A DNA stretch of 55,691 nucleotides from an uncultured virus (IMG/VR IMGVR_UViG_3300046747_000409) (IMGVR_UViG_3300046747_000409); one strand, 5' to 3'. Shown: positions 1 through 55,691, numbered from the stretch's first letter. The notes: generated by a model not told the origin, from the sequence alone. Numbers and translations are program-made.

Positions 1-881
1 TGGACATGCTGGTCGACCTCGACGAGGCGTACAAGGTTTTCCTGCAGAAGCGTAAGGCAGCCAAAGGAATCAAGGACGAGGACCAGTCGCCTGAGGCCGT
101 GCGTGCCCGCAAGCTGGTTGACGACATCAAGCTCTTCCGCAATTTCGCCAAGCCGGTAGGCCTGGGCTTCCCCGGGGGGCTGGGGGCCAAGACGCTGGTG
201 ACGTTCGCCCTCACCACGTACGGCGTGGTCATGACCCTCGATCAGGCGAACGTGTTCCGCGAGCTCTGGCGTGAGATCTACCCGGAGATGCCTGAGTTCT
301 CCAAGTGGCTCAACAACCAAGTCGACACATCCAACGTCGACTCGAAGGGCGGCGAGACGTACTGGTACGAAACGCAAGGTTTCAACCGGATGCGTGCCGG
401 AGCGGGTTACTGCGCGGCGATGAACGGCAAGTCGATGCAGTCGCTCTCTTCCGACGGTGCGAAGCGGGGCGTGGCGTGGTTGGCGCGCGCTTGTTACAGC
501 GGCTACCAGCTCGACCACCCGTACAGCCTCCTGAGTGGATGCGTCCCATCGGCGTTCATTCATGACGAAAATCTCGTCGGCATCGCTGACGACATCATCA
601 TGACCGAGCGCGCCCTGCTGGTGAGCAAGGTCATGATCGACGCCATGCAGATCAGCATGCCTGACGTCCTGATCGGCTGCGAGCCTGCCGCCATGCGCCG
701 CTGGACGAAGAAGGCGGAGGCGATCTGGGAAGACGACCACACTCGCGCCAACATGGTCAAGCAGTACCTGTGCGACACGAGCGGCGAGACGTTCTACCGG
801 AACCTCGTGACCACACTCGGGCCGACGTACAACCCGAACAAGCGCCTGATCCCTTATGACGACGTGCATGCGGTGATCTGA
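1..881 (+). CDS. DNA polymerase family A, C-terminal part (5'-truncated by window edge)
   Basis: Motif B-like RNFAKPVGLGFPGGLG, AMNGKSMQS..SDG and motif C AFIHDE; frame is open to the left edge. Confidence 0.9.
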   Translation, partial: DMLVDLDEAYKVFLQKRKAAKGIKDEDQSPEAVRARKLVDDIKLFRNFAKPVGLGFPGGLGAKTLVTFALTTYGVVMTLDQANVFRELWREIYPEMPEFSKWLNNQVDTSNVDSKGGETYWYETQGFNRMRAGAGYCAAMNGKSMQSLSSDGAKRGVAWLARACYSGYQLDHPYSLLSGCVPSAFIHDENLVGIADDIIMTERALLVSKVMIDAMQISMPDVLIGCEPAAMRRWTKKAEAIWEDDHTRANMVKQYLCDTSGETFYRNLVTTLGPTYNPNKRLIPYDDVHAVI

Positions 882-1021
882 TGCGCATCGTCTTGCTGCT
901 CTTTTTCGCTGCCGTGGGTCAGTACCTCTGGCACTTCCTTTGCCGCCCCCGGGTGGTCGCCTTCCTGGCGCGCCGCCGTAGAAAGAATCGAGACGATCAT
1001 GACATTAACCCCAACCCCTGA
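881..1021 (+). CDS. small membrane protein (46 aa)
   Basis: ATG overlaps polA stop (TGATG); MRIVLLLFFAAVGQYLWHFL hydrophobic stretch then basic tail; below the ORF-track cutoff, translated by hand. Confidence 0.5.
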   Translation: MRIVLLLFFAAVGQYLWHFLCRPRVVAFLARRRRKNRDDHDINPNP

Positions 1022-1685
1022 GCAGCAGGCTCGTGACAGCGCACCACAGTGGGTAGGCATGGAAACGTCCCCCGGAGGCATTGCGTACGCTGACGAACCC
1101 ATCCAGAGTAGCGTCAACGACGCTGCGGCGTGCCGGCAACAAGACGCGGACATCGCTGACTGCGTGGCGATGTTGGTCACAGGGCTCACCAAGCCGTGGG
1201 TGATCAAGAACCAGACGCGCTCCGCGTGGATGGGGCAGTACGTGCCCCCGATCCTGTTAGAGGTGGGCTGGCTGTCCTGGCAGTTGAGTACCTGCAACAT
1301 GGCGGTGGCGGACGCCGGAGAGTATCGCAACAACACAGGGCACGGCTCGACCTTCTACGTCAGCGTAGGTACTCAGAAGATCGTGCTGCCCGACAGTAAG
1401 CAGCGGAACAAACTGCAAGGTGAACTGCGTGACTGCCACGAGGCATTCGCAGCTCGTGCACGCAAGATCATCTTGGCCAAGATCGCAGAGTGCCCCGAGG
1501 GCGAACTCGCTCTGGACGAGCAAGTGAGCGGGGTCTGCTGCGGTCAGACTGCGTTCTTCCCGAGCCATCACGACAGCTGCGTGCAACTGATGGCCACGCT
1601 CAACGACGAGCACAAGAAAATCGTCTCGCCGGCTTTCGATCTGCTGAAGGAGCAACTCAAGAGCCTCGCGTTGAGGTCGGCGTGA
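999..1685 (+). CDS. hypothetical protein
   Basis: 228-aa ORF, phage-like codon use, stop overlaps next start. Confidence 0.7.
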   Translation: MTLTPTPEQQARDSAPQWVGMETSPGGIAYADEPIQSSVNDAAACRQQDADIADCVAMLVTGLTKPWVIKNQTRSAWMGQYVPPILLEVGWLSWQLSTCNMAVADAGEYRNNTGHGSTFYVSVGTQKIVLPDSKQRNKLQGELRDCHEAFAARARKIILAKIAECPEGELALDEQVSGVCCGQTAFFPSHHDSCVQLMATLNDEHKKIVSPAFDLLKEQLKSLALRSA

Positions 1686-2329
1686 CCAGCCTTATCGACC
1701 GCCTCCGCACTACGCCCGTGATCACCTACAAGGTGCGCTTCATCGGCATCGATCCCGACCTGCACAACACCGGGTGGGCGATGGTGACCGCCGAGTGGAC
1801 GACCCCACGCACCGCGGCGACCAAGTACACCGAGCTCAGCGGAGGGCTCCTGAGCGTGAAGTCGTCCCTGCGTGGACTGGACGCGGCCAACGCCTCGATC
1901 ACTCGGCTGGCAGAGCTCATCACCCCGTACGATTTCGATGCAGCGCAGCCCCCGGTGCTGGTCGCTGAAGGACAGCAGGTATACCCAGACCCCGACGCGG
2001 ATCGGGCCGAGATCATCGGTAAGGCGAACGACCTGCTCATGTTGGCTCAGGTGACCGGGGCCGCACTCGGAATCGCCATCAAGCGGGGGTGCTCAGCACA
2101 CGCGGTCCTCCCCCGCACCTGGAAGGGCCAGAAAAAGAAAGAACCGCACCAGCTGCACCTGCTGAGCCAAGTATGCGGCCTCGGTCTAGCGGGCGCCACG
2201 CTCGACGGCCACCTCATCAGCAAGCTCCCCCAGAAGTACAACCACGCCATGGATGCCGTCGGCATCGCCCTGTGGGCCGCTGAACAGGCGTCCATGGGCT
2301 TGTTGGCAATTCAAAACACGGCAGGCTGA
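1682..2329 (+). CDS. RuvC-like Holliday junction resolvase
   Basis: FIGIDPD..NTGWA, EGQ, P.TWKG, HAMDAVGIALWA acidic RNase H-fold pattern; GTG start overlapping upstream TGA. Confidence 0.8.
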   Translation: MTSLIDRLRTTPVITYKVRFIGIDPDLHNTGWAMVTAEWTTPRTAATKYTELSGGLLSVKSSLRGLDAANASITRLAELITPYDFDAAQPPVLVAEGQQVYPDPDADRAEIIGKANDLLMLAQVTGAALGIAIKRGCSAHAVLPRTWKGQKKKEPHQLHLLSQVCGLGLAGATLDGHLISKLPQKYNHAMDAVGIALWAAEQASMGLLAIQNTAG

Positions 2330-2335
2330 CGTACC

Positions 2336-3064
2336 ATGGCTGACCAGCTCATCTATCTTGTCGAGACCGTGACCGCCGCCATGGAGGATCACGACCCCGT
2401 GTGCTTGTCCGACAGCGGCCTTGCGGCCAAGCTCGGGGATGGGTTCGAGGTCATCAGCACGATGCCGACCAAGAAGGTCACCATCGGCAAGAAGGTTTCG
2501 GTCACTCCGATGTTGCTCCGGCAAGCAGGCGGGGCCAAGAACGCCGTGGCACTCCACCGCGAGCAACCCAGTCCCCGCCGGGATGGGTTCGAGATCACCA
2601 ACCGCGACGAGGGCTATGACGGCGGAGGTCACTCCGGAGGGCTCATCACCCAGATGATGAGCAAGCTCACCACCGCGCTCACCAACCTGGGCGACGGCGC
2701 TTCGCACCTTGGTGCCCCTCGCAACCACAGCATGCCGGGAATGACCATCGTGAGTGGGGAACTGGTATCCAAGGCCTGGGACACCGGCATGAACGCGGCC
2801 CGCTGCGGCCATCCTCGGTCGAGCTGCCCCTTCCCTGTGGGCTCTGAACCAGCGACCAAGTGGCTGCAGGGCTACAAGAAGGGCGCAGAAGCCGATGTGA
2901 ACGTCGGCTCGAAGGCGTTGGGGACGATTGAAGAGGATGCGTACGCGCTGGCAAAGTCGCTCGACGTTAACGACGTGGTCGACTGCCCGTACGCTCCCGG
3001 ATCGGAGAAGCACTCGGCGTGGTTGGCCGGGTTCAAGCGCGGGGGCGGCAGGGTCGAAAACTAA
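2336..3064 (+). CDS. protein with two tandem Rmf/CrpP-like domains at the C-terminus
   Basis: AWDTGMNAARCG..SSCPF....KWLQGYKKG and DCPY....SAWLAGFKRG resemble the Rmf pattern G..AG..G....CPY......WL.GW. Confidence 0.6.
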   Translation: MADQLIYLVETVTAAMEDHDPVCLSDSGLAAKLGDGFEVISTMPTKKVTIGKKVSVTPMLLRQAGGAKNAVALHREQPSPRRDGFEITNRDEGYDGGGHSGGLITQMMSKLTTALTNLGDGASHLGAPRNHSMPGMTIVSGELVSKAWDTGMNAARCGHPRSSCPFPVGSEPATKWLQGYKKGAEADVNVGSKALGTIEEDAYALAKSLDVNDVVDCPYAPGSEKHSAWLAGFKRGGGRVEN

Positions 3065-4908
3065 TGAAACTCGTCGCCCGGTTGATGCATCGCCACATTG
3101 AGGTGAAGCAGGACGGAGGCTTCGGCACAGAAAGCCGCTCGGCTCTGCGCGCCGTGGCCGAGGAGGCCACCTGGGACGGCAAGCGCGCCACCTGGATCTA
3201 CGAGTACAGCCCCGGCGTCCTTCCGGCCTTGCGTGAAGCCGCCAGCATGCTGGAAGCGACGCTCGTCCTGGACGATCAGCTGCACGCTCAAGAGGTACGC
3301 ATCCAGGCGGCGCAGGACCACGAATGGGTGATCCGCAAGCTCATCCAGACCTTCATCGACGACAAGAAGCTGCCCATCGCCCCGCACAACACGGCGCCCG
3401 TGCCTCCGCCCTGGCGGCACCAGTCGATCGCGTTCCATTGGGCGATGCGGATCAGCAACCTGTACCTCGCCCTCAAGCCCGGCCTAGGGAAGACGCGCAT
3501 CGGCTCGGACGTCGTCCGAGGAAAGTTCGAGGTGGGCCAGATCTCCGCGCCAGAGCACTTCGAGCTCCCCGAGCGTCCGAGCACCGCCGACCCTACACGT
3601 CGCCTTCCTGCTCGCTGGGGAATCTCCGGCGGCGTGCTGGTGGTGTGCCCGAGCGTCGTGCTCGGTGAGTGGCACCAGCAGCTCCAGATCTGGCAGGCGA
3701 TCGAAGCCATCACCATCACCGGCTCGGCCGAGCGCAAACGCTACCGAGCAGGCCTGCGGAATTGGGTACACGTCTGCTCCTACGACAGCCTGGAGTCGGT
3801 CGAGGGCAACCAGTACGACGGCATCATCGCGGACGAAGCGCACTTCATGGCCAATGAGGAGAGCAACCGCTTCCGGCGCATGATCAACCTGCGCGCCACC
3901 GCCAAGTGGGTGATCGCCCTCAGTGGTACGCCGGTGTCGAACATGCTCCCGTCGCTGTGGGCGCAATTCTACTGGCTCGATCTCGGCCGCAGCCTGGGGC
4001 CGACCTACGAGCATTACCGCAAGAAGTACTTCACGGGGTCGGGTCGGGACTTGGAGGCGAAGAACACTTCAGCAACCCGTGTCAGCGCCGCGATCAGCCG
4101 CGTCACCATGTTCCTCACCATGGACGAGGCGTTCCCAGGCGAGCACAAGAAGATCCATCAGGTCATTCGCATTCCGATGACCGACGAGCAGCTCAAGTAT
4201 TACGAGATGGTGCGCGAGAAACAGGCGGCCGACATCGTCGCCGGTACCGTGACGCTCCTCCAAGCAACCACTCGCCTCACGAAGCTGCTCCAGATCGTTC
4301 AAGGGTACGTGTACGACGACAACCACAAGGTGCAGGAGTTCAGCAGCGCCAAGCTGCGCGCGCTGGAGGACATGATCACCGGCAAGGGTGATCTCGCCAA
4401 CGAACGCTGCCTCATCTGGTGTGATCTCGACCCCGACGCGGACAAGCTCGTCCGTCTCATGGAGAAGCACGGCATCAAGCATCTGGTCCTGCGCGGCGGA
4501 ATGCTGGATAATCAAAAGAAGGAAATGGCCGAAAAGTGGCAGACGGACCACACGTACCGGTACCTCATCGGCAAGATCTCCATGGGCATCGGCATCAACC
4601 TGCATGCGCCACGGTGCGTCGACGCCGAGGGCAAGCCCGCCAAATGCAAAACAACGATTTTCTACGGCATGAACTGGCGGGTGACCCAGCTGGAGCAGGC
4701 AATGGATCGTACCTACCGCGGCGACCAGACGGAAACGTGCCTGTACCGCTACCTCCTGAGCGACGATCTCGATTCGGTCGATGCTGACGGCGAGCCCCTG
4801 AAGCCTATCGACGCGCGCCTGTACGAGTGCCTCTTGGGTAAGCTCGATCAGGCCACCGCCATCAGTGAAGACAGCAGTGATTACGTACGCGGGCTCCTAG
4901 CAGCCTGA
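3064..4908 (+). CDS. SNF2-family (SF2) helicase
   Basis: PGLGKT Walker A, VVCP, DEAH, LSGTPVSN, GIGINL, QAMDRTYRGDQ. Confidence 0.9.
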   Translation: MKLVARLMHRHIEVKQDGGFGTESRSALRAVAEEATWDGKRATWIYEYSPGVLPALREAASMLEATLVLDDQLHAQEVRIQAAQDHEWVIRKLIQTFIDDKKLPIAPHNTAPVPPPWRHQSIAFHWAMRISNLYLALKPGLGKTRIGSDVVRGKFEVGQISAPEHFELPERPSTADPTRRLPARWGISGGVLVVCPSVVLGEWHQQLQIWQAIEAITITGSAERKRYRAGLRNWVHVCSYDSLESVEGNQYDGIIADEAHFMANEESNRFRRMINLRATAKWVIALSGTPVSNMLPSLWAQFYWLDLGRSLGPTYEHYRKKYFTGSGRDLEAKNTSATRVSAAISRVTMFLTMDEAFPGEHKKIHQVIRIPMTDEQLKYYEMVREKQAADIVAGTVTLLQATTRLTKLLQIVQGYVYDDNHKVQEFSSAKLRALEDMITGKGDLANERCLIWCDLDPDADKLVRLMEKHGIKHLVLRGGMLDNQKKEMAEKWQTDHTYRYLIGKISMGIGINLHAPRCVDAEGKPAKCKTTIFYGMNWRVTQLEQAMDRTYRGDQTETCLYRYLLSDDLDSVDADGEPLKPIDARLYECLLGKLDQATAISEDSSDYVRGLLAA

Positions 4909-4950
4909 GTTGCAGCCTGATTTTTGTTGCTAGATCAACAGTTTGACGTA

Positions 4951-5775
4951 ATGCAAGAGGCTATGCCAACCAGCATTCAATGGCGTCCCATGCCGATTAC
5001 TCCTGAAGACCCGGAAGATCCGGGCTGGCGGGAGGGTCGGGCGGTGCGCGCACAGCACCGGGCATTGATGGCCTGCCGTTGGCGTGACCTCGAAGCGCGG
5101 GCTGAGGACAAGCGATCGGGACGTCTCCCCTCCGACTGGCACGCGTGGATGGGGTGCCCGATGTCAGACCCCCTGCAGCCGAATGATGGATACCAGCAGC
5201 AGGGGTGCACCTGCGACAAGCCAGTGGTGAACGACCCTCGCCAGAAGCGGGAACAAGATCGACTGCACCGCGCCGCACTGTGCGCCTACCTGCGACGCCC
5301 CGACGCGGTCGAATTGCTCTCTGATGCAGGTGCCGGTAGTAGTCGCTCGATCGAGCCTGCGCTACCGGTTGGGGTTGTGTGGGTCCAATCTATTGACTCA
5401 CCTCCCACTCCCAGCATCCTGCGACCTCATACTCAGCATGCCCCCAATGCTCTACACCAGTCGAATCGCGTCGTGGCTCAAAAGCCTGTGGCCGAAGCCG
5501 GCGCCCGCGCCAGCTCCCGTTTCAGCTCCCGCCCCGGACGTCCCCTCACCATACAAGACCGTCACAGCGCCACGGCGCACGGTGGTAGTGAACGGCGACC
5601 TGTCGGCAGGCAGCCACTTGGGCGACTCGGGGGTGAGCCCCGGCAGCCAGCTGCCCGACAGCAACGCCGTTCATTTCGTATCGCGTCATGGATTGCAGGA
5701 GCACGGCGTGCTCTGTCCTGCGTGTGGCCAGTTGGCCGCGCGTCCAGGGGAGTGGGACAAAGTACACCCGAGTGA
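4951..5775 (+). CDS. hypothetical protein, 3' extent doubtful (overlaps next gene by ~340 nt)
   Basis: First ~130 codons look coding; the rest reads like a shadow frame of 5438..6352. Confidence 0.3.
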   Translation: MQEAMPTSIQWRPMPITPEDPEDPGWREGRAVRAQHRALMACRWRDLEARAEDKRSGRLPSDWHAWMGCPMSDPLQPNDGYQQQGCTCDKPVVNDPRQKREQDRLHRAALCAYLRRPDAVELLSDAGAGSSRSIEPALPVGVVWVQSIDSPPTPSILRPHTQHAPNALHQSNRVVAQKPVAEAGARASSRFSSRPGRPLTIQDRHSATAHGGSERRPVGRQPLGRLGGEPRQPAARQQRRSFRIASWIAGARRALSCVWPVGRASRGVGQSTPE

Positions 5776-6352
5776 CAATCACGGGGAAGGCATCGCCTGC
5801 GCTTGCGGCGTCATGCTCTTTGCGTCCCCTGACGACGACCTCGATCCCGTGAAGCCCGGCGAGAAGTACGACGAGGCGATCTATCACCGGTTCGTTCGGC
5901 ATGAAGCATGGAAGCCCGCACGCCACCGAGTGGCCATGCGAGCGGTCACGCTCAACGACTGGGTGACCATCCGCGGATGCACGACGACCGTGTTCAATCG
6001 ACCCGATGACGCGCAGGGCGTGATCCACAATCTGGACGGTGGCGAAGCCCGGGTCGAACGGATTGAGGAGACTCGCGCATTCATCGCCCTGGCTGGCAAC
6101 TCAGGCATCGGCGGTAGTCGCGATCTGGGGGGCGCATGGGCCTGGGTTCCGCTCTCGTGCATCCACCCGATGGCACTGCCGTCGATCGCCATTGACGACC
6201 GTGTGCGTGTGTTGCGCGGCCCTCTCAAAGGTTCCGAGGGCGTTGTCGAGCAGATGAACAAGGGCGTCATTTCGCTCAGGACTGACGACCACAAGCTGAT
6301 CTCGGCGAACGTCGAACTTATCGAAAAAACCGAACCAACCATGCTCATCTGA
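5438..6352 (+). CDS. Zn-ribbon plus C-terminal KOW-motif protein
   Basis: CPACG...CACG; C-terminal DDRVRVLRGPLKGSEGVV is a KOW (NusG CTD-like) motif. Confidence 0.6.
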   Translation: MPPMLYTSRIASWLKSLWPKPAPAPAPVSAPAPDVPSPYKTVTAPRRTVVVNGDLSAGSHLGDSGVSPGSQLPDSNAVHFVSRHGLQEHGVLCPACGQLAARPGEWDKVHPSDNHGEGIACACGVMLFASPDDDLDPVKPGEKYDEAIYHRFVRHEAWKPARHRVAMRAVTLNDWVTIRGCTTTVFNRPDDAQGVIHNLDGGEARVERIEETRAFIALAGNSGIGGSRDLGGAWAWVPLSCIHPMALPSIAIDDRVRVLRGPLKGSEGVVEQMNKGVISLRTDDHKLISANVELIEKTEPTMLI

Positions 6353-6368
6353 GCAAGCGAGTATCCCC

Positions 6369-6944
6369 ATGGCCTTCCTCATCCCCGTCCAGCAGCTTCC
6401 GACCGAGAAAATCGGAGACTTCAACAAGCGCCTGCAGGGGGCCTGCATGCAAGAGGACGATCAGGATCAACCGATCACCATCACTGATGCGACGCTGACC
6501 GTCGTGGACGGCCTTCCCCTGGTGCTCTTGACCGCAGAGATGACTGAGGCGACTGAGGAAGACGTGGAGAATGATGAACCGGAGGAGGGGCAGCCTCGCC
6601 TGAAGGAAGGCGACCTCATTCCAGCCGGTCCTGGTTTGATCGTCCAGGTCATGGGGCTGGATGCCACCACGGACGAGCGCGCCTCCAAGTCACAGGGGCG
6701 GTTGAACAGCTTGGCCACGCGCTTCGGTGGAGAGGTACTGCACACCTCCACAGCGGTGGGCACCGTGATCGCGTTGGTGGATGTGCACGAAGGCGATGCC
6801 AAGGATCCAAGCAAGGTCGTCAAAAAGCAGGTTCCTGTGCGTAAGGATGTCACCTTCCTGATGGTCGCTTATGACCTGGACACCTGGGATCAGAGCGACC
6901 AGTCGACCGAGGACATCAAGAAGACGATCAGCGGTAAGCGCTGA
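6369..6944 (+). CDS. hypothetical acidic protein
   Basis: 191-aa ORF in tight gene packing. Confidence 0.7.
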   Translation: MAFLIPVQQLPTEKIGDFNKRLQGACMQEDDQDQPITITDATLTVVDGLPLVLLTAEMTEATEEDVENDEPEEGQPRLKEGDLIPAGPGLIVQVMGLDATTDERASKSQGRLNSLATRFGGEVLHTSTAVGTVIALVDVHEGDAKDPSKVVKKQVPVRKDVTFLMVAYDLDTWDQSDQSTEDIKKTISGKR

Positions 6945-7495
6945 TGGACGTCATTCAAAATCCGTTAGCGGATGATGGCGAAGCGGCCGATCTCGCGCGT
7001 AAGCGGGCGATCGATCTGAAGGCCGCCACAGCCAAGACCGCCGCCGACTGGATCGACATCTACAAGGAGGTCGTCTACGGGAGCGTGCAGTCGGTCCTGG
7101 AAAAGAACGGCCAAGGGTCCGATGTCTCGCCTAAACTGGCTGAGTATCAAGGCTCCTTCGCCGCAGTGCGGGACGCTTTTTCAGCGCAAGGACTCGACCT
7201 CAATGAGGAGGTGGATTGGCAGGGCCCGGTCCCCATCATCGACCCGAAATCCAACCTGATCATGGGCCTTGAGTGGCCGCATGGTCAGGAGGTCACGTTC
7301 TTCTGGCCGAATGGAGAGCGGCTGACGTTTCGTGGCCAGAAGGCCCTGGTTGCGGTCACCTTCATTATGTGGTGGGCCAACTTCCAGCCGGGCTTCGCGA
7401 AGATCCAGGGCAAGGAGCCGGAAGGCCAGCGTCGCTTAATCGAGCCCGGATCGCCCGATTGGCACAACTACATGAAGGGTCGCCCGAAGGGCTGA
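6944..7495 (+). CDS. hypothetical protein
   Basis: 183-aa ORF, TGATG coupling. Confidence 0.7.
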   Translation: MDVIQNPLADDGEAADLARKRAIDLKAATAKTAADWIDIYKEVVYGSVQSVLEKNGQGSDVSPKLAEYQGSFAAVRDAFSAQGLDLNEEVDWQGPVPIIDPKSNLIMGLEWPHGQEVTFFWPNGERLTFRGQKALVAVTFIMWWANFQPGFAKIQGKEPEGQRRLIEPGSPDWHNYMKGRPKG

Positions 7496-7497
7496 GC

Positions 7498-8310
7498 ATG
7501 CACCACACCATCGTGTTCGCACCGAAGAAGGTTGCCGTCGAGCGACGCGCGAGCGCCACGGCGTGGGCGAAGCGTCAACACCCTGGCGCAACCAAAGTGA
7601 CCGCCATCGACACGTTCGAGGCCGCGGTGGCACGGACGGTCGCGCTACGTGAGCGCAACGAGCAGGCGACGCTCTTGCTCAACCCGAGCGACCTGCACCC
7701 GGCCAAGGACGACGTGCAGATCAGCAATCAGGAGTGGTCCGAGGCATGTATCGCGTTCTTGGACACCAACAGCATCACGTACGTGATCCAAGGGAAGCAG
7801 GCGGCATCGCCGCGCAAGAGCGTCAGTGAAGCTATCAGCGGCTTCATTCGGGCCACCAAGCGCGTGACCGAACGAGTGCGCGCAATGCTCACCTCCGAGC
7901 GTCAGCTCATTCGAGCGAAGGTGGATGGATACCTGTGCGGGCGCCCTCCGTACGGATACTCGATCGTCGACGGCAAGTTCGCCATCAACGAGGAGCAGGC
8001 CGCCGCCGTGAAATTTATTTTCACCCGAGTGCGCGCCGGGGACAACCCCACCGAGCTCACGTCCAAGCTGACTGCCGAGTACGCCATCGGAGGCGTGATC
8101 AAAGGCAAAGCCCAGTTCTGGGACCGAGTGAAGGTGCGCCGCATCCTCAAGAACGCCCGCTTGTACTGCCTTGGCGAGTACTGCGGCGGTCGGCTGACCA
8201 AGCCAGTCTACTTGCCAGGAAACGCCTTCTTGCCTCCTGAATGGGTCGGCACGCGCTTCCCGGCGCACGGCTCAGCATCACAACCACAGACCATCAAGGA
8301 AATCGCATGA
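7498..8310 (+). CDS. serine-recombinase-like protein retaining the recombinase DNA-binding domain, catalytic motif absent
   Basis: GYLCGRPPYGY...INEEQAAAVKFIF...W....VRRILKN..Y; N-terminus lacks YxRVS and DRxxR. Confidence 0.65.
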   Translation: MHHTIVFAPKKVAVERRASATAWAKRQHPGATKVTAIDTFEAAVARTVALRERNEQATLLLNPSDLHPAKDDVQISNQEWSEACIAFLDTNSITYVIQGKQAASPRKSVSEAISGFIRATKRVTERVRAMLTSERQLIRAKVDGYLCGRPPYGYSIVDGKFAINEEQAAAVKFIFTRVRAGDNPTELTSKLTAEYAIGGVIKGKAQFWDRVKVRRILKNARLYCLGEYCGGRLTKPVYLPGNAFLPPEWVGTRFPAHGSASQPQTIKEIA

Positions 8311-8735
8311 CCCCTTTCTTCATCATCGTCAAACCCGACGAAATCAACGGACGCTTGGCTGCACTCGGGAACAAGATCCTGGTCCACCTCCCCAACTACT
8401 TCCCGGTGTACCACTCCCAGCCCGTCATCGCCGACGACAGCAAGCAGGTGTTCAAAATCCTGGTTGCCGACGACTTGTTCGATGAGATCGACGAAGGCGG
8501 CGTCATTCAGCCGCGCTTGTGGCAGGGTGCCAAGGGCCAGCGCAGCCGCCCAGGCGATCTGGTTACGGTCGAAGTCACCGCCGCCAGCAACGACCTGTCG
8601 GACCTGCCTCCGAACGTGCAGCTGGCAGCGGCACTGGTCGCCAACGCCGAAGTCGTCCCGGTCCTGGAGGCGCGCACCGTTGGTCAGATCAATGAGTGGG
8701 CGCTCGCTCAGCTCACCCAATTCGAGAAGGGCTGA
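8307..8735 (+). CDS. hypothetical protein
   Basis: ATGA overlap with upstream stop. Confidence 0.65.
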   Translation: MTPFFIIVKPDEINGRLAALGNKILVHLPNYFPVYHSQPVIADDSKQVFKILVADDLFDEIDEGGVIQPRLWQGAKGQRSRPGDLVTVEVTAASNDLSDLPPNVQLAAALVANAEVVPVLEARTVGQINEWALAQLTQFEKG

Positions 8736-8738
8736 GTC

Positions 8739-9005
8739 ATGCCGCTTGATCAGGCTCAGAAGGCGCGCGTCGGTTCCCTCTTGGTCGGGCTCCTCAAAGG
8801 GTCCGTCGACCTGGGCATCGCCTCGCTGCCCCTTCTGAGCCTGTACAAGCAAGCCAAGGACGAAAAAGTACCGTTTTTCGACTTGGTGATCGCGAGCCCG
8901 GAAGCGACCGCCGGCTTGATGGACGCCATGAAGCGTCAGGCGAAAAAGCTGCCGCCCACCGTCATTCTGGCGATGGAAGAGATTATCCGATCCGCAAAGG
9001 AGTAA
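8739..9005 (+). CDS. hypothetical protein
   Basis: 88-aa ORF in operon. Confidence 0.6.
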   Translation: MPLDQAQKARVGSLLVGLLKGSVDLGIASLPLLSLYKQAKDEKVPFFDLVIASPEATAGLMDAMKRQAKKLPPTVILAMEEIIRSAKE

Positions 9006-9008
9006 GTC

Positions 9009-9413
9009 ATGACCGTCATCAAAGCGTCCGAGGTCGACAGGCAGATGGGGATGCAGATCGACCCCAACTCGGTACCGCGCCATGATGGCGGCGACCCGGG
9101 TGCGATGCGGGGCGTGATCGCCCCTGGCTCCGAGCACCAGCGGCAGTCGTCCCAAGAGCTGCGTCGCGGCTCGCTCGTCTATTCGGAGAAGGAGCTGGGC
9201 GAACGCGGGTTCTTCGGCTCGCAGACGGTCATCAGCGTGAACGCCGCCGAAGAGCTCGACGCCAAGCTCGATCCGACGGCAGCCAAGCCCGCAGAGCCCG
9301 GCAAACCCATCGCGCTGCCTCCGCCACCGAAGACGGCGCCAAACGCCCCACCACGGTCACCTGCGGCCATCCTTGCTCGCTGTGGGTACAAGAAGCCCCC
9401 GGGTATGCCTTGA
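9009..9413 (+). CDS. hypothetical protein with Pro-rich tail
   Basis: 134-aa ORF in operon. Confidence 0.6.
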   Translation: MTVIKASEVDRQMGMQIDPNSVPRHDGGDPGAMRGVIAPGSEHQRQSSQELRRGSLVYSEKELGERGFFGSQTVISVNAAEELDAKLDPTAAKPAEPGKPIALPPPPKTAPNAPPRSPAAILARCGYKKPPGMP

Positions 9414-9625
9414 TCGTGCTGTACGGCTGGCTGGCCATCGGCTTCGTCTATTGCGCATGGTCGCAATGGCGCCTGGGGTCCATCACGGCCAATGTCATCG
9501 CGGTGTTGCGTACCCTTGGCGTGGAAGATCGGTGGGCGCAAGTTGTTGGGGTGATCTCGTACATGGTCTTCACGATCCTCCTGTGGCCGATCCCCTTGTG
9601 GCTCCTAATTTCGCGGAGACTGTGA
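9410..9625 (+). CDS. small membrane protein
   Basis: Two hydrophobic segments; TTG start overlaps upstream stop. Confidence 0.55.
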   Translation: MIVLYGWLAIGFVYCAWSQWRLGSITANVIAVLRTLGVEDRWAQVVGVISYMVFTILLWPIPLWLLISRRL

Positions 9626-9627
9626 CC

Positions 9628-10650
9628 ATGCTGGTGCTCGGTTACGTACGCGTCAGCACGATCGACCAGGAAAAGGGGTATGGGAAGGACGTGCAAGAGG
9701 GGGCGGTACGCGAGTACGCCAAGGCCCACAACTTCCCGGACATCGAAATCATCGAAGAGAGCGCCTCGGGCGAGAGTCTGGTCAAGCGCAAGGAGCTGCG
9801 TCAGATCATCGTTCGAGCGAAAGCAGCTCGCGCCGAGGGCGACGAAGTCCACGTCATCTTCTACAAGCTCGACCGCCTGTCGCGTCTCCTGACGGACCAG
9901 GAGGCGGTGGTGATGCAGGCGCTGGAGTACGGGTACCGCCTGCACTCGACCTACTCGGCCGAGGATGATTGCCTCGATCCGGCGTACGCTGGCGATCCAA
10001 TGCGCACCGCCATCCGGCAGGTGCTCGGAGCGTTCTCGCAGCTCGACCGCGCCACCGTGCAGGGTCGCATGGATTCGGGCCTCCACGAGAAGGCCAAGAC
10101 CGGCGGCAGCACCGGTGGGCGCACGCCGTTCGGGTACCTGTCGTCCAACCAGGAGCTGATCATTAACGAGCTGCAGCGGCCCGCGGTGGTGCGCCTGTTC
10201 CAGCTGAAGGAACGGGGCATCGATCTCGCCGGTACCGCTTCGGTGCTCGCTCGGGAATTTCCCAAGGAGTGCGGGCACTGGACCAAGACGCACACGATGC
10301 GCGCCCTCCGCCGTCGCGACCTCTACCAGCACGGGATCTATCGCTCTCGCGTAGGCGTCGACGCAGTCAAGCGTCCTGAGCTCATTATCCTGCCGACCGA
10401 CTTCTCGAACGTGAAGGCACCGCCGAAGCGTGAAGGCCCCATCGACTGGGACACGGTCGCCGACCCGGTCTCGATCAACACCCTGGCCCTGTTGCTGCGC
10501 GAGACGCCGGCAGCTATCCAGCGGCGTGTGACCGACAACGGCATCCAAGTGAGCTGGCTCAAGGGCCGGATGATGATCCCGCACGCAAGCGCCCAGACGA
10601 TCGAGCGGTTACATGTGGCCGATTCCGCCGTTACAACAGCCGGGACGTAA
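9628..10650 (+). CDS. serine recombinase (resolvase catalytic domain + recombinase domain + C-terminal Xis-like HTH)
   Basis: GYVRVSTIDQ, EESASG, YKLDRLSR, GGRTPFGY; tail PVSINTLALLLRETPAAIQRRV...KGRMMIP. Confidence 0.9.
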   Translation: MLVLGYVRVSTIDQEKGYGKDVQEGAVREYAKAHNFPDIEIIEESASGESLVKRKELRQIIVRAKAARAEGDEVHVIFYKLDRLSRLLTDQEAVVMQALEYGYRLHSTYSAEDDCLDPAYAGDPMRTAIRQVLGAFSQLDRATVQGRMDSGLHEKAKTGGSTGGRTPFGYLSSNQELIINELQRPAVVRLFQLKERGIDLAGTASVLAREFPKECGHWTKTHTMRALRRRDLYQHGIYRSRVGVDAVKRPELIILPTDFSNVKAPPKREGPIDWDTVADPVSINTLALLLRETPAAIQRRVTDNGIQVSWLKGRMMIPHASAQTIERLHVADSAVTTAGT

Positions 10651-10702
10651 CGGGTCAAAACACCTACTTGACGCGTTTCGACTCGGAGCAACACTGCCGG
10701 CC

Positions 10703-10927
10703 ATGGCACTCACACGGTTCACTCTGGCTGGCGGTCATCAGGTCGACGCGCCGACCCCACCGGAGGGCTACACGCTGCATCATTTCTGCGACATCACCGG
10801 CGTGCTGCTGCCTCCCATCAGCGTGGATAACATGATGGGCTTGAATTATTGGAACGGCAAGTCGTGGACCCACGTCACTCACCTCCCCATGCTGGGCATC
10901 CCCTGGTACGCAACGAAAGCACCATGA
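10703..10927 (+). CDS. hypothetical protein
   Basis: 74-aa ORF after TTGACG-N16-AACACT promoter-like site. Confidence 0.5.
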   Translation: MALTRFTLAGGHQVDAPTPPEGYTLHHFCDITGVLLPPISVDNMMGLNYWNGKSWTHVTHLPMLGIPWYATKAP

Positions 10928-11481
10928 GCAAGATCGAAAAACCTAAATCGATGGACATGTTTTTCATCGACAACCGCGCCTCTTTCACCAGCGAGGCGGT
11001 CCTGGCCGGTGACCTCATCCTGGCGCCGGACGACGGCGTCTACCCTCGCGCCGTTCCGGTCGCTTCCGCCACGCACCCCGCCTTCGACGGCCGCGTGGTG
11101 GTGATGGCAGGCAACCGCACCCTGGTGGTCGCGCTGGTGCATGGCGCCAAGTCCGACAGAGACGTGCAGACCATCATGTCGGCGATGCCGAAGAGCGCGA
11201 AGGAGGGCCGCGTGAACCAGTACGTGGTGGCCCTCGATCCGATCGTGCACCGCGTCGTCTCCCACGCTTACCAGGAGCAGGAAGGCGACGTGCCCGCGAA
11301 CGTCACGCTGGGCAAGATCCTGGTGGCGATGGCGACCGAGCACCCGACCGAGACCGACAACCTGCGCATCGCCCTGCGGCACGCCCTGCGCCACGGCAAA
11401 GAGGATCTGGGCATGACTCCGGACGTGTGGCAGTCCCTGTCCGAAATGGCCGAGATCCTCGACGCTGAGCGGGAGGCATAA
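10924..11481 (+). CDS. hypothetical protein
   Basis: ATGA overlap, strong GC3 bias. Confidence 0.7.
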   Translation: MSKIEKPKSMDMFFIDNRASFTSEAVLAGDLILAPDDGVYPRAVPVASATHPAFDGRVVVMAGNRTLVVALVHGAKSDRDVQTIMSAMPKSAKEGRVNQYVVALDPIVHRVVSHAYQEQEGDVPANVTLGKILVAMATEHPTETDNLRIALRHALRHGKEDLGMTPDVWQSLSEMAEILDAEREA

Positions 11482-12359
11482 TGGCCAGTCTCAAAAGCAT
11501 CGCCGCCGGGCGCAGTGACGTCTTCAGCGTCGACCCTGAAGACCTCACGCTGGTGACGGATCCGGCCAGCCCGATCTACGACGAGCGCGTCCATCTGCCG
11601 GTCGAAGCAGATTTCCTCGCTTCCATCATGGAGCACGGCGTCAAGGAGGCGGTCAAGGTCAAGCGCAACGGCGACCGCTGGGAGGTCGTCAACGGCCGCC
11701 AGCGGGTGAAGGCGGCACGCAAGGCCAACAAGATCTTCGAGGCCGCCGGCAAAGAGAAGATGTTCGTCCCAACGACACTGGAGCAGGCCGACGAGAAACA
11801 GGCCATGAAGCTCATGGTGGCGCTCAACGAGCATCGCCGGGACGACGACCCGATCACCAAGGCCAACAAAGCCCGGCGCATGCGCGACAAGCAGATCCCC
11901 GAGAAGGAGGTCGCCGCCCAGTTCGGGCTCAAGGTGGGTCAGCTGCGCGAGCTCATGAAGGTGCTCGATACCACGCCCAAGGTCCAGAAGTTGGTGGCCA
12001 ACGGCGAATTGTCCGTGCAAACCGCCGCAGGCATCAGCGACCTCCCTCGTGAGGAGCAGGATGCCAAGATCGAGGAGCTGAAGGCGACGGTGGGCCTCAA
12101 CCGCACGACGGTCGCCGCCACCGTGAAAGCCCGGAAGGTCGCCAAGGAGACAGGAAACGACGTAGCGATCACGGTCGCACCCAAGCGAGCACTCGTACTC
12201 GCCCTGGCCGACGACCTCACCAAGAACGCCCCCGGCATCGCAGCCTTGCTGTACTGGGTGCTCACCGGCAAAGGTGCCGAGCAGGCCGTCGGTCCTGATG
12301 GTCGCCCACTCACTAAGTGGCTCGAAGCTCCCCCCAAGCGCGCCAAGAAGGCAGAGTAA
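11481..12359 (+). CDS. ParB/Srx-like N-terminal domain plus HTH protein
   Basis: SIMEHGVKEAVKV...EVVNGRQRVKAA (ParB box), then HTH EKEVAAQFGLKVGQLREL. Confidence 0.85.
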   Translation: MASLKSIAAGRSDVFSVDPEDLTLVTDPASPIYDERVHLPVEADFLASIMEHGVKEAVKVKRNGDRWEVVNGRQRVKAARKANKIFEAAGKEKMFVPTTLEQADEKQAMKLMVALNEHRRDDDPITKANKARRMRDKQIPEKEVAAQFGLKVGQLRELMKVLDTTPKVQKLVANGELSVQTAAGISDLPREEQDAKIEELKATVGLNRTTVAATVKARKVAKETGNDVAITVAPKRALVLALADDLTKNAPGIAALLYWVLTGKGAEQAVGPDGRPLTKWLEAPPKRAKKAE

Positions 12360-13207
12360 TGGCAAAGGCCCCTCCCGAGGAAGCAAAGCTGGTCAAGGCC
12401 GAGCGCAAGGAGGCGCTGGCCCGCTCCGTGGTCGAGACACCCGCCGGTCAGCGCCGGTTGGTGGGTATCATCCAGTTCTTCACCCAGGCGCACCGTCAAC
12501 CCCATGAGCGCTTCTGCGTGTACTGCTCCGGCGTCGGCTCGGTCGCCCTGGCAGCGATCGTCGAGCTCCACGTCATGCACCTGCCGGAGCACCGTAATGG
12601 GGTGGCGGGCGCCATCCGGGGCTTGATCCAATTGGCCGAGCGCCGCGGGTGCCCCATCTTCGGGTGGCTTCCCTCCGTCTATCAGCCGCTGATCGACTCC
12701 AGCCGCAAGATGGAGCCGTCACCCATCGACTCCAGCATCACCCTGCCGGGCAACGTCGACTACCTGTGGATGCAGTGGCTCGTCTGTCGCGATCCGGCGA
12801 TCATCACCCGCCTCGGTGTGTTGGCGCGACGGACAGACGCCGTCGGGCAACAAGCGCTCCAGGTCTTTTTCATCAACGGCCAGATGCCCGAGGTGGTGAA
12901 GGCCTTGCAGCAGATGCACGAGCAGACGCTGCGCGAAGCGACACCCTCAGGCACGCCGACGTCGTACGTCCCCACGGTCTCGATCCATGCCCTGCGCCGT
13001 CACATCACCGCAGATCCGATGGCGCGGCAGCTGGTGGTGTGGATCGGCTGGGATCCGGGTAAGGCGATCGTGCTCAGCACCCGGGACGGGCTCCTTCCTG
13101 CCGGCATCCCCGCGACGTGGGACGGACACAAGGTGCAGACACGTCAGGCGACCGATCAGGAGCTGGAAGCGGCGGCGAAGGCCCGCGAGCTCGCGGAGGA
13201 GCCATGA
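12359..13207 (+). CDS. hypothetical protein, paralog of 22301..22999
   Basis: GVAGAIRGLI and GNVDYLWMQW match GVLGAIQGLM and GNNDYWIGKW in the 22301 protein. Confidence 0.65.
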   Translation: MAKAPPEEAKLVKAERKEALARSVVETPAGQRRLVGIIQFFTQAHRQPHERFCVYCSGVGSVALAAIVELHVMHLPEHRNGVAGAIRGLIQLAERRGCPIFGWLPSVYQPLIDSSRKMEPSPIDSSITLPGNVDYLWMQWLVCRDPAIITRLGVLARRTDAVGQQALQVFFINGQMPEVVKALQQMHEQTLREATPSGTPTSYVPTVSIHALRRHITADPMARQLVVWIGWDPGKAIVLSTRDGLLPAGIPATWDGHKVQTRQATDQELEAAAKARELAEEP

Positions 13208-13977
13208 CCACGCCCTTGATGCTCTCCGACCTGCGTGCTGCAGCAGCGCTTTCGGCCGCGGCGTACCTGCACAGTGCGACGCACATGGATGAATGCATCA
13301 GCCCGTTCGGCTGGCGCGTCCACGACGACATCCAGCGCGACAGCAACCGGGTGCTGATCTGCTTCAACGACATCCTCAGCGTCGCTGCCATCGTCTTCCG
13401 CGGCTCGGCGAATCGCCAGAACTGGCTGGAGAACCTGGACGCGCGCTTGTATCGAGCGGAGGACGGAGGCAGCACGCACTACGGCTTCACCGAGGAGTAC
13501 CTCGCGCTCCATGCGGAGGTGCAGGAGCGCTTCAACCTCCTGATGGAGGATCGCCGGTACCCGAGCTTACTGGTGACTGGCCACAGCCTGGGCGGGGCGC
13601 TCGCCTGCTTGTGCGCGTACCGTCTCCGCACCGCGCTCCCGAGCCCCGAACTCCGGGTCATCACGTTTGGTCAGCCACGCGTCGGGACCATGTACTGGCA
13701 GAGCATGTATAACGCCTGCATCCCGAACACGCTCCGGGTGGTGCATGCGTACGACGACGTGCCCCTGCTTCCAGGCGTCCCTTTCCATCACGTCGGCACG
13801 TTGCTGCACCTGGACAGCCAAGGGCGCGAGATCAGCGCCCCCGGCCGCTGGTGCGTCGCCATGCTGCAGTGGATCCGCGGCGTGTTCCGTTACCCGAAGG
13901 CAGGGGTGCTCGATCACTTACTGCCGTCTTATATCACCACGATTAACAAGATGAGTCCAACATGGTCGACGAAGTAA
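13204..13977 (+). CDS. class 3 lipase (alpha/beta hydrolase)
   Basis: VFRGS, HYGF, TGHSLGGALA, TFGQPRVG, RVVHAYDDVPLLP, DH..PSY. Confidence 0.9.
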   Translation: MTTPLMLSDLRAAAALSAAAYLHSATHMDECISPFGWRVHDDIQRDSNRVLICFNDILSVAAIVFRGSANRQNWLENLDARLYRAEDGGSTHYGFTEEYLALHAEVQERFNLLMEDRRYPSLLVTGHSLGGALACLCAYRLRTALPSPELRVITFGQPRVGTMYWQSMYNACIPNTLRVVHAYDDVPLLPGVPFHHVGTLLHLDSQGREISAPGRWCVAMLQWIRGVFRYPKAGVLDHLLPSYITTINKMSPTWSTK

Positions 13978-14384
13978 AAGCCTTTCGGCAGACAGCACCT
14001 GCCCACCCGGAGCAGTTGATTGCCGACGCGGTCCAGAAGATGCTGGACGCGCCTCACGGGTGGTTGCGCTTCAACAACGCCCCGCTCGAAAAGCGCGAGG
14101 CCGCCCCGGTCCATCTCCGCTTCGACCAGATCCAGGCTTTCATCCCTCTGGGACCGCACATGGAGATCCGCATCGAAGGGGGTGCCGCGTGGGTGGTGAC
14201 CGAAAACTATCTAGCGTTTGGTCGCTTGATCAGCGCGCTTGATCGGGTGCGGACGTACATCGAGAACAACACGTCCGACGGGGAACTACTCTCTCGCTTC
14301 ACGTCCGAGTTCCACGGACGACTGCCCGCGCTGCACTCCCTTCAGGCCGCGCAGATCCGCGCCCTTTGCCGGGGGCTGCGGTGA
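13962..14384 (+). CDS. hypothetical protein
   Basis: 140-aa ORF. Confidence 0.6.
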   Translation: MVDEVKAFRQTAPAHPEQLIADAVQKMLDAPHGWLRFNNAPLEKREAAPVHLRFDQIQAFIPLGPHMEIRIEGGAAWVVTENYLAFGRLISALDRVRTYIENNTSDGELLSRFTSEFHGRLPALHSLQAAQIRALCRGLR

Positions 14385-14701
14385 GAGCCCACGAGTATTT
14401 CATCGCGTTCGTCTTCGCGCTTGCGGTAGCGATCGGGGTGCTCCTGTCGATTTTCTCAGGCCACCAACCCGCCCCAGCGCTGGAGGCGGTCGAGAAGCCC
14501 GCTCATGTTCCGGAGATAGGCATGGGGGTGGAGGTGATGGTCACCGCCACCAAGGAGACAGGCGTGATCGTCGACTTCCTCGGATACCCTGCCCGGTGGT
14601 CCGTGCGTTTCGATGCGGGGTACACCCCCGATTCGCGGGACCGGTACACCATCGTTCCGTTCTTCACCACCGAGCTGCAGGCCCTGCCTCTTTCCAAATA
14701 A
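14381..14701 (+). CDS. membrane-anchored protein with SH3/KOW-like beta domain
   Basis: N-terminal TM, then IGMGVEVMV...ETGVIVDF. Confidence 0.55.
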   Translation: MRAHEYFIAFVFALAVAIGVLLSIFSGHQPAPALEAVEKPAHVPEIGMGVEVMVTATKETGVIVDFLGYPARWSVRFDAGYTPDSRDRYTIVPFFTTELQALPLSK

Positions 14702-14721
14702 CCAACACCCAGGAGTTCATC

Positions 14722-15321
14722 ATGCCCGTCTATCGCAACGCCTCCGACGCCGTCGCCCCCGGCACGTCCTTCTTCAACCTCTTGCTCCTGACGCTGGAGA
14801 GCGTCGTTAAAGTCGGCGAGCTGAAGACGATCACGCTCGATGACGATGTACCGCGCACGGCAATGGGCCACTTCGAGGGAGTCTCGGCCATGACCATGAA
14901 AGACACCCTCATCCTCATGGACGGGGTGATGGCCCTCGGCGTTAAAATTGAGTACACTCCGGCGAAGATCTACAACCCACATGAAATGCACGGGTACGCC
15001 CGATTCGAGGGTTACGGTGGTCTCGGAGAGATAGCGGGTGCCGTTGGTAACAGTATGGAAAATATCGGCGATCGATTGAGAGGCGTGGCCAAAGCCCTGG
15101 TCAACCCGAACACCAAGCCGGAGGTGAAGGAACCGGCCCCCGCGGTCACGCAGGAGGCGGCATGGGCCATCACCGTGCGCTCGGCCAAGCAACCCAAAGG
15201 CTTTCAGGTCACGGGCACCGTGTTCGATGACGCCGCGATCGAATCGGCGTTCATGTACATCATCGAACAACTGGAGGCGGTGCGCAAAGAGCTGAACGCC
15301 CGCAACACCCCGATTACCTGA
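14722..15321 (+). CDS. hypothetical protein whose N-terminus mimics the capsid protein N-terminus
   Basis: AGGAG RBS; starts MPVYRNASDA versus MPVYRQASDA of 34850..35428. Confidence 0.75.
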   Translation: MPVYRNASDAVAPGTSFFNLLLLTLESVVKVGELKTITLDDDVPRTAMGHFEGVSAMTMKDTLILMDGVMALGVKIEYTPAKIYNPHEMHGYARFEGYGGLGEIAGAVGNSMENIGDRLRGVAKALVNPNTKPEVKEPAPAVTQEAAWAITVRSAKQPKGFQVTGTVFDDAAIESAFMYIIEQLEAVRKELNARNTPIT

Positions 15322-15427
15322 TCGTGGGCTGGTTCGGCTATTCATGGGCAGGGGTCGACCGTCGCAAGCCGTGGCGGTACCCCGGCATCCCCATCCCTCA
15401 CCGCCTTCAACGCAGGTACAAGTAATC

Positions 15428-15745
15428 ATGCCCCATTTCCTCGATCACCTCGCCGACGTGCGCAGCGTCATCAGCGTGTACGCCATGAGCCTGGAAGGCG
15501 AGTCATTGCGCCCTATCGCAGTCAAGGGCATCACCTCCTACGCAGGATACGGCGTGATCGCACCTGCGCTCCGGGCCGAGTACAAAGCGGCCATCAAAGG
15601 CGCGAAGGCAAACGCAGTGGCCGCGTTGACCTACTTCGGAGCACCTCAACACGACGAGTACGTGAGGATCGCCACTCGGTACGCCGTGGCCGCGCTGCGC
15701 ATCCAGAAGCTGATGATCAAGTACACGGTCTCCCATGGCCGATAA
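15428..15745 (+). CDS. hypothetical protein
   Basis: 105-aa ORF from the internal ATG. Confidence 0.6.
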   Translation: MPHFLDHLADVRSVISVYAMSLEGESLRPIAVKGITSYAGYGVIAPALRAEYKAAIKGAKANAVAALTYFGAPQHDEYVRIATRYAVAALRIQKLMIKYTVSHGR

Positions 15746-15983
15746 CGCCCACGACACCATTCAGGTTCTGGGCGGGTGCGCCGTGGTGATCGCCATCGTG
15801 GCGGGAATCGCCTGGGGCACGACCGTCACCGACCGTGAGGCCATCGCCGCCGGGTATGAACAGCAAGCGATCGTGACGCCTACTCAGCCGGGATACGGCC
15901 CACGTGTCGATGTGGTCTGGCGGAAAGCCCCGGCGCCTGCGATGGTGACCGCCCCTGTTGCCGAGGTGGAGACGCCCAAGTGA
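15735..15983 (+). CDS. small membrane protein
   Basis: N-terminal TM segment. Confidence 0.55.
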   Translation: MADNAHDTIQVLGGCAVVIAIVAGIAWGTTVTDREAIAAGYEQQAIVTPTQPGYGPRVDVVWRKAPAPAMVTAPVAEVETPK

Positions 15984-16318
15984 ATAACCACCTGGGCGTC
16001 TCCGTCGCGCATCTGACGCCAGGGCAGGTCCGCATCGCCAAGATCCTTCTCGATACCAACGGTCCGGTGAGGTCACGTACGGTTGCGGAAGCGATGGGGT
16101 ATAAGCACCTGGGCGGCTCAAACGAATCAGGTACGTATCGCGCTCAGAGGCAGTTGATCAAGATGGTCGAATTAGGTCTCTGCACGCAGCACCCCTGGGG
16201 CTCGTTAGAACATCAGTTTTTACTCACGCTGAAAGGGAAGGCAGCAATTCAGCGCACCAGGAACGCCGCCTTTATCAGGGAGTTCTCCAAATCAGAAAGC
16301 TGCAACGAGGATCGGTAA
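15980..16318 (+). CDS. winged-helix DNA-binding protein
   Basis: LTPGQVRIAKIL...SRTVAEAMG...LIKMVELGL...FLLTLKG wHTH pattern. Confidence 0.6.
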   Translation: MNNHLGVSVAHLTPGQVRIAKILLDTNGPVRSRTVAEAMGYKHLGGSNESGTYRAQRQLIKMVELGLCTQHPWGSLEHQFLLTLKGKAAIQRTRNAAFIREFSKSESCNEDR

Positions 16319-16514
16319 TTTCCTCTCAATTTCCTCTCAAATACGGGTCGCGCCGGCGCACGCAGCGTGAGCAAAGCTGTAAGTCCTTGCAAATACTGCA
16401 CTTAAAAAATAGCTAGTGACAAATGTGGCCGCATGTGTAACTTGGTAGGACTGAGAATGAGCCGAGACGAAATTGAGTGAGAATTAACAGGGAACCACCC
16501 TAAGCCCTTTAGGG
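16317..16514. promoter_or_regulatory. AT-richer intergenic element with nested inverted and direct repeats (origin- or recombination-site-like)
   Basis: AATTTCCTCTC x2 (16317-16338); inverted imperfect copy GAGACGAAATTGAGTGAGAATT (16464-16485, 18/22); central TAAGT-N15-ACTTA (16380-16404); CCCTAA/TTAGGG hairpin (16498-16514). Confidence 0.5.
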
Positions 16515-16526
16515 CAAGAGGTTAAG

Positions 16527-16799
16527 ATGGATAACGGTACTGCGTACGTGATCGGCGCCCTTTTAGGAGTGATGCTGGGATGTCTCGGCACACTGGCGAT
16601 TCAGGCGATTAACGGGCACGGCGAGCAACACCAGCTGCGCGAACAACGCGATCAGGTCTACAATGAAGCCGTTCGCCGTGGTTTCGGGGAGTACAACAAC
16701 GGCAATTTCGTCTGGGAGAAGGCCTACGATCGCGCCAGACCGACGATCGGCACCAAGGACGTGGTTACGCCCCTGATGCTGGAAAAGGCCGCCCAATGA
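16527..16799 (+). CDS. small membrane protein
   Basis: GAGG RBS, N-terminal TM. Confidence 0.6.
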   Translation: MDNGTAYVIGALLGVMLGCLGTLAIQAINGHGEQHQLREQRDQVYNEAVRRGFGEYNNGNFVWEKAYDRARPTIGTKDVVTPLMLEKAAQ

Positions 16800-17017
16800 A
16801 CGCCGAGAAGACAGCTCTGTTTATAAAGGAGCTCAGGGAGTTGTTCATCAAGCACGACGTCTCTATCGACACCTTCGCTAATTACGCGGGTGATGAAGAC
16901 ACCTTCTGCGGGACGGACTTCAGCATCGAAAGCAATAAACGCATCGAAGGCGCTCTCGATATATACATCGAGCTCAAAGGCGATTTCCTTGATCAATTGT
17001 ATACGGCAACCACATGA
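16796..17017 (+). CDS. hypothetical protein
   Basis: ATGA-coupled ORF. Confidence 0.6.
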   Translation: MNAEKTALFIKELRELFIKHDVSIDTFANYAGDEDTFCGTDFSIESNKRIEGALDIYIELKGDFLDQLYTATT

Positions 17018-17397
17018 GAGAAGCCGGCCTGACCTTCCTCATCCTCGCCGTGCTCATCGCGATGATAGTTGCGATCAAGGCCGCGGCTGATCGAACCGCC
17101 AATGAGGAAGCCGTGCAGGTGGTATTCAATGCACGACACACGGCAGCAGTCGAAGCGGCCATCAAACGTCGCGTCGATCTCGAAGCCGCCAAGGCCGCGA
17201 AGCTGGCGGCCGAGCTGCCCGTGGAGGTCGTTAAGCCTCCCCCGGTGATCGGCATCGGCGACAAGGTCAGGATCTGGGGTGACAAGCTGCACGGTCGCGT
17301 CCTGCAGGTCACGGCGCCCCTGTTCCTGGTCCGCGTCGACGGCTCGCTCGCCGAGGTGCGCTTCTTCCGGGATGAGCTCGAACCGGAGGCACGATGA
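17014..17397 (+). CDS. membrane-anchored protein with C-terminal KOW/SH3-like domain
   Basis: TM, then IGDKVRIWGDKLHGRVLQV. Confidence 0.6.
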   Translation: MREAGLTFLILAVLIAMIVAIKAAADRTANEEAVQVVFNARHTAAVEAAIKRRVDLEAAKAAKLAAELPVEVVKPPPVIGIGDKVRIWGDKLHGRVLQVTAPLFLVRVDGSLAEVRFFRDELEPEAR

Positions 17398-17684
17398 GCG
17401 AGGCAGTCACATCCATGGCCGAGCGTTGCACGAACCTGAAGGAGATCGCCGATCCCGAGGCAATCGTGACCCAGCAGATGAACATCGAGCTCGGGCTGAT
17501 GTGTGGAGGGGTCGTGGTCGCCATCAAGGTCGCTGCGTTCAACGGGGGAGTCACCTGCGAGCACATGAAGGGACCGGGCTGGCTGTCGGCGAAGCACCAC
17601 TTCAAGTTCACCGCTAAGCGCAAGGTGATGGGGAAGTTCATGTACGCGCTCGACAACTACATCAACGGGATTCAGGCATCATGA
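17394..17684 (+). CDS. hypothetical protein
   Basis: ATGA-coupled ORF. Confidence 0.6.
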   Translation: MSEAVTSMAERCTNLKEIADPEAIVTQQMNIELGLMCGGVVVAIKVAAFNGGVTCEHMKGPGWLSAKHHFKFTAKRKVMGKFMYALDNYINGIQAS

Positions 17685-17842
17685 TCTTCTGGCTCTGGCG
17701 GCGCATTCTCGGAATCAATCACGACCATCAGTGGGAGACGGTCGAAAAGGGTGTGGTGAACGAGCTCGGCACTCCCGTGGGCAGGTTCATCGTCCTTCGC
17801 TGCAGTAAATGCGGCGACTACAAGATCAGGAAGCTGGTATGA
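17681..17842 (+). CDS. small Zn-finger-like protein (53 aa)
   Basis: Hand-translated: HDHQW...RCSKCG; ATGA overlaps at both ends. Confidence 0.55.
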   Translation: MIFWLWRRILGINHDHQWETVEKGVVNELGTPVGRFIVLRCSKCGDYKIRKLV

Positions 17843-18048
17843 GAATCGTACGTCTCGACGTCCCCAAGTGCCCTCGGTGCCAGAAAAAGCACGAGCAGTT
17901 GGGCTTCCTGGTCCTCAGGCCACACCTGACCGGGCTGAGCTGCTGGACCATGACGAAGTGGACGCTGTGCCCGAATCAAGGCACGCCCGTCTTCTACGGG
18001 TTCTGGGCACCCTTCAAAGGCCCGCGCCGTCCACCCGAGTTCAAGTAG
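17839..18048 (+). CDS. small Cys-rich protein
   Basis: CPRCQKKH...CPNQGTPV. Confidence 0.55.
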   Translation: MRIVRLDVPKCPRCQKKHEQLGFLVLRPHLTGLSCWTMTKWTLCPNQGTPVFYGFWAPFKGPRRPPEFK

Positions 18049-18054
18049 GCACCC

Positions 18055-18318
18055 ATGAGCGACCCTCTCCCCGGCGAACACCTGTGCATCAAGCATCAAG
18101 GCAACACCTCCCACTACGCCGAACACAACTGCACCCTCTGCAAGCTGCAGAAGCGGTTGGTCGTGACCGACGCCATGGTGGAGCAGGCGTGCGAAGCTGC
18201 GTACGAGACCGGGAGCTGGGGTCCGGGCGATTGGGACGAGTGCTGCGAGAAAGACCCCGAGGAGGCGGACGGTCACCGCCAGATGGTCCGACTCATCCTG
18301 AATGCCGCGCACAAATGA
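18055..18318 (+). CDS. hypothetical Cys/His-rich protein
   Basis: CIKHQ..SHY..HNCTLC; VTDAMVE. Confidence 0.6.
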   Translation: MSDPLPGEHLCIKHQGNTSHYAEHNCTLCKLQKRLVVTDAMVEQACEAAYETGSWGPGDWDECCEKDPEEADGHRQMVRLILNAAHK

Positions 18319-18536
18319 GCGACACTCCCTCGGACGAGCCACGCGCCGCGTTCACGCCCACGATCATACATTCTAACCGCCCCGAGACCGTCATCCCTGA
18401 GATCACCAACGCGCTGGTCCAGAAGTCACTCACTGCCTTTCGGGCGCACCCGCCTTCGGTCGGTGGCTCGCATGTCGATTACACAGAAGCCATGCGAGCC
18501 GCTCTCACGGTCGCGTTTCGGGAAGCACACCAATGA
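18315..18536 (+). CDS. hypothetical protein
   Basis: ATGA-coupled ORF. Confidence 0.55.
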   Translation: MSDTPSDEPRAAFTPTIIHSNRPETVIPEITNALVQKSLTAFRAHPPSVGGSHVDYTEAMRAALTVAFREAHQ

Positions 18537-18952
18537 GCTGGGACGATGATCAACTCCGGAAACTGTGGACCACTGCCGGTGGTAGATTCCACGGACCCAA
18601 CGTGGAGACCGGGACCATGCCAGAGGCGCTCTTGCTGCCGTTCCTGCGCAGGTTGCTCGGAGGTAATGTGGTTTACATCGCGCCCACTCCCGCACCGAAA
18701 CCCAAGGTACCAGTGGCCCTGTCTCCTGAGGCGTACCAGCTCCTGGATCAAACCGAGAGCAGTGAACTCCCGAAGGCCTACGCGGTTATGATCAAGCGCG
18801 CGGCCGACAACCTTGAACTGCTCGACCCCGTGAACCATGCCGGATCTGACACGCACCACTTCACGGCTGACTTCACCTTGCTGACGCTAAAGATGACGTA
18901 CCGGTACGTGGATGGGACCATCTACGTGGACAAGCTGGAGGTGACGTCATGA
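18533..18952 (+). CDS. hypothetical protein
   Basis: ATGA-coupled; AGGRFHGPNVETGTMPE. Confidence 0.6.
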   Translation: MSWDDDQLRKLWTTAGGRFHGPNVETGTMPEALLLPFLRRLLGGNVVYIAPTPAPKPKVPVALSPEAYQLLDQTESSELPKAYAVMIKRAADNLELLDPVNHAGSDTHHFTADFTLLTLKMTYRYVDGTIYVDKLEVTS

Positions 18953-19419
18953 GCGAGGGCAAGATCATCAAGTACATTACCTGCAAAGACGCGAGCGCCT
19001 CCGAGCTCGACAGTGAAGTCACTGCTATGCTGGAGGAAGGCTGGGAGCTGTACGGCCCTCCGTACACCATGGCTCCTGACCGGGAAGAAGGCTCTGTCGG
19101 GAGGTATTGCCAAGCGATGGTGATGCGCTTCCCCGTCACGGTAATTACCCCAAAGGTGCACTGGCGCGCAGTCACGACCGATATATCGAAGCGAGTAGAT
19201 GATCTCCCAGAAGCTCGCAAACAAGCGTTCTACGACATGGTGCACAGCATCGAGTACGATAAGAATTTAATGGTCCGCCCCGAATCACGAGGGATGAGGT
19301 ACACGAAGCAATTCCCCTTCTTCACGGGCTCGATCGCCTTCTTCCGAGACGAAGGCGTCAACGTGGGCAGGGACGAGGGCATCAACATCTACGATTTCAA
19401 ATTCGAGAGCGTCACATGA
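18949..19419 (+). CDS. DUF1737-like domain plus possible RelE/ParE-like domain
   Basis: EVTAMLEEGWELYGPP...YCQAMV; paralog of the next gene (both start MSEG(K/R)II). Confidence 0.6.
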   Translation: MSEGKIIKYITCKDASASELDSEVTAMLEEGWELYGPPYTMAPDREEGSVGRYCQAMVMRFPVTVITPKVHWRAVTTDISKRVDDLPEARKQAFYDMVHSIEYDKNLMVRPESRGMRYTKQFPFFTGSIAFFRDEGVNVGRDEGINIYDFKFESVT

Positions 19420-19904
19420 GCGAAGGTCGCATCATTGATTACAAGGTGCTCAGTATTGACCATGCAGGCACCCTCGAACGCGTCGTTAAAGACCACATCT
19501 CCGACGGCTGGGAGCCGCACGGTCCAGGGCACTGCTGGTCATCTCCTCCACCGGAGGAGTACCGCGTACATTTCATCCAGCCGATGGTGAAGCGGGCGCC
19601 CCTTTTCATGCCCGGACCGGACGCCCCCCCGGCATCGAGACTTCGAGTGGTCACGTGGGCCGGCTCGGTGCAGGAGCAGATGGAGGGCTTGGACAGGAAA
19701 GCGCACGAGCGATTCCTTTACATGCTCGACGAGATTAAAAAATCATCGTACCAATGGGGCATGAAGAAAGACGCTCGCGGCAACTATCACTACACCGGGA
19801 ACTTCCGGTTCGGGACACTGACGATCTGGTTCACAGACGTCGCCGATGACGTTACTGTCACCGCCATCGTCTGCGCCCCTTCGATTAACGAGCACCCCGA
19901 ATGA
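19416..19904 (+). CDS. DUF1737-like domain plus possible RelE/ParE-like domain
   Basis: VKDHISDGWEPHGP...FIQPMVK; C-terminal RVVTWAGSVQEQMEGL...GTLTIWF...VTVTAI. Confidence 0.6.
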   Translation: MSEGRIIDYKVLSIDHAGTLERVVKDHISDGWEPHGPGHCWSSPPPEEYRVHFIQPMVKRAPLFMPGPDAPPASRLRVVTWAGSVQEQMEGLDRKAHERFLYMLDEIKKSSYQWGMKKDARGNYHYTGNFRFGTLTIWFTDVADDVTVTAIVCAPSINEHPE

Positions 19905-20263
19905 TCACCTTCCTCCGCGACATCTGGTCAGGTGCTTGGATCAAGCGTCAGGCCGAACCCAATCCCCCACCTCCACCAGAGACGCCCTGGTTCGGGGTGC
20001 TGATCCAGCTTCGGCGCTCCACTCCAGGCCCAATACCGCACGCCATGCTGCGCGACGCCTTGCACCAGCATCTCCACAACCGGGAGGTCGAGACCGTCAT
20101 AGCGAACATCGTGAACACGGTCATCACTGAGGTACGCATAGCCAAGCCAGAATTAATCGCAGATACCGACATGTTCCAGATCACGTACACTACTATGGCA
20201 GGCGATCAGCCGCCAGCGACGCATGTCGTCGGTCTCGCCGTCAGTAGGAAGGAACAGGCATGA
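19901..20263 (+). CDS. hypothetical protein
   Basis: ATGA-coupled ORF. Confidence 0.6.
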   Translation: MITFLRDIWSGAWIKRQAEPNPPPPPETPWFGVLIQLRRSTPGPIPHAMLRDALHQHLHNREVETVIANIVNTVITEVRIAKPELIADTDMFQITYTTMAGDQPPATHVVGLAVSRKEQA

Positions 20264-20601
20264 GAAAGCTCGACCCCTTAGAGACCAAAGTGCTCGTCGC
20301 CCTCATTATTTTCATTCCCACCTTGTTCTGGGTCATGGCCGGACCAGTATCGCGCTGGGAGCAAGCTGATCGCCTACGGGGGCGGATAGAGTTCGCTGCG
20401 ACGTACATCAATCTAGGTGATCACGTGACGTGCCCAGGCGGACTGAAGGGCGTCGTGACCGACGACAACTGGGCCGGGAAGTCGTTTGCTGCTCGGTGGC
20501 AGGGGTGCGTGTACCCGTGCAAGGTTCGCATCGACCGTGGCCCGGATGCCAATCCCCGCTTTGAGGAAGTCCCGTTCTCGTCCTCGGAGCTCTCGAAGTG
20601 A
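20260..20601 (+). CDS. membrane-anchored protein with SH3-like domain
   Basis: TM, then LGDHVTCPGGLKGVVT. Confidence 0.55.
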   Translation: MRKLDPLETKVLVALIIFIPTLFWVMAGPVSRWEQADRLRGRIEFAATYINLGDHVTCPGGLKGVVTDDNWAGKSFAARWQGCVYPCKVRIDRGPDANPRFEEVPFSSSELSK

Positions 20602-21155
20602 AGCGCGTCCTGATGATCGCCGCGGCCTACGCCGTCGGCATCCAGGGGCTCGCCAACGCCGAGTCCCCCACCCGCGCGGCGTGGGGAGTACATCCCCCCG
20701 AGTGGGTACCCCCTTCCCACTTTGCTCAACGGTACGCTGGTCCCGTGTCGACCGCTACCGACCCTTCCCTACCTGCCGTCGCAGTGGGACGTACGTGGCG
20801 CATCCCCCGCTGGGTCATGATCGGCATCCTCTCTCGGGAGACGCACTCGCGCTTGAACGACAGCGATGAGGTCGAGTACGTCGATCGTCGGCGAGGCGTC
20901 GACGGCGAGCGAGGCCCGACGCAGATCATGCGCGACACCTTCTACGAGCACGCCAAGCCCGGCGAACAGTTCTGGATGGTGGAGCATAACACGCAGCTGG
21001 CCTTGGATGTGACCGAGCGCATCTTGCTCGACCACAGGAAGAGGCTGGGCACCTGGGAGCAGGCGATCAGGGCCTACAACAAGGGCCGGGGCGGTCGCCA
21101 CTCGCAGGCAGCGGCCCAATACTACCACGACGTGCGACGTTTGGCGGATAAATGA
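20598..21155 (+). CDS. lysozyme-fold lytic transglycosylase (SLT-like) with signal peptide
   Basis: GILSRET (catalytic E), GERGPTQI, WEQAIRAYNKG. Confidence 0.75.
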   Translation: MKRVLMIAAAYAVGIQGLANAESPTRAAWGVHPPEWVPPSHFAQRYAGPVSTATDPSLPAVAVGRTWRIPRWVMIGILSRETHSRLNDSDEVEYVDRRRGVDGERGPTQIMRDTFYEHAKPGEQFWMVEHNTQLALDVTERILLDHRKRLGTWEQAIRAYNKGRGGRHSQAAAQYYHDVRRLADK

Positions 21156-21364
21156 TCCACAAGTTAGAGAGCTCGGCCAAAGGGAAAGGCAGGAGAATAC
21201 ATCTTTTCATGCACTGCGGTAAAGCTCTTGGTATCTCATGGCGCCTAACCACACCTCCGGCGGTTGATGATTCGATGCACATCCGGGAAAAGGGAGAGAA
21301 GGGCTACGACTGGGCCGTGCGCTGCTCTGTATGCTTCCCAAGCACTACGAAGGTTGAACCATGA
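21152..21364 (+). CDS. hypothetical protein
   Basis: ATGA-coupled 70-aa ORF, CSVCFP. Confidence 0.5.
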   Translation: MIHKLESSAKGKGRRIHLFMHCGKALGISWRLTTPPAVDDSMHIREKGEKGYDWAVRCSVCFPSTTKVEP

Positions 21365-21663
21365 ATCCCCTCCTCTCCTTCCTGCGCGGCCCACACGGGC
21401 GCGCCCTCTTGCAGCACGCGATCGACGCCGCCGGGCAGCACCTGATCGAAAGCATCACCAAGGCTGGCTCAGCAGGTGCAGCCTTCCAGCGCGTAGATCC
21501 GACGATCGAAGCGCAGCGGCAGCAAAACAACCGAGAACAGCAGCAACCACGTGCGCGCGCTCGGTACGTGCGAGACGTACACATCAAGGAAGCAGACGTG
21601 CTTGACGTACGTGTCGGCGAGCCGTACAAGTACGACCCTGCTACCGATCCGGACGCTCCATGA
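21361..21663 (+). CDS. hypothetical protein
   Basis: ATGA-coupled ORF. Confidence 0.55.
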   Translation: MNPLLSFLRGPHGRALLQHAIDAAGQHLIESITKAGSAGAAFQRVDPTIEAQRQQNNREQQQPRARARYVRDVHIKEADVLDVRVGEPYKYDPATDPDAP

Positions 21664-22040
21664 CCGACGACGCCGTAAAGCAAGCGTACAACGAGACGCA
21701 CTCGGCATATGTGCCGCCCACTACGCTGGTCGCCACCCACTGGATCCCGCTCGGGGTCGCGTTCGAGGACAGCGACGAGTTCCCGGACAAGAGCCCGGTC
21801 GTGGCCGCCAAGACGTTCATTCACTCGGACGATTTGTTCGCCCCGAGTGATGACGCCCGTAACGACCTGGAGGAGCACGGGGAGGTCGTGGTTGAGCTGT
21901 GCGGTTGCTACGAGACCACGGAGCTGATCCATAACGAGGACGAGCCGTTCGATGGCTACGAGCCCGGATGCACGTACTGGAAGCGCACCGACGAGCGGAA
22001 GCGCGTCCGGATCACCCTCACCGCCGTCGAGATCCCGTAA
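21660..22040 (+). CDS. hypothetical acidic protein
   Basis: ATGA-coupled ORF. Confidence 0.6.
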   Translation: MTDDAVKQAYNETHSAYVPPTTLVATHWIPLGVAFEDSDEFPDKSPVVAAKTFIHSDDLFAPSDDARNDLEEHGEVVVELCGCYETTELIHNEDEPFDGYEPGCTYWKRTDERKRVRITLTAVEIP

Positions 22041-22041
22041 T

Positions 22042-22299
22042 ATGCCCCTTGCTCAACTTCCTACCATTCCTGCCGACGCGCCAAAATTCGGCGAGATACA
22101 CAAGCACTTCAAAGGCAAATACGCCTTGGTAGTCGGAACATTCATACATTCCGAAACCGGCGAGCTTTTGGTCGGATACGATGAAGCCGATGAACCGGTT
22201 CCGCATCAGCTGACCGGGCCAGAGTTTGTACGTCCGCTGGCCATGTTCACTGACACTCACCCCTTGGGCGTGAAGCGCTTTACCAAGATCGACAAATAA
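22042..22299 (+). CDS. DUF1653-family protein
   Basis: HKHFKG..ALVVG...HSETGELLVGY...FVRPLAMF. Confidence 0.75.
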   Translation: MPLAQLPTIPADAPKFGEIHKHFKGKYALVVGTFIHSETGELLVGYDEADEPVPHQLTGPEFVRPLAMFTDTHPLGVKRFTKIDK

Positions 22300-22300
22300 C

Positions 22301-22999
22301 ATGACCTTCCGCCAATTCATCTTCGCGCCTCTCGTCTGGCTCACGTACGCCTACATGCGCCGCAACCCCATCGCCTTGTCCATGCTCGCCCAGAAGCATG
22401 CCTCGCAGTACACCGGCTATTGGACCGTGCTCCCCAAGATGCGCGCCAAGAACGTGCTGCGCGATTACGAGATCCTGTGGATGCTCTTAGAGCTGTGTGT
22501 CGCTCGTGGCGAGGGCGCGCTTGGCGTCCTGGGTGCGATCCAAGGGCTGATGGATACACGCCAAGACATCAGCTACCCGATCACTGCCGAACGCAGCCTC
22601 ATCCTGAACAACGGGGTACTGGCAGACGCCGGGGACAAGGAGTCACCCGAAGCAGGGAATAACGACTACTGGATCGGCAAGTGGATGTTCTCCGGCAAGG
22701 ACGAGTGCCTCACCTACCTCGCTGCAGCTCGGGACCGAAAGGATCTCCGAGGGGTGACCGCCAGCTGGGCCTTCAGCTCGCTCTACGATACCTGCAAGCA
22801 GTTCACGCTCGCCGCCGATCGCCTGGGCCTGAAGCCGATCGAGCAAGACCTCTCCGAGAGGATTATTGGCGCACTCAGTGAGCACCTCGGCCCCATCACG
22901 CTCAACACACCTACTTCCCCGTCCGGCTCTGGCCTGTTCGGAAACGTCGCCCTCGGCGAATCACTCAAACGCAACCCGATCAACCCCTCCGAGAACTGA
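22301..22999 (+). CDS. hypothetical protein, paralog of 12359..13207
   Basis: Shared GxxGAIxGL and GNxDY.(W) blocks. Confidence 0.65.
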   Translation: MTFRQFIFAPLVWLTYAYMRRNPIALSMLAQKHASQYTGYWTVLPKMRAKNVLRDYEILWMLLELCVARGEGALGVLGAIQGLMDTRQDISYPITAERSLILNNGVLADAGDKESPEAGNNDYWIGKWMFSGKDECLTYLAAARDRKDLRGVTASWAFSSLYDTCKQFTLAADRLGLKPIEQDLSERIIGALSEHLGPITLNTPTSPSGSGLFGNVALGESLKRNPINPSEN

Positions 23000-23002
23000 C
23001 CC

Positions 23003-23737
23003 ATGCCCGTCCTGTTTCCACCGTCCGAGCTCCAAGTCCGCGTCGAAGTCGCTTCCAACATCATGCCTCTGGTGATCGGCCTGCACGCCCCGAAGGGCAC
23101 CGGTAAAGACACCACCGCGCTGGCGATCGAGCGTCTGTTGATGTATCGGATGTGGCCAGACCTGTACGTGAGCGCCATGGCCGATCCGCTCTATGCCGCG
23201 GTGGCCGCACTGACGGACAAGCCGGTGGCATGGTTGCAGGATCAACGAAATAAGAACCGGCCGTTCACGCCCGAAGACACGCCCATCGAAACGCTGTGGG
23301 GCAAGACCCCGCGCATGCTCTTGGAGCTGATGGGCACCGAGTTCGTGCGCAACCGCATCAGCCCGAACCACTGGGTGGCGATGAAGAAGGGCAAGATCAG
23401 GAACATGCAGTTGCAGGGGACGAACGTCCACATCATCACGGACATACGCTTCGTCGAAGAGGTGCGCCTCTGCGACGCCATGATCGAGTTGCGTCGCCCA
23501 GGTGTGGAGTATGGCTCCAAGTACGACCACATCTCGACGCAGCGCCTGCCGTCGGCGTTCATCGACGATACCATCTGGCTCGATGCCGCTTCGGACGAGA
23601 CGTACCGCAACATCATCAACCGGGTGTTCACGCTCGCCGTTCCTGCTGCCCGCTTGGGGCGTGATCTGGATCTCTGGTTGCGGAATACCCGAGGTGCCGG
23701 CCTGACCGACACCCGCGTTCAACTCGCCGCCGCCTAA
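23003..23737 (+). CDS. deoxynucleoside monophosphate kinase
   Basis: IGLHAPKGTGKDTTA, ADPL, TPRMLLELMGTEFVR, IITDIRF, HIS. Confidence 0.88.
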   Translation: MPVLFPPSELQVRVEVASNIMPLVIGLHAPKGTGKDTTALAIERLLMYRMWPDLYVSAMADPLYAAVAALTDKPVAWLQDQRNKNRPFTPEDTPIETLWGKTPRMLLELMGTEFVRNRISPNHWVAMKKGKIRNMQLQGTNVHIITDIRFVEEVRLCDAMIELRRPGVEYGSKYDHISTQRLPSAFIDDTIWLDAASDETYRNIINRVFTLAVPAARLGRDLDLWLRNTRGAGLTDTRVQLAAA

Positions 23738-23757
23738 CACATCAACACGGACACACC

Positions 23758-24834
23758 ATGACCGAACAGCTCGAATCCCACCTCGATCAACAAACACAAC
23801 AAGTCAGCGTGGACTTGTTCGCATCCGAACCGACGGTAGTTGACGCACCTAAAGCGGACAAGTCGTTCAGCTTCGAGCGTGGGTACAAGGACGGCATCGC
23901 TGCGTTTGAGCACGCGGTCAAGATCGGAGGGGTTAACCCGATCAGGCCTCGTGCCCCTCACCACGTTACTATCCCATGGACAACTGATCCGGAGCTGCTC
24001 GCGCTCGCTGACAAACTTTTTAAGGTGCTGAAGAACGGCTTCGAGCTGGTGATGTCTGACGATCAGCCGCTGATCGATGCGGAACAATACCACAGCGGGT
24101 ACAAACTCGCGTGGTGTGAGGCGGGTCGTGAGCAAGGGGCTAAGGGACTGCCGCTGTGGTCGTGGGTAGATCTGCCGGCGGCTCCGGTCGCTGAAGCTGG
24201 CTCGGTGTTCGGCGAGGTACTCGAAAACAACAGGTACGACCCTCGCCGGTGGGTGGGGCCGACGGATCCACCGGAAGGCCAACTCGAACGCATCCGACTC
24301 GAACGCAATACGTTTCGGCACCAAGCAGCGTGTGAGGTCTACGAGGAGGAGTATTGGCTGTTCAAAGCTCTCGCTTACGGCCACGCCCTCGGCCTGAATG
24401 ACGCCAAGCGGAATGACGAGATGATCGCGCGCGGCGGCGTGTCCGTAGGGACGCCAGAGGAGCGCCCCGAAGAAGCGCGGCTGGTATCATACGGAGGCAG
24501 GATGTTTGCCGACGACGTAGTTAAGTTGGTGACGATTCCCGGGATGAATGTCAGCATTGAGACACACATCGGTCTCCTCTTTAACGAGTACGTCGAACCG
24601 GAAAACAGGCAGCAGTATACGGAGTTTTGCTTGGGTAACCCGTACGGCCTTCCGCGTAACCCGGTCTTACTCAGCATCGAGTGTCCCGTAACGAAAGAGC
24701 GAGTGACGTACGCCTCAGTCAAGGACACCCCGCTCGTCGACGTGCCCTGCTCCTGTGGCAAGCCCGGCTGTTTCTACGTGAAGTGGACCGACAAGCCCGC
24801 CGAGACGACTCCGGTCGAGCCGATTAACTCATGA
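23758..24834 (+). CDS. hypothetical protein with C-terminal Cys cluster
   Basis: 358-aa ORF; CP...CSCG..C. Confidence 0.65.
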   Translation: MTEQLESHLDQQTQQVSVDLFASEPTVVDAPKADKSFSFERGYKDGIAAFEHAVKIGGVNPIRPRAPHHVTIPWTTDPELLALADKLFKVLKNGFELVMSDDQPLIDAEQYHSGYKLAWCEAGREQGAKGLPLWSWVDLPAAPVAEAGSVFGEVLENNRYDPRRWVGPTDPPEGQLERIRLERNTFRHQAACEVYEEEYWLFKALAYGHALGLNDAKRNDEMIARGGVSVGTPEERPEEARLVSYGGRMFADDVVKLVTIPGMNVSIETHIGLLFNEYVEPENRQQYTEFCLGNPYGLPRNPVLLSIECPVTKERVTYASVKDTPLVDVPCSCGKPGCFYVKWTDKPAETTPVEPINS

Positions 24835-25055
24835 GCGAGTACGGCCGCCTGCGCGAGGACATCCGAGGGACGCTCAGTGTCCTCCGGCAGCGCTACCCTG
24901 GTGTCGTCCTCGGTAATCTCGCCGAGGCCAGGACGGCGCTCACTGAGGAACACAAGCGCCGCGTCGAAGCCCTCGACCTCGAACGCCAGAGCACCGCTCG
25001 TCTGCTCGCCCGATGGGAAGCAGGCGAGGCGGCCATCGCCAAGTTGCCTGAATAA
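24831..25055 (+). CDS. hypothetical protein
   Basis: ATGA-coupled 74-aa ORF. Confidence 0.55.
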   Translation: MSEYGRLREDIRGTLSVLRQRYPGVVLGNLAEARTALTEEHKRRVEALDLERQSTARLLARWEAGEAAIAKLPE

Positions 25056-25083
25056 CCAAACCCTGTTCTGAGAGGAACGACCA

Positions 25084-25509
25084 ATGACCCACACCCGTAC
25101 CGGTGAAGCCGAAATAGGCCTCGTTTTATTGATCCTGTTTTGCGTCTTCTTGGCATTTGGCGGCATCGGCGGCTGCATGTGGGTGCAACCCAACTACAGT
25201 GTCTGGTCGTCGCAGAAGAGTGGCGAGGCGAAATACGCCGAAGCTGAGAGCACCCGACGTGTCACGGTGCTGGAAGCGCAGGCTAAATTGGACAGCGCCA
25301 AGATGCTGGCTCAAGCTGAAGTGGAGCGAGCCAAAGGCGTGGCCGAGGCCAATAGGATCATCGGCACCAGCCTGCAGGGGAACGAGCTGTATCTGCACTA
25401 CTTGTGGATCAACAACCTCCACGAAGGCAAGAACGATGTGATCTACATCCCCACGGAAGCAGGCATCCCCATCATGGAGGCAGGGAAGCGCCCCTCGCCG
25501 CCGAAATAG
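25084..25509 (+). CDS. phage membrane protein with band-7/SPFH-like coiled-coil tail
   Basis: GAGGA RBS; TM; AEVERAKGVAEANRII..YL.YLWI..VIYIPTEAGIPI. Confidence 0.7.
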   Translation: MTHTRTGEAEIGLVLLILFCVFLAFGGIGGCMWVQPNYSVWSSQKSGEAKYAEAESTRRVTVLEAQAKLDSAKMLAQAEVERAKGVAEANRIIGTSLQGNELYLHYLWINNLHEGKNDVIYIPTEAGIPIMEAGKRPSPPK

Positions 25510-25562
25510 ATCATCCAAGCAAACCCGTTCCGCTCGGAACACGACCACACCCCAGAGGATTC

Positions 25563-26462
25563 ATGCCCAAGTACATCTACCGCCACGACAGTACCTATCA
25601 GGAAATGCTGCGCACCATCCTCACCGAAGGGGAGGGGCACGACGACCGCACCGGAGTCGGCACGTGCTCCATGTTTGGTTACCAGACGCGCTACAACCTG
25701 AACGACGGGTTCCCCCTGATCACGACCAAGAAGATGGCGTGGAAGTCGATGGTGAACGAGCTGGTGTGGTTCCTCAGCGGACGCACCGACAACCAGTGGC
25801 TGAACGAGCACAAGGTCACCATCTGGGACGAGTGGGCGACCGAGGCACAGTGTGCGAAGTTCGGCCGCGCCGCCGGCGATCTCGGTCCTGTGTATGGTCA
25901 TCAGTGGCGCAGGTTCGGCGAGGAGCGAGACGAGCATCGGACGTGGCGCCAGGGAGTCGACCAGCTCGCCAACCTCAGCAAGGACTTGCTCAACAACCCT
26001 GGTAGCCGCCGCCTGATCGTCACCGGGTGGGATCCACACACCTGCACCAAGGTCGCCCTGCCGCCATGCCACACGCTCTGGCAGTGCAAGGTGCGGAAAG
26101 ACCCGACGGGGAAGACCAGAGGCATCCTCGACCTGCAGCTCTACCAGCGCAGCGCCGACGCCTTCTTGGGTGTGCCCTTCAACATCGCCAGCTACGCACT
26201 GCTCACGCACCTGCTGGCACATACGCATGGGTTCACCCCTGGAGTGTTCATTCACACGTTTGGTGACCTGCACGTGTATAACAACCATCGGACGCAGGTC
26301 GCCGAGCTCTTGTCTCGGTCGCCTCTGATGTCACCCACGATCGCGATCAACGACAAGTTGCGCGACGGCGGCCTTGATGCCCTCCTGGCGTTCACGATCG
26401 AGGATGTGAGCCTGATCGGCTACGAGAGCCACCCGGCGATCAAGGCAGAGGTAGCGGTCTGA
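25563..26462 (+). CDS. thyA: thymidylate synthase
   Basis: DRTGVGT, FPLITTKK, ELVWFLSG, LGPVYGHQWR, ALPPCH, YQRSADAFLGVPFNIASY, DLHVYNNH. Confidence 0.97.
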   Translation: MPKYIYRHDSTYQEMLRTILTEGEGHDDRTGVGTCSMFGYQTRYNLNDGFPLITTKKMAWKSMVNELVWFLSGRTDNQWLNEHKVTIWDEWATEAQCAKFGRAAGDLGPVYGHQWRRFGEERDEHRTWRQGVDQLANLSKDLLNNPGSRRLIVTGWDPHTCTKVALPPCHTLWQCKVRKDPTGKTRGILDLQLYQRSADAFLGVPFNIASYALLTHLLAHTHGFTPGVFIHTFGDLHVYNNHRTQVAELLSRSPLMSPTIAINDKLRDGGLDALLAFTIEDVSLIGYESHPAIKAEVAV

Positions 26463-27001
26463 TGCGCCCGGTCACCATCATCGCGGCGATGAGCCTCAAC
26501 CGCGTCATCGGCAAGGACGGAGGCATCCCGTGGAAAGAGCCGGAGGACATGAAGTTCTTCAAGGCCATGACCATGGGGCATGTCGTCATCATGGGACGGA
26601 AGACGTGGGAATCGCTCGGGAAATGGAAGCCTCTCCCGAACCGGGTGAACATCGTCATCAGTCGGACCATGCTGACCACGACGCCGACGAGCAACCACCA
26701 CGTCGCTCGGACGTTCAGCGAGGCGCTCCAGCTCGCAGAATGCATCACCGAGGCGGACGTAGACGCCGGCGAACCTAAAACGTTCGTGATCGGCGGAGCG
26801 GAGATCTACCGGGAGGCAATGCCGGTGGCTTCCTGTGTGCTTCTGACGGTCATCAATCGTGAGGTCGAGGGCGACACGTACTTCCCTGAGCTTGGTCATG
26901 AGTGGTCGCGCGTCGACCGCCACGCGATCTACGACCCCACGCCCGAAAATCGTGAGCATTTTCGGCTCGCATTTGACACGTACGTTAGGAAGCCGTCATG
27001 A
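26462..27001 (+). CDS. folA: dihydrofolate reductase
   Basis: VIGKDGGIPW..PEDMKFFK, VIMGRKTWES, LPNRVNIVIS, VIGGAEIY, GDTYFP. Confidence 0.96.
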   Translation: MRPVTIIAAMSLNRVIGKDGGIPWKEPEDMKFFKAMTMGHVVIMGRKTWESLGKWKPLPNRVNIVISRTMLTTTPTSNHHVARTFSEALQLAECITEADVDAGEPKTFVIGGAEIYREAMPVASCVLLTVINREVEGDTYFPELGHEWSRVDRHAIYDPTPENREHFRLAFDTYVRKPS

Positions 27002-27582
27002 TCAAATACACCCCCGATGAAGTCATCATGTACAGCTCGCTGAAGGCGGCCCAGATCGTCACCGTGACCGGGTGGATGAACCGGCACGGCACCTTCTACG
27101 GCGACGACGAACACTTGGCCCGCTGGAGCGGCTCGACGCACAAGTACTGCGAAGGGTGCGACGCCGTGATCGAGATGCGTGGCTACTGCGAGCCTTGCCA
27201 TCAGAAGCACGTCCGCGAGGAGTGGCTGAAGTTCCCCTTGGTCGAGTGGGACGGCACGGGCATGTTCTGCACCCACGACTCGGACAAGTTCTTCTCGTCC
27301 ACGGAGGAGTTCTACGAGTGGTGCGCCGAGGACGACATCAACCCCGAGGACGTGATGCTGGTCGTGGCCGAGGCGCACGGGCTGAGCACGATCGACAGCG
27401 ATCACTGGTGCGACGAACTCGCGGAGGATCACGAGCCACCGCTTGAGGTGCTGGAGGCGTTGGAGGCGCTCAACAAGGTCATCCGGGCCGCGAAGCCGCA
27501 GACCTACTGGCCGTCGAAAAAGCGCATGATCCTGAAGCGCGAGGTCGTCAGCAGCGAAGACGCGGACGTCAGTAACACATGA
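26998..27582 (+). CDS. conserved phage hypothetical protein
   Basis: VTGW...G.FYGDDEHLARWSGSTH..CEGC...YCEPC. Confidence 0.65.
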   Translation: MIKYTPDEVIMYSSLKAAQIVTVTGWMNRHGTFYGDDEHLARWSGSTHKYCEGCDAVIEMRGYCEPCHQKHVREEWLKFPLVEWDGTGMFCTHDSDKFFSSTEEFYEWCAEDDINPEDVMLVVAEAHGLSTIDSDHWCDELAEDHEPPLEVLEALEALNKVIRAAKPQTYWPSKKRMILKREVVSSEDADVSNT

Positions 27583-27974
27583 AGCAGTGCAAGGCCTGCC
27601 CCTGGCGCAAGGACGTGACCCCGGAGAAGGACATCCCCGGCGGTTACTGCCCCGTCAAGCACAAGAGCCTGAAGAGCACCATCGCTGAGCCGGGAAGCAT
27701 GCGAGGCGGCGACATCCGGGCGATGGCGTGCCACGAGACCCCGGTCGGGGCCGAGCGGGTGTGCGTCGGATGGGCACACCAGCAACTCGGGGTGGGCAAC
27801 AGCATCGGCTTGCGGATGCAGGCGAGGACCGACGTGCGTCTTCAAAACCTGGAAGTCGTCGGCGAACAGCATCAGCGCTTCGAGGACACGTTGCCGAAAA
27901 AGACGCGGCGGGCGGGGAGAGATAGCACCGCTAGCACCCTGAATGCTAGCATGGACACGAGGCGGTCGACTTAA
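27579..27974 (+). CDS. Cys-rich phage protein
   Basis: CKACPWRK, MACHE, CVGW. Confidence 0.65.
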   Translation: MKQCKACPWRKDVTPEKDIPGGYCPVKHKSLKSTIAEPGSMRGGDIRAMACHETPVGAERVCVGWAHQQLGVGNSIGLRMQARTDVRLQNLEVVGEQHQRFEDTLPKKTRRAGRDSTASTLNASMDTRRST

Positions 27975-27977
27975 AAT
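27921..27977 (+). promoter_or_regulatory. putative RHH operator repeats and -10 box of the RHH-capsid fusion gene
   Basis: GATAGCAC (27921), GCTAGCAC (27930), palindrome TGCTAGCA (27944-27951); TAAAAT (27972-27977) 7 nt before ATG 27985. Confidence 0.55.
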
Positions 27978-27984
27978 GGATGCC

Positions 27985-28716
27985 ATGAGCGACCAATCTG
28001 ACAAGGCATCCATCCTGCTCCGCATGACCGTCGATCGACGTGCTCGGATCCAGGAGATCGCTTCCGCCGCAGGCATGAGCGTCAACGCGTACATGCTGAA
28101 GGCCGTGGACATGGTCGCTCCGTTCGGACCTACCATGAGTGACACTCCCCCGACCATTCAACCCAACGACCTTGGTGATCTCGATCCGGCTAATTTCAAG
28201 ACGGTTGAAGACGCGATGCAGGGCGACGTACGCCTGGAGGAGATCAAAGATTTCAGGTTGTACGACACCCAGTTCCATCTGAATCCATACCAGTGGCCGA
28301 AGGGTATGATGGACAAGCTCTTGGCTGCCGAGCCCCCACCTGTGTACCTGTTCAAGCTGCCGAACATCGCGGGAGGTCGAGCATTTAGCAACATGGATGC
28401 ACCAGGGTGCTTGTTCTGGCCAAGGCGAATGCTGGTGCACCGAGTCGAATTGATTGCAGACCGTCCTTTGCCCAAGGAGATGCTGCGTCAATTATCGATG
28501 CGCTTCGTCGTCGGCGAGAAACCATGTGGGGAGTCATCCCTGACCACGCTGCCGGAAATCAGCGGAATCGCCAACTCTTGGGCGCTCACGGTGGCCAACG
28601 TGTGGCTCCCCTCTGTCCAGCATTTCTCCGTGGAGTTGCTGACAGGCGGGTTGTGGTTGGGCGAGATCGAGTGGCGCTGTACCTTGGTAGGATCGTTTTA
28701 CAGGGAAATCCTCTAG
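27985..28716 (+). CDS. ribbon-helix-helix domain fused to a full-length diverged copy of the putative major capsid protein
   Basis: SILLRMTVDRRARIQEIASAAGMSVNAYML (RHH); then DAMQGDVRLEEI..LYDTQ, FSNMDAPGCLFWPRR, RFVVGEK, VWLPSVQHF, GSFYREIL colinear with 34850..35428. Confidence 0.8.
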   Translation: MSDQSDKASILLRMTVDRRARIQEIASAAGMSVNAYMLKAVDMVAPFGPTMSDTPPTIQPNDLGDLDPANFKTVEDAMQGDVRLEEIKDFRLYDTQFHLNPYQWPKGMMDKLLAAEPPPVYLFKLPNIAGGRAFSNMDAPGCLFWPRRMLVHRVELIADRPLPKEMLRQLSMRFVVGEKPCGESSLTTLPEISGIANSWALTVANVWLPSVQHFSVELLTGGLWLGEIEWRCTLVGSFYREIL

Positions 28717-28719
28717 CTG

Positions 28720-29106
28720 ATGAAAACCATCATCGCCGGCACCCGGACGTTCAAAGACCCCACCTTGCTCTGGTGGGTGATGGATTCGCTTCCTTGGTAC
28801 GTGACCGAGGTGGTGAGTGGGTGCGCTCCGGGTGCTGATCATCTCGGTGAGGTTTGGGCGATGGCGCACAATGTCCCCATTATGCGCATGCCCGCCGAGT
28901 GGAAGCTACAGGGCATTGCAGCGGGTCCGCTCCGGAACCAACGCATGGCCCTGTGGGCTGACGCCGCCGTAATCTTCTGGGACGGCGAGAGCAGGGGGAC
29001 GAAGAGCATGATCGAGCTCGCCACCGCCCGGAAGCTCAAGCTGGTGACCCACATCTACACGAAGGCCTCCGCCGAGCATTTCCCGGCAAGACCTAGAACT
29101 ACCTAG
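28720..29106 (+). CDS. SLOG-superfamily (YspA/DUF2493-like) protein
   Basis: IIAGTRTF, VVSGCAPGADHLGE, AGPLRNQRM, FWDGESRGTKSMI. Confidence 0.85.
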   Translation: MKTIIAGTRTFKDPTLLWWVMDSLPWYVTEVVSGCAPGADHLGEVWAMAHNVPIMRMPAEWKLQGIAAGPLRNQRMALWADAAVIFWDGESRGTKSMIELATARKLKLVTHIYTKASAEHFPARPRTT

Positions 29107-29160
29107 GTAGCAGCTAAACAGCCCCTCGCTCAGCCTCTGGTGCTCATCTTGTGACCCGAC

Positions 29161-29176
29161 TCGGACGGGGTACGAT
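29161..29176 (+). promoter_or_regulatory. late promoter-like motif (copy 1)
   Basis: TCGGACGGGGTACGAT, 8 nt before ATG 29185. Confidence 0.6.
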
Positions 29177-29184
29177 GGGACCAC

Positions 29185-30549
29185 ATGCTCGCCCAAGGCA
29201 ACGTCCCTGTTTCGTATAGCACCCTCCCCGATGGGATGAAGGGTACCGACGCCACCGTTGCCTTGATGGCGAAGATGGCGATGGGTATCTACGGCGCTCG
29301 ATCGACCAAAATCCGCGCTCTGGCGATCAACATCCTGACCGCCGCCCGGGTGCCCGAGAAGAACTACACGGCCGAGATGGTCGCGATCCATAACTGGGTC
29401 CGCGACAACATCCGCTACACGCGCGACGTGGCCGGACAGGAGACTCTCCTGCATCCGGAGGAGCTCGCGTTCAACTCGAAAGCCGGCGACTGTGACGATA
29501 AGAGCATGCTGGAAGTGGCGCTCTTGGGGGCCGTGGGCATCACCACGCGCTTCATCACCATCGGCCTGACCCCCTACAATTACAGCCACGTCTACCTGGA
29601 AGCCAATCCAACCGGCAACCAGTGGATCCCGCTCGACCCGATCATGAAGGGCAAGCCAGCCGGCTGGGAAGCCCCCGCCAGCCGAGTGAAATTGCGCAAG
29701 GCCTACCCGATCAACGCCTCCGAGGAAGTTCACATGAACGGTCACAACTTGAATGGCGTGCGCGGCATGGCCGGACTCCGCGGCCTCGGCTACGTCGGCG
29801 ACCCTCGCGTGGTCTCGTTCCTGGAAGAGGAACCGGCCCCTGAGCGCAACAACGACCCCTACGTCGTGATGGACTCCTTCCTCGACCAGGACGCGCCGAT
29901 CGAACAGATCAGCCGCAACGCCCCGGCGTTCCCACAGCAGGACGTCAGTCGCATGCGCCCCGCCGTCGCTCACCAGCTGCGCCCGAAATTGGGCCGCATC
30001 GGGGCGGACGAGGCTGCACGTCGCTCGGCGATCGACGACCTGAATTACAACGACACCGAATCAGCCGCGTTCAACCCGATGGACGGCCTGAGCGGCCCCT
30101 ACGGCATTCTGCACCCGGATCAGCTGGCCGAAATGGGCGACGTGATGGCCCAGCAGCAGGTTCGTCCGAACATGCAGCGCCCGGTACTGGCGCAGACGCC
30201 TGAGGGCGTCGACATGCTGTTCACCCGGCCGAACATGATCGCCCGCTTCGACAAGAGCGACCATGTCGTCTTCCGCGGCATGTACGCCCTGAATGAGAAG
30301 CCACCTATCCGCCGCGTTGGCAATTTCGCCGGCCTGAGTGGTGTGTTCGGTGTTCGTCAGGCTCCTCGCCACCAGGGGATGATGCCCGCTCGCTCCCTGA
30401 GCGGACCCGGCATGGCCGAATTGGCCGACCTGGGTGACGATGTAGTCCCTGCTCCTGTTCAAGTTGCTGCCCCTGCCTCGAAGCTGCCGTTGCTCGCCCT
30501 GGCTCTTGCCGGTGTGGGCCTGTATCTCCTGAGCCAGAAGAAAAAGTAA
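29185..30549 (+). CDS. transglutaminase-like cysteine protease domain, long linker and C-terminal membrane anchor
   Basis: NWVRDNIRY..D, GDCDD (Cys), SHVY (His), WIPLDP (Asp); ends SKLPLLALALAGVGLYLLSQKKK. Confidence 0.8.
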   Translation: MLAQGNVPVSYSTLPDGMKGTDATVALMAKMAMGIYGARSTKIRALAINILTAARVPEKNYTAEMVAIHNWVRDNIRYTRDVAGQETLLHPEELAFNSKAGDCDDKSMLEVALLGAVGITTRFITIGLTPYNYSHVYLEANPTGNQWIPLDPIMKGKPAGWEAPASRVKLRKAYPINASEEVHMNGHNLNGVRGMAGLRGLGYVGDPRVVSFLEEEPAPERNNDPYVVMDSFLDQDAPIEQISRNAPAFPQQDVSRMRPAVAHQLRPKLGRIGADEAARRSAIDDLNYNDTESAAFNPMDGLSGPYGILHPDQLAEMGDVMAQQQVRPNMQRPVLAQTPEGVDMLFTRPNMIARFDKSDHVVFRGMYALNEKPPIRRVGNFAGLSGVFGVRQAPRHQGMMPARSLSGPGMAELADLGDDVVPAPVQVAAPASKLPLLALALAGVGLYLLSQKKK

Positions 30550-30577
30550 CAGATCCTTCCCACTGAGTGAGATCACC

Positions 30578-31168
30578 ATGGCCTTCGTCCTCGCCCCTCG
30601 CTACGCTAAGAGCTACAACTTCAACCCACGCGGTTCCGCGACGGCCACCGTCCGGATCGCCGGTCGTAATCCGTTCGAGGGCGGCGTGCCGGTGCGGATG
30701 AAGGCCCCGACCACGTTCCTGCCCCTGGGCGGGTTCCGGGACAACATGCCGTTCGGCAACCTCGCTGAAGGCGCTCCGACCGCCGCTTCGGGTTCCGCTG
30801 CTTCCTGGTGGGGCAAGCCGAACCAGCTCGCCGGCGGCATGGGCGGCCTGGGTGACGATGCTTCAGCTCCGTCCAGCCCGAGCTGGCTGGATCAGCTGGT
30901 GAGTGGTGTGACTGCCATCGCCGTACCCTCGGTGAACGCCCTGGTGGGCGCTCGCATCAACACGCTGTACGGCACGCCCGCCACCGCCGTACCGACCACG
31001 AACGCCGTGCCGCTTCCAACCTCCACGATCGCTCAGCTCCCGGTCGGCAGTCAGATGCCGGCGGCCTACATGCAGCAAGCGACCTCCAGCAAGCTGCCGA
31101 TCATCCTGGTCGGCGCCGGTGTGGTTGGTCTCCTGGCCGTCTACATGATGACCCGCAAGAAGCGCTAA
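30578..31168 (+). CDS. tail-anchored putative virion membrane protein
   Basis: LAGGMGGLGDD motif; ends SKLPIILVGAGVVGLLAVYMMTRKKR. Confidence 0.7.
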   Translation: MAFVLAPRYAKSYNFNPRGSATATVRIAGRNPFEGGVPVRMKAPTTFLPLGGFRDNMPFGNLAEGAPTAASGSAASWWGKPNQLAGGMGGLGDDASAPSSPSWLDQLVSGVTAIAVPSVNALVGARINTLYGTPATAVPTTNAVPLPTSTIAQLPVGSQMPAAYMQQATSSKLPIILVGAGVVGLLAVYMMTRKKR

Positions 31169-31198
31169 GACTCCCGACCGCTCCCTCACGAGAACACC

Positions 31199-31900
31199 AT
31201 GCGCATCATCCCCAGTCGTAACCATGTGATGGCCGCCGAGCGAATCCCGGCCGCATATCGTCCGTCGAATCAGGCGCGGCTGGAACCAGCTCGTGCCTCG
31301 AATCCGTCGCTGGCTGAGGCTGATGCGTTCATGCCCGAGAGCAGTGAGCTCCGCTATGGCAACAGCCGTGGCGACAATGGGCTGAGCCTGCGCTACGACA
31401 TGCACGCGCCGTGGGATGAGCGGAGCCACAAGCGCTGGGGCAAATCGGCCGAGCAGCGTCTTCCTTCCGCGCAGCCCGTCCCCCTCACCACCGAGATGAC
31501 CAACATCACCGGTGCCCCTCCCCAGCAACTGCCGTCCGCACAGGCGCAGCTGCTCACCACCCCCATCGTCCCCGCGGACGTATCAGGACTGGGATTCATG
31601 GCACAAGCACGTCGTCTCCCTTCAGGCATGCGCCACGTTTCTGGCACCCCGATGACGGGCATGCACACGCCGGTCATCCAGAGCCTGCGCCGTCCGACCG
31701 GGGTGCTTCTGCGCGGGCCTGTCGACAGTGTCATCCCGCACTCGACCATCCAGGCTGTCCCTCCGGCCACGATGGTGTTCCGCGTCATGCCTCGCGCCAT
31801 GTCGGGCCTCGGTGCGCTTGATACGCCGTCGCTGTGGCTCGCCGGCGGCGCTATCGTTGGGCTGTTCCTCCTCATGCGTAATCGCCAGCCCGCTCGCTAA
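31199..31900 (+). CDS. tail-anchored putative virion membrane protein
   Basis: VSGLG and MSGLG; C-terminal TM plus basic tail. Confidence 0.7.
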   Translation: MRIIPSRNHVMAAERIPAAYRPSNQARLEPARASNPSLAEADAFMPESSELRYGNSRGDNGLSLRYDMHAPWDERSHKRWGKSAEQRLPSAQPVPLTTEMTNITGAPPQQLPSAQAQLLTTPIVPADVSGLGFMAQARRLPSGMRHVSGTPMTGMHTPVIQSLRRPTGVLLRGPVDSVIPHSTIQAVPPATMVFRVMPRAMSGLGALDTPSLWLAGGAIVGLFLLMRNRQPAR

Positions 31901-31930
31901 TACCTCTTCGCTGAACTGTAGGAAACCACC

Positions 31931-32455
31931 ATGAGCCGCACCGACTTCACCCAAGAGATTGATGGCGCCTTCCAGAGCCGCAACCTCGGGCAGCGCCACT
32001 ACTCCGAGATCGCGCGCTCCGGCAACGGCAACATGCGCACCGATCTCGCCGAGGATCTGGCCGACTACCAAGAACTGGCAGGCCTCGGTGAATCGGTCGA
32101 GGAGCTGAGCCCGCAAGAGTCAGCCCTCATCGATCAGCAGGGCGCCACCGGCGTGGCCCAGATCCAGACGCTGGTGTGGCCGAAGACGGGCCAGATCCCT
32201 CCGTTCGCCACCAAGCCCGGCATGGTTTGGCTGCGCAAGCGCGTGGTCACCGGCGCACGCAAGCCGGGCGGCCTCCGCCTCGCCAAGTCGACCTGGGTCC
32301 AGGTCTCGAAGGCTCGCCTGCAGGAGCTGCGCAACAGCGGCGCCATGAACGGCATGGGCGCGTTCGACGTCAGCACGATGGGTCTTCCTGCCATCCTCGG
32401 CATCGGCGCCGTGGTCGGTTTGGTCCTGTTCAAGACCGTCGGCAAGAAGGGCTAA
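31931..32455 (+). CDS. tail-anchored putative virion membrane protein
   Basis: LAGLG and MNGMG; C-terminal TM plus KTVGKKG. Confidence 0.7.
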   Translation: MSRTDFTQEIDGAFQSRNLGQRHYSEIARSGNGNMRTDLAEDLADYQELAGLGESVEELSPQESALIDQQGATGVAQIQTLVWPKTGQIPPFATKPGMVWLRKRVVTGARKPGGLRLAKSTWVQVSKARLQELRNSGAMNGMGAFDVSTMGLPAILGIGAVVGLVLFKTVGKKG

Positions 32456-32461
32456 GCTCCC

Positions 32462-32872
32462 ATGCGTCGGCTTCCTGATGGCAGCGTGTGGGATCCAGCC
32501 ACCGGTACGGTCTACGACACCAACCCCAACCACGCGCAGATGGCGCGCGCGGCCGAGCTGCATCGTCGCCAGCGCAACCCCATCCCGAATCGCGGCCAGC
32601 ACATCGAAACGGTCGTGCAGGCGCGGTTGAACGATGGTAATCAGCAGGTGCTCCTGCAGCCCGGTCAACGTTCCCTCGCAGTCGATCCGTTCGGCACCGG
32701 CATGTCCGAGGAGTCGATGGATCGTGACCGCGCCATGCAGCAGAGCATGGGCATTCTGCCGAACATGAGCGACATGTCGAAGAAGCTGCTCCTCACGGGC
32801 CTGCTGGTGGCGGCTGCCGCCGCGGCGGTGTGGGTGAACACCAAGATGAGCGGGAAGTCGAGCTCGAAGTGA
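32462..32872 (+). CDS. tail-anchored putative virion membrane protein
   Basis: RRQRNP; C-terminal LLLTGLLVAAAAAAVWV plus basic tail. Confidence 0.65.
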   Translation: MRRLPDGSVWDPATGTVYDTNPNHAQMARAAELHRRQRNPIPNRGQHIETVVQARLNDGNQQVLLQPGQRSLAVDPFGTGMSEESMDRDRAMQQSMGILPNMSDMSKKLLLTGLLVAAAAAAVWVNTKMSGKSSSK

Positions 32873-33465
32873 GCCGACGCCGCACACGTCGTAACGCACC
32901 CTGGGGCTCCATGTCGTCGGAGACCGAACGGTCAGGCAATCCCTCCCGCTCAAACAAGCGGGGCAAGAGCGGTGTCTACCTCGGCAAGCTCGACGAGATC
33001 GTGCTCGAAGTCGGCGGGAAGACCTACCACTTGGAGTCGAAAGACCTACACGTCGCCTGGGTGCAGTCGTCCCAGGATCTCGCCCTGGCGTTCAAGAGCA
33101 AAGCCAAGCCGGGCACGGTCGACGCCAAGTCTGTCGCCATCCACCAGAAGTTCCACGCGTCACCGATGTCGAAGGCCGTGGCGTACGAATGGCCCACGCC
33201 TGTCGGCCGCCTGACGCAGAAGGGCCTGATCCGCTCGCTGACCTATGTCGTGCCTCCGAACGTGAAGAGCCCGACGAAGCATGGATTCAAGTGGGTGCAC
33301 GCGTTTGGTGATCACGGCGAAAGCGGCCACGGCCCCATGCGTAACGGCGAGAAGGTCTACCCGGATCGCTTGAAGCCCGCGCTGTGCGAGGACGAAAAGG
33401 GCAATTACTTCGTCTGCCGCCGCCCTGGCAACAAATACAAGGTCACGGATTGGATTTATTGGTGA
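32869..33465 (+). CDS. basic hypothetical protein (putative virion)
   Basis: GTG overlaps upstream stop; Arg-rich N-terminus. Confidence 0.65.
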   Translation: MSRRRTRRNAPWGSMSSETERSGNPSRSNKRGKSGVYLGKLDEIVLEVGGKTYHLESKDLHVAWVQSSQDLALAFKSKAKPGTVDAKSVAIHQKFHASPMSKAVAYEWPTPVGRLTQKGLIRSLTYVVPPNVKSPTKHGFKWVHAFGDHGESGHGPMRNGEKVYPDRLKPALCEDEKGNYFVCRRPGNKYKVTDWIYW

Positions 33466-33472
33466 TCGCGCG

Positions 33473-33505
33473 CCTCGTGTAGAGGAGCATGTGCTCTACA
33501 CGAGG
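33473..33505. terminator. perfect 12-bp hairpin after the operon end
   Basis: CCTCGTGTAGAG-N9-CTCTACACGAGG followed by TCGTTTGTGTT. Confidence 0.5.
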
Positions 33506-33574
33506 TCGTTTGTGTTGAGTGAATAGCAAAAACACCTCAAACAACGCCCGCGCTCTCGCCTCGCGAATAGGTAC

Positions 33575-33602
33575 TTGACGTGAGGGTCGGACAGGTTTCC
33601 AT
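33575..33602 (+). promoter_or_regulatory. late promoter-like motif (copy 2) with a -35 box
   Basis: TTGACG (33575) then TCGGACAGGTTTCCAT (33587-33602). Confidence 0.5.
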
Positions 33603-33704
33603 CTTGGTATCAGGCTCTCAGAAGAGTTTGAGCAGCACGAGCGAGTGGTCCCTCAAGGATGCCCGCAAGGCTTACTGACCATCTACCAGCCCCGTTGGCC
33701 AGTC

Positions 33705-34709
33705 ATGCTGCTTACCCTGAGCAATCCCCTGCACTTGGCCGTCGTCGGCAATCCACACCGTCCCTCCCGCTCCCCGAGCAAAGGCAAAGCCATGGCCCGC
33801 CATCGCCGCAAAGCACGTCGTCTCTCCCACAAGGCTCGCAAGTCTGCCAAGCGCAGCTCGCACCGTTTCGTCAAGCGCGGCCTCAAGGTCCACGTGAAGC
33901 GTTACGCTGGCTTCCGCAAGAAAGTGCGCGGCATCCGCGGCACCGGCCGTAAGGGCACCGTGACCATCCGCTCGAAGCGCGGCAAGTTCCTGGGCACGAA
34001 CCCACGTCGTCATCGCCGGAACCCAGCCATCGTGGCGACGGTGAAAGACCTGTTGGTCACCCCGGTCACCAGCTTGCCGAAGAGCCTCCCGGCCATCTTC
34101 AAGGGCTCGATGGTCAAGAACGTCGGCTTCGCTGCCGGTGGTGCGATCGTCGCACTGGTTGCTGGTAATCAGCTCCAGAAGTTGGCGATGCCGCTGCTCG
34201 CCCGTATCCCAGGCGTGTCGGCTGCAATGGGCGGCTCGATCGTCCAGCGCGTCGTCGGTGCCAGCTTCGCCCTGCTCTCGGGCTCGGTTGTCGCCAAGTT
34301 CGGCCTGAAGGACGCTGCCTCACGCAACGCCTTCGTGACCGGTGCCGCCGCTGCCGCCTTGATCGAAGCGATCTTCCCAGGTCGTATCGCTCAGACGCTG
34401 GCGAACGTTCCCGTGATCGGTGGCTTCCTGGCCCCAGCCGCTTCGCCAGTGAATGGCCTCCGTGGCCTGTTCGGTACCGATGACCTCGCCGCCTACGTGG
34501 ACGCTCCGTCCTACCAGGGCACCGGCGCCTACGTGGACGCTCCGTCCTACCAGGGCACCGGCGCGTACGTCGAAGCTCCGAGCTATCAGGGCACCGCCGG
34601 TCTGGCTGGCCCGAATGATGCCGTCGCCGGGATGGGCTACGCTGGCGACCAGCTGGCTGGCAACCTCGAAGGCATGGGCTCCAACATGTCGAGCCATCTC
34701 GACAGCTAA
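33705..34709 (+). CDS. Arg/Lys-rich core-like protein with hydrophobic middle and repeat-containing acidic tail (alternative start 33792)
   Basis: MARHRRKARR... basic region with NP motifs; Ala/Gly hydrophobic helices; 3x AYV(D/E)APSYQGT; LRGL, VAGMG, LEGMG; lies directly upstream of the capsid-like gene. Confidence 0.7.
   Translation: MLLTLSNPLHLAVVGNPHRPSRSPSKGKAMARHRRKARRLSHKARKSAKRSSHRFVKRGLKVHVKRYAGFRKKVRGIRGTGRKGTVTIRSKRGKFLGTNPRRHRRNPAIVATVKDLLVTPVTSLPKSLPAIFKGSMVKNVGFAAGGAIVALVAGNQLQKLAMPLLARIPGVSAAMGGSIVQRVVGASFALLSGSVVAKFGLKDAASRNAFVTGAAAAALIEAIFPGRIAQTLANVPVIGGFLAPAASPVNGLRGLFGTDDLAAYVDAPSYQGTGAYVDAPSYQGTGAYVEAPSYQGTAGLAGPNDAVAGMGYAGDQLAGNLEGMGSNMSSHLDS
34491..34598 (+). repeat. 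in-frame 36-bp tandem repeat x3
   Basis: GCCTACGTGGACGCTCCGTCCTACCAGGGCACCGGC twice exact, third copy diverged mainly at synonymous positions. Confidence 0.95.
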
Positions 34710-34734
34710 GCCTGCGACCAAGTGACCTTCTGCG

Positions 34735-34760
34735 GCCCACCTCGGTACTCCGGGGTGGGC
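34735..34760 (+). terminator. GC-rich hairpin between the core-like gene and the capsid-like gene
   Basis: GCCCACCTCGG-TACT-CCGGGGTGGGC; weak U tail. Confidence 0.4.
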
Positions 34761-34849
34761 TTCAGCAGCAAGAGACAACCCCTGTTTCGCCTGCGCCGTC
34801 TCAGCGCACACACCGGCGAATCACAACTGGCTTAATTGCCGGAGTTACC

Positions 34850-35428
34850 ATGCCTGTTTATCGTCAAGCATCCGATGCTGCCCAGGGCGACGTCAAGCTC
34901 GAAGCCATCACGCAGCCCATCTACGACTCGCAGACCATCGCCACCGGCGGGTCGACGACCTCGTTCTTCCAGAACCCAGGCGGCCGTAGCCGCCTCTTCA
35001 CGAACGTCGAGACCGCTGGCTCGCTGACGTGGCCCAAGCGCTACTCGGTGAAGGCGTTCCGTATCGTTCCTTCCCCGTCCACGCTGGCTCAGAACCTCGT
35101 GAACTTCTACGCCAACGGTTACTTCGTGTTCCGCGTCGGTGAGAAGGACTACTTCACCGCTCCGCTGCACCTCGTCACCCCTGGTTGCGGCTTGCTGGTG
35201 TGGAACATCATCGGCCTCGCGGCTCCGCTGGCTCCCGCCACCGGTACCAACACCGCCACCAATGGTGAGTCGAACCACCGCAACATCTACATCCTGCAGC
35301 ACGCCGTCTGGCTGCCGTCGGTGCAGAACTTCCGCGGCATCATCGACATGGCCGCGACCTTCGCCACCAGCGCGTCGATCGACGTGTGGGTGTACCTCGA
35401 AGGCGAATTGTTCCGCGAGATCCAATAA
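34850..35428 (+). CDS. putative major capsid protein (single jelly-roll-like)
   Basis: GGAG RBS, biased codon use, strong terminator after; beta-rich 192 aa with QPIYD, FFQ, TNVETAG.L, FRVGEK, QNF, LEGELFR pattern; sits in the structural module. Confidence 0.6.
   Translation: MPVYRQASDAAQGDVKLEAITQPIYDSQTIATGGSTTSFFQNPGGRSRLFTNVETAGSLTWPKRYSVKAFRIVPSPSTLAQNLVNFYANGYFVFRVGEKDYFTAPLHLVTPGCGLLVWNIIGLAAPLAPATGTNTATNGESNHRNIYILQHAVWLPSVQNFRGIIDMAATFATSASIDVWVYLEGELFREIQ
35399..35428 (+). repeat. left copy of a 30-bp direct repeat (3' end of capsid gene)
   Basis: GAAGGCGAATTGTTCCGCGAGATCCAATAA = EGELFREIQ*. Confidence 0.85.
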
Positions 35429-35463
35429 TCTCCTTCAAGGAGGTTGTTGTCGTTGGACGCGTC

Positions 35464-35494
35464 GAACCCCGGGCCATCCCGGGGTTCTTCGTTT
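35464..35494 (+). terminator. intrinsic terminator of the capsid-like gene
   Basis: GAACCCCGGG-CCAT-CCCGGGGTTC then TTCGTTT. Confidence 0.75.
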
Positions 35495-36711
35495 CAAGCC
35501 CGCCAATGCGTTGCCGCTGCCTCTCGTTTACGACGCAAATGCACTGAGGTCGGATCACCGTAGAGCGCTCTCATAATGACCGTTTGCTGCTCGTGTGTCC
35601 GGATACATCCACGCCAGCACCCCAGCTTTCCGCAATGGCTCACGTGGAAGTATTTGGCCAGCGTCAGCCCGGGTACGAGCGTTTGGCAGTACGCCTCGAA
35701 CTGGTCAACGATTTTGGCCGTCCCTGAGAGATACGGGGTACCCTCTCCTCGTACGTAAACGCAACCATCACCGTCCACACACCCACGCCAGAAGTCAGCG
35801 CTGAGTAGCGCGACATCAGGAGCACTGGCGGTAGATGTTTTGTTGGGGAGCACGTTCAGATGCATAAGCCGCTGGCACATATATTCAGATGTCGGCTCGT
35901 ACACCACGAAAGGACGCATGATGCCATCCTCCCAATTGGCGGCCTCCCCCTCCTGAATTGCGTGGTTGGATTCGAGCCAATCGCGCAGCTTTTCTAGCAT
36001 CTCGCGATCTTTGGCTGCTAATCGGACGTGAAGGCGATGACTCGGCCTCCCCTCTGCTCGATGAATGCATCCATCAGCGATGATGAACCCGAGAAAGTAC
36101 ATAGCCGTCGCGTCGAGCACGTCGAACGCGGTGGCTCGAATAAAAAAGCGTTGAGGTTTGGCGATGTACTTGCGCTCTGCTTGCTCGCGGAACATCGCGT
36201 CACTGCCCCCATGCGCAGGTCGGTGTAGTCCTTGCTTGGTGAGGGAGTGGGCTACCCCCGGCTGAGACATGCCTATCTGCTTTGAAATAGCGTTCATGCT
36301 GAGGCCGTTCCCGTCAGACCATAGTGCTGCTATTTGAAGGTCTCTCTCGGTAATGACTGGGTTCTTAGGGACGTACACCTCCTTGGGGTTGTGTCCTCCT
36401 GGCGCGCGTGTGCGCAGATTGTGGCGATCAAGGATGTTGTAGATGGTCTTCTTGCAGATGCCGAAGCGTTTCGGTAGGTTGCGCTCCTTGGCGACATACG
36501 CAGCGATGATTTCCTGTTCTTTTTCAGGTGGGGTCTGCGGCTTACCTCCCTTCTTTTTTCGGATCTGAATGCCTGCTCGCCTGAGAACGGATAGCACCGC
36601 ATCTTGATGAGTACCTACACCGGCCGCTATCTCGTCCTGATGCTCGCCGGCGAGATACCTAGTCCGCACTTCAACTTGTTGATCGAGGGAGAGTTTCTGT
36701 TTTCCAGACAT
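35494..36711 (-). CDS. LAGLIDADG homing-endonuclease-like protein with N-terminal HTH repeats
   Basis: YFLGFIIADGCI and FWRGCVDGDGCV motifs, LRRK end; three HTH-like segments (QDEIAAGVG, PKRFGICKKTIYNIL, SMNAISKQIG). Confidence 0.85.
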   Translation of the reverse strand: MSGKQKLSLDQQVEVRTRYLAGEHQDEIAAGVGTHQDAVLSVLRRAGIQIRKKKGGKPQTPPEKEQEIIAAYVAKERNLPKRFGICKKTIYNILDRHNLRTRAPGGHNPKEVYVPKNPVITERDLQIAALWSDGNGLSMNAISKQIGMSQPGVAHSLTKQGLHRPAHGGSDAMFREQAERKYIAKPQRFFIRATAFDVLDATAMYFLGFIIADGCIHRAEGRPSHRLHVRLAAKDREMLEKLRDWLESNHAIQEGEAANWEDGIMRPFVVYEPTSEYMCQRLMHLNVLPNKTSTASAPDVALLSADFWRGCVDGDGCVYVRGEGTPYLSGTAKIVDQFEAYCQTLVPGLTLAKYFHVSHCGKLGCWRGCIRTHEQQTVIMRALYGDPTSVHLRRKREAAATHWRA

Positions 36712-36712
36712 G

Positions 36713-37588
36713 TTATTTTTTCCAGACGAGCACATGCTCGCAAAGAGGTGACGTCGCGAGCGGCCCGCTCAGGTACATGGCCCAGTGGTACGTCAGGGGC
36801 AACCCGAGAATCGATTCAACCAGCGTGATGGCATTTCCGGTGAGCTTTAAATGAGTGCCTCGCCTGAAGACGTCGGCGATGTTGAGCGCGAAGTGGCCGC
36901 CAGGGCGAAGTAGTCGGATGCTATGCTCGATCACAGGGAAGTAGAATCCCGTGCACCACGCATCGTATTCAGGGAAACGGGCGAATGACTGGGAAGGCTC
37001 CTCCGCATAGCGTTCGGTATCGAAATAAGGAGGGCTCGTGAATATGAGATCGAACGAGCTATCCATGGCCGGTAGAACATTCTGTGCCTCGGCGGTAACT
37101 ACGCGATGACGGCTCGTGTCCCCGTACCGCGCAATCAATGTAGCGTATCCAGGGGCGAGTGCGGTGTTGGGATCAATTCCGGTATACGATCGGGCGGAGG
37201 ATCCAGCGATGGCTGCTACCAATCGATCTCCCCACCCTGCGCAAGGGTCGAGGACGTCAGCACCTCCAAGCTCATCCATGATGGAACGAGCAATGGCGGG
37301 ATTGAACTGCGAAAGGAGCCGGGCTGAAAGCCTGTTCACCTCGCCCTCACTTTCAGGGGACACCCCGCCTCGATGCTTGGCACGCTGACGAGGCTCGAAC
37401 TGGAAATAGCCAGACGCCGGGTTGGTGCTAACCAGCGGGGTCAACATCGGCATGACCGTAGAAGGTGCCCCCTCCCCTCCTCGAAAGCGAGGCCGCCCCG
37501 ACATCCAGCACGTCTCCGGAGGTAGGTCACGCAACAAGTCAAAGGCGTCGTCGGCGTCGGCGAGCGTCCAGGGGTTTGGGAGCGTCAT
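36713..37588 (-). CDS. amino (N4-C/N6-A) DNA methyltransferase
   Basis: VLDPCAGWGDRL (motif I), YTGIDPN, FDLIFTSPPYFDTERY (motif IV). Confidence 0.85.
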   Translation of the reverse strand: MTLPNPWTLADADDAFDLLRDLPPETCWMSGRPRFRGGEGAPSTVMPMLTPLVSTNPASGYFQFEPRQRAKHRGGVSPESEGEVNRLSARLLSQFNPAIARSIMDELGGADVLDPCAGWGDRLVAAIAGSSARSYTGIDPNTALAPGYATLIARYGDTSRHRVVTAEAQNVLPAMDSSFDLIFTSPPYFDTERYAEEPSQSFARFPEYDAWCTGFYFPVIEHSIRLLRPGGHFALNIADVFRRGTHLKLTGNAITLVESILGLPLTYHWAMYLSGPLATSPLCEHVLVWKK

Positions 37589-37633
37589 GGACGTACGTTG
37601 ACTGATGCGTACGTCTCTGCAAGAAAAATCTAT

Positions 37634-37663
37634 GAAGGCGAATTGTTCAGGGAAATACTTTAA
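37634..37663 (+). repeat. right copy of the 30-bp repeat (orphan capsid 3' end)
   Basis: GAAGGCGAATTGTTCAGGGAAATACTTTAA = EGELFREIL*; first 15 nt identical, later changes mostly synonymous. Confidence 0.85.
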
Positions 37664-37700
37664 CAGGGTACTGAGCGCCGAGCACGTCTAGCTCTCATCC

Positions 37701-37716
37701 TCGGAGAGGGTACCAT
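37701..37716 (+). promoter_or_regulatory. late promoter-like motif (copy 3)
   Basis: TCGGAGAGGGTACCAT upstream of 37779. Confidence 0.6.
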
Positions 37717-37778
37717 GGCGACTGTCAATTGTCCTCCCTAATGGTGAACCCACCAACGGCCACAGGCCGGAGACACCG

Positions 37779-38384
37779 ATGAACATGCGCAATCCCGACC
37801 CACGAGCCCAACGTGGTGGTAGTTACTTCCAAAACGGAGTTCGTCCTCCTCAGACCTTCCTGCCGCTGGGTCACCTCGGCGCTGAAGTCGCCCCTGGTTC
37901 GGACGGTGCCGCTGAACAGCAGGCCATGTTCGGTCTGCCCCCACAGGACTTCATCAACGCCCTGTACGACATCTTCGGCAAGTACCCACGCACCAACACG
38001 ATTCCCTACGCCAACGGCTTCACGCTGGCCGGTGCCACGGGTCCGACTCCGCAGCTGGGCGCCAACGCCACGGGCCGCCCATCGGTCAAGACCTCGGCCG
38101 ACGCAGCGCACATCATCACGCACATCACCGGCGCCTCGACCGGGCCGTACTCGATCTTCATGCGCAGCGACTCCTCGGATCGCCAATACATGACCATCCC
38201 GGTACACAGCGACGCGATGGTGGGCACGGCTGAACGGCCGTTCCCGTTGCCGAAGCCGATGTTGCTCGCCCCGAACACCACGCTGAGCTTCGACCTGACC
38301 GACCTCTCGGGTCAGGTGAACGACGTGTGGTTCACGCTGTGGGGCTTCAAGGTCTACCGCCGCCAGTACGCCGCCGCCGGTTAA
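37779..38384 (+). CDS. second putative single jelly-roll capsid protein
   Basis: Beta-rich; SADAAHII, SSDRQYM..PV, GTAERPFPLPKP, TLSFDLTDL, FTLWGFK; adjacent to the first capsid-like gene once the insert is removed. Confidence 0.55.
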   Translation: MNMRNPDPRAQRGGSYFQNGVRPPQTFLPLGHLGAEVAPGSDGAAEQQAMFGLPPQDFINALYDIFGKYPRTNTIPYANGFTLAGATGPTPQLGANATGRPSVKTSADAAHIITHITGASTGPYSIFMRSDSSDRQYMTIPVHSDAMVGTAERPFPLPKPMLLAPNTTLSFDLTDLSGQVNDVWFTLWGFKVYRRQYAAAG

Positions 38385-38449
38385 TTCCGAGGCGATCACC
38401 CCGGCGTGCCTCGACATGAGTGCACGCCGGGCTACTCTGGGGGAACTCC

Positions 38450-39037
38450 ATGGCTCAGCGTCATCTGCCACAGCGGACTCAACCGCCCTACATGTTGACG
38501 GGCTCTAAGGAGCTCCGTGACAGTATTCCATCGGCCGAGCGGTCGATGGCCGCCGAACTCATTCGTCAGGTTCGCCAGACGTCGATCACCGCTGCGCAAC
38601 CCGCACATGTGCGTCCGACGGTATGGAGCGACTCGGTGGATCTGACCACGACGATCTCGGTGCCTGCTATCGTGGGTGCCTACGTGGCCGCAGTCGAGTT
38701 CACGGTGCCTGAAGGGCGCGGCTGCCGCATCGAGCAGTATGGCGTCGACGTGAAAGACCCCGCGTACACATACGACGGTTCGATCCTGTGGGCATTCAAG
38801 AAGAATCACACGCAGTTCCTCGACCAGGGGCTCAGCAACTGGGGAGAGCAGAAGGGCTCGATCGTTTTCCCTCGCAAGACCGTGATCATCTTGGACGAAG
38901 GCGACACCCTGCAGATGCTCGTTCGTCGGGCCGTGCTCGCCGGCGCCCCGCAGAACGTGGCGATGGGCTTCCGTGGCTGGATCTGGCGCAAGCGCAACAA
39001 CCTCACGGGGACGCAATCGTCCGTTACGGCATACTGA
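38450..39037 (+). CDS. putative jelly-roll structural (penton/minor capsid) protein
   Basis: EFTVPEGR, IILDEGDTLQMLV, final strand FRGWIW. Confidence 0.5.
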   Translation: MAQRHLPQRTQPPYMLTGSKELRDSIPSAERSMAAELIRQVRQTSITAAQPAHVRPTVWSDSVDLTTTISVPAIVGAYVAAVEFTVPEGRGCRIEQYGVDVKDPAYTYDGSILWAFKKNHTQFLDQGLSNWGEQKGSIVFPRKTVIILDEGDTLQMLVRRAVLAGAPQNVAMGFRGWIWRKRNNLTGTQSSVTAY

Positions 39038-39039
39038 TC

Positions 39040-39606
39040 ATGGCGGTCGCTCGCGCGGTCGTCACCGGTGCGCTCACGATGGTCGCGCAGATGGGCTCGA
39101 TCCCACTGCGCGAGGAAGGCATCGCTCGGCCTCCGTTCGGCGCGTACACCCTGACCAGGACCAAGACCCGGATCATCCCTGCTGGGCAGGCGTGGATCGA
39201 CTACGTGGTCATCCAGATGGGCGAGGGGGAAGCACCAAGTGGCTACGCGGCACGTATCGCCGGCTTCGTCGCCTCGGGATTGCTCGATCCAGCCACGACC
39301 GGGATCGAGTACCGCTTCCTCATCAACAACTACCAGCAGATGAGCCCGCAGGAGTTCGTCCTGGCCGCCGGTGTTGATTTGAACGTCGATCACCTCGCAG
39401 CGCAGCCTTTTCCCTCGCAGCCCCGCAAGGTCATGATGCAGCTGCAGAACGACCAGCGGCTGGCGCTCCAGGTGCGCAACACCGGTGGCGTCGATGCGGT
39501 GGCCCTGGGCGCGATCTACGGCTGGTACTACCCGAACCTCGGCGACATGCCGCGCGATGCGCAGGAGTCGACCGGCTTCCGACAGGATGATTCCGCCAGT
39601 GTCTGA
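39040..39606 (+). CDS. putative jelly-roll structural protein
   Basis: APSGYAARI, LQNDQRLALQVRN, IYGWYYP; same layout as its neighbours. Confidence 0.5.
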   Translation: MAVARAVVTGALTMVAQMGSIPLREEGIARPPFGAYTLTRTKTRIIPAGQAWIDYVVIQMGEGEAPSGYAARIAGFVASGLLDPATTGIEYRFLINNYQQMSPQEFVLAAGVDLNVDHLAAQPFPSQPRKVMMQLQNDQRLALQVRNTGGVDAVALGAIYGWYYPNLGDMPRDAQESTGFRQDDSASV

Positions 39607-40366
39607 TCATCGCGACATCCTGGCTCACGTACGTCGCCAACAGCTGCAGGGCCGCGGCGTGACCGTCGACAAGGGCTATTGGAGCGGTCCCGCGCCGACC
39701 CCCGTCCGCAAGCACATGTCGGTCAACAACGACCGTCCGGTGTCGCTCATTTCGGTCGAGCAGAAGCAGCCCACCAGCACCGGTGCCCAGCAGTCGGTCT
39801 GGTTCAACACCAACTGCCCGCCCTGGGTGTGCCCGAGCTACTGGTCGTTCCCGCTCGACGCGCCGCTGACGAATTGCATCCCGTGGTACCTCGTGGACAC
39901 CGATGTTGGCAGCATCCGCGTTCCCGACACGTGGCTGTACATCATCAAGGGCATCAGCTACGAAGCGCTCAACGGCGTGCAGGGGGACGTGTTCACGTTC
40001 CGCATGACCGTGAACGGTGCTCGGGTGGCTGAATGGGAGGACATCGTCGCCGATGCCGCCCAACCCAACCCGGCGTACAAGTTCGGCATCGCGGGGCACC
40101 CTCGGCCGCTGCCGGTGCACATCATTTGCCCGCAGAGCTCGGACATCAAGGTCACCAGCACCTTGGTCGGGCCTTTGACGCTGTCGGGCGTTACACCACG
40201 CTTCTCCGGCGAGCCAATCACGAGTCCCACCTGCCAAGTGAAGGTGCTGCTGAACGGCTGGGCCATGCCAGCGCGCGAGAACATCCGCTCGGGTGCCCGT
40301 CCGACCGATCTCGGCGACTTTGGCAACTTGCCTTTGATGGACGACCTGGGAGGGTGGCAGTCATGA
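39587..40366 (+). CDS. putative jelly-roll structural protein
   Basis: IRVPDTWLYIIKGI, ICPQSSDIKV, LNGWAMP. Confidence 0.5.
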   Translation: MIPPVSDHRDILAHVRRQQLQGRGVTVDKGYWSGPAPTPVRKHMSVNNDRPVSLISVEQKQPTSTGAQQSVWFNTNCPPWVCPSYWSFPLDAPLTNCIPWYLVDTDVGSIRVPDTWLYIIKGISYEALNGVQGDVFTFRMTVNGARVAEWEDIVADAAQPNPAYKFGIAGHPRPLPVHIICPQSSDIKVTSTLVGPLTLSGVTPRFSGEPITSPTCQVKVLLNGWAMPARENIRSGARPTDLGDFGNLPLMDDLGGWQS

Positions 40367-40755
40367 GTCAAAACCCACCAGTCGTGAATGGACCCAGATC
40401 CGTACATCGGTTGAGTGCCATCCTCGGCATTCAGCTTGGCCTGCAGGCGGTCACCGGGCAGATCCCGCCCGTCGACAAAGCTATGGCGATCTTGGAGGCG
40501 AGTGCGTCCAACAAGATCACCAAGCCGGTGGACTTCCCGCTGGAGCTGGTGGACACCTTGGCAATGCAAGTGTCGGCCGAGCGCGCCGCCATGGCCCTGC
40601 GCATCCTGGAGACGCTGCTGCATCATGCCGGTATATCCACCGATCTGACGCAGGTGCAGCTCGACGGGCTCGTAACCAAGGCATGGTCGACCGTGGCCAG
40701 CATGGAGAGCGAGCGCTCTACCGCCGCACTCCTGTCGTCGGTGAGCTCGCATTGA
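40363..40755 (+). CDS. hypothetical helical protein
   Basis: ATGA-coupled 130-aa ORF. Confidence 0.6.
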   Translation: MSQNPPVVNGPRSVHRLSAILGIQLGLQAVTGQIPPVDKAMAILEASASNKITKPVDFPLELVDTLAMQVSAERAAMALRILETLLHHAGISTDLTQVQLDGLVTKAWSTVASMESERSTAALLSSVSSH

Positions 40756-40756
40756 T

Positions 40757-42385
40757 ATGGCCGTCACGTACAACGTCGCCACCATCACCGCGCCCTTTTC
40801 CACAGGGGCGCAAGGCCTCGTTGACGCGATCACGATCTGGCTGACGAGCATCGGTGCCACCACCCTGGTCTCGATGGACGTGTGGCGTGAAGACAGCCCC
40901 ACGTACGCCGGCGTGCAGCGGGCGCGGATCTGCTATGCCACCGGACGCGTGGATGCGGTGAACTACCAGTGCACGTTGTTCCGCTCCGGGGGCGCTGCAG
41001 CGGCCACCGCCGGGATCGACGCGGCGCAGCAGTTCAACACCTTGATGGCCACCCCGGCGGCGCTCGTCCCGGTGTTCACGTTCGACGTGACGGACCTGCG
41101 CGGATCGGCTAGCGGCCTGACCTTCATCGGCATGCTGGCGAACGTCACCAGCGCCTCGTCGATCGGCATGAGTGCGCTCATCGCCGAACCGACCACCCCC
41201 ATCGCCCCGGGCGCGAGCGGTGCGTCGACCTTCTACTCCCCTTCAGGTGTGGCGCTGTTCAGTGGCACCATCACGAACCTTGCTGCCGACGACTGGCCCG
41301 AAGGGCAACGCAACTACGCCGTGATCGACACGGTCACCGGCGGATGGATCGGACTTGCCTCCTGCTGCTCGGACGATCTGACGCCGCTGGTGCCCCCGAC
41401 GCTGACGACCACGACTGGGTTTAACGGACCGGCCTACGTCTCGCAGACACCCCCGATCATCCCCGGTGCGCCGACCACGACGACGAACTCGTCTACGACC
41501 ACCACGACCCCGCCACCAAACCCACTGTGCAACGGCCTGGATGTGTGTATCGACGGGCGGACCCCGCAGCTGGGGACCATCGTCCGGGACAACCAAAGGC
41601 TGTTGGAGTACAACAGCTGGTCGTCATTCGCAGCATTTGAAGGTCACGCGGGACTGACCATTACCCAATTCGTGACGTACTGCGCAACGGCCTGCATGAC
41701 GGTAGGGGACGACGTCTGGGCGTGCGCATCCGGGTTGTCCGCTGCTGACCGAGAAGTGATCGCGACAATCAGCGGATATGACTGTGACAATGTCCTCGTG
41801 AGCACGCAGTCTGAAGTACTCCTCACGGTCACCGGTCCGGAGACGATCTGTGGTAAGGTAACGTTCGACCCTCCGGGTGCCCCCGCGGCCCATTACACCC
41901 CCAAGATCACGGTGTCGGCCGCGCTCGCGGCCTGCTTCCCTGAGATTGAGACCGTTGCCTTGTGCATGGATGCCGTAGCAATCTCACTCACCGATTCGAC
42001 GGGTTGCTCATACTGCGCTTCCGGCGGCGGGGTCGGGAACTCATTCTTCATGGCAGGACTCCCTGCTCCGTTCGCAGACCCAACGGCGCTCAACTTCGGC
42101 GGAGTAACTCCGGTGGATGACGGCTGTGCGGTCACGTGGTCCGCATCCGAGGGCGGCGCAACGGTGACCCTTGTTATCACCCTCGATGTCACCGGTGTCG
42201 TGCTGTCCACCATACTGACCTCGGATGACGGCGTGGGTGGCATCTGTTCTTGGGAACCCAGCACTCCACCGGTCGGCCCATCGTACAATGGTATCGCGTG
42301 GCAGGTAACCGAATCAGGAGAGGCTATCGTCTTCGATACCCTTCTCACAGGGACGTGCCCTGAAGTCCCCTCCTTGGTGGGATAG
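40757..42385 (+). CDS. putative spike protein 1: shared N-domain, WP.G..CC, Thr/Pro linker, Cys-rich head
   Basis: CYATG, DWPEG, SCC, TTTTNSSTTTTTPPP. Confidence 0.6.
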   Translation: MAVTYNVATITAPFSTGAQGLVDAITIWLTSIGATTLVSMDVWREDSPTYAGVQRARICYATGRVDAVNYQCTLFRSGGAAAATAGIDAAQQFNTLMATPAALVPVFTFDVTDLRGSASGLTFIGMLANVTSASSIGMSALIAEPTTPIAPGASGASTFYSPSGVALFSGTITNLAADDWPEGQRNYAVIDTVTGGWIGLASCCSDDLTPLVPPTLTTTTGFNGPAYVSQTPPIIPGAPTTTTNSSTTTTTPPPNPLCNGLDVCIDGRTPQLGTIVRDNQRLLEYNSWSSFAAFEGHAGLTITQFVTYCATACMTVGDDVWACASGLSAADREVIATISGYDCDNVLVSTQSEVLLTVTGPETICGKVTFDPPGAPAAHYTPKITVSAALAACFPEIETVALCMDAVAISLTDSTGCSYCASGGGVGNSFFMAGLPAPFADPTALNFGGVTPVDDGCAVTWSASEGGATVTLVITLDVTGVVLSTILTSDDGVGGICSWEPSTPPVGPSYNGIAWQVTESGEAIVFDTLLTGTCPEVPSLVG

Positions 42386-42396
42386 GTGCACCACTC

Positions 42397-43497
42397 ATGA
42401 TCACCACCCTCTACACTCAGAATCAGAACGAGAGCCCACTCAGCTTCGCGCAGCGGATCGATGCAGCGTTGTTCCTGCTCGGCCCTATTGGCATCTCGCA
42501 GATCCTGATGCAGCACCGCGACGGGTCGAACGGCAGCGGCCTGCTCTACCTGACGATCATCTACGCCACTGGGGCCGGGATTTCGTTGCGCTCGGTGGCC
42601 TTCCTCGGTACCGCGCTCTCGACCGCGACGACCCAAGCGAACGCCTTCCTGGCCGCCAACCCGACGTACGTCCCGCAGCGCATCTTCGACATCGGCAGCC
42701 AGAACCGTCGCTCCTTGGCACGGGACGTGGTCATGCTGCTCTACGTCGACAGCAGCCTGCCGTCGTGTCAGTCATTCAACGGCTTGATCCCGGTGCAGTC
42801 GCTCACCGACATCGCTGCCGGTGCTGCCGGGCAAGCGTGGCAGTTGACGGCGGACGGCAACAAGGGCCCGTATCCGGTCATCAACAAGCAGCAAGGCAAC
42901 TGGCCTGCAGGAGGCACGGGGTGGGCATTTGCTGATCCGCTGACGTGCGTGCTGAACGGCTACCCGAGCTGCTGTGCCGGTGTTCCTGCGACTACGTCGT
43001 CCACGTCGTCTACGACCTCGACCACGACCACATCAACGAGTAGCACCAGCACGACTACGACAACCAGCTCAAGTACAACGACAACGCCTCCTCCGGGGGC
43101 CTGCCCGCAATGTGTCACTCCTGAGATCATCCCAGGCTCGGTGACAGTCGATTTTGGGTCTACGTTCTTGGTCTCCAACGGCGGCATCCCCGCATGTAAC
43201 GCCCCCTCGTGGAGCCCGGGAACGCTCGTACTCTCGATCACTGGAACAGGCACTAGTTGTCTGTTCCAGTTCGGTACCCAAGGCGACAACCAGAAGTACG
43301 CCTTCCTGATTTGGGACGGCAGTACTTGGGTTGTCGCCGTCTTCACGGCCGGCGTCCCACAACCAGACACCACCATCTACGCGGTGTGGACCGGACCAAG
43401 CACACCCTGTGATCCACGCGGAGAATACACCTCTCCGACCACACCTTCCGCTTGCGATGGCGGGTCGACGCCAGCGGCGACGGTCACGGTATCGTAA
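42397..43497 (+). CDS. putative spike protein 2 with Thr/Ser stalk
   Basis: IYATG, AFLAANP, NWPAG, SCC, ~32-residue T/S run, Cys-rich head. Confidence 0.6.
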   Translation: MITTLYTQNQNESPLSFAQRIDAALFLLGPIGISQILMQHRDGSNGSGLLYLTIIYATGAGISLRSVAFLGTALSTATTQANAFLAANPTYVPQRIFDIGSQNRRSLARDVVMLLYVDSSLPSCQSFNGLIPVQSLTDIAAGAAGQAWQLTADGNKGPYPVINKQQGNWPAGGTGWAFADPLTCVLNGYPSCCAGVPATTSSTSSTTSTTTTSTSSTSTTTTTSSSTTTTPPPGACPQCVTPEIIPGSVTVDFGSTFLVSNGGIPACNAPSWSPGTLVLSITGTGTSCLFQFGTQGDNQKYAFLIWDGSTWVVAVFTAGVPQPDTTIYAVWTGPSTPCDPRGEYTSPTTPSACDGGSTPAATVTVS

Positions 43498-43502
43498 CCA
43501 CC

Positions 43503-45065
43503 ATGTACCTCGCCACCTCCTTCCAGTTCCGCTCTGACATCCAAGGCGACGGCACCGTCGTTGCTTCTCGTCTGAACACCTTCTTGCTGTACAACCCCAC
43601 GGTGACTCCGGTGGCGTTCATCCCGCACTGGCGTGAAGGAACCAAAGGAGCACGCACCCTCATCGGCACGCTGATCTATCAGCTCGGTGGTCCGCTGACG
43701 CGCTGGTGGGTCCAGGAGTTCGCATCGAACGCCCTCACACCCGAGGATCAGATCACGGCGTACCTCGCGGCCAATCCCACGTCAGTGCCCGCGCTGATCC
43801 AGGAGATCGGTAACCGCGATTCCAACCCGCAGTGGCGTCGCCTCGTGCTCTTCACCGCCTCGACCAGCTTCATCGGCCAGGGCGCGGAGTCGGCGGCGAT
43901 CAACGGCGCTCCGGATGCCCCGGTCGACATCGGCGACTACGGCACGATGTCCGATCCGGATGACAGCAACCGGCCGCCCGTCGACGCGCTCAATCTCGGC
44001 AACACGCAATGGCCGGTGGGCGCCACCGCCCCGATCATTCAGCAGGTGCTCAACGACCAGAACCTGAACGCCTTGGCGGGCATCGCCCCGTGCTGCTTCG
44101 GTGGTGCGCTTACACCGGCCGAGCCTCTGGATGTCCTGCTCTTCAGCGGCTGCATTCCAGGCTCGATCGTGGCGACGACGGACACGACCACCTCGTCGAC
44201 GTCCACCACCACGACGCAGACGTTCACGACCACCACGTCGACCAGTACGTCATCGACCTCCTCTACGTCCTCGACGTCGACCACGAGCACGACGAGTACG
44301 ACCACCACGTCGACCTCCACGACCACAACCACGAGCTCCACGACCACGACCACGTCGACCACGTCGACCAGCACATCCACGACCACGAGCACAACGACGT
44401 CTACGACCACGACGACCTCAAGCACGACCACGACCACCGCCGGGCTGTGCGACATGTACGGGTTCACGGCGGAGTGGAATTGCGATACCGAGGACTGGGA
44501 CGTGGCGCTCGCCGGTCTGCCCGCTATCGGCGTCCCGTGTGGCAGCAACACCGGATGGGGTGAACTCATTGGCCCATGCCTGCTGCAGAACCACATCTAC
44601 GTTCCGACCGGAGATCCGGAGCCTGATCCGGGCACGCCGATCGGCTTCGACACTAGCACGTGCTGCGCCATTGATCCGTGCACCGAGGGTCCGGACACAC
44701 TCACGCAGACCACGGTCGTCAGCGGGGGCATCGATTGCCCTACCGGGTGTGACTCGATCACCATTCTCAAGAAGACGGCGTCAACGGCCACGACGGTCAC
44801 GTACTCGATCATCTACATCGCCAACAACAATCCTGACGCCTGCATGTTCTGCGGTCCTGATGGCGTGCTCTACGATGACCCGACCAACACCGCAGCAAGC
44901 TGGATCTGGGACTGTGACGTGGGCGCGTGGACGACCGGCGGCTGGTCTAAGCTCAACACGTCTACGTGCCTCGGTGAGCTCACGTTCTTCACGGGCACCA
45001 CATCACTCTCTACGGGCGTCTGCGGTTATCCGTTCGACGAGACTCAAACGATTACGGTGTCGTGA
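43503..45065 (+). CDS. putative spike protein 3 with long Thr/Ser stalk
   Basis: AYLAANP, QWPVG, PCC, ~88-residue almost pure T/S run, Cys-rich head. Confidence 0.6.
   Translation: MYLATSFQFRSDIQGDGTVVASRLNTFLLYNPTVTPVAFIPHWREGTKGARTLIGTLIYQLGGPLTRWWVQEFASNALTPEDQITAYLAANPTSVPALIQEIGNRDSNPQWRRLVLFTASTSFIGQGAESAAINGAPDAPVDIGDYGTMSDPDDSNRPPVDALNLGNTQWPVGATAPIIQQVLNDQNLNALAGIAPCCFGGALTPAEPLDVLLFSGCIPGSIVATTDTTTSSTSTTTTQTFTTTTSTSTSSTSSTSSTSTTSTTSTTTTSTSTTTTTSSTTTTTSTTSTSTSTTTSTTTSTTTTTSSTTTTTAGLCDMYGFTAEWNCDTEDWDVALAGLPAIGVPCGSNTGWGELIGPCLLQNHIYVPTGDPEPDPGTPIGFDTSTCCAIDPCTEGPDTLTQTTVVSGGIDCPTGCDSITILKKTASTATTVTYSIIYIANNNPDACMFCGPDGVLYDDPTNTAASWIWDCDVGAWTTGGWSKLNTSTCLGELTFFTGTTSLSTGVCGYPFDETQTITVS
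44172..44438 (+). repeat. low-complexity Thr/Ser coding tract
   Basis: Mixed ACC/ACG/TCG/AGC codons. Confidence 0.9.
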
Positions 45066-45119
45066 GTCAAATCTCGGCCGGACGGTATTGACTCGCGCTC
45101 ACGAGTGCTACCGTCCGGC

Positions 45120-47132
45120 ATGCGCCCATCCTGCCTTTTCTGCGCCACCAAACATCTGTCGCAGGCCCTCATCCTGCTGAGCGAATCGCTGCAGGGGTAT
45201 CCGACGCACCGCTGGTTGGCGTACGGACATATGGCCGAGGCGAGCGACGAGTTGATCCAGGATCTTCCGGAGCTCGCCGAGAAGATCCGCACGGAGCGAA
45301 AGCGCCTGGAGCAGTCGTCGATCGAGAAGGGACGTACGTCGCTCTTGATGGATCTGGTCGAGGAGCTCGGCAAGCTGCTCGATGATCCTGTTGGTCAGGT
45401 GCTTGGTGCAGATACACAAAGCGAGGATCGGACACAGCGCGTACAGCGCGACATGCAGCACGTGCAGCACATCTCGCTCGACATGCAACCGGGAGAAGCA
45501 CTGGTCCGGCGCGGTGATGGTACGTGGGCTCCCTTGACCCCTTCCGCCGTACCTCCCATCGACCCACGCCACACCCCCGAGGTGAAGAACATCATCAGGG
45601 ACTTCTTCATGATCGAGGACGGGAAAGGGCGGCGCATGATCCCGGTGAACCCGACCGGATCTACCGACGCGAAGGCAGGCTGTACCAGCTGCGCCGAGAA
45701 GGCCCGCCAGATTCGGGAAGCCCAGGAAGCTGTCCGTGCTGCCCAGGTCGCCGGCGAGAACCTGCATGCGGTGCTGAGCGAGGAGGACGCGAAGACGGCG
45801 ATTCAGTTGCTCGATCAAGCGCCACCGCCACCGATGCAGGTCGGCGCCCCTGAGCACCTCGGGCGTCCAATCGAGCGCGGCCCCGTCATCATCTTGACCA
45901 CCCTCGCCGACTTCAGCCCCAGCTACTCGCTCAGCACGTGCATCAAGGACCAAGCCCTGGCGCTCGCCAACCGTGGCTATGCCGTGACCCTCTACATGCA
46001 GGAGGGCGCTCGCGTTAATGCCGACGATCTCCCCGGCGTGACGGTCATGACGTCCTTCCCTTCGATCAGCTGGAAGGAGGACACAATCGAGGATTCGGCC
46101 GTGCAGCGAGTCGTCACGTTCCTCAGCGCACTGAGCCTGCCCGTCAACGCCACGATCATCACCCACGACCTCATGTTCCAGTCCTGGTTCGTGTCGGCCG
46201 CCAAGGCCATCCATGCGTTCATTGATCGGTACAATCAACCTCATGGCGCGCGATGGTACCACGTCGCCCACAGCTCCGTCGGCGTTCGACCTCAGGCGGC
46301 CAACGATCGCGCCTCCGCCATCTACTGGCGCACCAATCTCCCCGCCGGGCACACGCCGGTGTGCTTGAGCGAGTTCGACCTCGATTGGTTCGATCGTTGG
46401 TACAACCTCCCGGCTGGCACCTCGCAGCTGATCAAGAACGTCCGCGACCCGCGCACCGCGTGGGGCTGCCGCCCGGCCATGGTGACGTTCATCTCCAAGC
46501 ACGAGCTCGCTACGGCAGACGTCGTCTGCTTGTTCCCCCTCAGCCTCCCTCGTTGGCGAGATAAGGGTTTGACCAAGGCCCTTGATTGCTTCGCGAAGGT
46601 GTCCAAGGCGTGCCGGGCTTTACAGGGGCTGGACACCGAGCGGTCTATCCATCGCTTCATCATCGCTGCAGCGCATGCCAATGACCCTGATCAACGCGCC
46701 GAGATGGATCTGGAGATCGACAGGGTGATCGCCGAGGCTGGCCTACTCCCTCATCAGGTGGTTCGCACCTACAACGATTTCCCTGAGTTGAGGGGCCCAG
46801 GTCTCGGGCAGGCCGACATGGACGTTTTGTGGCGCCTCAGCAACTTGTTCATCTTCCCGACCATCTCCGAGGCGGGCTCCCTGGTGCTGCTGGAAGCCAT
46901 CGCTGCCAACTGCGTGCTCATCCTGAACGAATCAGTACCGGCCCTCAAGAGCTACGCACCTCGGTCTGCCTTCTGGCTGTCGTGGGGCTCGCAGAAGATC
47001 CCGGCGGTCCCTCCTGGCCTCGCGGGCTATCGAGTGATTGAGGCGGCGTCCGAAGAACTCCTTAATCGGCCACGCCCTGTCTGGACCTGGGAGACGCTAG
47101 CCGATGACTGGGACGCCCTGCTTAGTAGATAA
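45120..47132 (+). CDS. GT-B (GT4-like) glycosyltransferase with N-terminal CxxC/His domain
   Basis: ALANRGYAVTLY, IITHD, SNLFIFPTISEAGSLVLLEA (Ex7E); N-terminal CLFCATKH...GHMAEA and CTSC. Confidence 0.82.
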   Translation: MRPSCLFCATKHLSQALILLSESLQGYPTHRWLAYGHMAEASDELIQDLPELAEKIRTERKRLEQSSIEKGRTSLLMDLVEELGKLLDDPVGQVLGADTQSEDRTQRVQRDMQHVQHISLDMQPGEALVRRGDGTWAPLTPSAVPPIDPRHTPEVKNIIRDFFMIEDGKGRRMIPVNPTGSTDAKAGCTSCAEKARQIREAQEAVRAAQVAGENLHAVLSEEDAKTAIQLLDQAPPPPMQVGAPEHLGRPIERGPVIILTTLADFSPSYSLSTCIKDQALALANRGYAVTLYMQEGARVNADDLPGVTVMTSFPSISWKEDTIEDSAVQRVVTFLSALSLPVNATIITHDLMFQSWFVSAAKAIHAFIDRYNQPHGARWYHVAHSSVGVRPQAANDRASAIYWRTNLPAGHTPVCLSEFDLDWFDRWYNLPAGTSQLIKNVRDPRTAWGCRPAMVTFISKHELATADVVCLFPLSLPRWRDKGLTKALDCFAKVSKACRALQGLDTERSIHRFIIAAAHANDPDQRAEMDLEIDRVIAEAGLLPHQVVRTYNDFPELRGPGLGQADMDVLWRLSNLFIFPTISEAGSLVLLEAIAANCVLILNESVPALKSYAPRSAFWLSWGSQKIPAVPPGLAGYRVIEAASEELLNRPRPVWTWETLADDWDALLSR

Positions 47133-47165
47133 GGCAAGACCCTACTGGCGGGCGTGCATGGGGAC

Positions 47166-47181
47166 TCGGACAGGGTACCAT
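47166..47181 (+). promoter_or_regulatory. late promoter-like motif (copy 4)
   Basis: TCGGACAGGGTACCAT, 7 nt before ATG 47189. Confidence 0.65.
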
Positions 47182-47188
47182 GGGCGGC

Positions 47189-50100
47189 ATGGCCCGTTAC
47201 TTGCTCCCCGTTGTTGCCCCTGCTGCCTCCACCCCGGCGCAATTCGAGGCGCTGGTAAACGCTGCCCTCGCCACGTTGTTGGCCTCGCGCATCATCGCCT
47301 TCGATCTGGTCGTTACCGACAAGCTGCCGGCCTACGAGCGGACGTTCCAGGTGATGATCGATTACGAGGACGGCGGCGCGACCATGAACGCCCCATTCAC
47401 GTTGCGGGTGTTGGAGGCCCCTGACCAGGATGCTGCTGCGGCGATGACGACCGCGTTCATAGCGGCAAACGGCTCGTCCTACATCGCCCCGGCGCAGTAC
47501 GAGTACACGGATCAGCTGCCGAACATCCAGAACCGCTGCCTCGTGTTCATCGTCAGCGGCACCGACGCTGCGAACGCTCAGCTGAACTACCTCGCCTCGG
47601 CGACCGGTGGTGGCTCGGGCGGTGGTGCGGTGTCCTCGGTCGGCTTGAGCGCCCCCGCCTCGATCTTCTCCGTCACTGGTTCCCCGGTCACGACCGCCGG
47701 CGTCCTTGGGCTGGCCCTGGTCGTCCAGGCCGCGGCGACGTTCTTCGCTGGTCCGATCCTCGGTGCCCCCGCTGCGCCTGCGTTCCGCACGATCCGCCTC
47801 ACCGATCTCCCTGCCATCACGTTTGGGTACCTGTCAGCCACCCCAACGACCTTGGCAGGGTACGGGATCACTGACGCCGCACCGATCACGCACGTCGGCT
47901 CGAACGGCTCGGTGCAGCACGCGGTTGCGACCATCAGTGATGCAGGCTTCGCTCCCGTGTTGTCGGGGTCAGCTTCCCAGTTCCTGGACGGCACCGGTGC
48001 ATGGTCCACGCCAGCAGGCGGCGGCTCCGTCTCCAGCGTCGCTCTGAGCGCCCCGTCGCAATTCAACGTGACGGGCTCTCCGATCACCGGCGCGGGCACC
48101 TTGACGTTCGCCTGGAACAATCAGGCCGTGAACACGGTGCTTGCCGGTCCGGGCTCAGGCGGCTCGGCCGCACCGACGTTCCGCTCCTTGGTGATCGCTG
48201 ACCTCCCTGCCATCACGTTTGGCTACCTCACGTCGACACCGACCACGCTTGCTGGCTACGGCATCACCGATGCAGCACCGATCAGTCACGTCGGAGCTGG
48301 TGGCGTCTCGCAACACGCGCTGGCAACGACCGGGGCGGCTGGCTTCCTGCCAGTACTCAGCGGCAACCCGCTCCAGTTCCTGAACGGCAACGGCGCGTGG
48401 ACCGTCCCTGCAGGCTCGGGCTCAGGCTCGGTCACGTCGGTCGCCCTGTCGCTCCCTGCCGGGGTCTTCTCGATCACGGGCTCACCGGTCACCGTCTCCG
48501 GCACCCTCACCGGAGCGTTCGTCAACCAATCCGCGAACGTCATCTTCGCTGGCCCTGCATCTGGCAGTGCGGCTCCTCCGACGTTCCGCACGCTCGTCAC
48601 GACGGATCTCCCTGCCATCACCTTCGGCTACCTCACGTCGACGCCTACCACCCTTGCTGGGTACGGCATCACGGACGCTGCACCGATCAGTCACGTGGGC
48701 GCTGGCGGCGTCTCGCAGCACGCGATCGTCACCACCTCGGCCGCCGGTTTCGCCCCGGTGCTGAGCAACGTGGTCACCGAGTTCCTGAACGGTCAGGGCG
48801 GTTGGACGGCCCCTGCGGGCGGCGCTGGCACGGTCACCAGTGTAGGCCTCAACATGCCTGCCGAGCTGTCGGTAGCAGGCTCGCCCATCACGGGCTCCGG
48901 AGCCTTCACCGTCACCTGGGCGAGCGAGGCACAGAATACGGTACTGGCGGCGCCTGCTGTTGGCTCTGCGGCCCCTTCGTTCCGCTTGCTGGTGGCCAGT
49001 GATATTCCGACGATCTCATCCTCGGGCGTGTCGGGCTTGGCGGCCATCGCCACCTCGGGATCTGCCACGGACCTCTCGGCCGGCTCGATCCCCGCGGCGC
49101 GCTATGCGGCGACCACGGTCCCTATCTCGGCGATCAATGCCTCGGGCACAGCGAACTCGTCGACCTTCCTCCGGGGCGATGGCACGTGGAACGCCCCAGC
49201 CGGCGGTGGCACCATCGGCGGCTCGATCGCTTCCACCCAGATCGCCATCGGCTCGGGAACGAACACGGTGGCGGGATCGTCAGCGTTCACGTACAGCGCC
49301 AACCAACTCATCTTGACGCCTGCCGCAACGGTCAGCGGGGCTCCTACCGCCTTCACCATCAACGGCGCTACCAACAGCACGAACTCTTCCGGTATAGAGG
49401 TCGTCGACGTCCTCTTCCAACTGGGCCGCATATCGAGCTGGAACGCCGGTGCCATTCTCGCGCAGCGTGCATTCGTGGTGAATGCACCGACGTACTCGTT
49501 CTCCAGCGCGTCGATCATCACCAACGCCGCCACCGTTGCTATATCGGGGGCACCTTCCGCCGGAGGTAACGCAACTCTCACCAACAGTTACGCGCTCTGG
49601 GTTCAGGGTGGGGCTTCTCGCTTCGACGATCGTGTGTCGATCGCCGGTACGCAGGTGAATGGCACAGTCGCTCAGTTTGACGTAACACCCGTCAACGCCG
49701 CTACCTCAGGGACTCCCCTGCTGATGAGGGTGACCGGCGTCGCCAACACCAACATGACGGTCAGCACGGAAGTCATCGACGTCAAATTCAACCTCGCACG
49801 TCCCGTGCAGTGGGCTGCGGGTGGCTCGTTCGCGACTCAACGAGCGTTCCTCATTCAGGCGCCGACCTACACGGCTATCACCAGCGGCAATATCACCAAC
49901 TCAGCGACGTTTGCGATCACGGGAGCACCCGTCGCCGGCTCGAACATGACGCTCGTCAACACGTACGCCGTGTGGGTACAGGGGGGCGCATCCCGCTTCG
50001 ATGATCGCGTTTCTATCGCCGGTAATCAGACCACGGGAACCGCGGCACACTTCGATGTTGCTCCGATCGCAAATGGTAACGGCACACCCCAGCTGATGGC

Positions 50101-52519
50101 CGTCACGGCCGCCGCCAATACCAGCATCGTCGCCGCTACGGAAGTGATCGCCGTAAATTTCAATCTGGCGGCTACGCAGCAGTGGCTCACCACCTCGTTC
50201 GCGACGCAGCGCGCGTTCGTCGTCCAAGCCCCCACGTACGCGTTCTCCGGCACTTCGACGATCACTACCGCCGCTACGTTTGCTATCACCGGAGCACCCA
50301 TCGCGGGTGCGAATGCGACCTTGACGAACGCGTATGCCTTGTGGGTGCAGGGGGGTACCTCTGCGTTCGGCGGTCCTGTGGTGGCGGGCTCTGACCTCAC
50401 CGTTGGTGGTGTCTTTACTGCACAAGGGACAGCGGTTTTCACCCAGACAGTGACGTTCCCCTCCATCCAGGTGACCGGAACTCAATTGTTGTCGACCGTC
50501 GCGCAGGTGAACATCGCACCGACGAGCCCTGGGGCCAGTGGTACCCCCAAGCTGTTGACCGTCACCGGCCTCGCCAACACCGGCATGACGACCGCGACCG
50601 AAATCAGCGACGTCAACTTCAATCTCGCCCGCACCGTGCAGTGGGTCTCCGGTAGCTTCGGCGTCCAACGTGCCTTCCTCATCCAAGCCCCAACGTACGC
50701 GTTCACCGGTGCTTCGGCCATCTCCAACTCGGCAACGCTTGCGGTCACAGGTGCTCCGATCGCCGGTACCAACGCAACGCTTAACAACGCATACGCGATC
50801 TGGGTACAAGGAGGGGCCACCCGCCTGGACGGCCGTCTGTCGATCGCCGGCGCGCAATTCAACAGCACGCTAGCCCAGTTCGACTTGGCTCCCGCCACCA
50901 TCGCCACGACGGGCACGCCGCTACTGATGCGCGTCAACGCTGCACCGAACACAGGCATGACGTCCGGTGAGCTCCTCACCGTCGACTTCAACCTGTCAGC
51001 CACACAGCAGTTCGCGACGGGCTCCATCGCGACGCAGCGAGCATTCCTCATCCGGGCTCCCACCTACTCCTTCGTCGGCGCTTCGTTGATGACCACGGGT
51101 GCGACGTTCGTCGTCTCTGGCCCCCCAATAGCAGGCACCAACGCGACGATCTCCAACGCGTACGCCTTGTGGGTGCAGTCGGGCATCGCGTTTTTCTCAG
51201 GGACCATTACCTCGAACGGCTTGGTCACGGCCAACGCTGGCGTCGCCGTAGTGGGTACGCAGCTCAATGGCGCTACCGCCCTCCTGCACGTCGTTCCTGC
51301 TTCCGGGATCTCCACCGGGACACCAAAACTGGCCTTGTTCACCAGTGCCGGCAACTCCGCCATAACGTTGAATACTGAGGTTGTCGATTTCGACATCAAT
51401 CTCAGCACGACCAAGCAATGGGCCACAAGCTCGTCCTTCCCCACGCAACGAGCCGTGGTCATTCGAGCTCCTTCCTATTCTGCTGCCGGCACTTCGACGA
51501 TCACCACCGCCGCGACGTTTGCGATCACCGGGGCGCCTGCCGCGGCCACGAACATGACGATCACCAACGCGTACGCGTTGTGGGTGCAAGCAGGTCTTTC
51601 ACGCTTCGATAGTAACGTCTTGGTAAGCGGGACGCAGGTAGCGAGTGGGGCTCAACTCACGGTATCACCATCGGCCGCAGCTACCTCCGGAACACCCTCG
51701 CTGCTGAGCGTCTCAGGTGTGAGCAATACCGGCATGACGTTGAGTACGGAAGTCATCGACGTCAATTTCAACCTCGCCCGTACGGTGCAGTGGGCAACCG
51801 GCGCCCTCACCACACAACGAGCGTTCGTCGTTCAGGCACCGACCTACGCGTTCGTTGGTGCTTCGGGGCTCACCAACGCAGCAACGTTTGCAATCACGGG
51901 AGCGCCAGTCGCCGGCACGAACGCCGTGATCACCAACCGTTACGCACTGTGGGTGCAGTCAGGTGCTTCGCAGCTCGATGGTAACGTTTGGATAGGTGGT
52001 CAACAGAACGCGTTGTACCACCTCTTCGTTTCCCCCTCCGCTGTCGCTACGTCGGGTTCCCCTACGCTTGCTGGCTTCTTTGCGGTAGCCAACACGAACA
52101 TGACTGCCAGCGCGGAAGCCTCCGACATCATCTTCTCGTTGAATCGCACGAAGCAGTGGGCACAGGGGAACAACGGCGCTCAGCAACGAGACATCCGCAT
52201 CAGCGCGGCTACGTACGCCTTCACGGGTGCGAGTGTGTTCGCCATCTCTGCCACTTTCGCGATCAGCGGAGCACCGATCGCAGGCGCCAACGCGACACTC
52301 ACCAAGACGTATGCACTATGGGTGGAATCGGGCGTTGCTCAGTTCGACGGCGGTGTCACCGTCGGTACCACCACACTCATCTCGTCATCGGTGACGCTTA
52401 CCGACGGTGCGGGCGCGGGGGCTGGCACCATCACCAACGCCCCTACGGCCGGTAACCCAACCAAGTGGATCCTCATCAACGATAACGGGACCACACGTAA
52501 GATCCCTTCGTGGACCTAA
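47189..52519 (+). CDS. long fibre/spike protein with two internal repeat families
   Basis: N-domain shared with the spikes (AFIAAN); three full ~135-aa repeats with PTTLAGYGITDA plus a partial fourth; eight ~120-aa repeats QRAF..QAPTY...GAP.AG.N...YALWVQ.G. Confidence 0.8.
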   Translation: MARYLLPVVAPAASTPAQFEALVNAALATLLASRIIAFDLVVTDKLPAYERTFQVMIDYEDGGATMNAPFTLRVLEAPDQDAAAAMTTAFIAANGSSYIAPAQYEYTDQLPNIQNRCLVFIVSGTDAANAQLNYLASATGGGSGGGAVSSVGLSAPASIFSVTGSPVTTAGVLGLALVVQAAATFFAGPILGAPAAPAFRTIRLTDLPAITFGYLSATPTTLAGYGITDAAPITHVGSNGSVQHAVATISDAGFAPVLSGSASQFLDGTGAWSTPAGGGSVSSVALSAPSQFNVTGSPITGAGTLTFAWNNQAVNTVLAGPGSGGSAAPTFRSLVIADLPAITFGYLTSTPTTLAGYGITDAAPISHVGAGGVSQHALATTGAAGFLPVLSGNPLQFLNGNGAWTVPAGSGSGSVTSVALSLPAGVFSITGSPVTVSGTLTGAFVNQSANVIFAGPASGSAAPPTFRTLVTTDLPAITFGYLTSTPTTLAGYGITDAAPISHVGAGGVSQHAIVTTSAAGFAPVLSNVVTEFLNGQGGWTAPAGGAGTVTSVGLNMPAELSVAGSPITGSGAFTVTWASEAQNTVLAAPAVGSAAPSFRLLVASDIPTISSSGVSGLAAIATSGSATDLSAGSIPAARYAATTVPISAINASGTANSSTFLRGDGTWNAPAGGGTIGGSIASTQIAIGSGTNTVAGSSAFTYSANQLILTPAATVSGAPTAFTINGATNSTNSSGIEVVDVLFQLGRISSWNAGAILAQRAFVVNAPTYSFSSASIITNAATVAISGAPSAGGNATLTNSYALWVQGGASRFDDRVSIAGTQVNGTVAQFDVTPVNAATSGTPLLMRVTGVANTNMTVSTEVIDVKFNLARPVQWAAGGSFATQRAFLIQAPTYTAITSGNITNSATFAITGAPVAGSNMTLVNTYAVWVQGGASRFDDRVSIAGNQTTGTAAHFDVAPIANGNGTPQLMAVTAAANTSIVAATEVIAVNFNLAATQQWLTTSFATQRAFVVQAPTYAFSGTSTITTAATFAITGAPIAGANATLTNAYALWVQGGTSAFGGPVVAGSDLTVGGVFTAQGTAVFTQTVTFPSIQVTGTQLLSTVAQVNIAPTSPGASGTPKLLTVTGLANTGMTTATEISDVNFNLARTVQWVSGSFGVQRAFLIQAPTYAFTGASAISNSATLAVTGAPIAGTNATLNNAYAIWVQGGATRLDGRLSIAGAQFNSTLAQFDLAPATIATTGTPLLMRVNAAPNTGMTSGELLTVDFNLSATQQFATGSIATQRAFLIRAPTYSFVGASLMTTGATFVVSGPPIAGTNATISNAYALWVQSGIAFFSGTITSNGLVTANAGVAVVGTQLNGATALLHVVPASGISTGTPKLALFTSAGNSAITLNTEVVDFDINLSTTKQWATSSSFPTQRAVVIRAPSYSAAGTSTITTAATFAITGAPAAATNMTITNAYALWVQAGLSRFDSNVLVSGTQVASGAQLTVSPSAAATSGTPSLLSVSGVSNTGMTLSTEVIDVNFNLARTVQWATGALTTQRAFVVQAPTYAFVGASGLTNAATFAITGAPVAGTNAVITNRYALWVQSGASQLDGNVWIGGQQNALYHLFVSPSAVATSGSPTLAGFFAVANTNMTASAEASDIIFSLNRTKQWAQGNNGAQQRDIRISAATYAFTGASVFAISATFAISGAPIAGANATLTKTYALWVESGVAQFDGGVTVGTTTLISSSVTLTDGAGAGAGTITNAPTAGNPTKWILINDNGTTRKIPSWT

Positions 52520-52533
52520 TCTAGAAAGTCGTC

Positions 52534-52914
52534 ATGGACCTCCTCACGCCAGCTGCCCCGGTCTCATTCACTCGCGGATACAAGATCCGCATGACCGACA
52601 TCACCATCCCCAATCGCGGCCCCCTGCTCTCGCGGTACGTCAGTGTCAGCGTCGAAGCGATCGAGGTCATCGACGGGGTGGTCTCCGAAGTCGCCGTCTA
52701 CAGCCTGGGTCAGTGGCTGATCCCACTGGCGGAAGTTGCCACCGTGCGCTTCCCTCGGAGTGGTCCTGGCCTGCCGGTGGCGTTCGCTGCCGACACGGTG
52801 AGCCCGCTCGAACTCGCGACGGATCTGGAGAGCATCCTGACCTCGCTCTGGCCAGCTGAGGCGGAGCGCCGCATCGCCGCTGGTTCGCTGGATCCGAAGT
52901 ACCGGGTAGTTTGA
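52534..52914 (+). CDS. hypothetical protein (possible fibre chaperone)
   Basis: 126-aa ORF directly after the fibre gene. Confidence 0.6.
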   Translation: MDLLTPAAPVSFTRGYKIRMTDITIPNRGPLLSRYVSVSVEAIEVIDGVVSEVAVYSLGQWLIPLAEVATVRFPRSGPGLPVAFAADTVSPLELATDLESILTSLWPAEAERRIAAGSLDPKYRVV

Positions 52915-52947
52915 CTAGGGGTGGTGGGTCCATAGATTCCACCCACC

Positions 52948-53589
52948 ATGAACCAACCTGCTCCTGCTCGCGCCAAGACCGACATCAAGGCGCTCAATCC
53001 CCTCACCAGCAAGCCGGGCACGCTCGCGCTCCTGCAGACCCAGGCGGAGTACCTCCTGAAGCTGCTCGTGCAGATTCCCTCGAAAGGGACGTTCGCGATC
53101 CACAAGGCCCGCGTGTTGGCAGCGACTGGCCCCCAGCTGACCGACTGGAACTCCGCCAAGGAAGCGCTGCTGATGGAGCACGCTGTGACGGTGGCGGTCA
53201 ACAGCGAAACCCCGGATGCTGGTCGCCGTCTCGTCGTCTACACCAAGGACGAGGTCGACACCCTGCGTGCCGAAGCACTCAAAGCCGCCTCCGATGCCGC
53301 GAAGCTCGACCTCCCTGCCCCTCCGGCGGTCGTGCTCCCCCTGGTCGACCAAGCCAAGTTTGTTTCGGACGAGGCTCATCGCGCGTTCAACGAAGCCTAC
53401 GTGAAGTTCAACAAGGAGCTGCTGATCACCTGGGATGTCGGCTCCGTTGCCAACCTGCACGCTGGGATCACTGCCGTGCTCAAGACCCTGAGCGGCGAGC
53501 AATGCCCCACGATCGAAGACGCGGACATCTTCATGTTCGAGCGCTTGATCGAAGAGATCGAGGTCGCCCTCGCCCCTGCTGCCAAATAA
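52948..53589 (+). CDS. hypothetical protein
   Basis: 213-aa ORF; TTGACT-N16-TAGATT upstream. Confidence 0.7.
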   Translation: MNQPAPARAKTDIKALNPLTSKPGTLALLQTQAEYLLKLLVQIPSKGTFAIHKARVLAATGPQLTDWNSAKEALLMEHAVTVAVNSETPDAGRRLVVYTKDEVDTLRAEALKAASDAAKLDLPAPPAVVLPLVDQAKFVSDEAHRAFNEAYVKFNKELLITWDVGSVANLHAGITAVLKTLSGEQCPTIEDADIFMFERLIEEIEVALAPAAK

Positions 53590-53696
53590 CCTGCCCGCTC
53601 TTCGGAGTACCAACGCGGACCACCCACACGGGTGGTCTTGCCATTTAAGGGTCAGTGCGTGGTTGGCCAGGGAGCGGAAATGGTTACGCTTGCAGC

Positions 53697-54236
53697 ATGA
53701 ATGACCATGCCCGACCAGCGAGTTCTGGACGCACCGAGGAATTTCGCCTTTCGATGCAAGAGATGATCTCGCTAGCGGTTGAAGGTGCCGTGGCGAAAGT
53801 CGTACGCGACAGCGACAGCAGCTCGCACGCCGTGCAGGTTGATTGCCGTGGTGAACTCAAGCAGATGCGAGACACCATCTCCTCCGGCTTCGCCACCGTG
53901 AATGGGCGCCTGGATGAGTTCAAGGACCAGCTCGCTGAGGGTAACACGAAATTCGCCGTGCTCGCCTTGGAACAGACGCACATAAAGGAAAAGATCGGTA
54001 CAGACCGTCGCCCCCGGCGCGCAGTCACGGAGGTTGACCCCGACTCGGCCCCCCTGATCAGCCCCAAGTTGTGGAACACGCTGATCCTGGCGGTGGTGAC
54101 TGCGGTCGGCGCCGGGATCGGTGCCCTGGCGTGGGAACGGTTGCGCCGTCCTGATCCGGTGGTTGCCCCGCAAACAACCCAGCCCACCGGCCATCAGCAG
54201 CCCCTCCCCGTCGCCGCACCCGTCCAGGCTCCCTGA
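53697..54236 (+). CDS. coiled-coil plus single-TM membrane protein (holin-like layout)
   Basis: Coiled coil, then LILAVVTAVGAGIGALAW. Confidence 0.55.
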   Translation: MNDHARPASSGRTEEFRLSMQEMISLAVEGAVAKVVRDSDSSSHAVQVDCRGELKQMRDTISSGFATVNGRLDEFKDQLAEGNTKFAVLALEQTHIKEKIGTDRRPRRAVTEVDPDSAPLISPKLWNTLILAVVTAVGAGIGALAWERLRRPDPVVAPQTTQPTGHQQPLPVAAPVQAP

Positions 54237-54254
54237 TCGCCCTTTCAGCTGAGT

Positions 54255-54270
54255 TCGGACAGGCTACCAT
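54255..54270 (+). promoter_or_regulatory. late promoter-like motif (copy 5)
   Basis: TCGGACAGGCTACCAT upstream of 54304. Confidence 0.6.
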
Positions 54271-54303
54271 ACAGCCTCCAGCACCTCGTGCCCTCCACAG
54301 GAA

Positions 54304-54987
54304 ATGATCATGGCCAAGAAGCTCACCCGCAAGCAGAAGAGCAAGCTCAACAAGGCGAAGTTCCGCGCTTCCCGCAAGAGCCGGGTCCACAAGAAGGCTC
54401 GCCGCCCTGCCAAGAGCCGCGCACGCAAGTCGACCCGCCGGACGACCCGCAAGCCGGTCCGCCGTACCGTCCGTCGTGCCCGGAAGCCATCTCGCCGCGC
54501 TATCGCGGCTCGTGGCCGGAAAGGCGCCCGGATCAAAAAGTTCCGTCATCACCTCCGTTCGCTCGATTACGGCGAATACTCTGCCGCGTCGAACCCACGG
54601 CGTGGCCGGAAGTCCCGTGGTCGTGGCCGTAGTCACCGCCGGAACCCCATGGGCAAGGAACTGCGCGATGGCACGATCATCAGCACGTCGAAAGGCCCTG
54701 GCTGCACCTACGTGTCGCTGACCTCGCCGTACGGTGAGACCCACGAGTACGAAGTGTCAGGCTCGGTCGTTCGTCTGGCCAGCGCCAAGACCTTCGCCGA
54801 AGCCAAGCGGAAGCTGGGCGGCGCGATGCTGCGCTCGATCAACCCGAAGCGCCGCTCGTCGAAGCGTCGGTCGACCAAGTCACGGGCTCGCAAGAGCACC
54901 AAGCGTCGCTCGGTCCGCGGCAAGTCACGTGCACGCAAGAGCACCCGCCGCTCCAGCCGCACCCGTCGTAGCCACGCTCGTCGGTAA
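54304..54987 (+). CDS. protamine/histone-H1-like Arg/Lys-rich protein
   Basis: Extremely basic; repeated KSRARKST; NP motifs (SNPRR, RRNPM, INPKRR). Confidence 0.75.
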   Translation: MIMAKKLTRKQKSKLNKAKFRASRKSRVHKKARRPAKSRARKSTRRTTRKPVRRTVRRARKPSRRAIAARGRKGARIKKFRHHLRSLDYGEYSAASNPRRGRKSRGRGRSHRRNPMGKELRDGTIISTSKGPGCTYVSLTSPYGETHEYEVSGSVVRLASAKTFAEAKRKLGGAMLRSINPKRRSSKRRSTKSRARKSTKRRSVRGKSRARKSTRRSSRTRRSHARR

Positions 54988-54998
54988 TTGAGGTCCAC

Positions 54999-55691
54999 AT
55001 GGCCCGTCGTCGCTCCTCATCGAAGCGCTCCAGCCCGCGCGCAGCACTGATTCGGTCGCTGCGTCGGTCGGCCGAGCTGAGCATGGAGTTCAGCGACGAA
55101 CGGGACAACCTGGATGAACTATCGCTCAAACAACTGCGGAGCCTGAGCAAGAAAATGCGCAATCCTCGTCGCGCCAAGCGGAACTGCGGACGCAACCCCC
55201 ATCACCGGGGGGATTCGGGGGCGTTTACTAAGGAGGAGCGGGAGCTCATCTACCAATGGGTACCTGAGTATAACAACCACTTCATGATCCACAGGGAGCA
55301 CAACACTCCCGGCGTCGATGCGCTCGAACGCAAGTTGCAAAAGCTCAAGAAGCGAGACGCGGTTGCCTGGGGGTCGATTGAGAAGCGACGGTACGCTGCG
55401 ATCAAACGACAGCAGCGCTCGAATCCGTACCGCGAAGACACCTTCTACGCTGACCGGGAGATCCGAAAGGTGAAGAAGGCCAAGCGCTCGAAGCATCGCC
55501 GGCACGCGTCGAAGACGGGCATGAAGGCCGTGCTGGGGCGGATGAACCCACGAGGCAAGGGTCGCTTGCGCACCACCGGGACAGCCGGGGGCAAGTACAC
55601 GCGCTATCTCGAACGCACGGCCCACAAGCCCAAGGCACGAAAGGGTCGCCCTTCGTTCAAGGGCGGTAAACGTGGGGAGTTCCGCGCCTCG
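54999..55691 (+). CDS. basic NP-motif protein (3'-truncated; missing from the ORF track)
   Basis: GAGGT RBS; MARRRSSSKRSS... open to the window end; MRNPRR, GRNPHH, RSNPYR, RMNPRG. Confidence 0.75.
   Translation, partial: MARRRSSSKRSSPRAALIRSLRRSAELSMEFSDERDNLDELSLKQLRSLSKKMRNPRRAKRNCGRNPHHRGDSGAFTKEERELIYQWVPEYNNHFMIHREHNTPGVDALERKLQKLKKRDAVAWGSIEKRRYAAIKRQQRSNPYREDTFYADREIRKVKKAKRSKHRRHASKTGMKAVLGRMNPRGKGRLRTTGTAGGKYTRYLERTAHKPKARKGRPSFKGGKRGEFRAS

Follow-up and report, generated by a model that had tools for sequence, protein, structure and literature searches.

Positions 29,185 to 34,709 of a 55,691-nt stretch of DNA from an uncultured virus (IMG/VR IMGVR_UViG_3300046747_000409; the whole stretch is called the window here) hold a run of plus-strand genes that opens with a transglutaminase-fold cysteine enzyme and ends directly upstream of a probable capsid protein gene. 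The first gene (29185 to 30549, +) encodes a 454-residue protein which, according to Pfam, alignments and hydropathy, has a PF01841 catalytic domain (about residues 1 to 180) followed by a low-complexity tail, a C-terminal membrane anchor (residues 434 to 450 by hydropathy) and a final KKK. PF01841 was its sole Pfam match (E 6.4e-12; 46.2 bits, above the curated cut-off of 23). The catalytic residues are Cys103 within GDCDD (29491 to 29493, +), invariant in alignments A1 and A3, and, from the homologue alignment, His135 (29587 to 29589, +) and Asp151 (29635 to 29637, +). Hence the transglutaminase-like Cys-His-Asp triad that a first-pass annotation had assigned to this gene is present and lies inside PF01841. 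The triad was intact in all 119 homologues, C103 and H135 were invariant across 110 aligned sequences, and GDCDD was found in 278 of 311 intein-free sequences. Fourteen of 325 homologous sequences carry inteins exactly at the catalytic Cys position. Given how inteins home, their insertion at the catalytic Cys suggests that the active site of the enzyme is both conserved and needed. The viral branch of PF01841 comprised 1,413 cluster representatives at E ≤1e-10, viral origin being established for only some. Comparison of the enzyme profile with solved structures gave no good match (best 3isr, E 0.23), an initial viral scan with the 29185 protein alone as query returned 0 loci and a plasmid search gave no match. 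The label "late gene" rests on gene content; a scan of the upstream DNA, which performed at chance level, gave no promoter-like site.

The downstream genes encode mostly anchored proteins bearing a short Gly motif. Orthologues and hydropathy define the 196-residue C-terminally anchored product of 30578 to 31168 (+), in which MGGLG (30839 to 30853; residue 88, just behind LAGG at residue 84) is kept in orthologues behind a spacer of variable length. The next gene (31199 to 31900, +) encodes a 233-residue C-terminally anchored protein with VSGLG (31580 to 31594; residue 128) and MSGLG (31799 to 31813; residue 201), the middle part of which differs among orthologues. In the 174-residue C-terminally anchored protein of 31931 to 32455 (+), LAGLG (32075 to 32089; residue 49) and MNGMG (32345 to 32359; residue 139) lie on either side of a basic stretch of about 85 residues, and both were found in six of the six orthologues shown, GIG variants counted. 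The small anchored protein of 32462 to 32872 (+) has FGTG instead of a strict match, G[LM]G being present in all three orthologues shown. Gene 32911 to 33465 (+) encodes a conserved soluble 184-residue protein that travels with the enzyme gene (18 relatives in the loci examined) and had no assignment in Pfam, PHROG, NCBIfam or Atlas. Directly upstream of the capsid gene, a 334-residue protein (33705 to 34709, +; likely start 33705) has an NP-bounded basic N-terminal arm, three hydrophobic segments and the C-terminal motifs VAGMG (34623 to 34637) and LEGMG (34665 to 34679), which together with VNGLRGL stand at residues 327, 341 and 269, respectively, in the numbering of the longer ORF 33645. 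Preceding the two C-terminal motifs are three tandem 12-residue units AYV[DE]APSYQGT[GA] (34491 to 34598, +) that contain a Tyr-x-Gly-Thr-Gly variant and were conserved whole in 11 of the 11 orthologues shown. Beyond this run, the variable N-terminal leader of gene 37779 terminates in LPLGHLG (37860 to 37880, +); G[LM]G occupies this site in four orthologues, and one paralogue lacks both leader and tag. Two very basic proteins encoded at 54304 to 55691 (+) bear a second tag, basic-x-Asn-Pro.

The enzyme itself carries LRGLG (residues 198 to 202; 29776 to 29790, +), which by alignment lies directly behind the domain and precedes a conserved YVGDP, followed by MDGLS (residue 299), FAGLS (residue 381) and LSGPG (residue 405; 30397 to 30411, +). 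The last, with Pro in the Leu/Met place, is kept in close homologues. All of the motifs listed in the first-pass annotation were thus found in 29185, 30578, 31199, 31931 and 33645, and the enrichment test that it had proposed was run on an automatic gene set of 7 target and 70 other genes called by a simple script. The pattern [MLIVF]xG[LM]G occurred 8 times in the seven target genes (1703 residues), against a shuffle mean of 0.51 with none of 500 shuffles reaching 8. It occurred once in the 52 upstream genes (1.5 expected; the match is in gene 1682 to 2329) and was absent from the 18 downstream genes (1.1 expected). The other half of the original motif did not survive: (M/L/I)xGG showed no enrichment either in the target genes (2 versus 2.6) or in relatives (22 versus 28.8). 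Hence the motif proper is hydrophobic-x-Gly-(Leu/Met)-Gly, narrower than first proposed, and it marks most target genes but not, in its strict form, 32462 and 32911. Since the pattern was drawn from the window proteins, the out-of-sample tests carry the weight.

These tests were made on related loci and their anchored proteins, counted without the window, phage SSIP-1, two poor matches (L039 and L050) and seven near-duplicate loci, with anchors called by a simple hydropathy script. The tag was enriched in 45 of 57 loci (those below 4 kb also set aside), with 273 occurrences in the pooled neighbours against 61.5 expected. Among 165 C-terminally anchored families, 52 have a tag N-terminal of the anchor (67 tags versus 4.9), the side of its own anchor on which the catalytic domain of the enzyme also lies; soluble basic proteins were hardly tagged (3 versus 1.1). 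In 165 non-redundant anchored proteins, an unbiased 3-mer scan placed GLG first (84 versus 15.3), with GMG at 19 versus 5, whereas GAG, GSG, GVG, GIG and GFG were near expectation. LPGMG/MPGMG is a frequent form. Outside repeats of the 33705 type the tag spans five or six residues, its information ends one or two residues past the last Gly, and Pro is depleted directly after it (1 versus 8.9). The proposal that several sites sit just before the anchor holds for two window sites but not in general, as only 6 of 68 sites in relatives lie within 10 residues of the anchor; 45 of 103 sites in relatives fall in the first 40 residues. Thus the tag and an adjoining enzyme are found, as read from their genes, in one uncultured virus and dozens of relatives, and there is good support for the first-pass picture, in which a tethered Cys-His-Asp enzyme is encoded together with a Gly tag that recurs across the membrane proteins of the particle.

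Within the enzyme family the tag is concentrated in the tails: those of 119 homologues held 240 tags versus 13 after shuffling, and the domains held 1 versus 3.6. Stand-alone domains, which end within 52 residues of the catalytic His, make up 38 of 151 non-redundant homologues. Among the 107 tailed forms, G[LM]G falls within 45 residues behind the domain in 54 (shuffle mean 5.9, maximum 12), in 12 unrelated tail families including SSIP-1 gp34; 27 of the 39 tail families lack a tag there, and 27 of the tailed forms lack any G[LM]G in the tail. Homologue P0029 has tandem tags, up to four ALPGMG-type units. Stand-alone enzymes without a tag nevertheless have tagged neighbours (L021, 8 versus 0.7; L028, 7 versus 0.8; L025, 8 versus 1.1). 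Because LRGLG lies at the domain boundary, it is a plausible candidate site for self-release of the enzyme. Complex prediction of the 29185 domain (1 to 180) with its own linker (184 to 215) in trans gave a score of 0.01 and a mark of 0.32, an outcome given no weight in either direction.

The gene following this run (34850 to 35428, +) encodes a 192-residue protein without a tag that is modelled as a single jelly-roll and is probably the major capsid protein. The model was all-beta with a pLDDT of 80.5 (34 for a single-sequence model). Its best structural matches, the top three among 48,161 chains, were SPV1 (Z 8.8, rmsd 4.0, 146 aligned), HHIV-2 (Z 8.8, rmsd 3.4, 112 aligned) and HCIV-1 (Z 8.1, rmsd 3.4, 129 aligned), values of Z 8 to 9 being moderately above background; P23-77 VP17 scored Z 7.1. 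These four viruses have single jelly-roll proteins and an internal membrane and lack a sequence match to 34850, which had no match by sequence in PDB, Pfam or phages, none in Foldseek at E ≤0.001, and an hhalign probability of at most 3% with SSIP-1 gp45/gp46 and P23-77 VP16. Atlas pointed to PM2 P2 families, a lead at 0.78. Eight of eight near-complete records found via the capsid protein carry the enzyme, although most had already been found via the enzyme and are thus non-independent. The window is best read as belonging to a large, tailless virus that infects prokaryotes and has single jelly-roll capsid proteins, a fold shared with tailless viruses of the Halopanivirales / Portogloboviridae-like kind. 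No packaging ATPase was found among the 53 window ORFs scanned, the window being about half of the genome.

The sole cultured-phage match of the 29185 domain was gp34 of SSIP-1 (36.6% over 121 residues, E 3e-10), which is annotated as a structural protein and given no function in GenBank. SSIP-1 is described as a membrane-containing phage (PMC6356626, excerpt), and this together with the anchored proteins suggests that the particle studied here probably contains a membrane. Like 29185, gp34 has the domain, then ARGMG, a tail and a C-terminal anchor, and xG[LM]G also occurs in gp36, gp37, gp52 and gp53. The two viruses differ in genome size (44 kb versus about 118 kb for the longest contig with the 29185 protein cluster), and the SSIP-1 capsid proteins match 34850 weakly (hhalign probability 2 to 3%). 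SSIP-1 is weakly enriched in the tag (4 versus 1.4, reached in 18 of 300 shuffles), one match lying inside the domain. P23-77 and IN93, which gave no PF01841 match, had 0 strict matches versus 1.9 expected and 4 versus 1.4 (15 of 300 shuffles), respectively, and each has one GLG-bearing small anchored protein; like SSIP-1 they are too small for clean controls.

The locus had been described as adenovirus-like, and in its logic it is: a viral cysteine enzyme accompanies a short Gly consensus on many internal particle proteins, here candidate precursors. The adenovirus protease (adenain) cleaves (M/I/L)XGG|X and (M/I/L)XGX|G and has the catalytic order His54-Glu71-Cys122 (PMC4246237, excerpt). 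Six of the eight window tags fit the second consensus, and the 31931 protein has a basic piece between two candidate sites. (M/I/L)XGX|G occurred 11 times in the target genes versus 2.45; in relatives its Leu/Met subset gave 44 versus 2.8 and all others 45 versus 25.5. The likeness stops at triad order (Cys103-His135-Asp151 here), tag rules and the XGG form. Adenain accepts any residue where this tag needs Leu or Met, whereas this tag admits Val or Phe in first position; moreover, the window carriers have membrane anchors, a tether is common in the enzyme, and the virus infects a prokaryote. Given that only PF01841 matches, that the triad order differs and that (M/I/L)XGG|X is not enriched, we rejected 29185 as an adenain. 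Another parallel is the LapG/DvhG (BTLCP) group, a proven protease with an acidic-Cys-acidic calcium site (D316-C317-E318 in DvhG) that releases a tethered protein sequence-specifically at a short small-residue motif (PMC13090378, excerpt). The triad is likewise transglutaminase-like C-H-D, and D102-C103-D104 of 29185 appears to match the acidic-Cys-acidic site; the viral particle operon, the many candidate substrates and the C-terminal anchor set 29185 apart. Membership in LapG itself was rejected, as NCBIfam NF045674 (LapG) did not match 29185 (homologue P0064 reached 14.9 bits versus a cut-off of 320) and [TAP]AAG was not enriched in the target genes (0 versus 0.59).

On balance we lean towards a LapG-like maturation protease that cuts at the tag during particle assembly. 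The 29185 protein would be an active transglutaminase-fold cysteine enzyme held at the particle membrane by its C-terminal anchor. It would act during assembly, cutting hydrophobic-x-G-(L/M)-G most likely behind the last Gly and less likely in front of it. In this way its own catalytic domain would be freed, and many unrelated anchored proteins, the tags of which we infer to lie on the enzyme's side of the membrane anchors, would lose leaders, scaffolding segments or basic pieces. Pro depletion is expected at a P1' place, and both the depletion and the end of information just past the last Gly fit such a place there. Also in favour are the out-of-sample enrichment, the one-sided placement on anchored proteins, the boundary position in tailed homologues, the tagged neighbours of stand-alone enzymes, the conserved triad and GDCDD, the inteins, the structural annotation of gp34 and, less independently, the joint occurrence of enzyme and capsid protein. 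Counting against it are the tail families and tailed forms that lack the tag, the weak enrichment in SSIP-1, the unclean P23-77 and IN93 controls and the presence of transamidases and isopeptidases in PF01841.

The tandem tag copies and the conservation of the 12-residue repeats as whole units are explained at least equally well by a binding motif, and one-sided placement is also compatible with binding. The tag could then be a docking or sorting motif for the inner capsid face or an assembly factor that recruits membrane proteins, the tethered enzyme included, into the particle while the enzyme acts elsewhere. The enzyme tail (G-x-YVxxPSY in distant homologues) shares a longer unit with the 33705 repeats (GAYVDAPSY), which suggests a common partner, and P23-77 and IN93, neither of which matched the enzyme, contain weak GLG occurrences. 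However, docking leaves unexplained why a tag stands where stand-alone enzymes end and at the end of the variable leaders of gene 37779 orthologues, and outside the repeats the tag is very short; we regard docking as a secondary possibility, rather unlikely but deserving attention. A still less likely outcome, to which we give little credence, is that a sortase-like transpeptidase or transamidase attacks the tag and hands the acyl half to an amine, either Lys or an N-terminal Gly, on another particle protein or on a lipid; the particle would then be covalently stitched. The sortase signal is LPxTG, with which LPGMG/MPGMG is in register, and the putative substrates share the tag-anchor-basic-tail layout that resembles sorting signals. 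Acyl transfer is native to the fold, and PF01841 also includes transamidases and cell-wall isopeptidases (PMC10318531, excerpt). Against this, no NCBIfam sorting-signal model was found at E 0.1 among 14 window proteins, the tag is mostly far from the anchor, and the protease LapG is the named model that comes nearest to a homologue, albeit weakly (E 0.011).

The archaeal viral pseudomurein isopeptidases PeiW and PeiP share the fold as well (PMC10318531, excerpt), and a distant homologue has a weak match (E 7e-4) to one such protein, from Methanobacterium virus Drs3. A virion-borne amidase or isopeptidase acting on the host envelope in entry or exit, with the tag an unrelated flexible or membrane-surface hinge, nonetheless seems slightly more improbable again, as Pfam gave no wall-binding domain in the 29185 protein and such sharp selection for Leu/Met (GLG 84 versus 15, GMG 19 versus 5) would not be expected of a hinge. 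That the tag is mere chance in Gly-rich, low-complexity proteins is scarcely credible: Gly makes up 9.7% of the target proteins and the pattern was picked post hoc, but per-protein shuffles keep composition, and the 4- to 18-fold out-of-sample enrichment over them led us to reject this explanation.

A broader reading, which we hold to be evenly balanced, is that widespread tailless single jelly-roll prokaryotic viruses use a two-tag code: anchored proteins would carry hydrophobic-x-G-(L/M)-G on one side, basic proteins would carry basic-x-Asn-Pro, and the PF01841 enzyme would cut, or cut and re-ligate (sortase-style), the first tag. In that case proteolytic maturation along adenovirus-like lines would have evolved separately, on another enzyme fold. 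In adenoviruses, maturation driven by a protease is established (PMC4246237, excerpt). It is also listed for polinton-type eukaryotic viruses, whereas the words "protease" and "transglutaminase" are absent from the main text of a survey of prokaryotic double jelly-roll viruses (PMC5894146). Our literature search, which covered few subscription papers, found no description of this tag/enzyme system and no report of a maturation protease for tailless single jelly-roll prokaryotic viruses. Should cutting at the tag prove true, protease maturation would exist in tailless prokaryotic viruses in a form of their own, built on a different enzyme fold. A function could then be assigned to a large viral branch of PF01841, and the tag would serve as a simple sequence criterion by which particle proteins could be picked out of otherwise unannotated gene sets.

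The Gly tag, hydrophobic-x-Gly-(Leu/Met)-Gly or [MLIVF]xG[LM]G, is real, widely conserved and associated with an intact cysteine enzyme of the virus, the product of gene 29185 (genes are named by start coordinate). In the automatic gene set the seven target genes at about 29-35 kb contained eight tags versus 0.51 expected, a count reached in none of 500 shuffles, and elsewhere in the window there was one tag in the 52 upstream genes and none in the 18 downstream genes. The first-pass annotation had proposed two forms of the site and an enrichment check of [MLIVF]xG[LM]G against the upstream genes. That check bore the pattern out; the (M/L)xGG half failed, (M/L/I)xGG being at chance level (2 versus 2.6 expected). 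Among the homologue matches listed, the tag occurred 240 times in the tails (13 expected) and once inside the domain (3.6 expected). Proteins encoded beside the enzyme were enriched at least two-fold in 45 of 57 loci (pooled, 273 versus 61.5), including loci in which enzyme identity was 26-40%. When 1,603 neighbour proteins were collapsed to 918 families, the tag was found outside the anchor of C-terminally anchored proteins 67 times versus 4.9 (52 of 165 families) and far less in soluble proteins (21 versus 11.4). An unbiased 3-mer scan ranked GLG first (84 versus 15.3) and GMG fourth, with GAG, GSG, GVG, GIG and GFG near expectation. The motif thus reads hydrophobic-x-G-(L/M)-G, with Ala, Asp, Glu or Val in the next position, where Pro is rare (1 versus 8.9) and Lys absent (0 versus 4.4).

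The 454-residue enzyme matches PF01841 over residues 57-152, and Cys103, His135 and Asp151 are conserved in 119 of 119 homologues among the matches listed (120 of 176 found). A profile-free search of cluster representatives gave 3,898 proteins at E 0.001 and 85 at 1e-30. SSIP-1, which contains a membrane, was the only cultured phage matched, and its gp34 is annotated as structural. Of the 325 sequences, 14 (P0048, P0123, P0125, P0127, P0143, P0156, P0160, P0162, P0165, P0168, P0169, P0184, L005 and L074), with one or more duplicates among them, carry an intein exactly in front of the catalytic cysteine. Given how inteins home, this position is taken as a sign that the active site is needed. 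Some of these inteins bear LAGLIDADG domains. Of 151 non-redundant enzymes, 38 stop within 52 residues of the histidine. G[LM]G falls in the next 45 residues of 54 of 107 tailed enzymes (shuffle mean 5.9); of the 39 unrelated tail families, 12 have it behind the domain and 27 do not, and thus the tag often marks the seam between enzyme domain and tail. In the enzyme of the window it occupies residues 198-202. A 250-residue form (L109, L111 and L113) lies on contigs from Planctomycetota bins. One of these contigs carries a full particle module of enzyme, 33705-like and capsid genes; the other two have the enzyme amid cellular genes and are possibly decayed proviruses. There are hints of a Planctomycetota host, for that sub-lineage only.

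A second tag, basic-x-Asn-Pro ([RK]x?NP), was enriched in soluble basic proteins (64 versus 8.1; 24 of 124 families). Proteins whose anchor is not C-terminal were enriched too (30 versus 8.4), but C-terminally anchored ones were not (13 versus 13.7). As the Gly tag is enriched within that last class and this one outside it, the two tags are on different protein classes, perhaps reflecting opposite membrane faces. Its carriers are the basic arm of 33705 (33705-34070) and genes 54304 and 55083 (54304-55691) in the window, and gp41, gp43 and gp44 in SSIP-1; it also occurs at 6819-9980 of the related locus L003. It often stands at module boundaries in very basic proteins, like polyprotein linkers, and no candidate second protease was found. 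By eye, the gene that immediately precedes the capsid gene encodes Asn-Pro pairs and then hydrophobic segments in the window (33705-34709), SSIP-1 (gp44) and P23-77 (VP15), possibly one ancient membrane-protein role.

Sequence searches, PDB and Pfam among them, gave no name to gene 34850, which directly follows the target genes. Its predicted fold is a single jelly roll (44-sequence alignment, pLDDT 80.5), and the best matches of the model among 48,161 chains were the capsid proteins of SPV1 (Z 8.8), HHIV-2 (Z 8.8) and HCIV-1 (Z 8.1), moderate but coherent support for a capsid identity. Counting paralogues, 57 proteins of this family turned up in the gene calls for the window and for the loci selected through the enzyme. 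All eight near-complete records found through the capsid protein have the enzyme, most of them being already known through it. A diverged capsid paralogue fused behind a NikA-like DNA-binding segment lies in the early region (27976-28716), with additional such copies in L003, L070, L002 and L036. Directly behind the capsid gene is a minus-strand cassette of a LAGLIDADG-type endonuclease and a DNA methyltransferase (35494-37588), and L058 and L004 have related genes at the same position.

The window is gene-dense, 62% GC and phage-like, with nearly all genes on the plus strand, and because the longest contig with the enzyme cluster is 117.7 kb, it probably represents around half a genome. Pfam matches in the first 29 kb were a SNF2 helicase, serine recombinase, ParB-like protein, lipase, nucleotide kinase, thymidylate synthase and dihydrofolate reductase; the scanned ORFs matched no tail, portal or terminase family in Pfam or PHROGs. 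The class 3 lipase (13117-13977, E 1e-28) may be relevant to a membrane-containing virus. A 242-residue viral protein (2336-3064) contains a ribosome modulation factor domain (PF04957, E 5e-10, above the cut-off), and 5324-6352 has a weak KOW (NusG/Spt5-like) match. Three paralogous Thr-/Cys-rich proteins and a 1779-residue repeat-rich protein (40757-45065 and 47180-52519) matched no family and are probably spikes or fibres. In L082, about 14 tandem small Gly-rich ORFs (15891-20397, minus strand) all start M[RKN]YPVG and end GTV[EAS]GR(R).

The small genomes of P23-77, IN93 and SSIP-1 do not allow a decision on mutual dependence between tag and enzyme. The enzyme was not found in P23-77 or IN93; the strict tag is absent from P23-77 and occurs four times in IN93 (1.4 expected), and each has a GLG in a small anchored protein. 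SSIP-1 has xG[LM]G in gp34 (ARGMG), gp36 (AQGMG), gp37 (NRGLG), gp52 (RAGLG) and gp53 (DPGMG), a marginal enrichment. The literature searched, including the accessible parts of PMC11161782, PMC6356626, PMC12429598 and PMC5894146 and leaving aside the original SSIP-1 description, did not describe this system.

Maturation by cutting at the Gly tag is the most likely mechanism, favored somewhat beyond an even chance although unproven. Its logic is like that of adenovirus maturation, as covered by the part of PMC4246237 available; the enzyme is nevertheless distinct from adenain, and just one of the two adenovirus protease site patterns is borne out, in narrower form. LapG/DvhG are the nearest biochemical precedent, although the enzyme falls short of their family score and the target genes lack their substrate motif. 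The GDCDD around the catalytic cysteine (278 of 311 intein-free sequences) resembles the calcium site (D-C-E) of DvhG, an established protease (PMC13090378, in part). Since PF01841 relatives include transamidases and isopeptidases (PMC10318531, in part), 'protease' is a putative label, and the enzyme might instead be a transpeptidase, which we consider improbable; that it is an unrelated envelope enzyme seems more improbable still.

Tag placement bears on cutting versus docking. Orthologues of 37779, encoded downstream of the capsid gene, have leaders unrelated in length and sequence, with the tag at the leader end and a conserved core behind it; one paralogue lacks both leader and tag. In 31931, a C-terminally anchored protein, a basic segment lies between two conserved tags. 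These positions and the enzyme seam fit cut sites. The tag also occurs in tandem runs, and the C-terminal end of 33705 has 12-residue repeats that are conserved as whole units and resemble the start of the enzyme tail, which is consistent with a role in binding, or with cutting that lays a binding motif open. That the tag is a docking motif is doubtful, but ranks ahead of transpeptidation. Maturation by cutting can be tested in the cultured phage SSIP-1.
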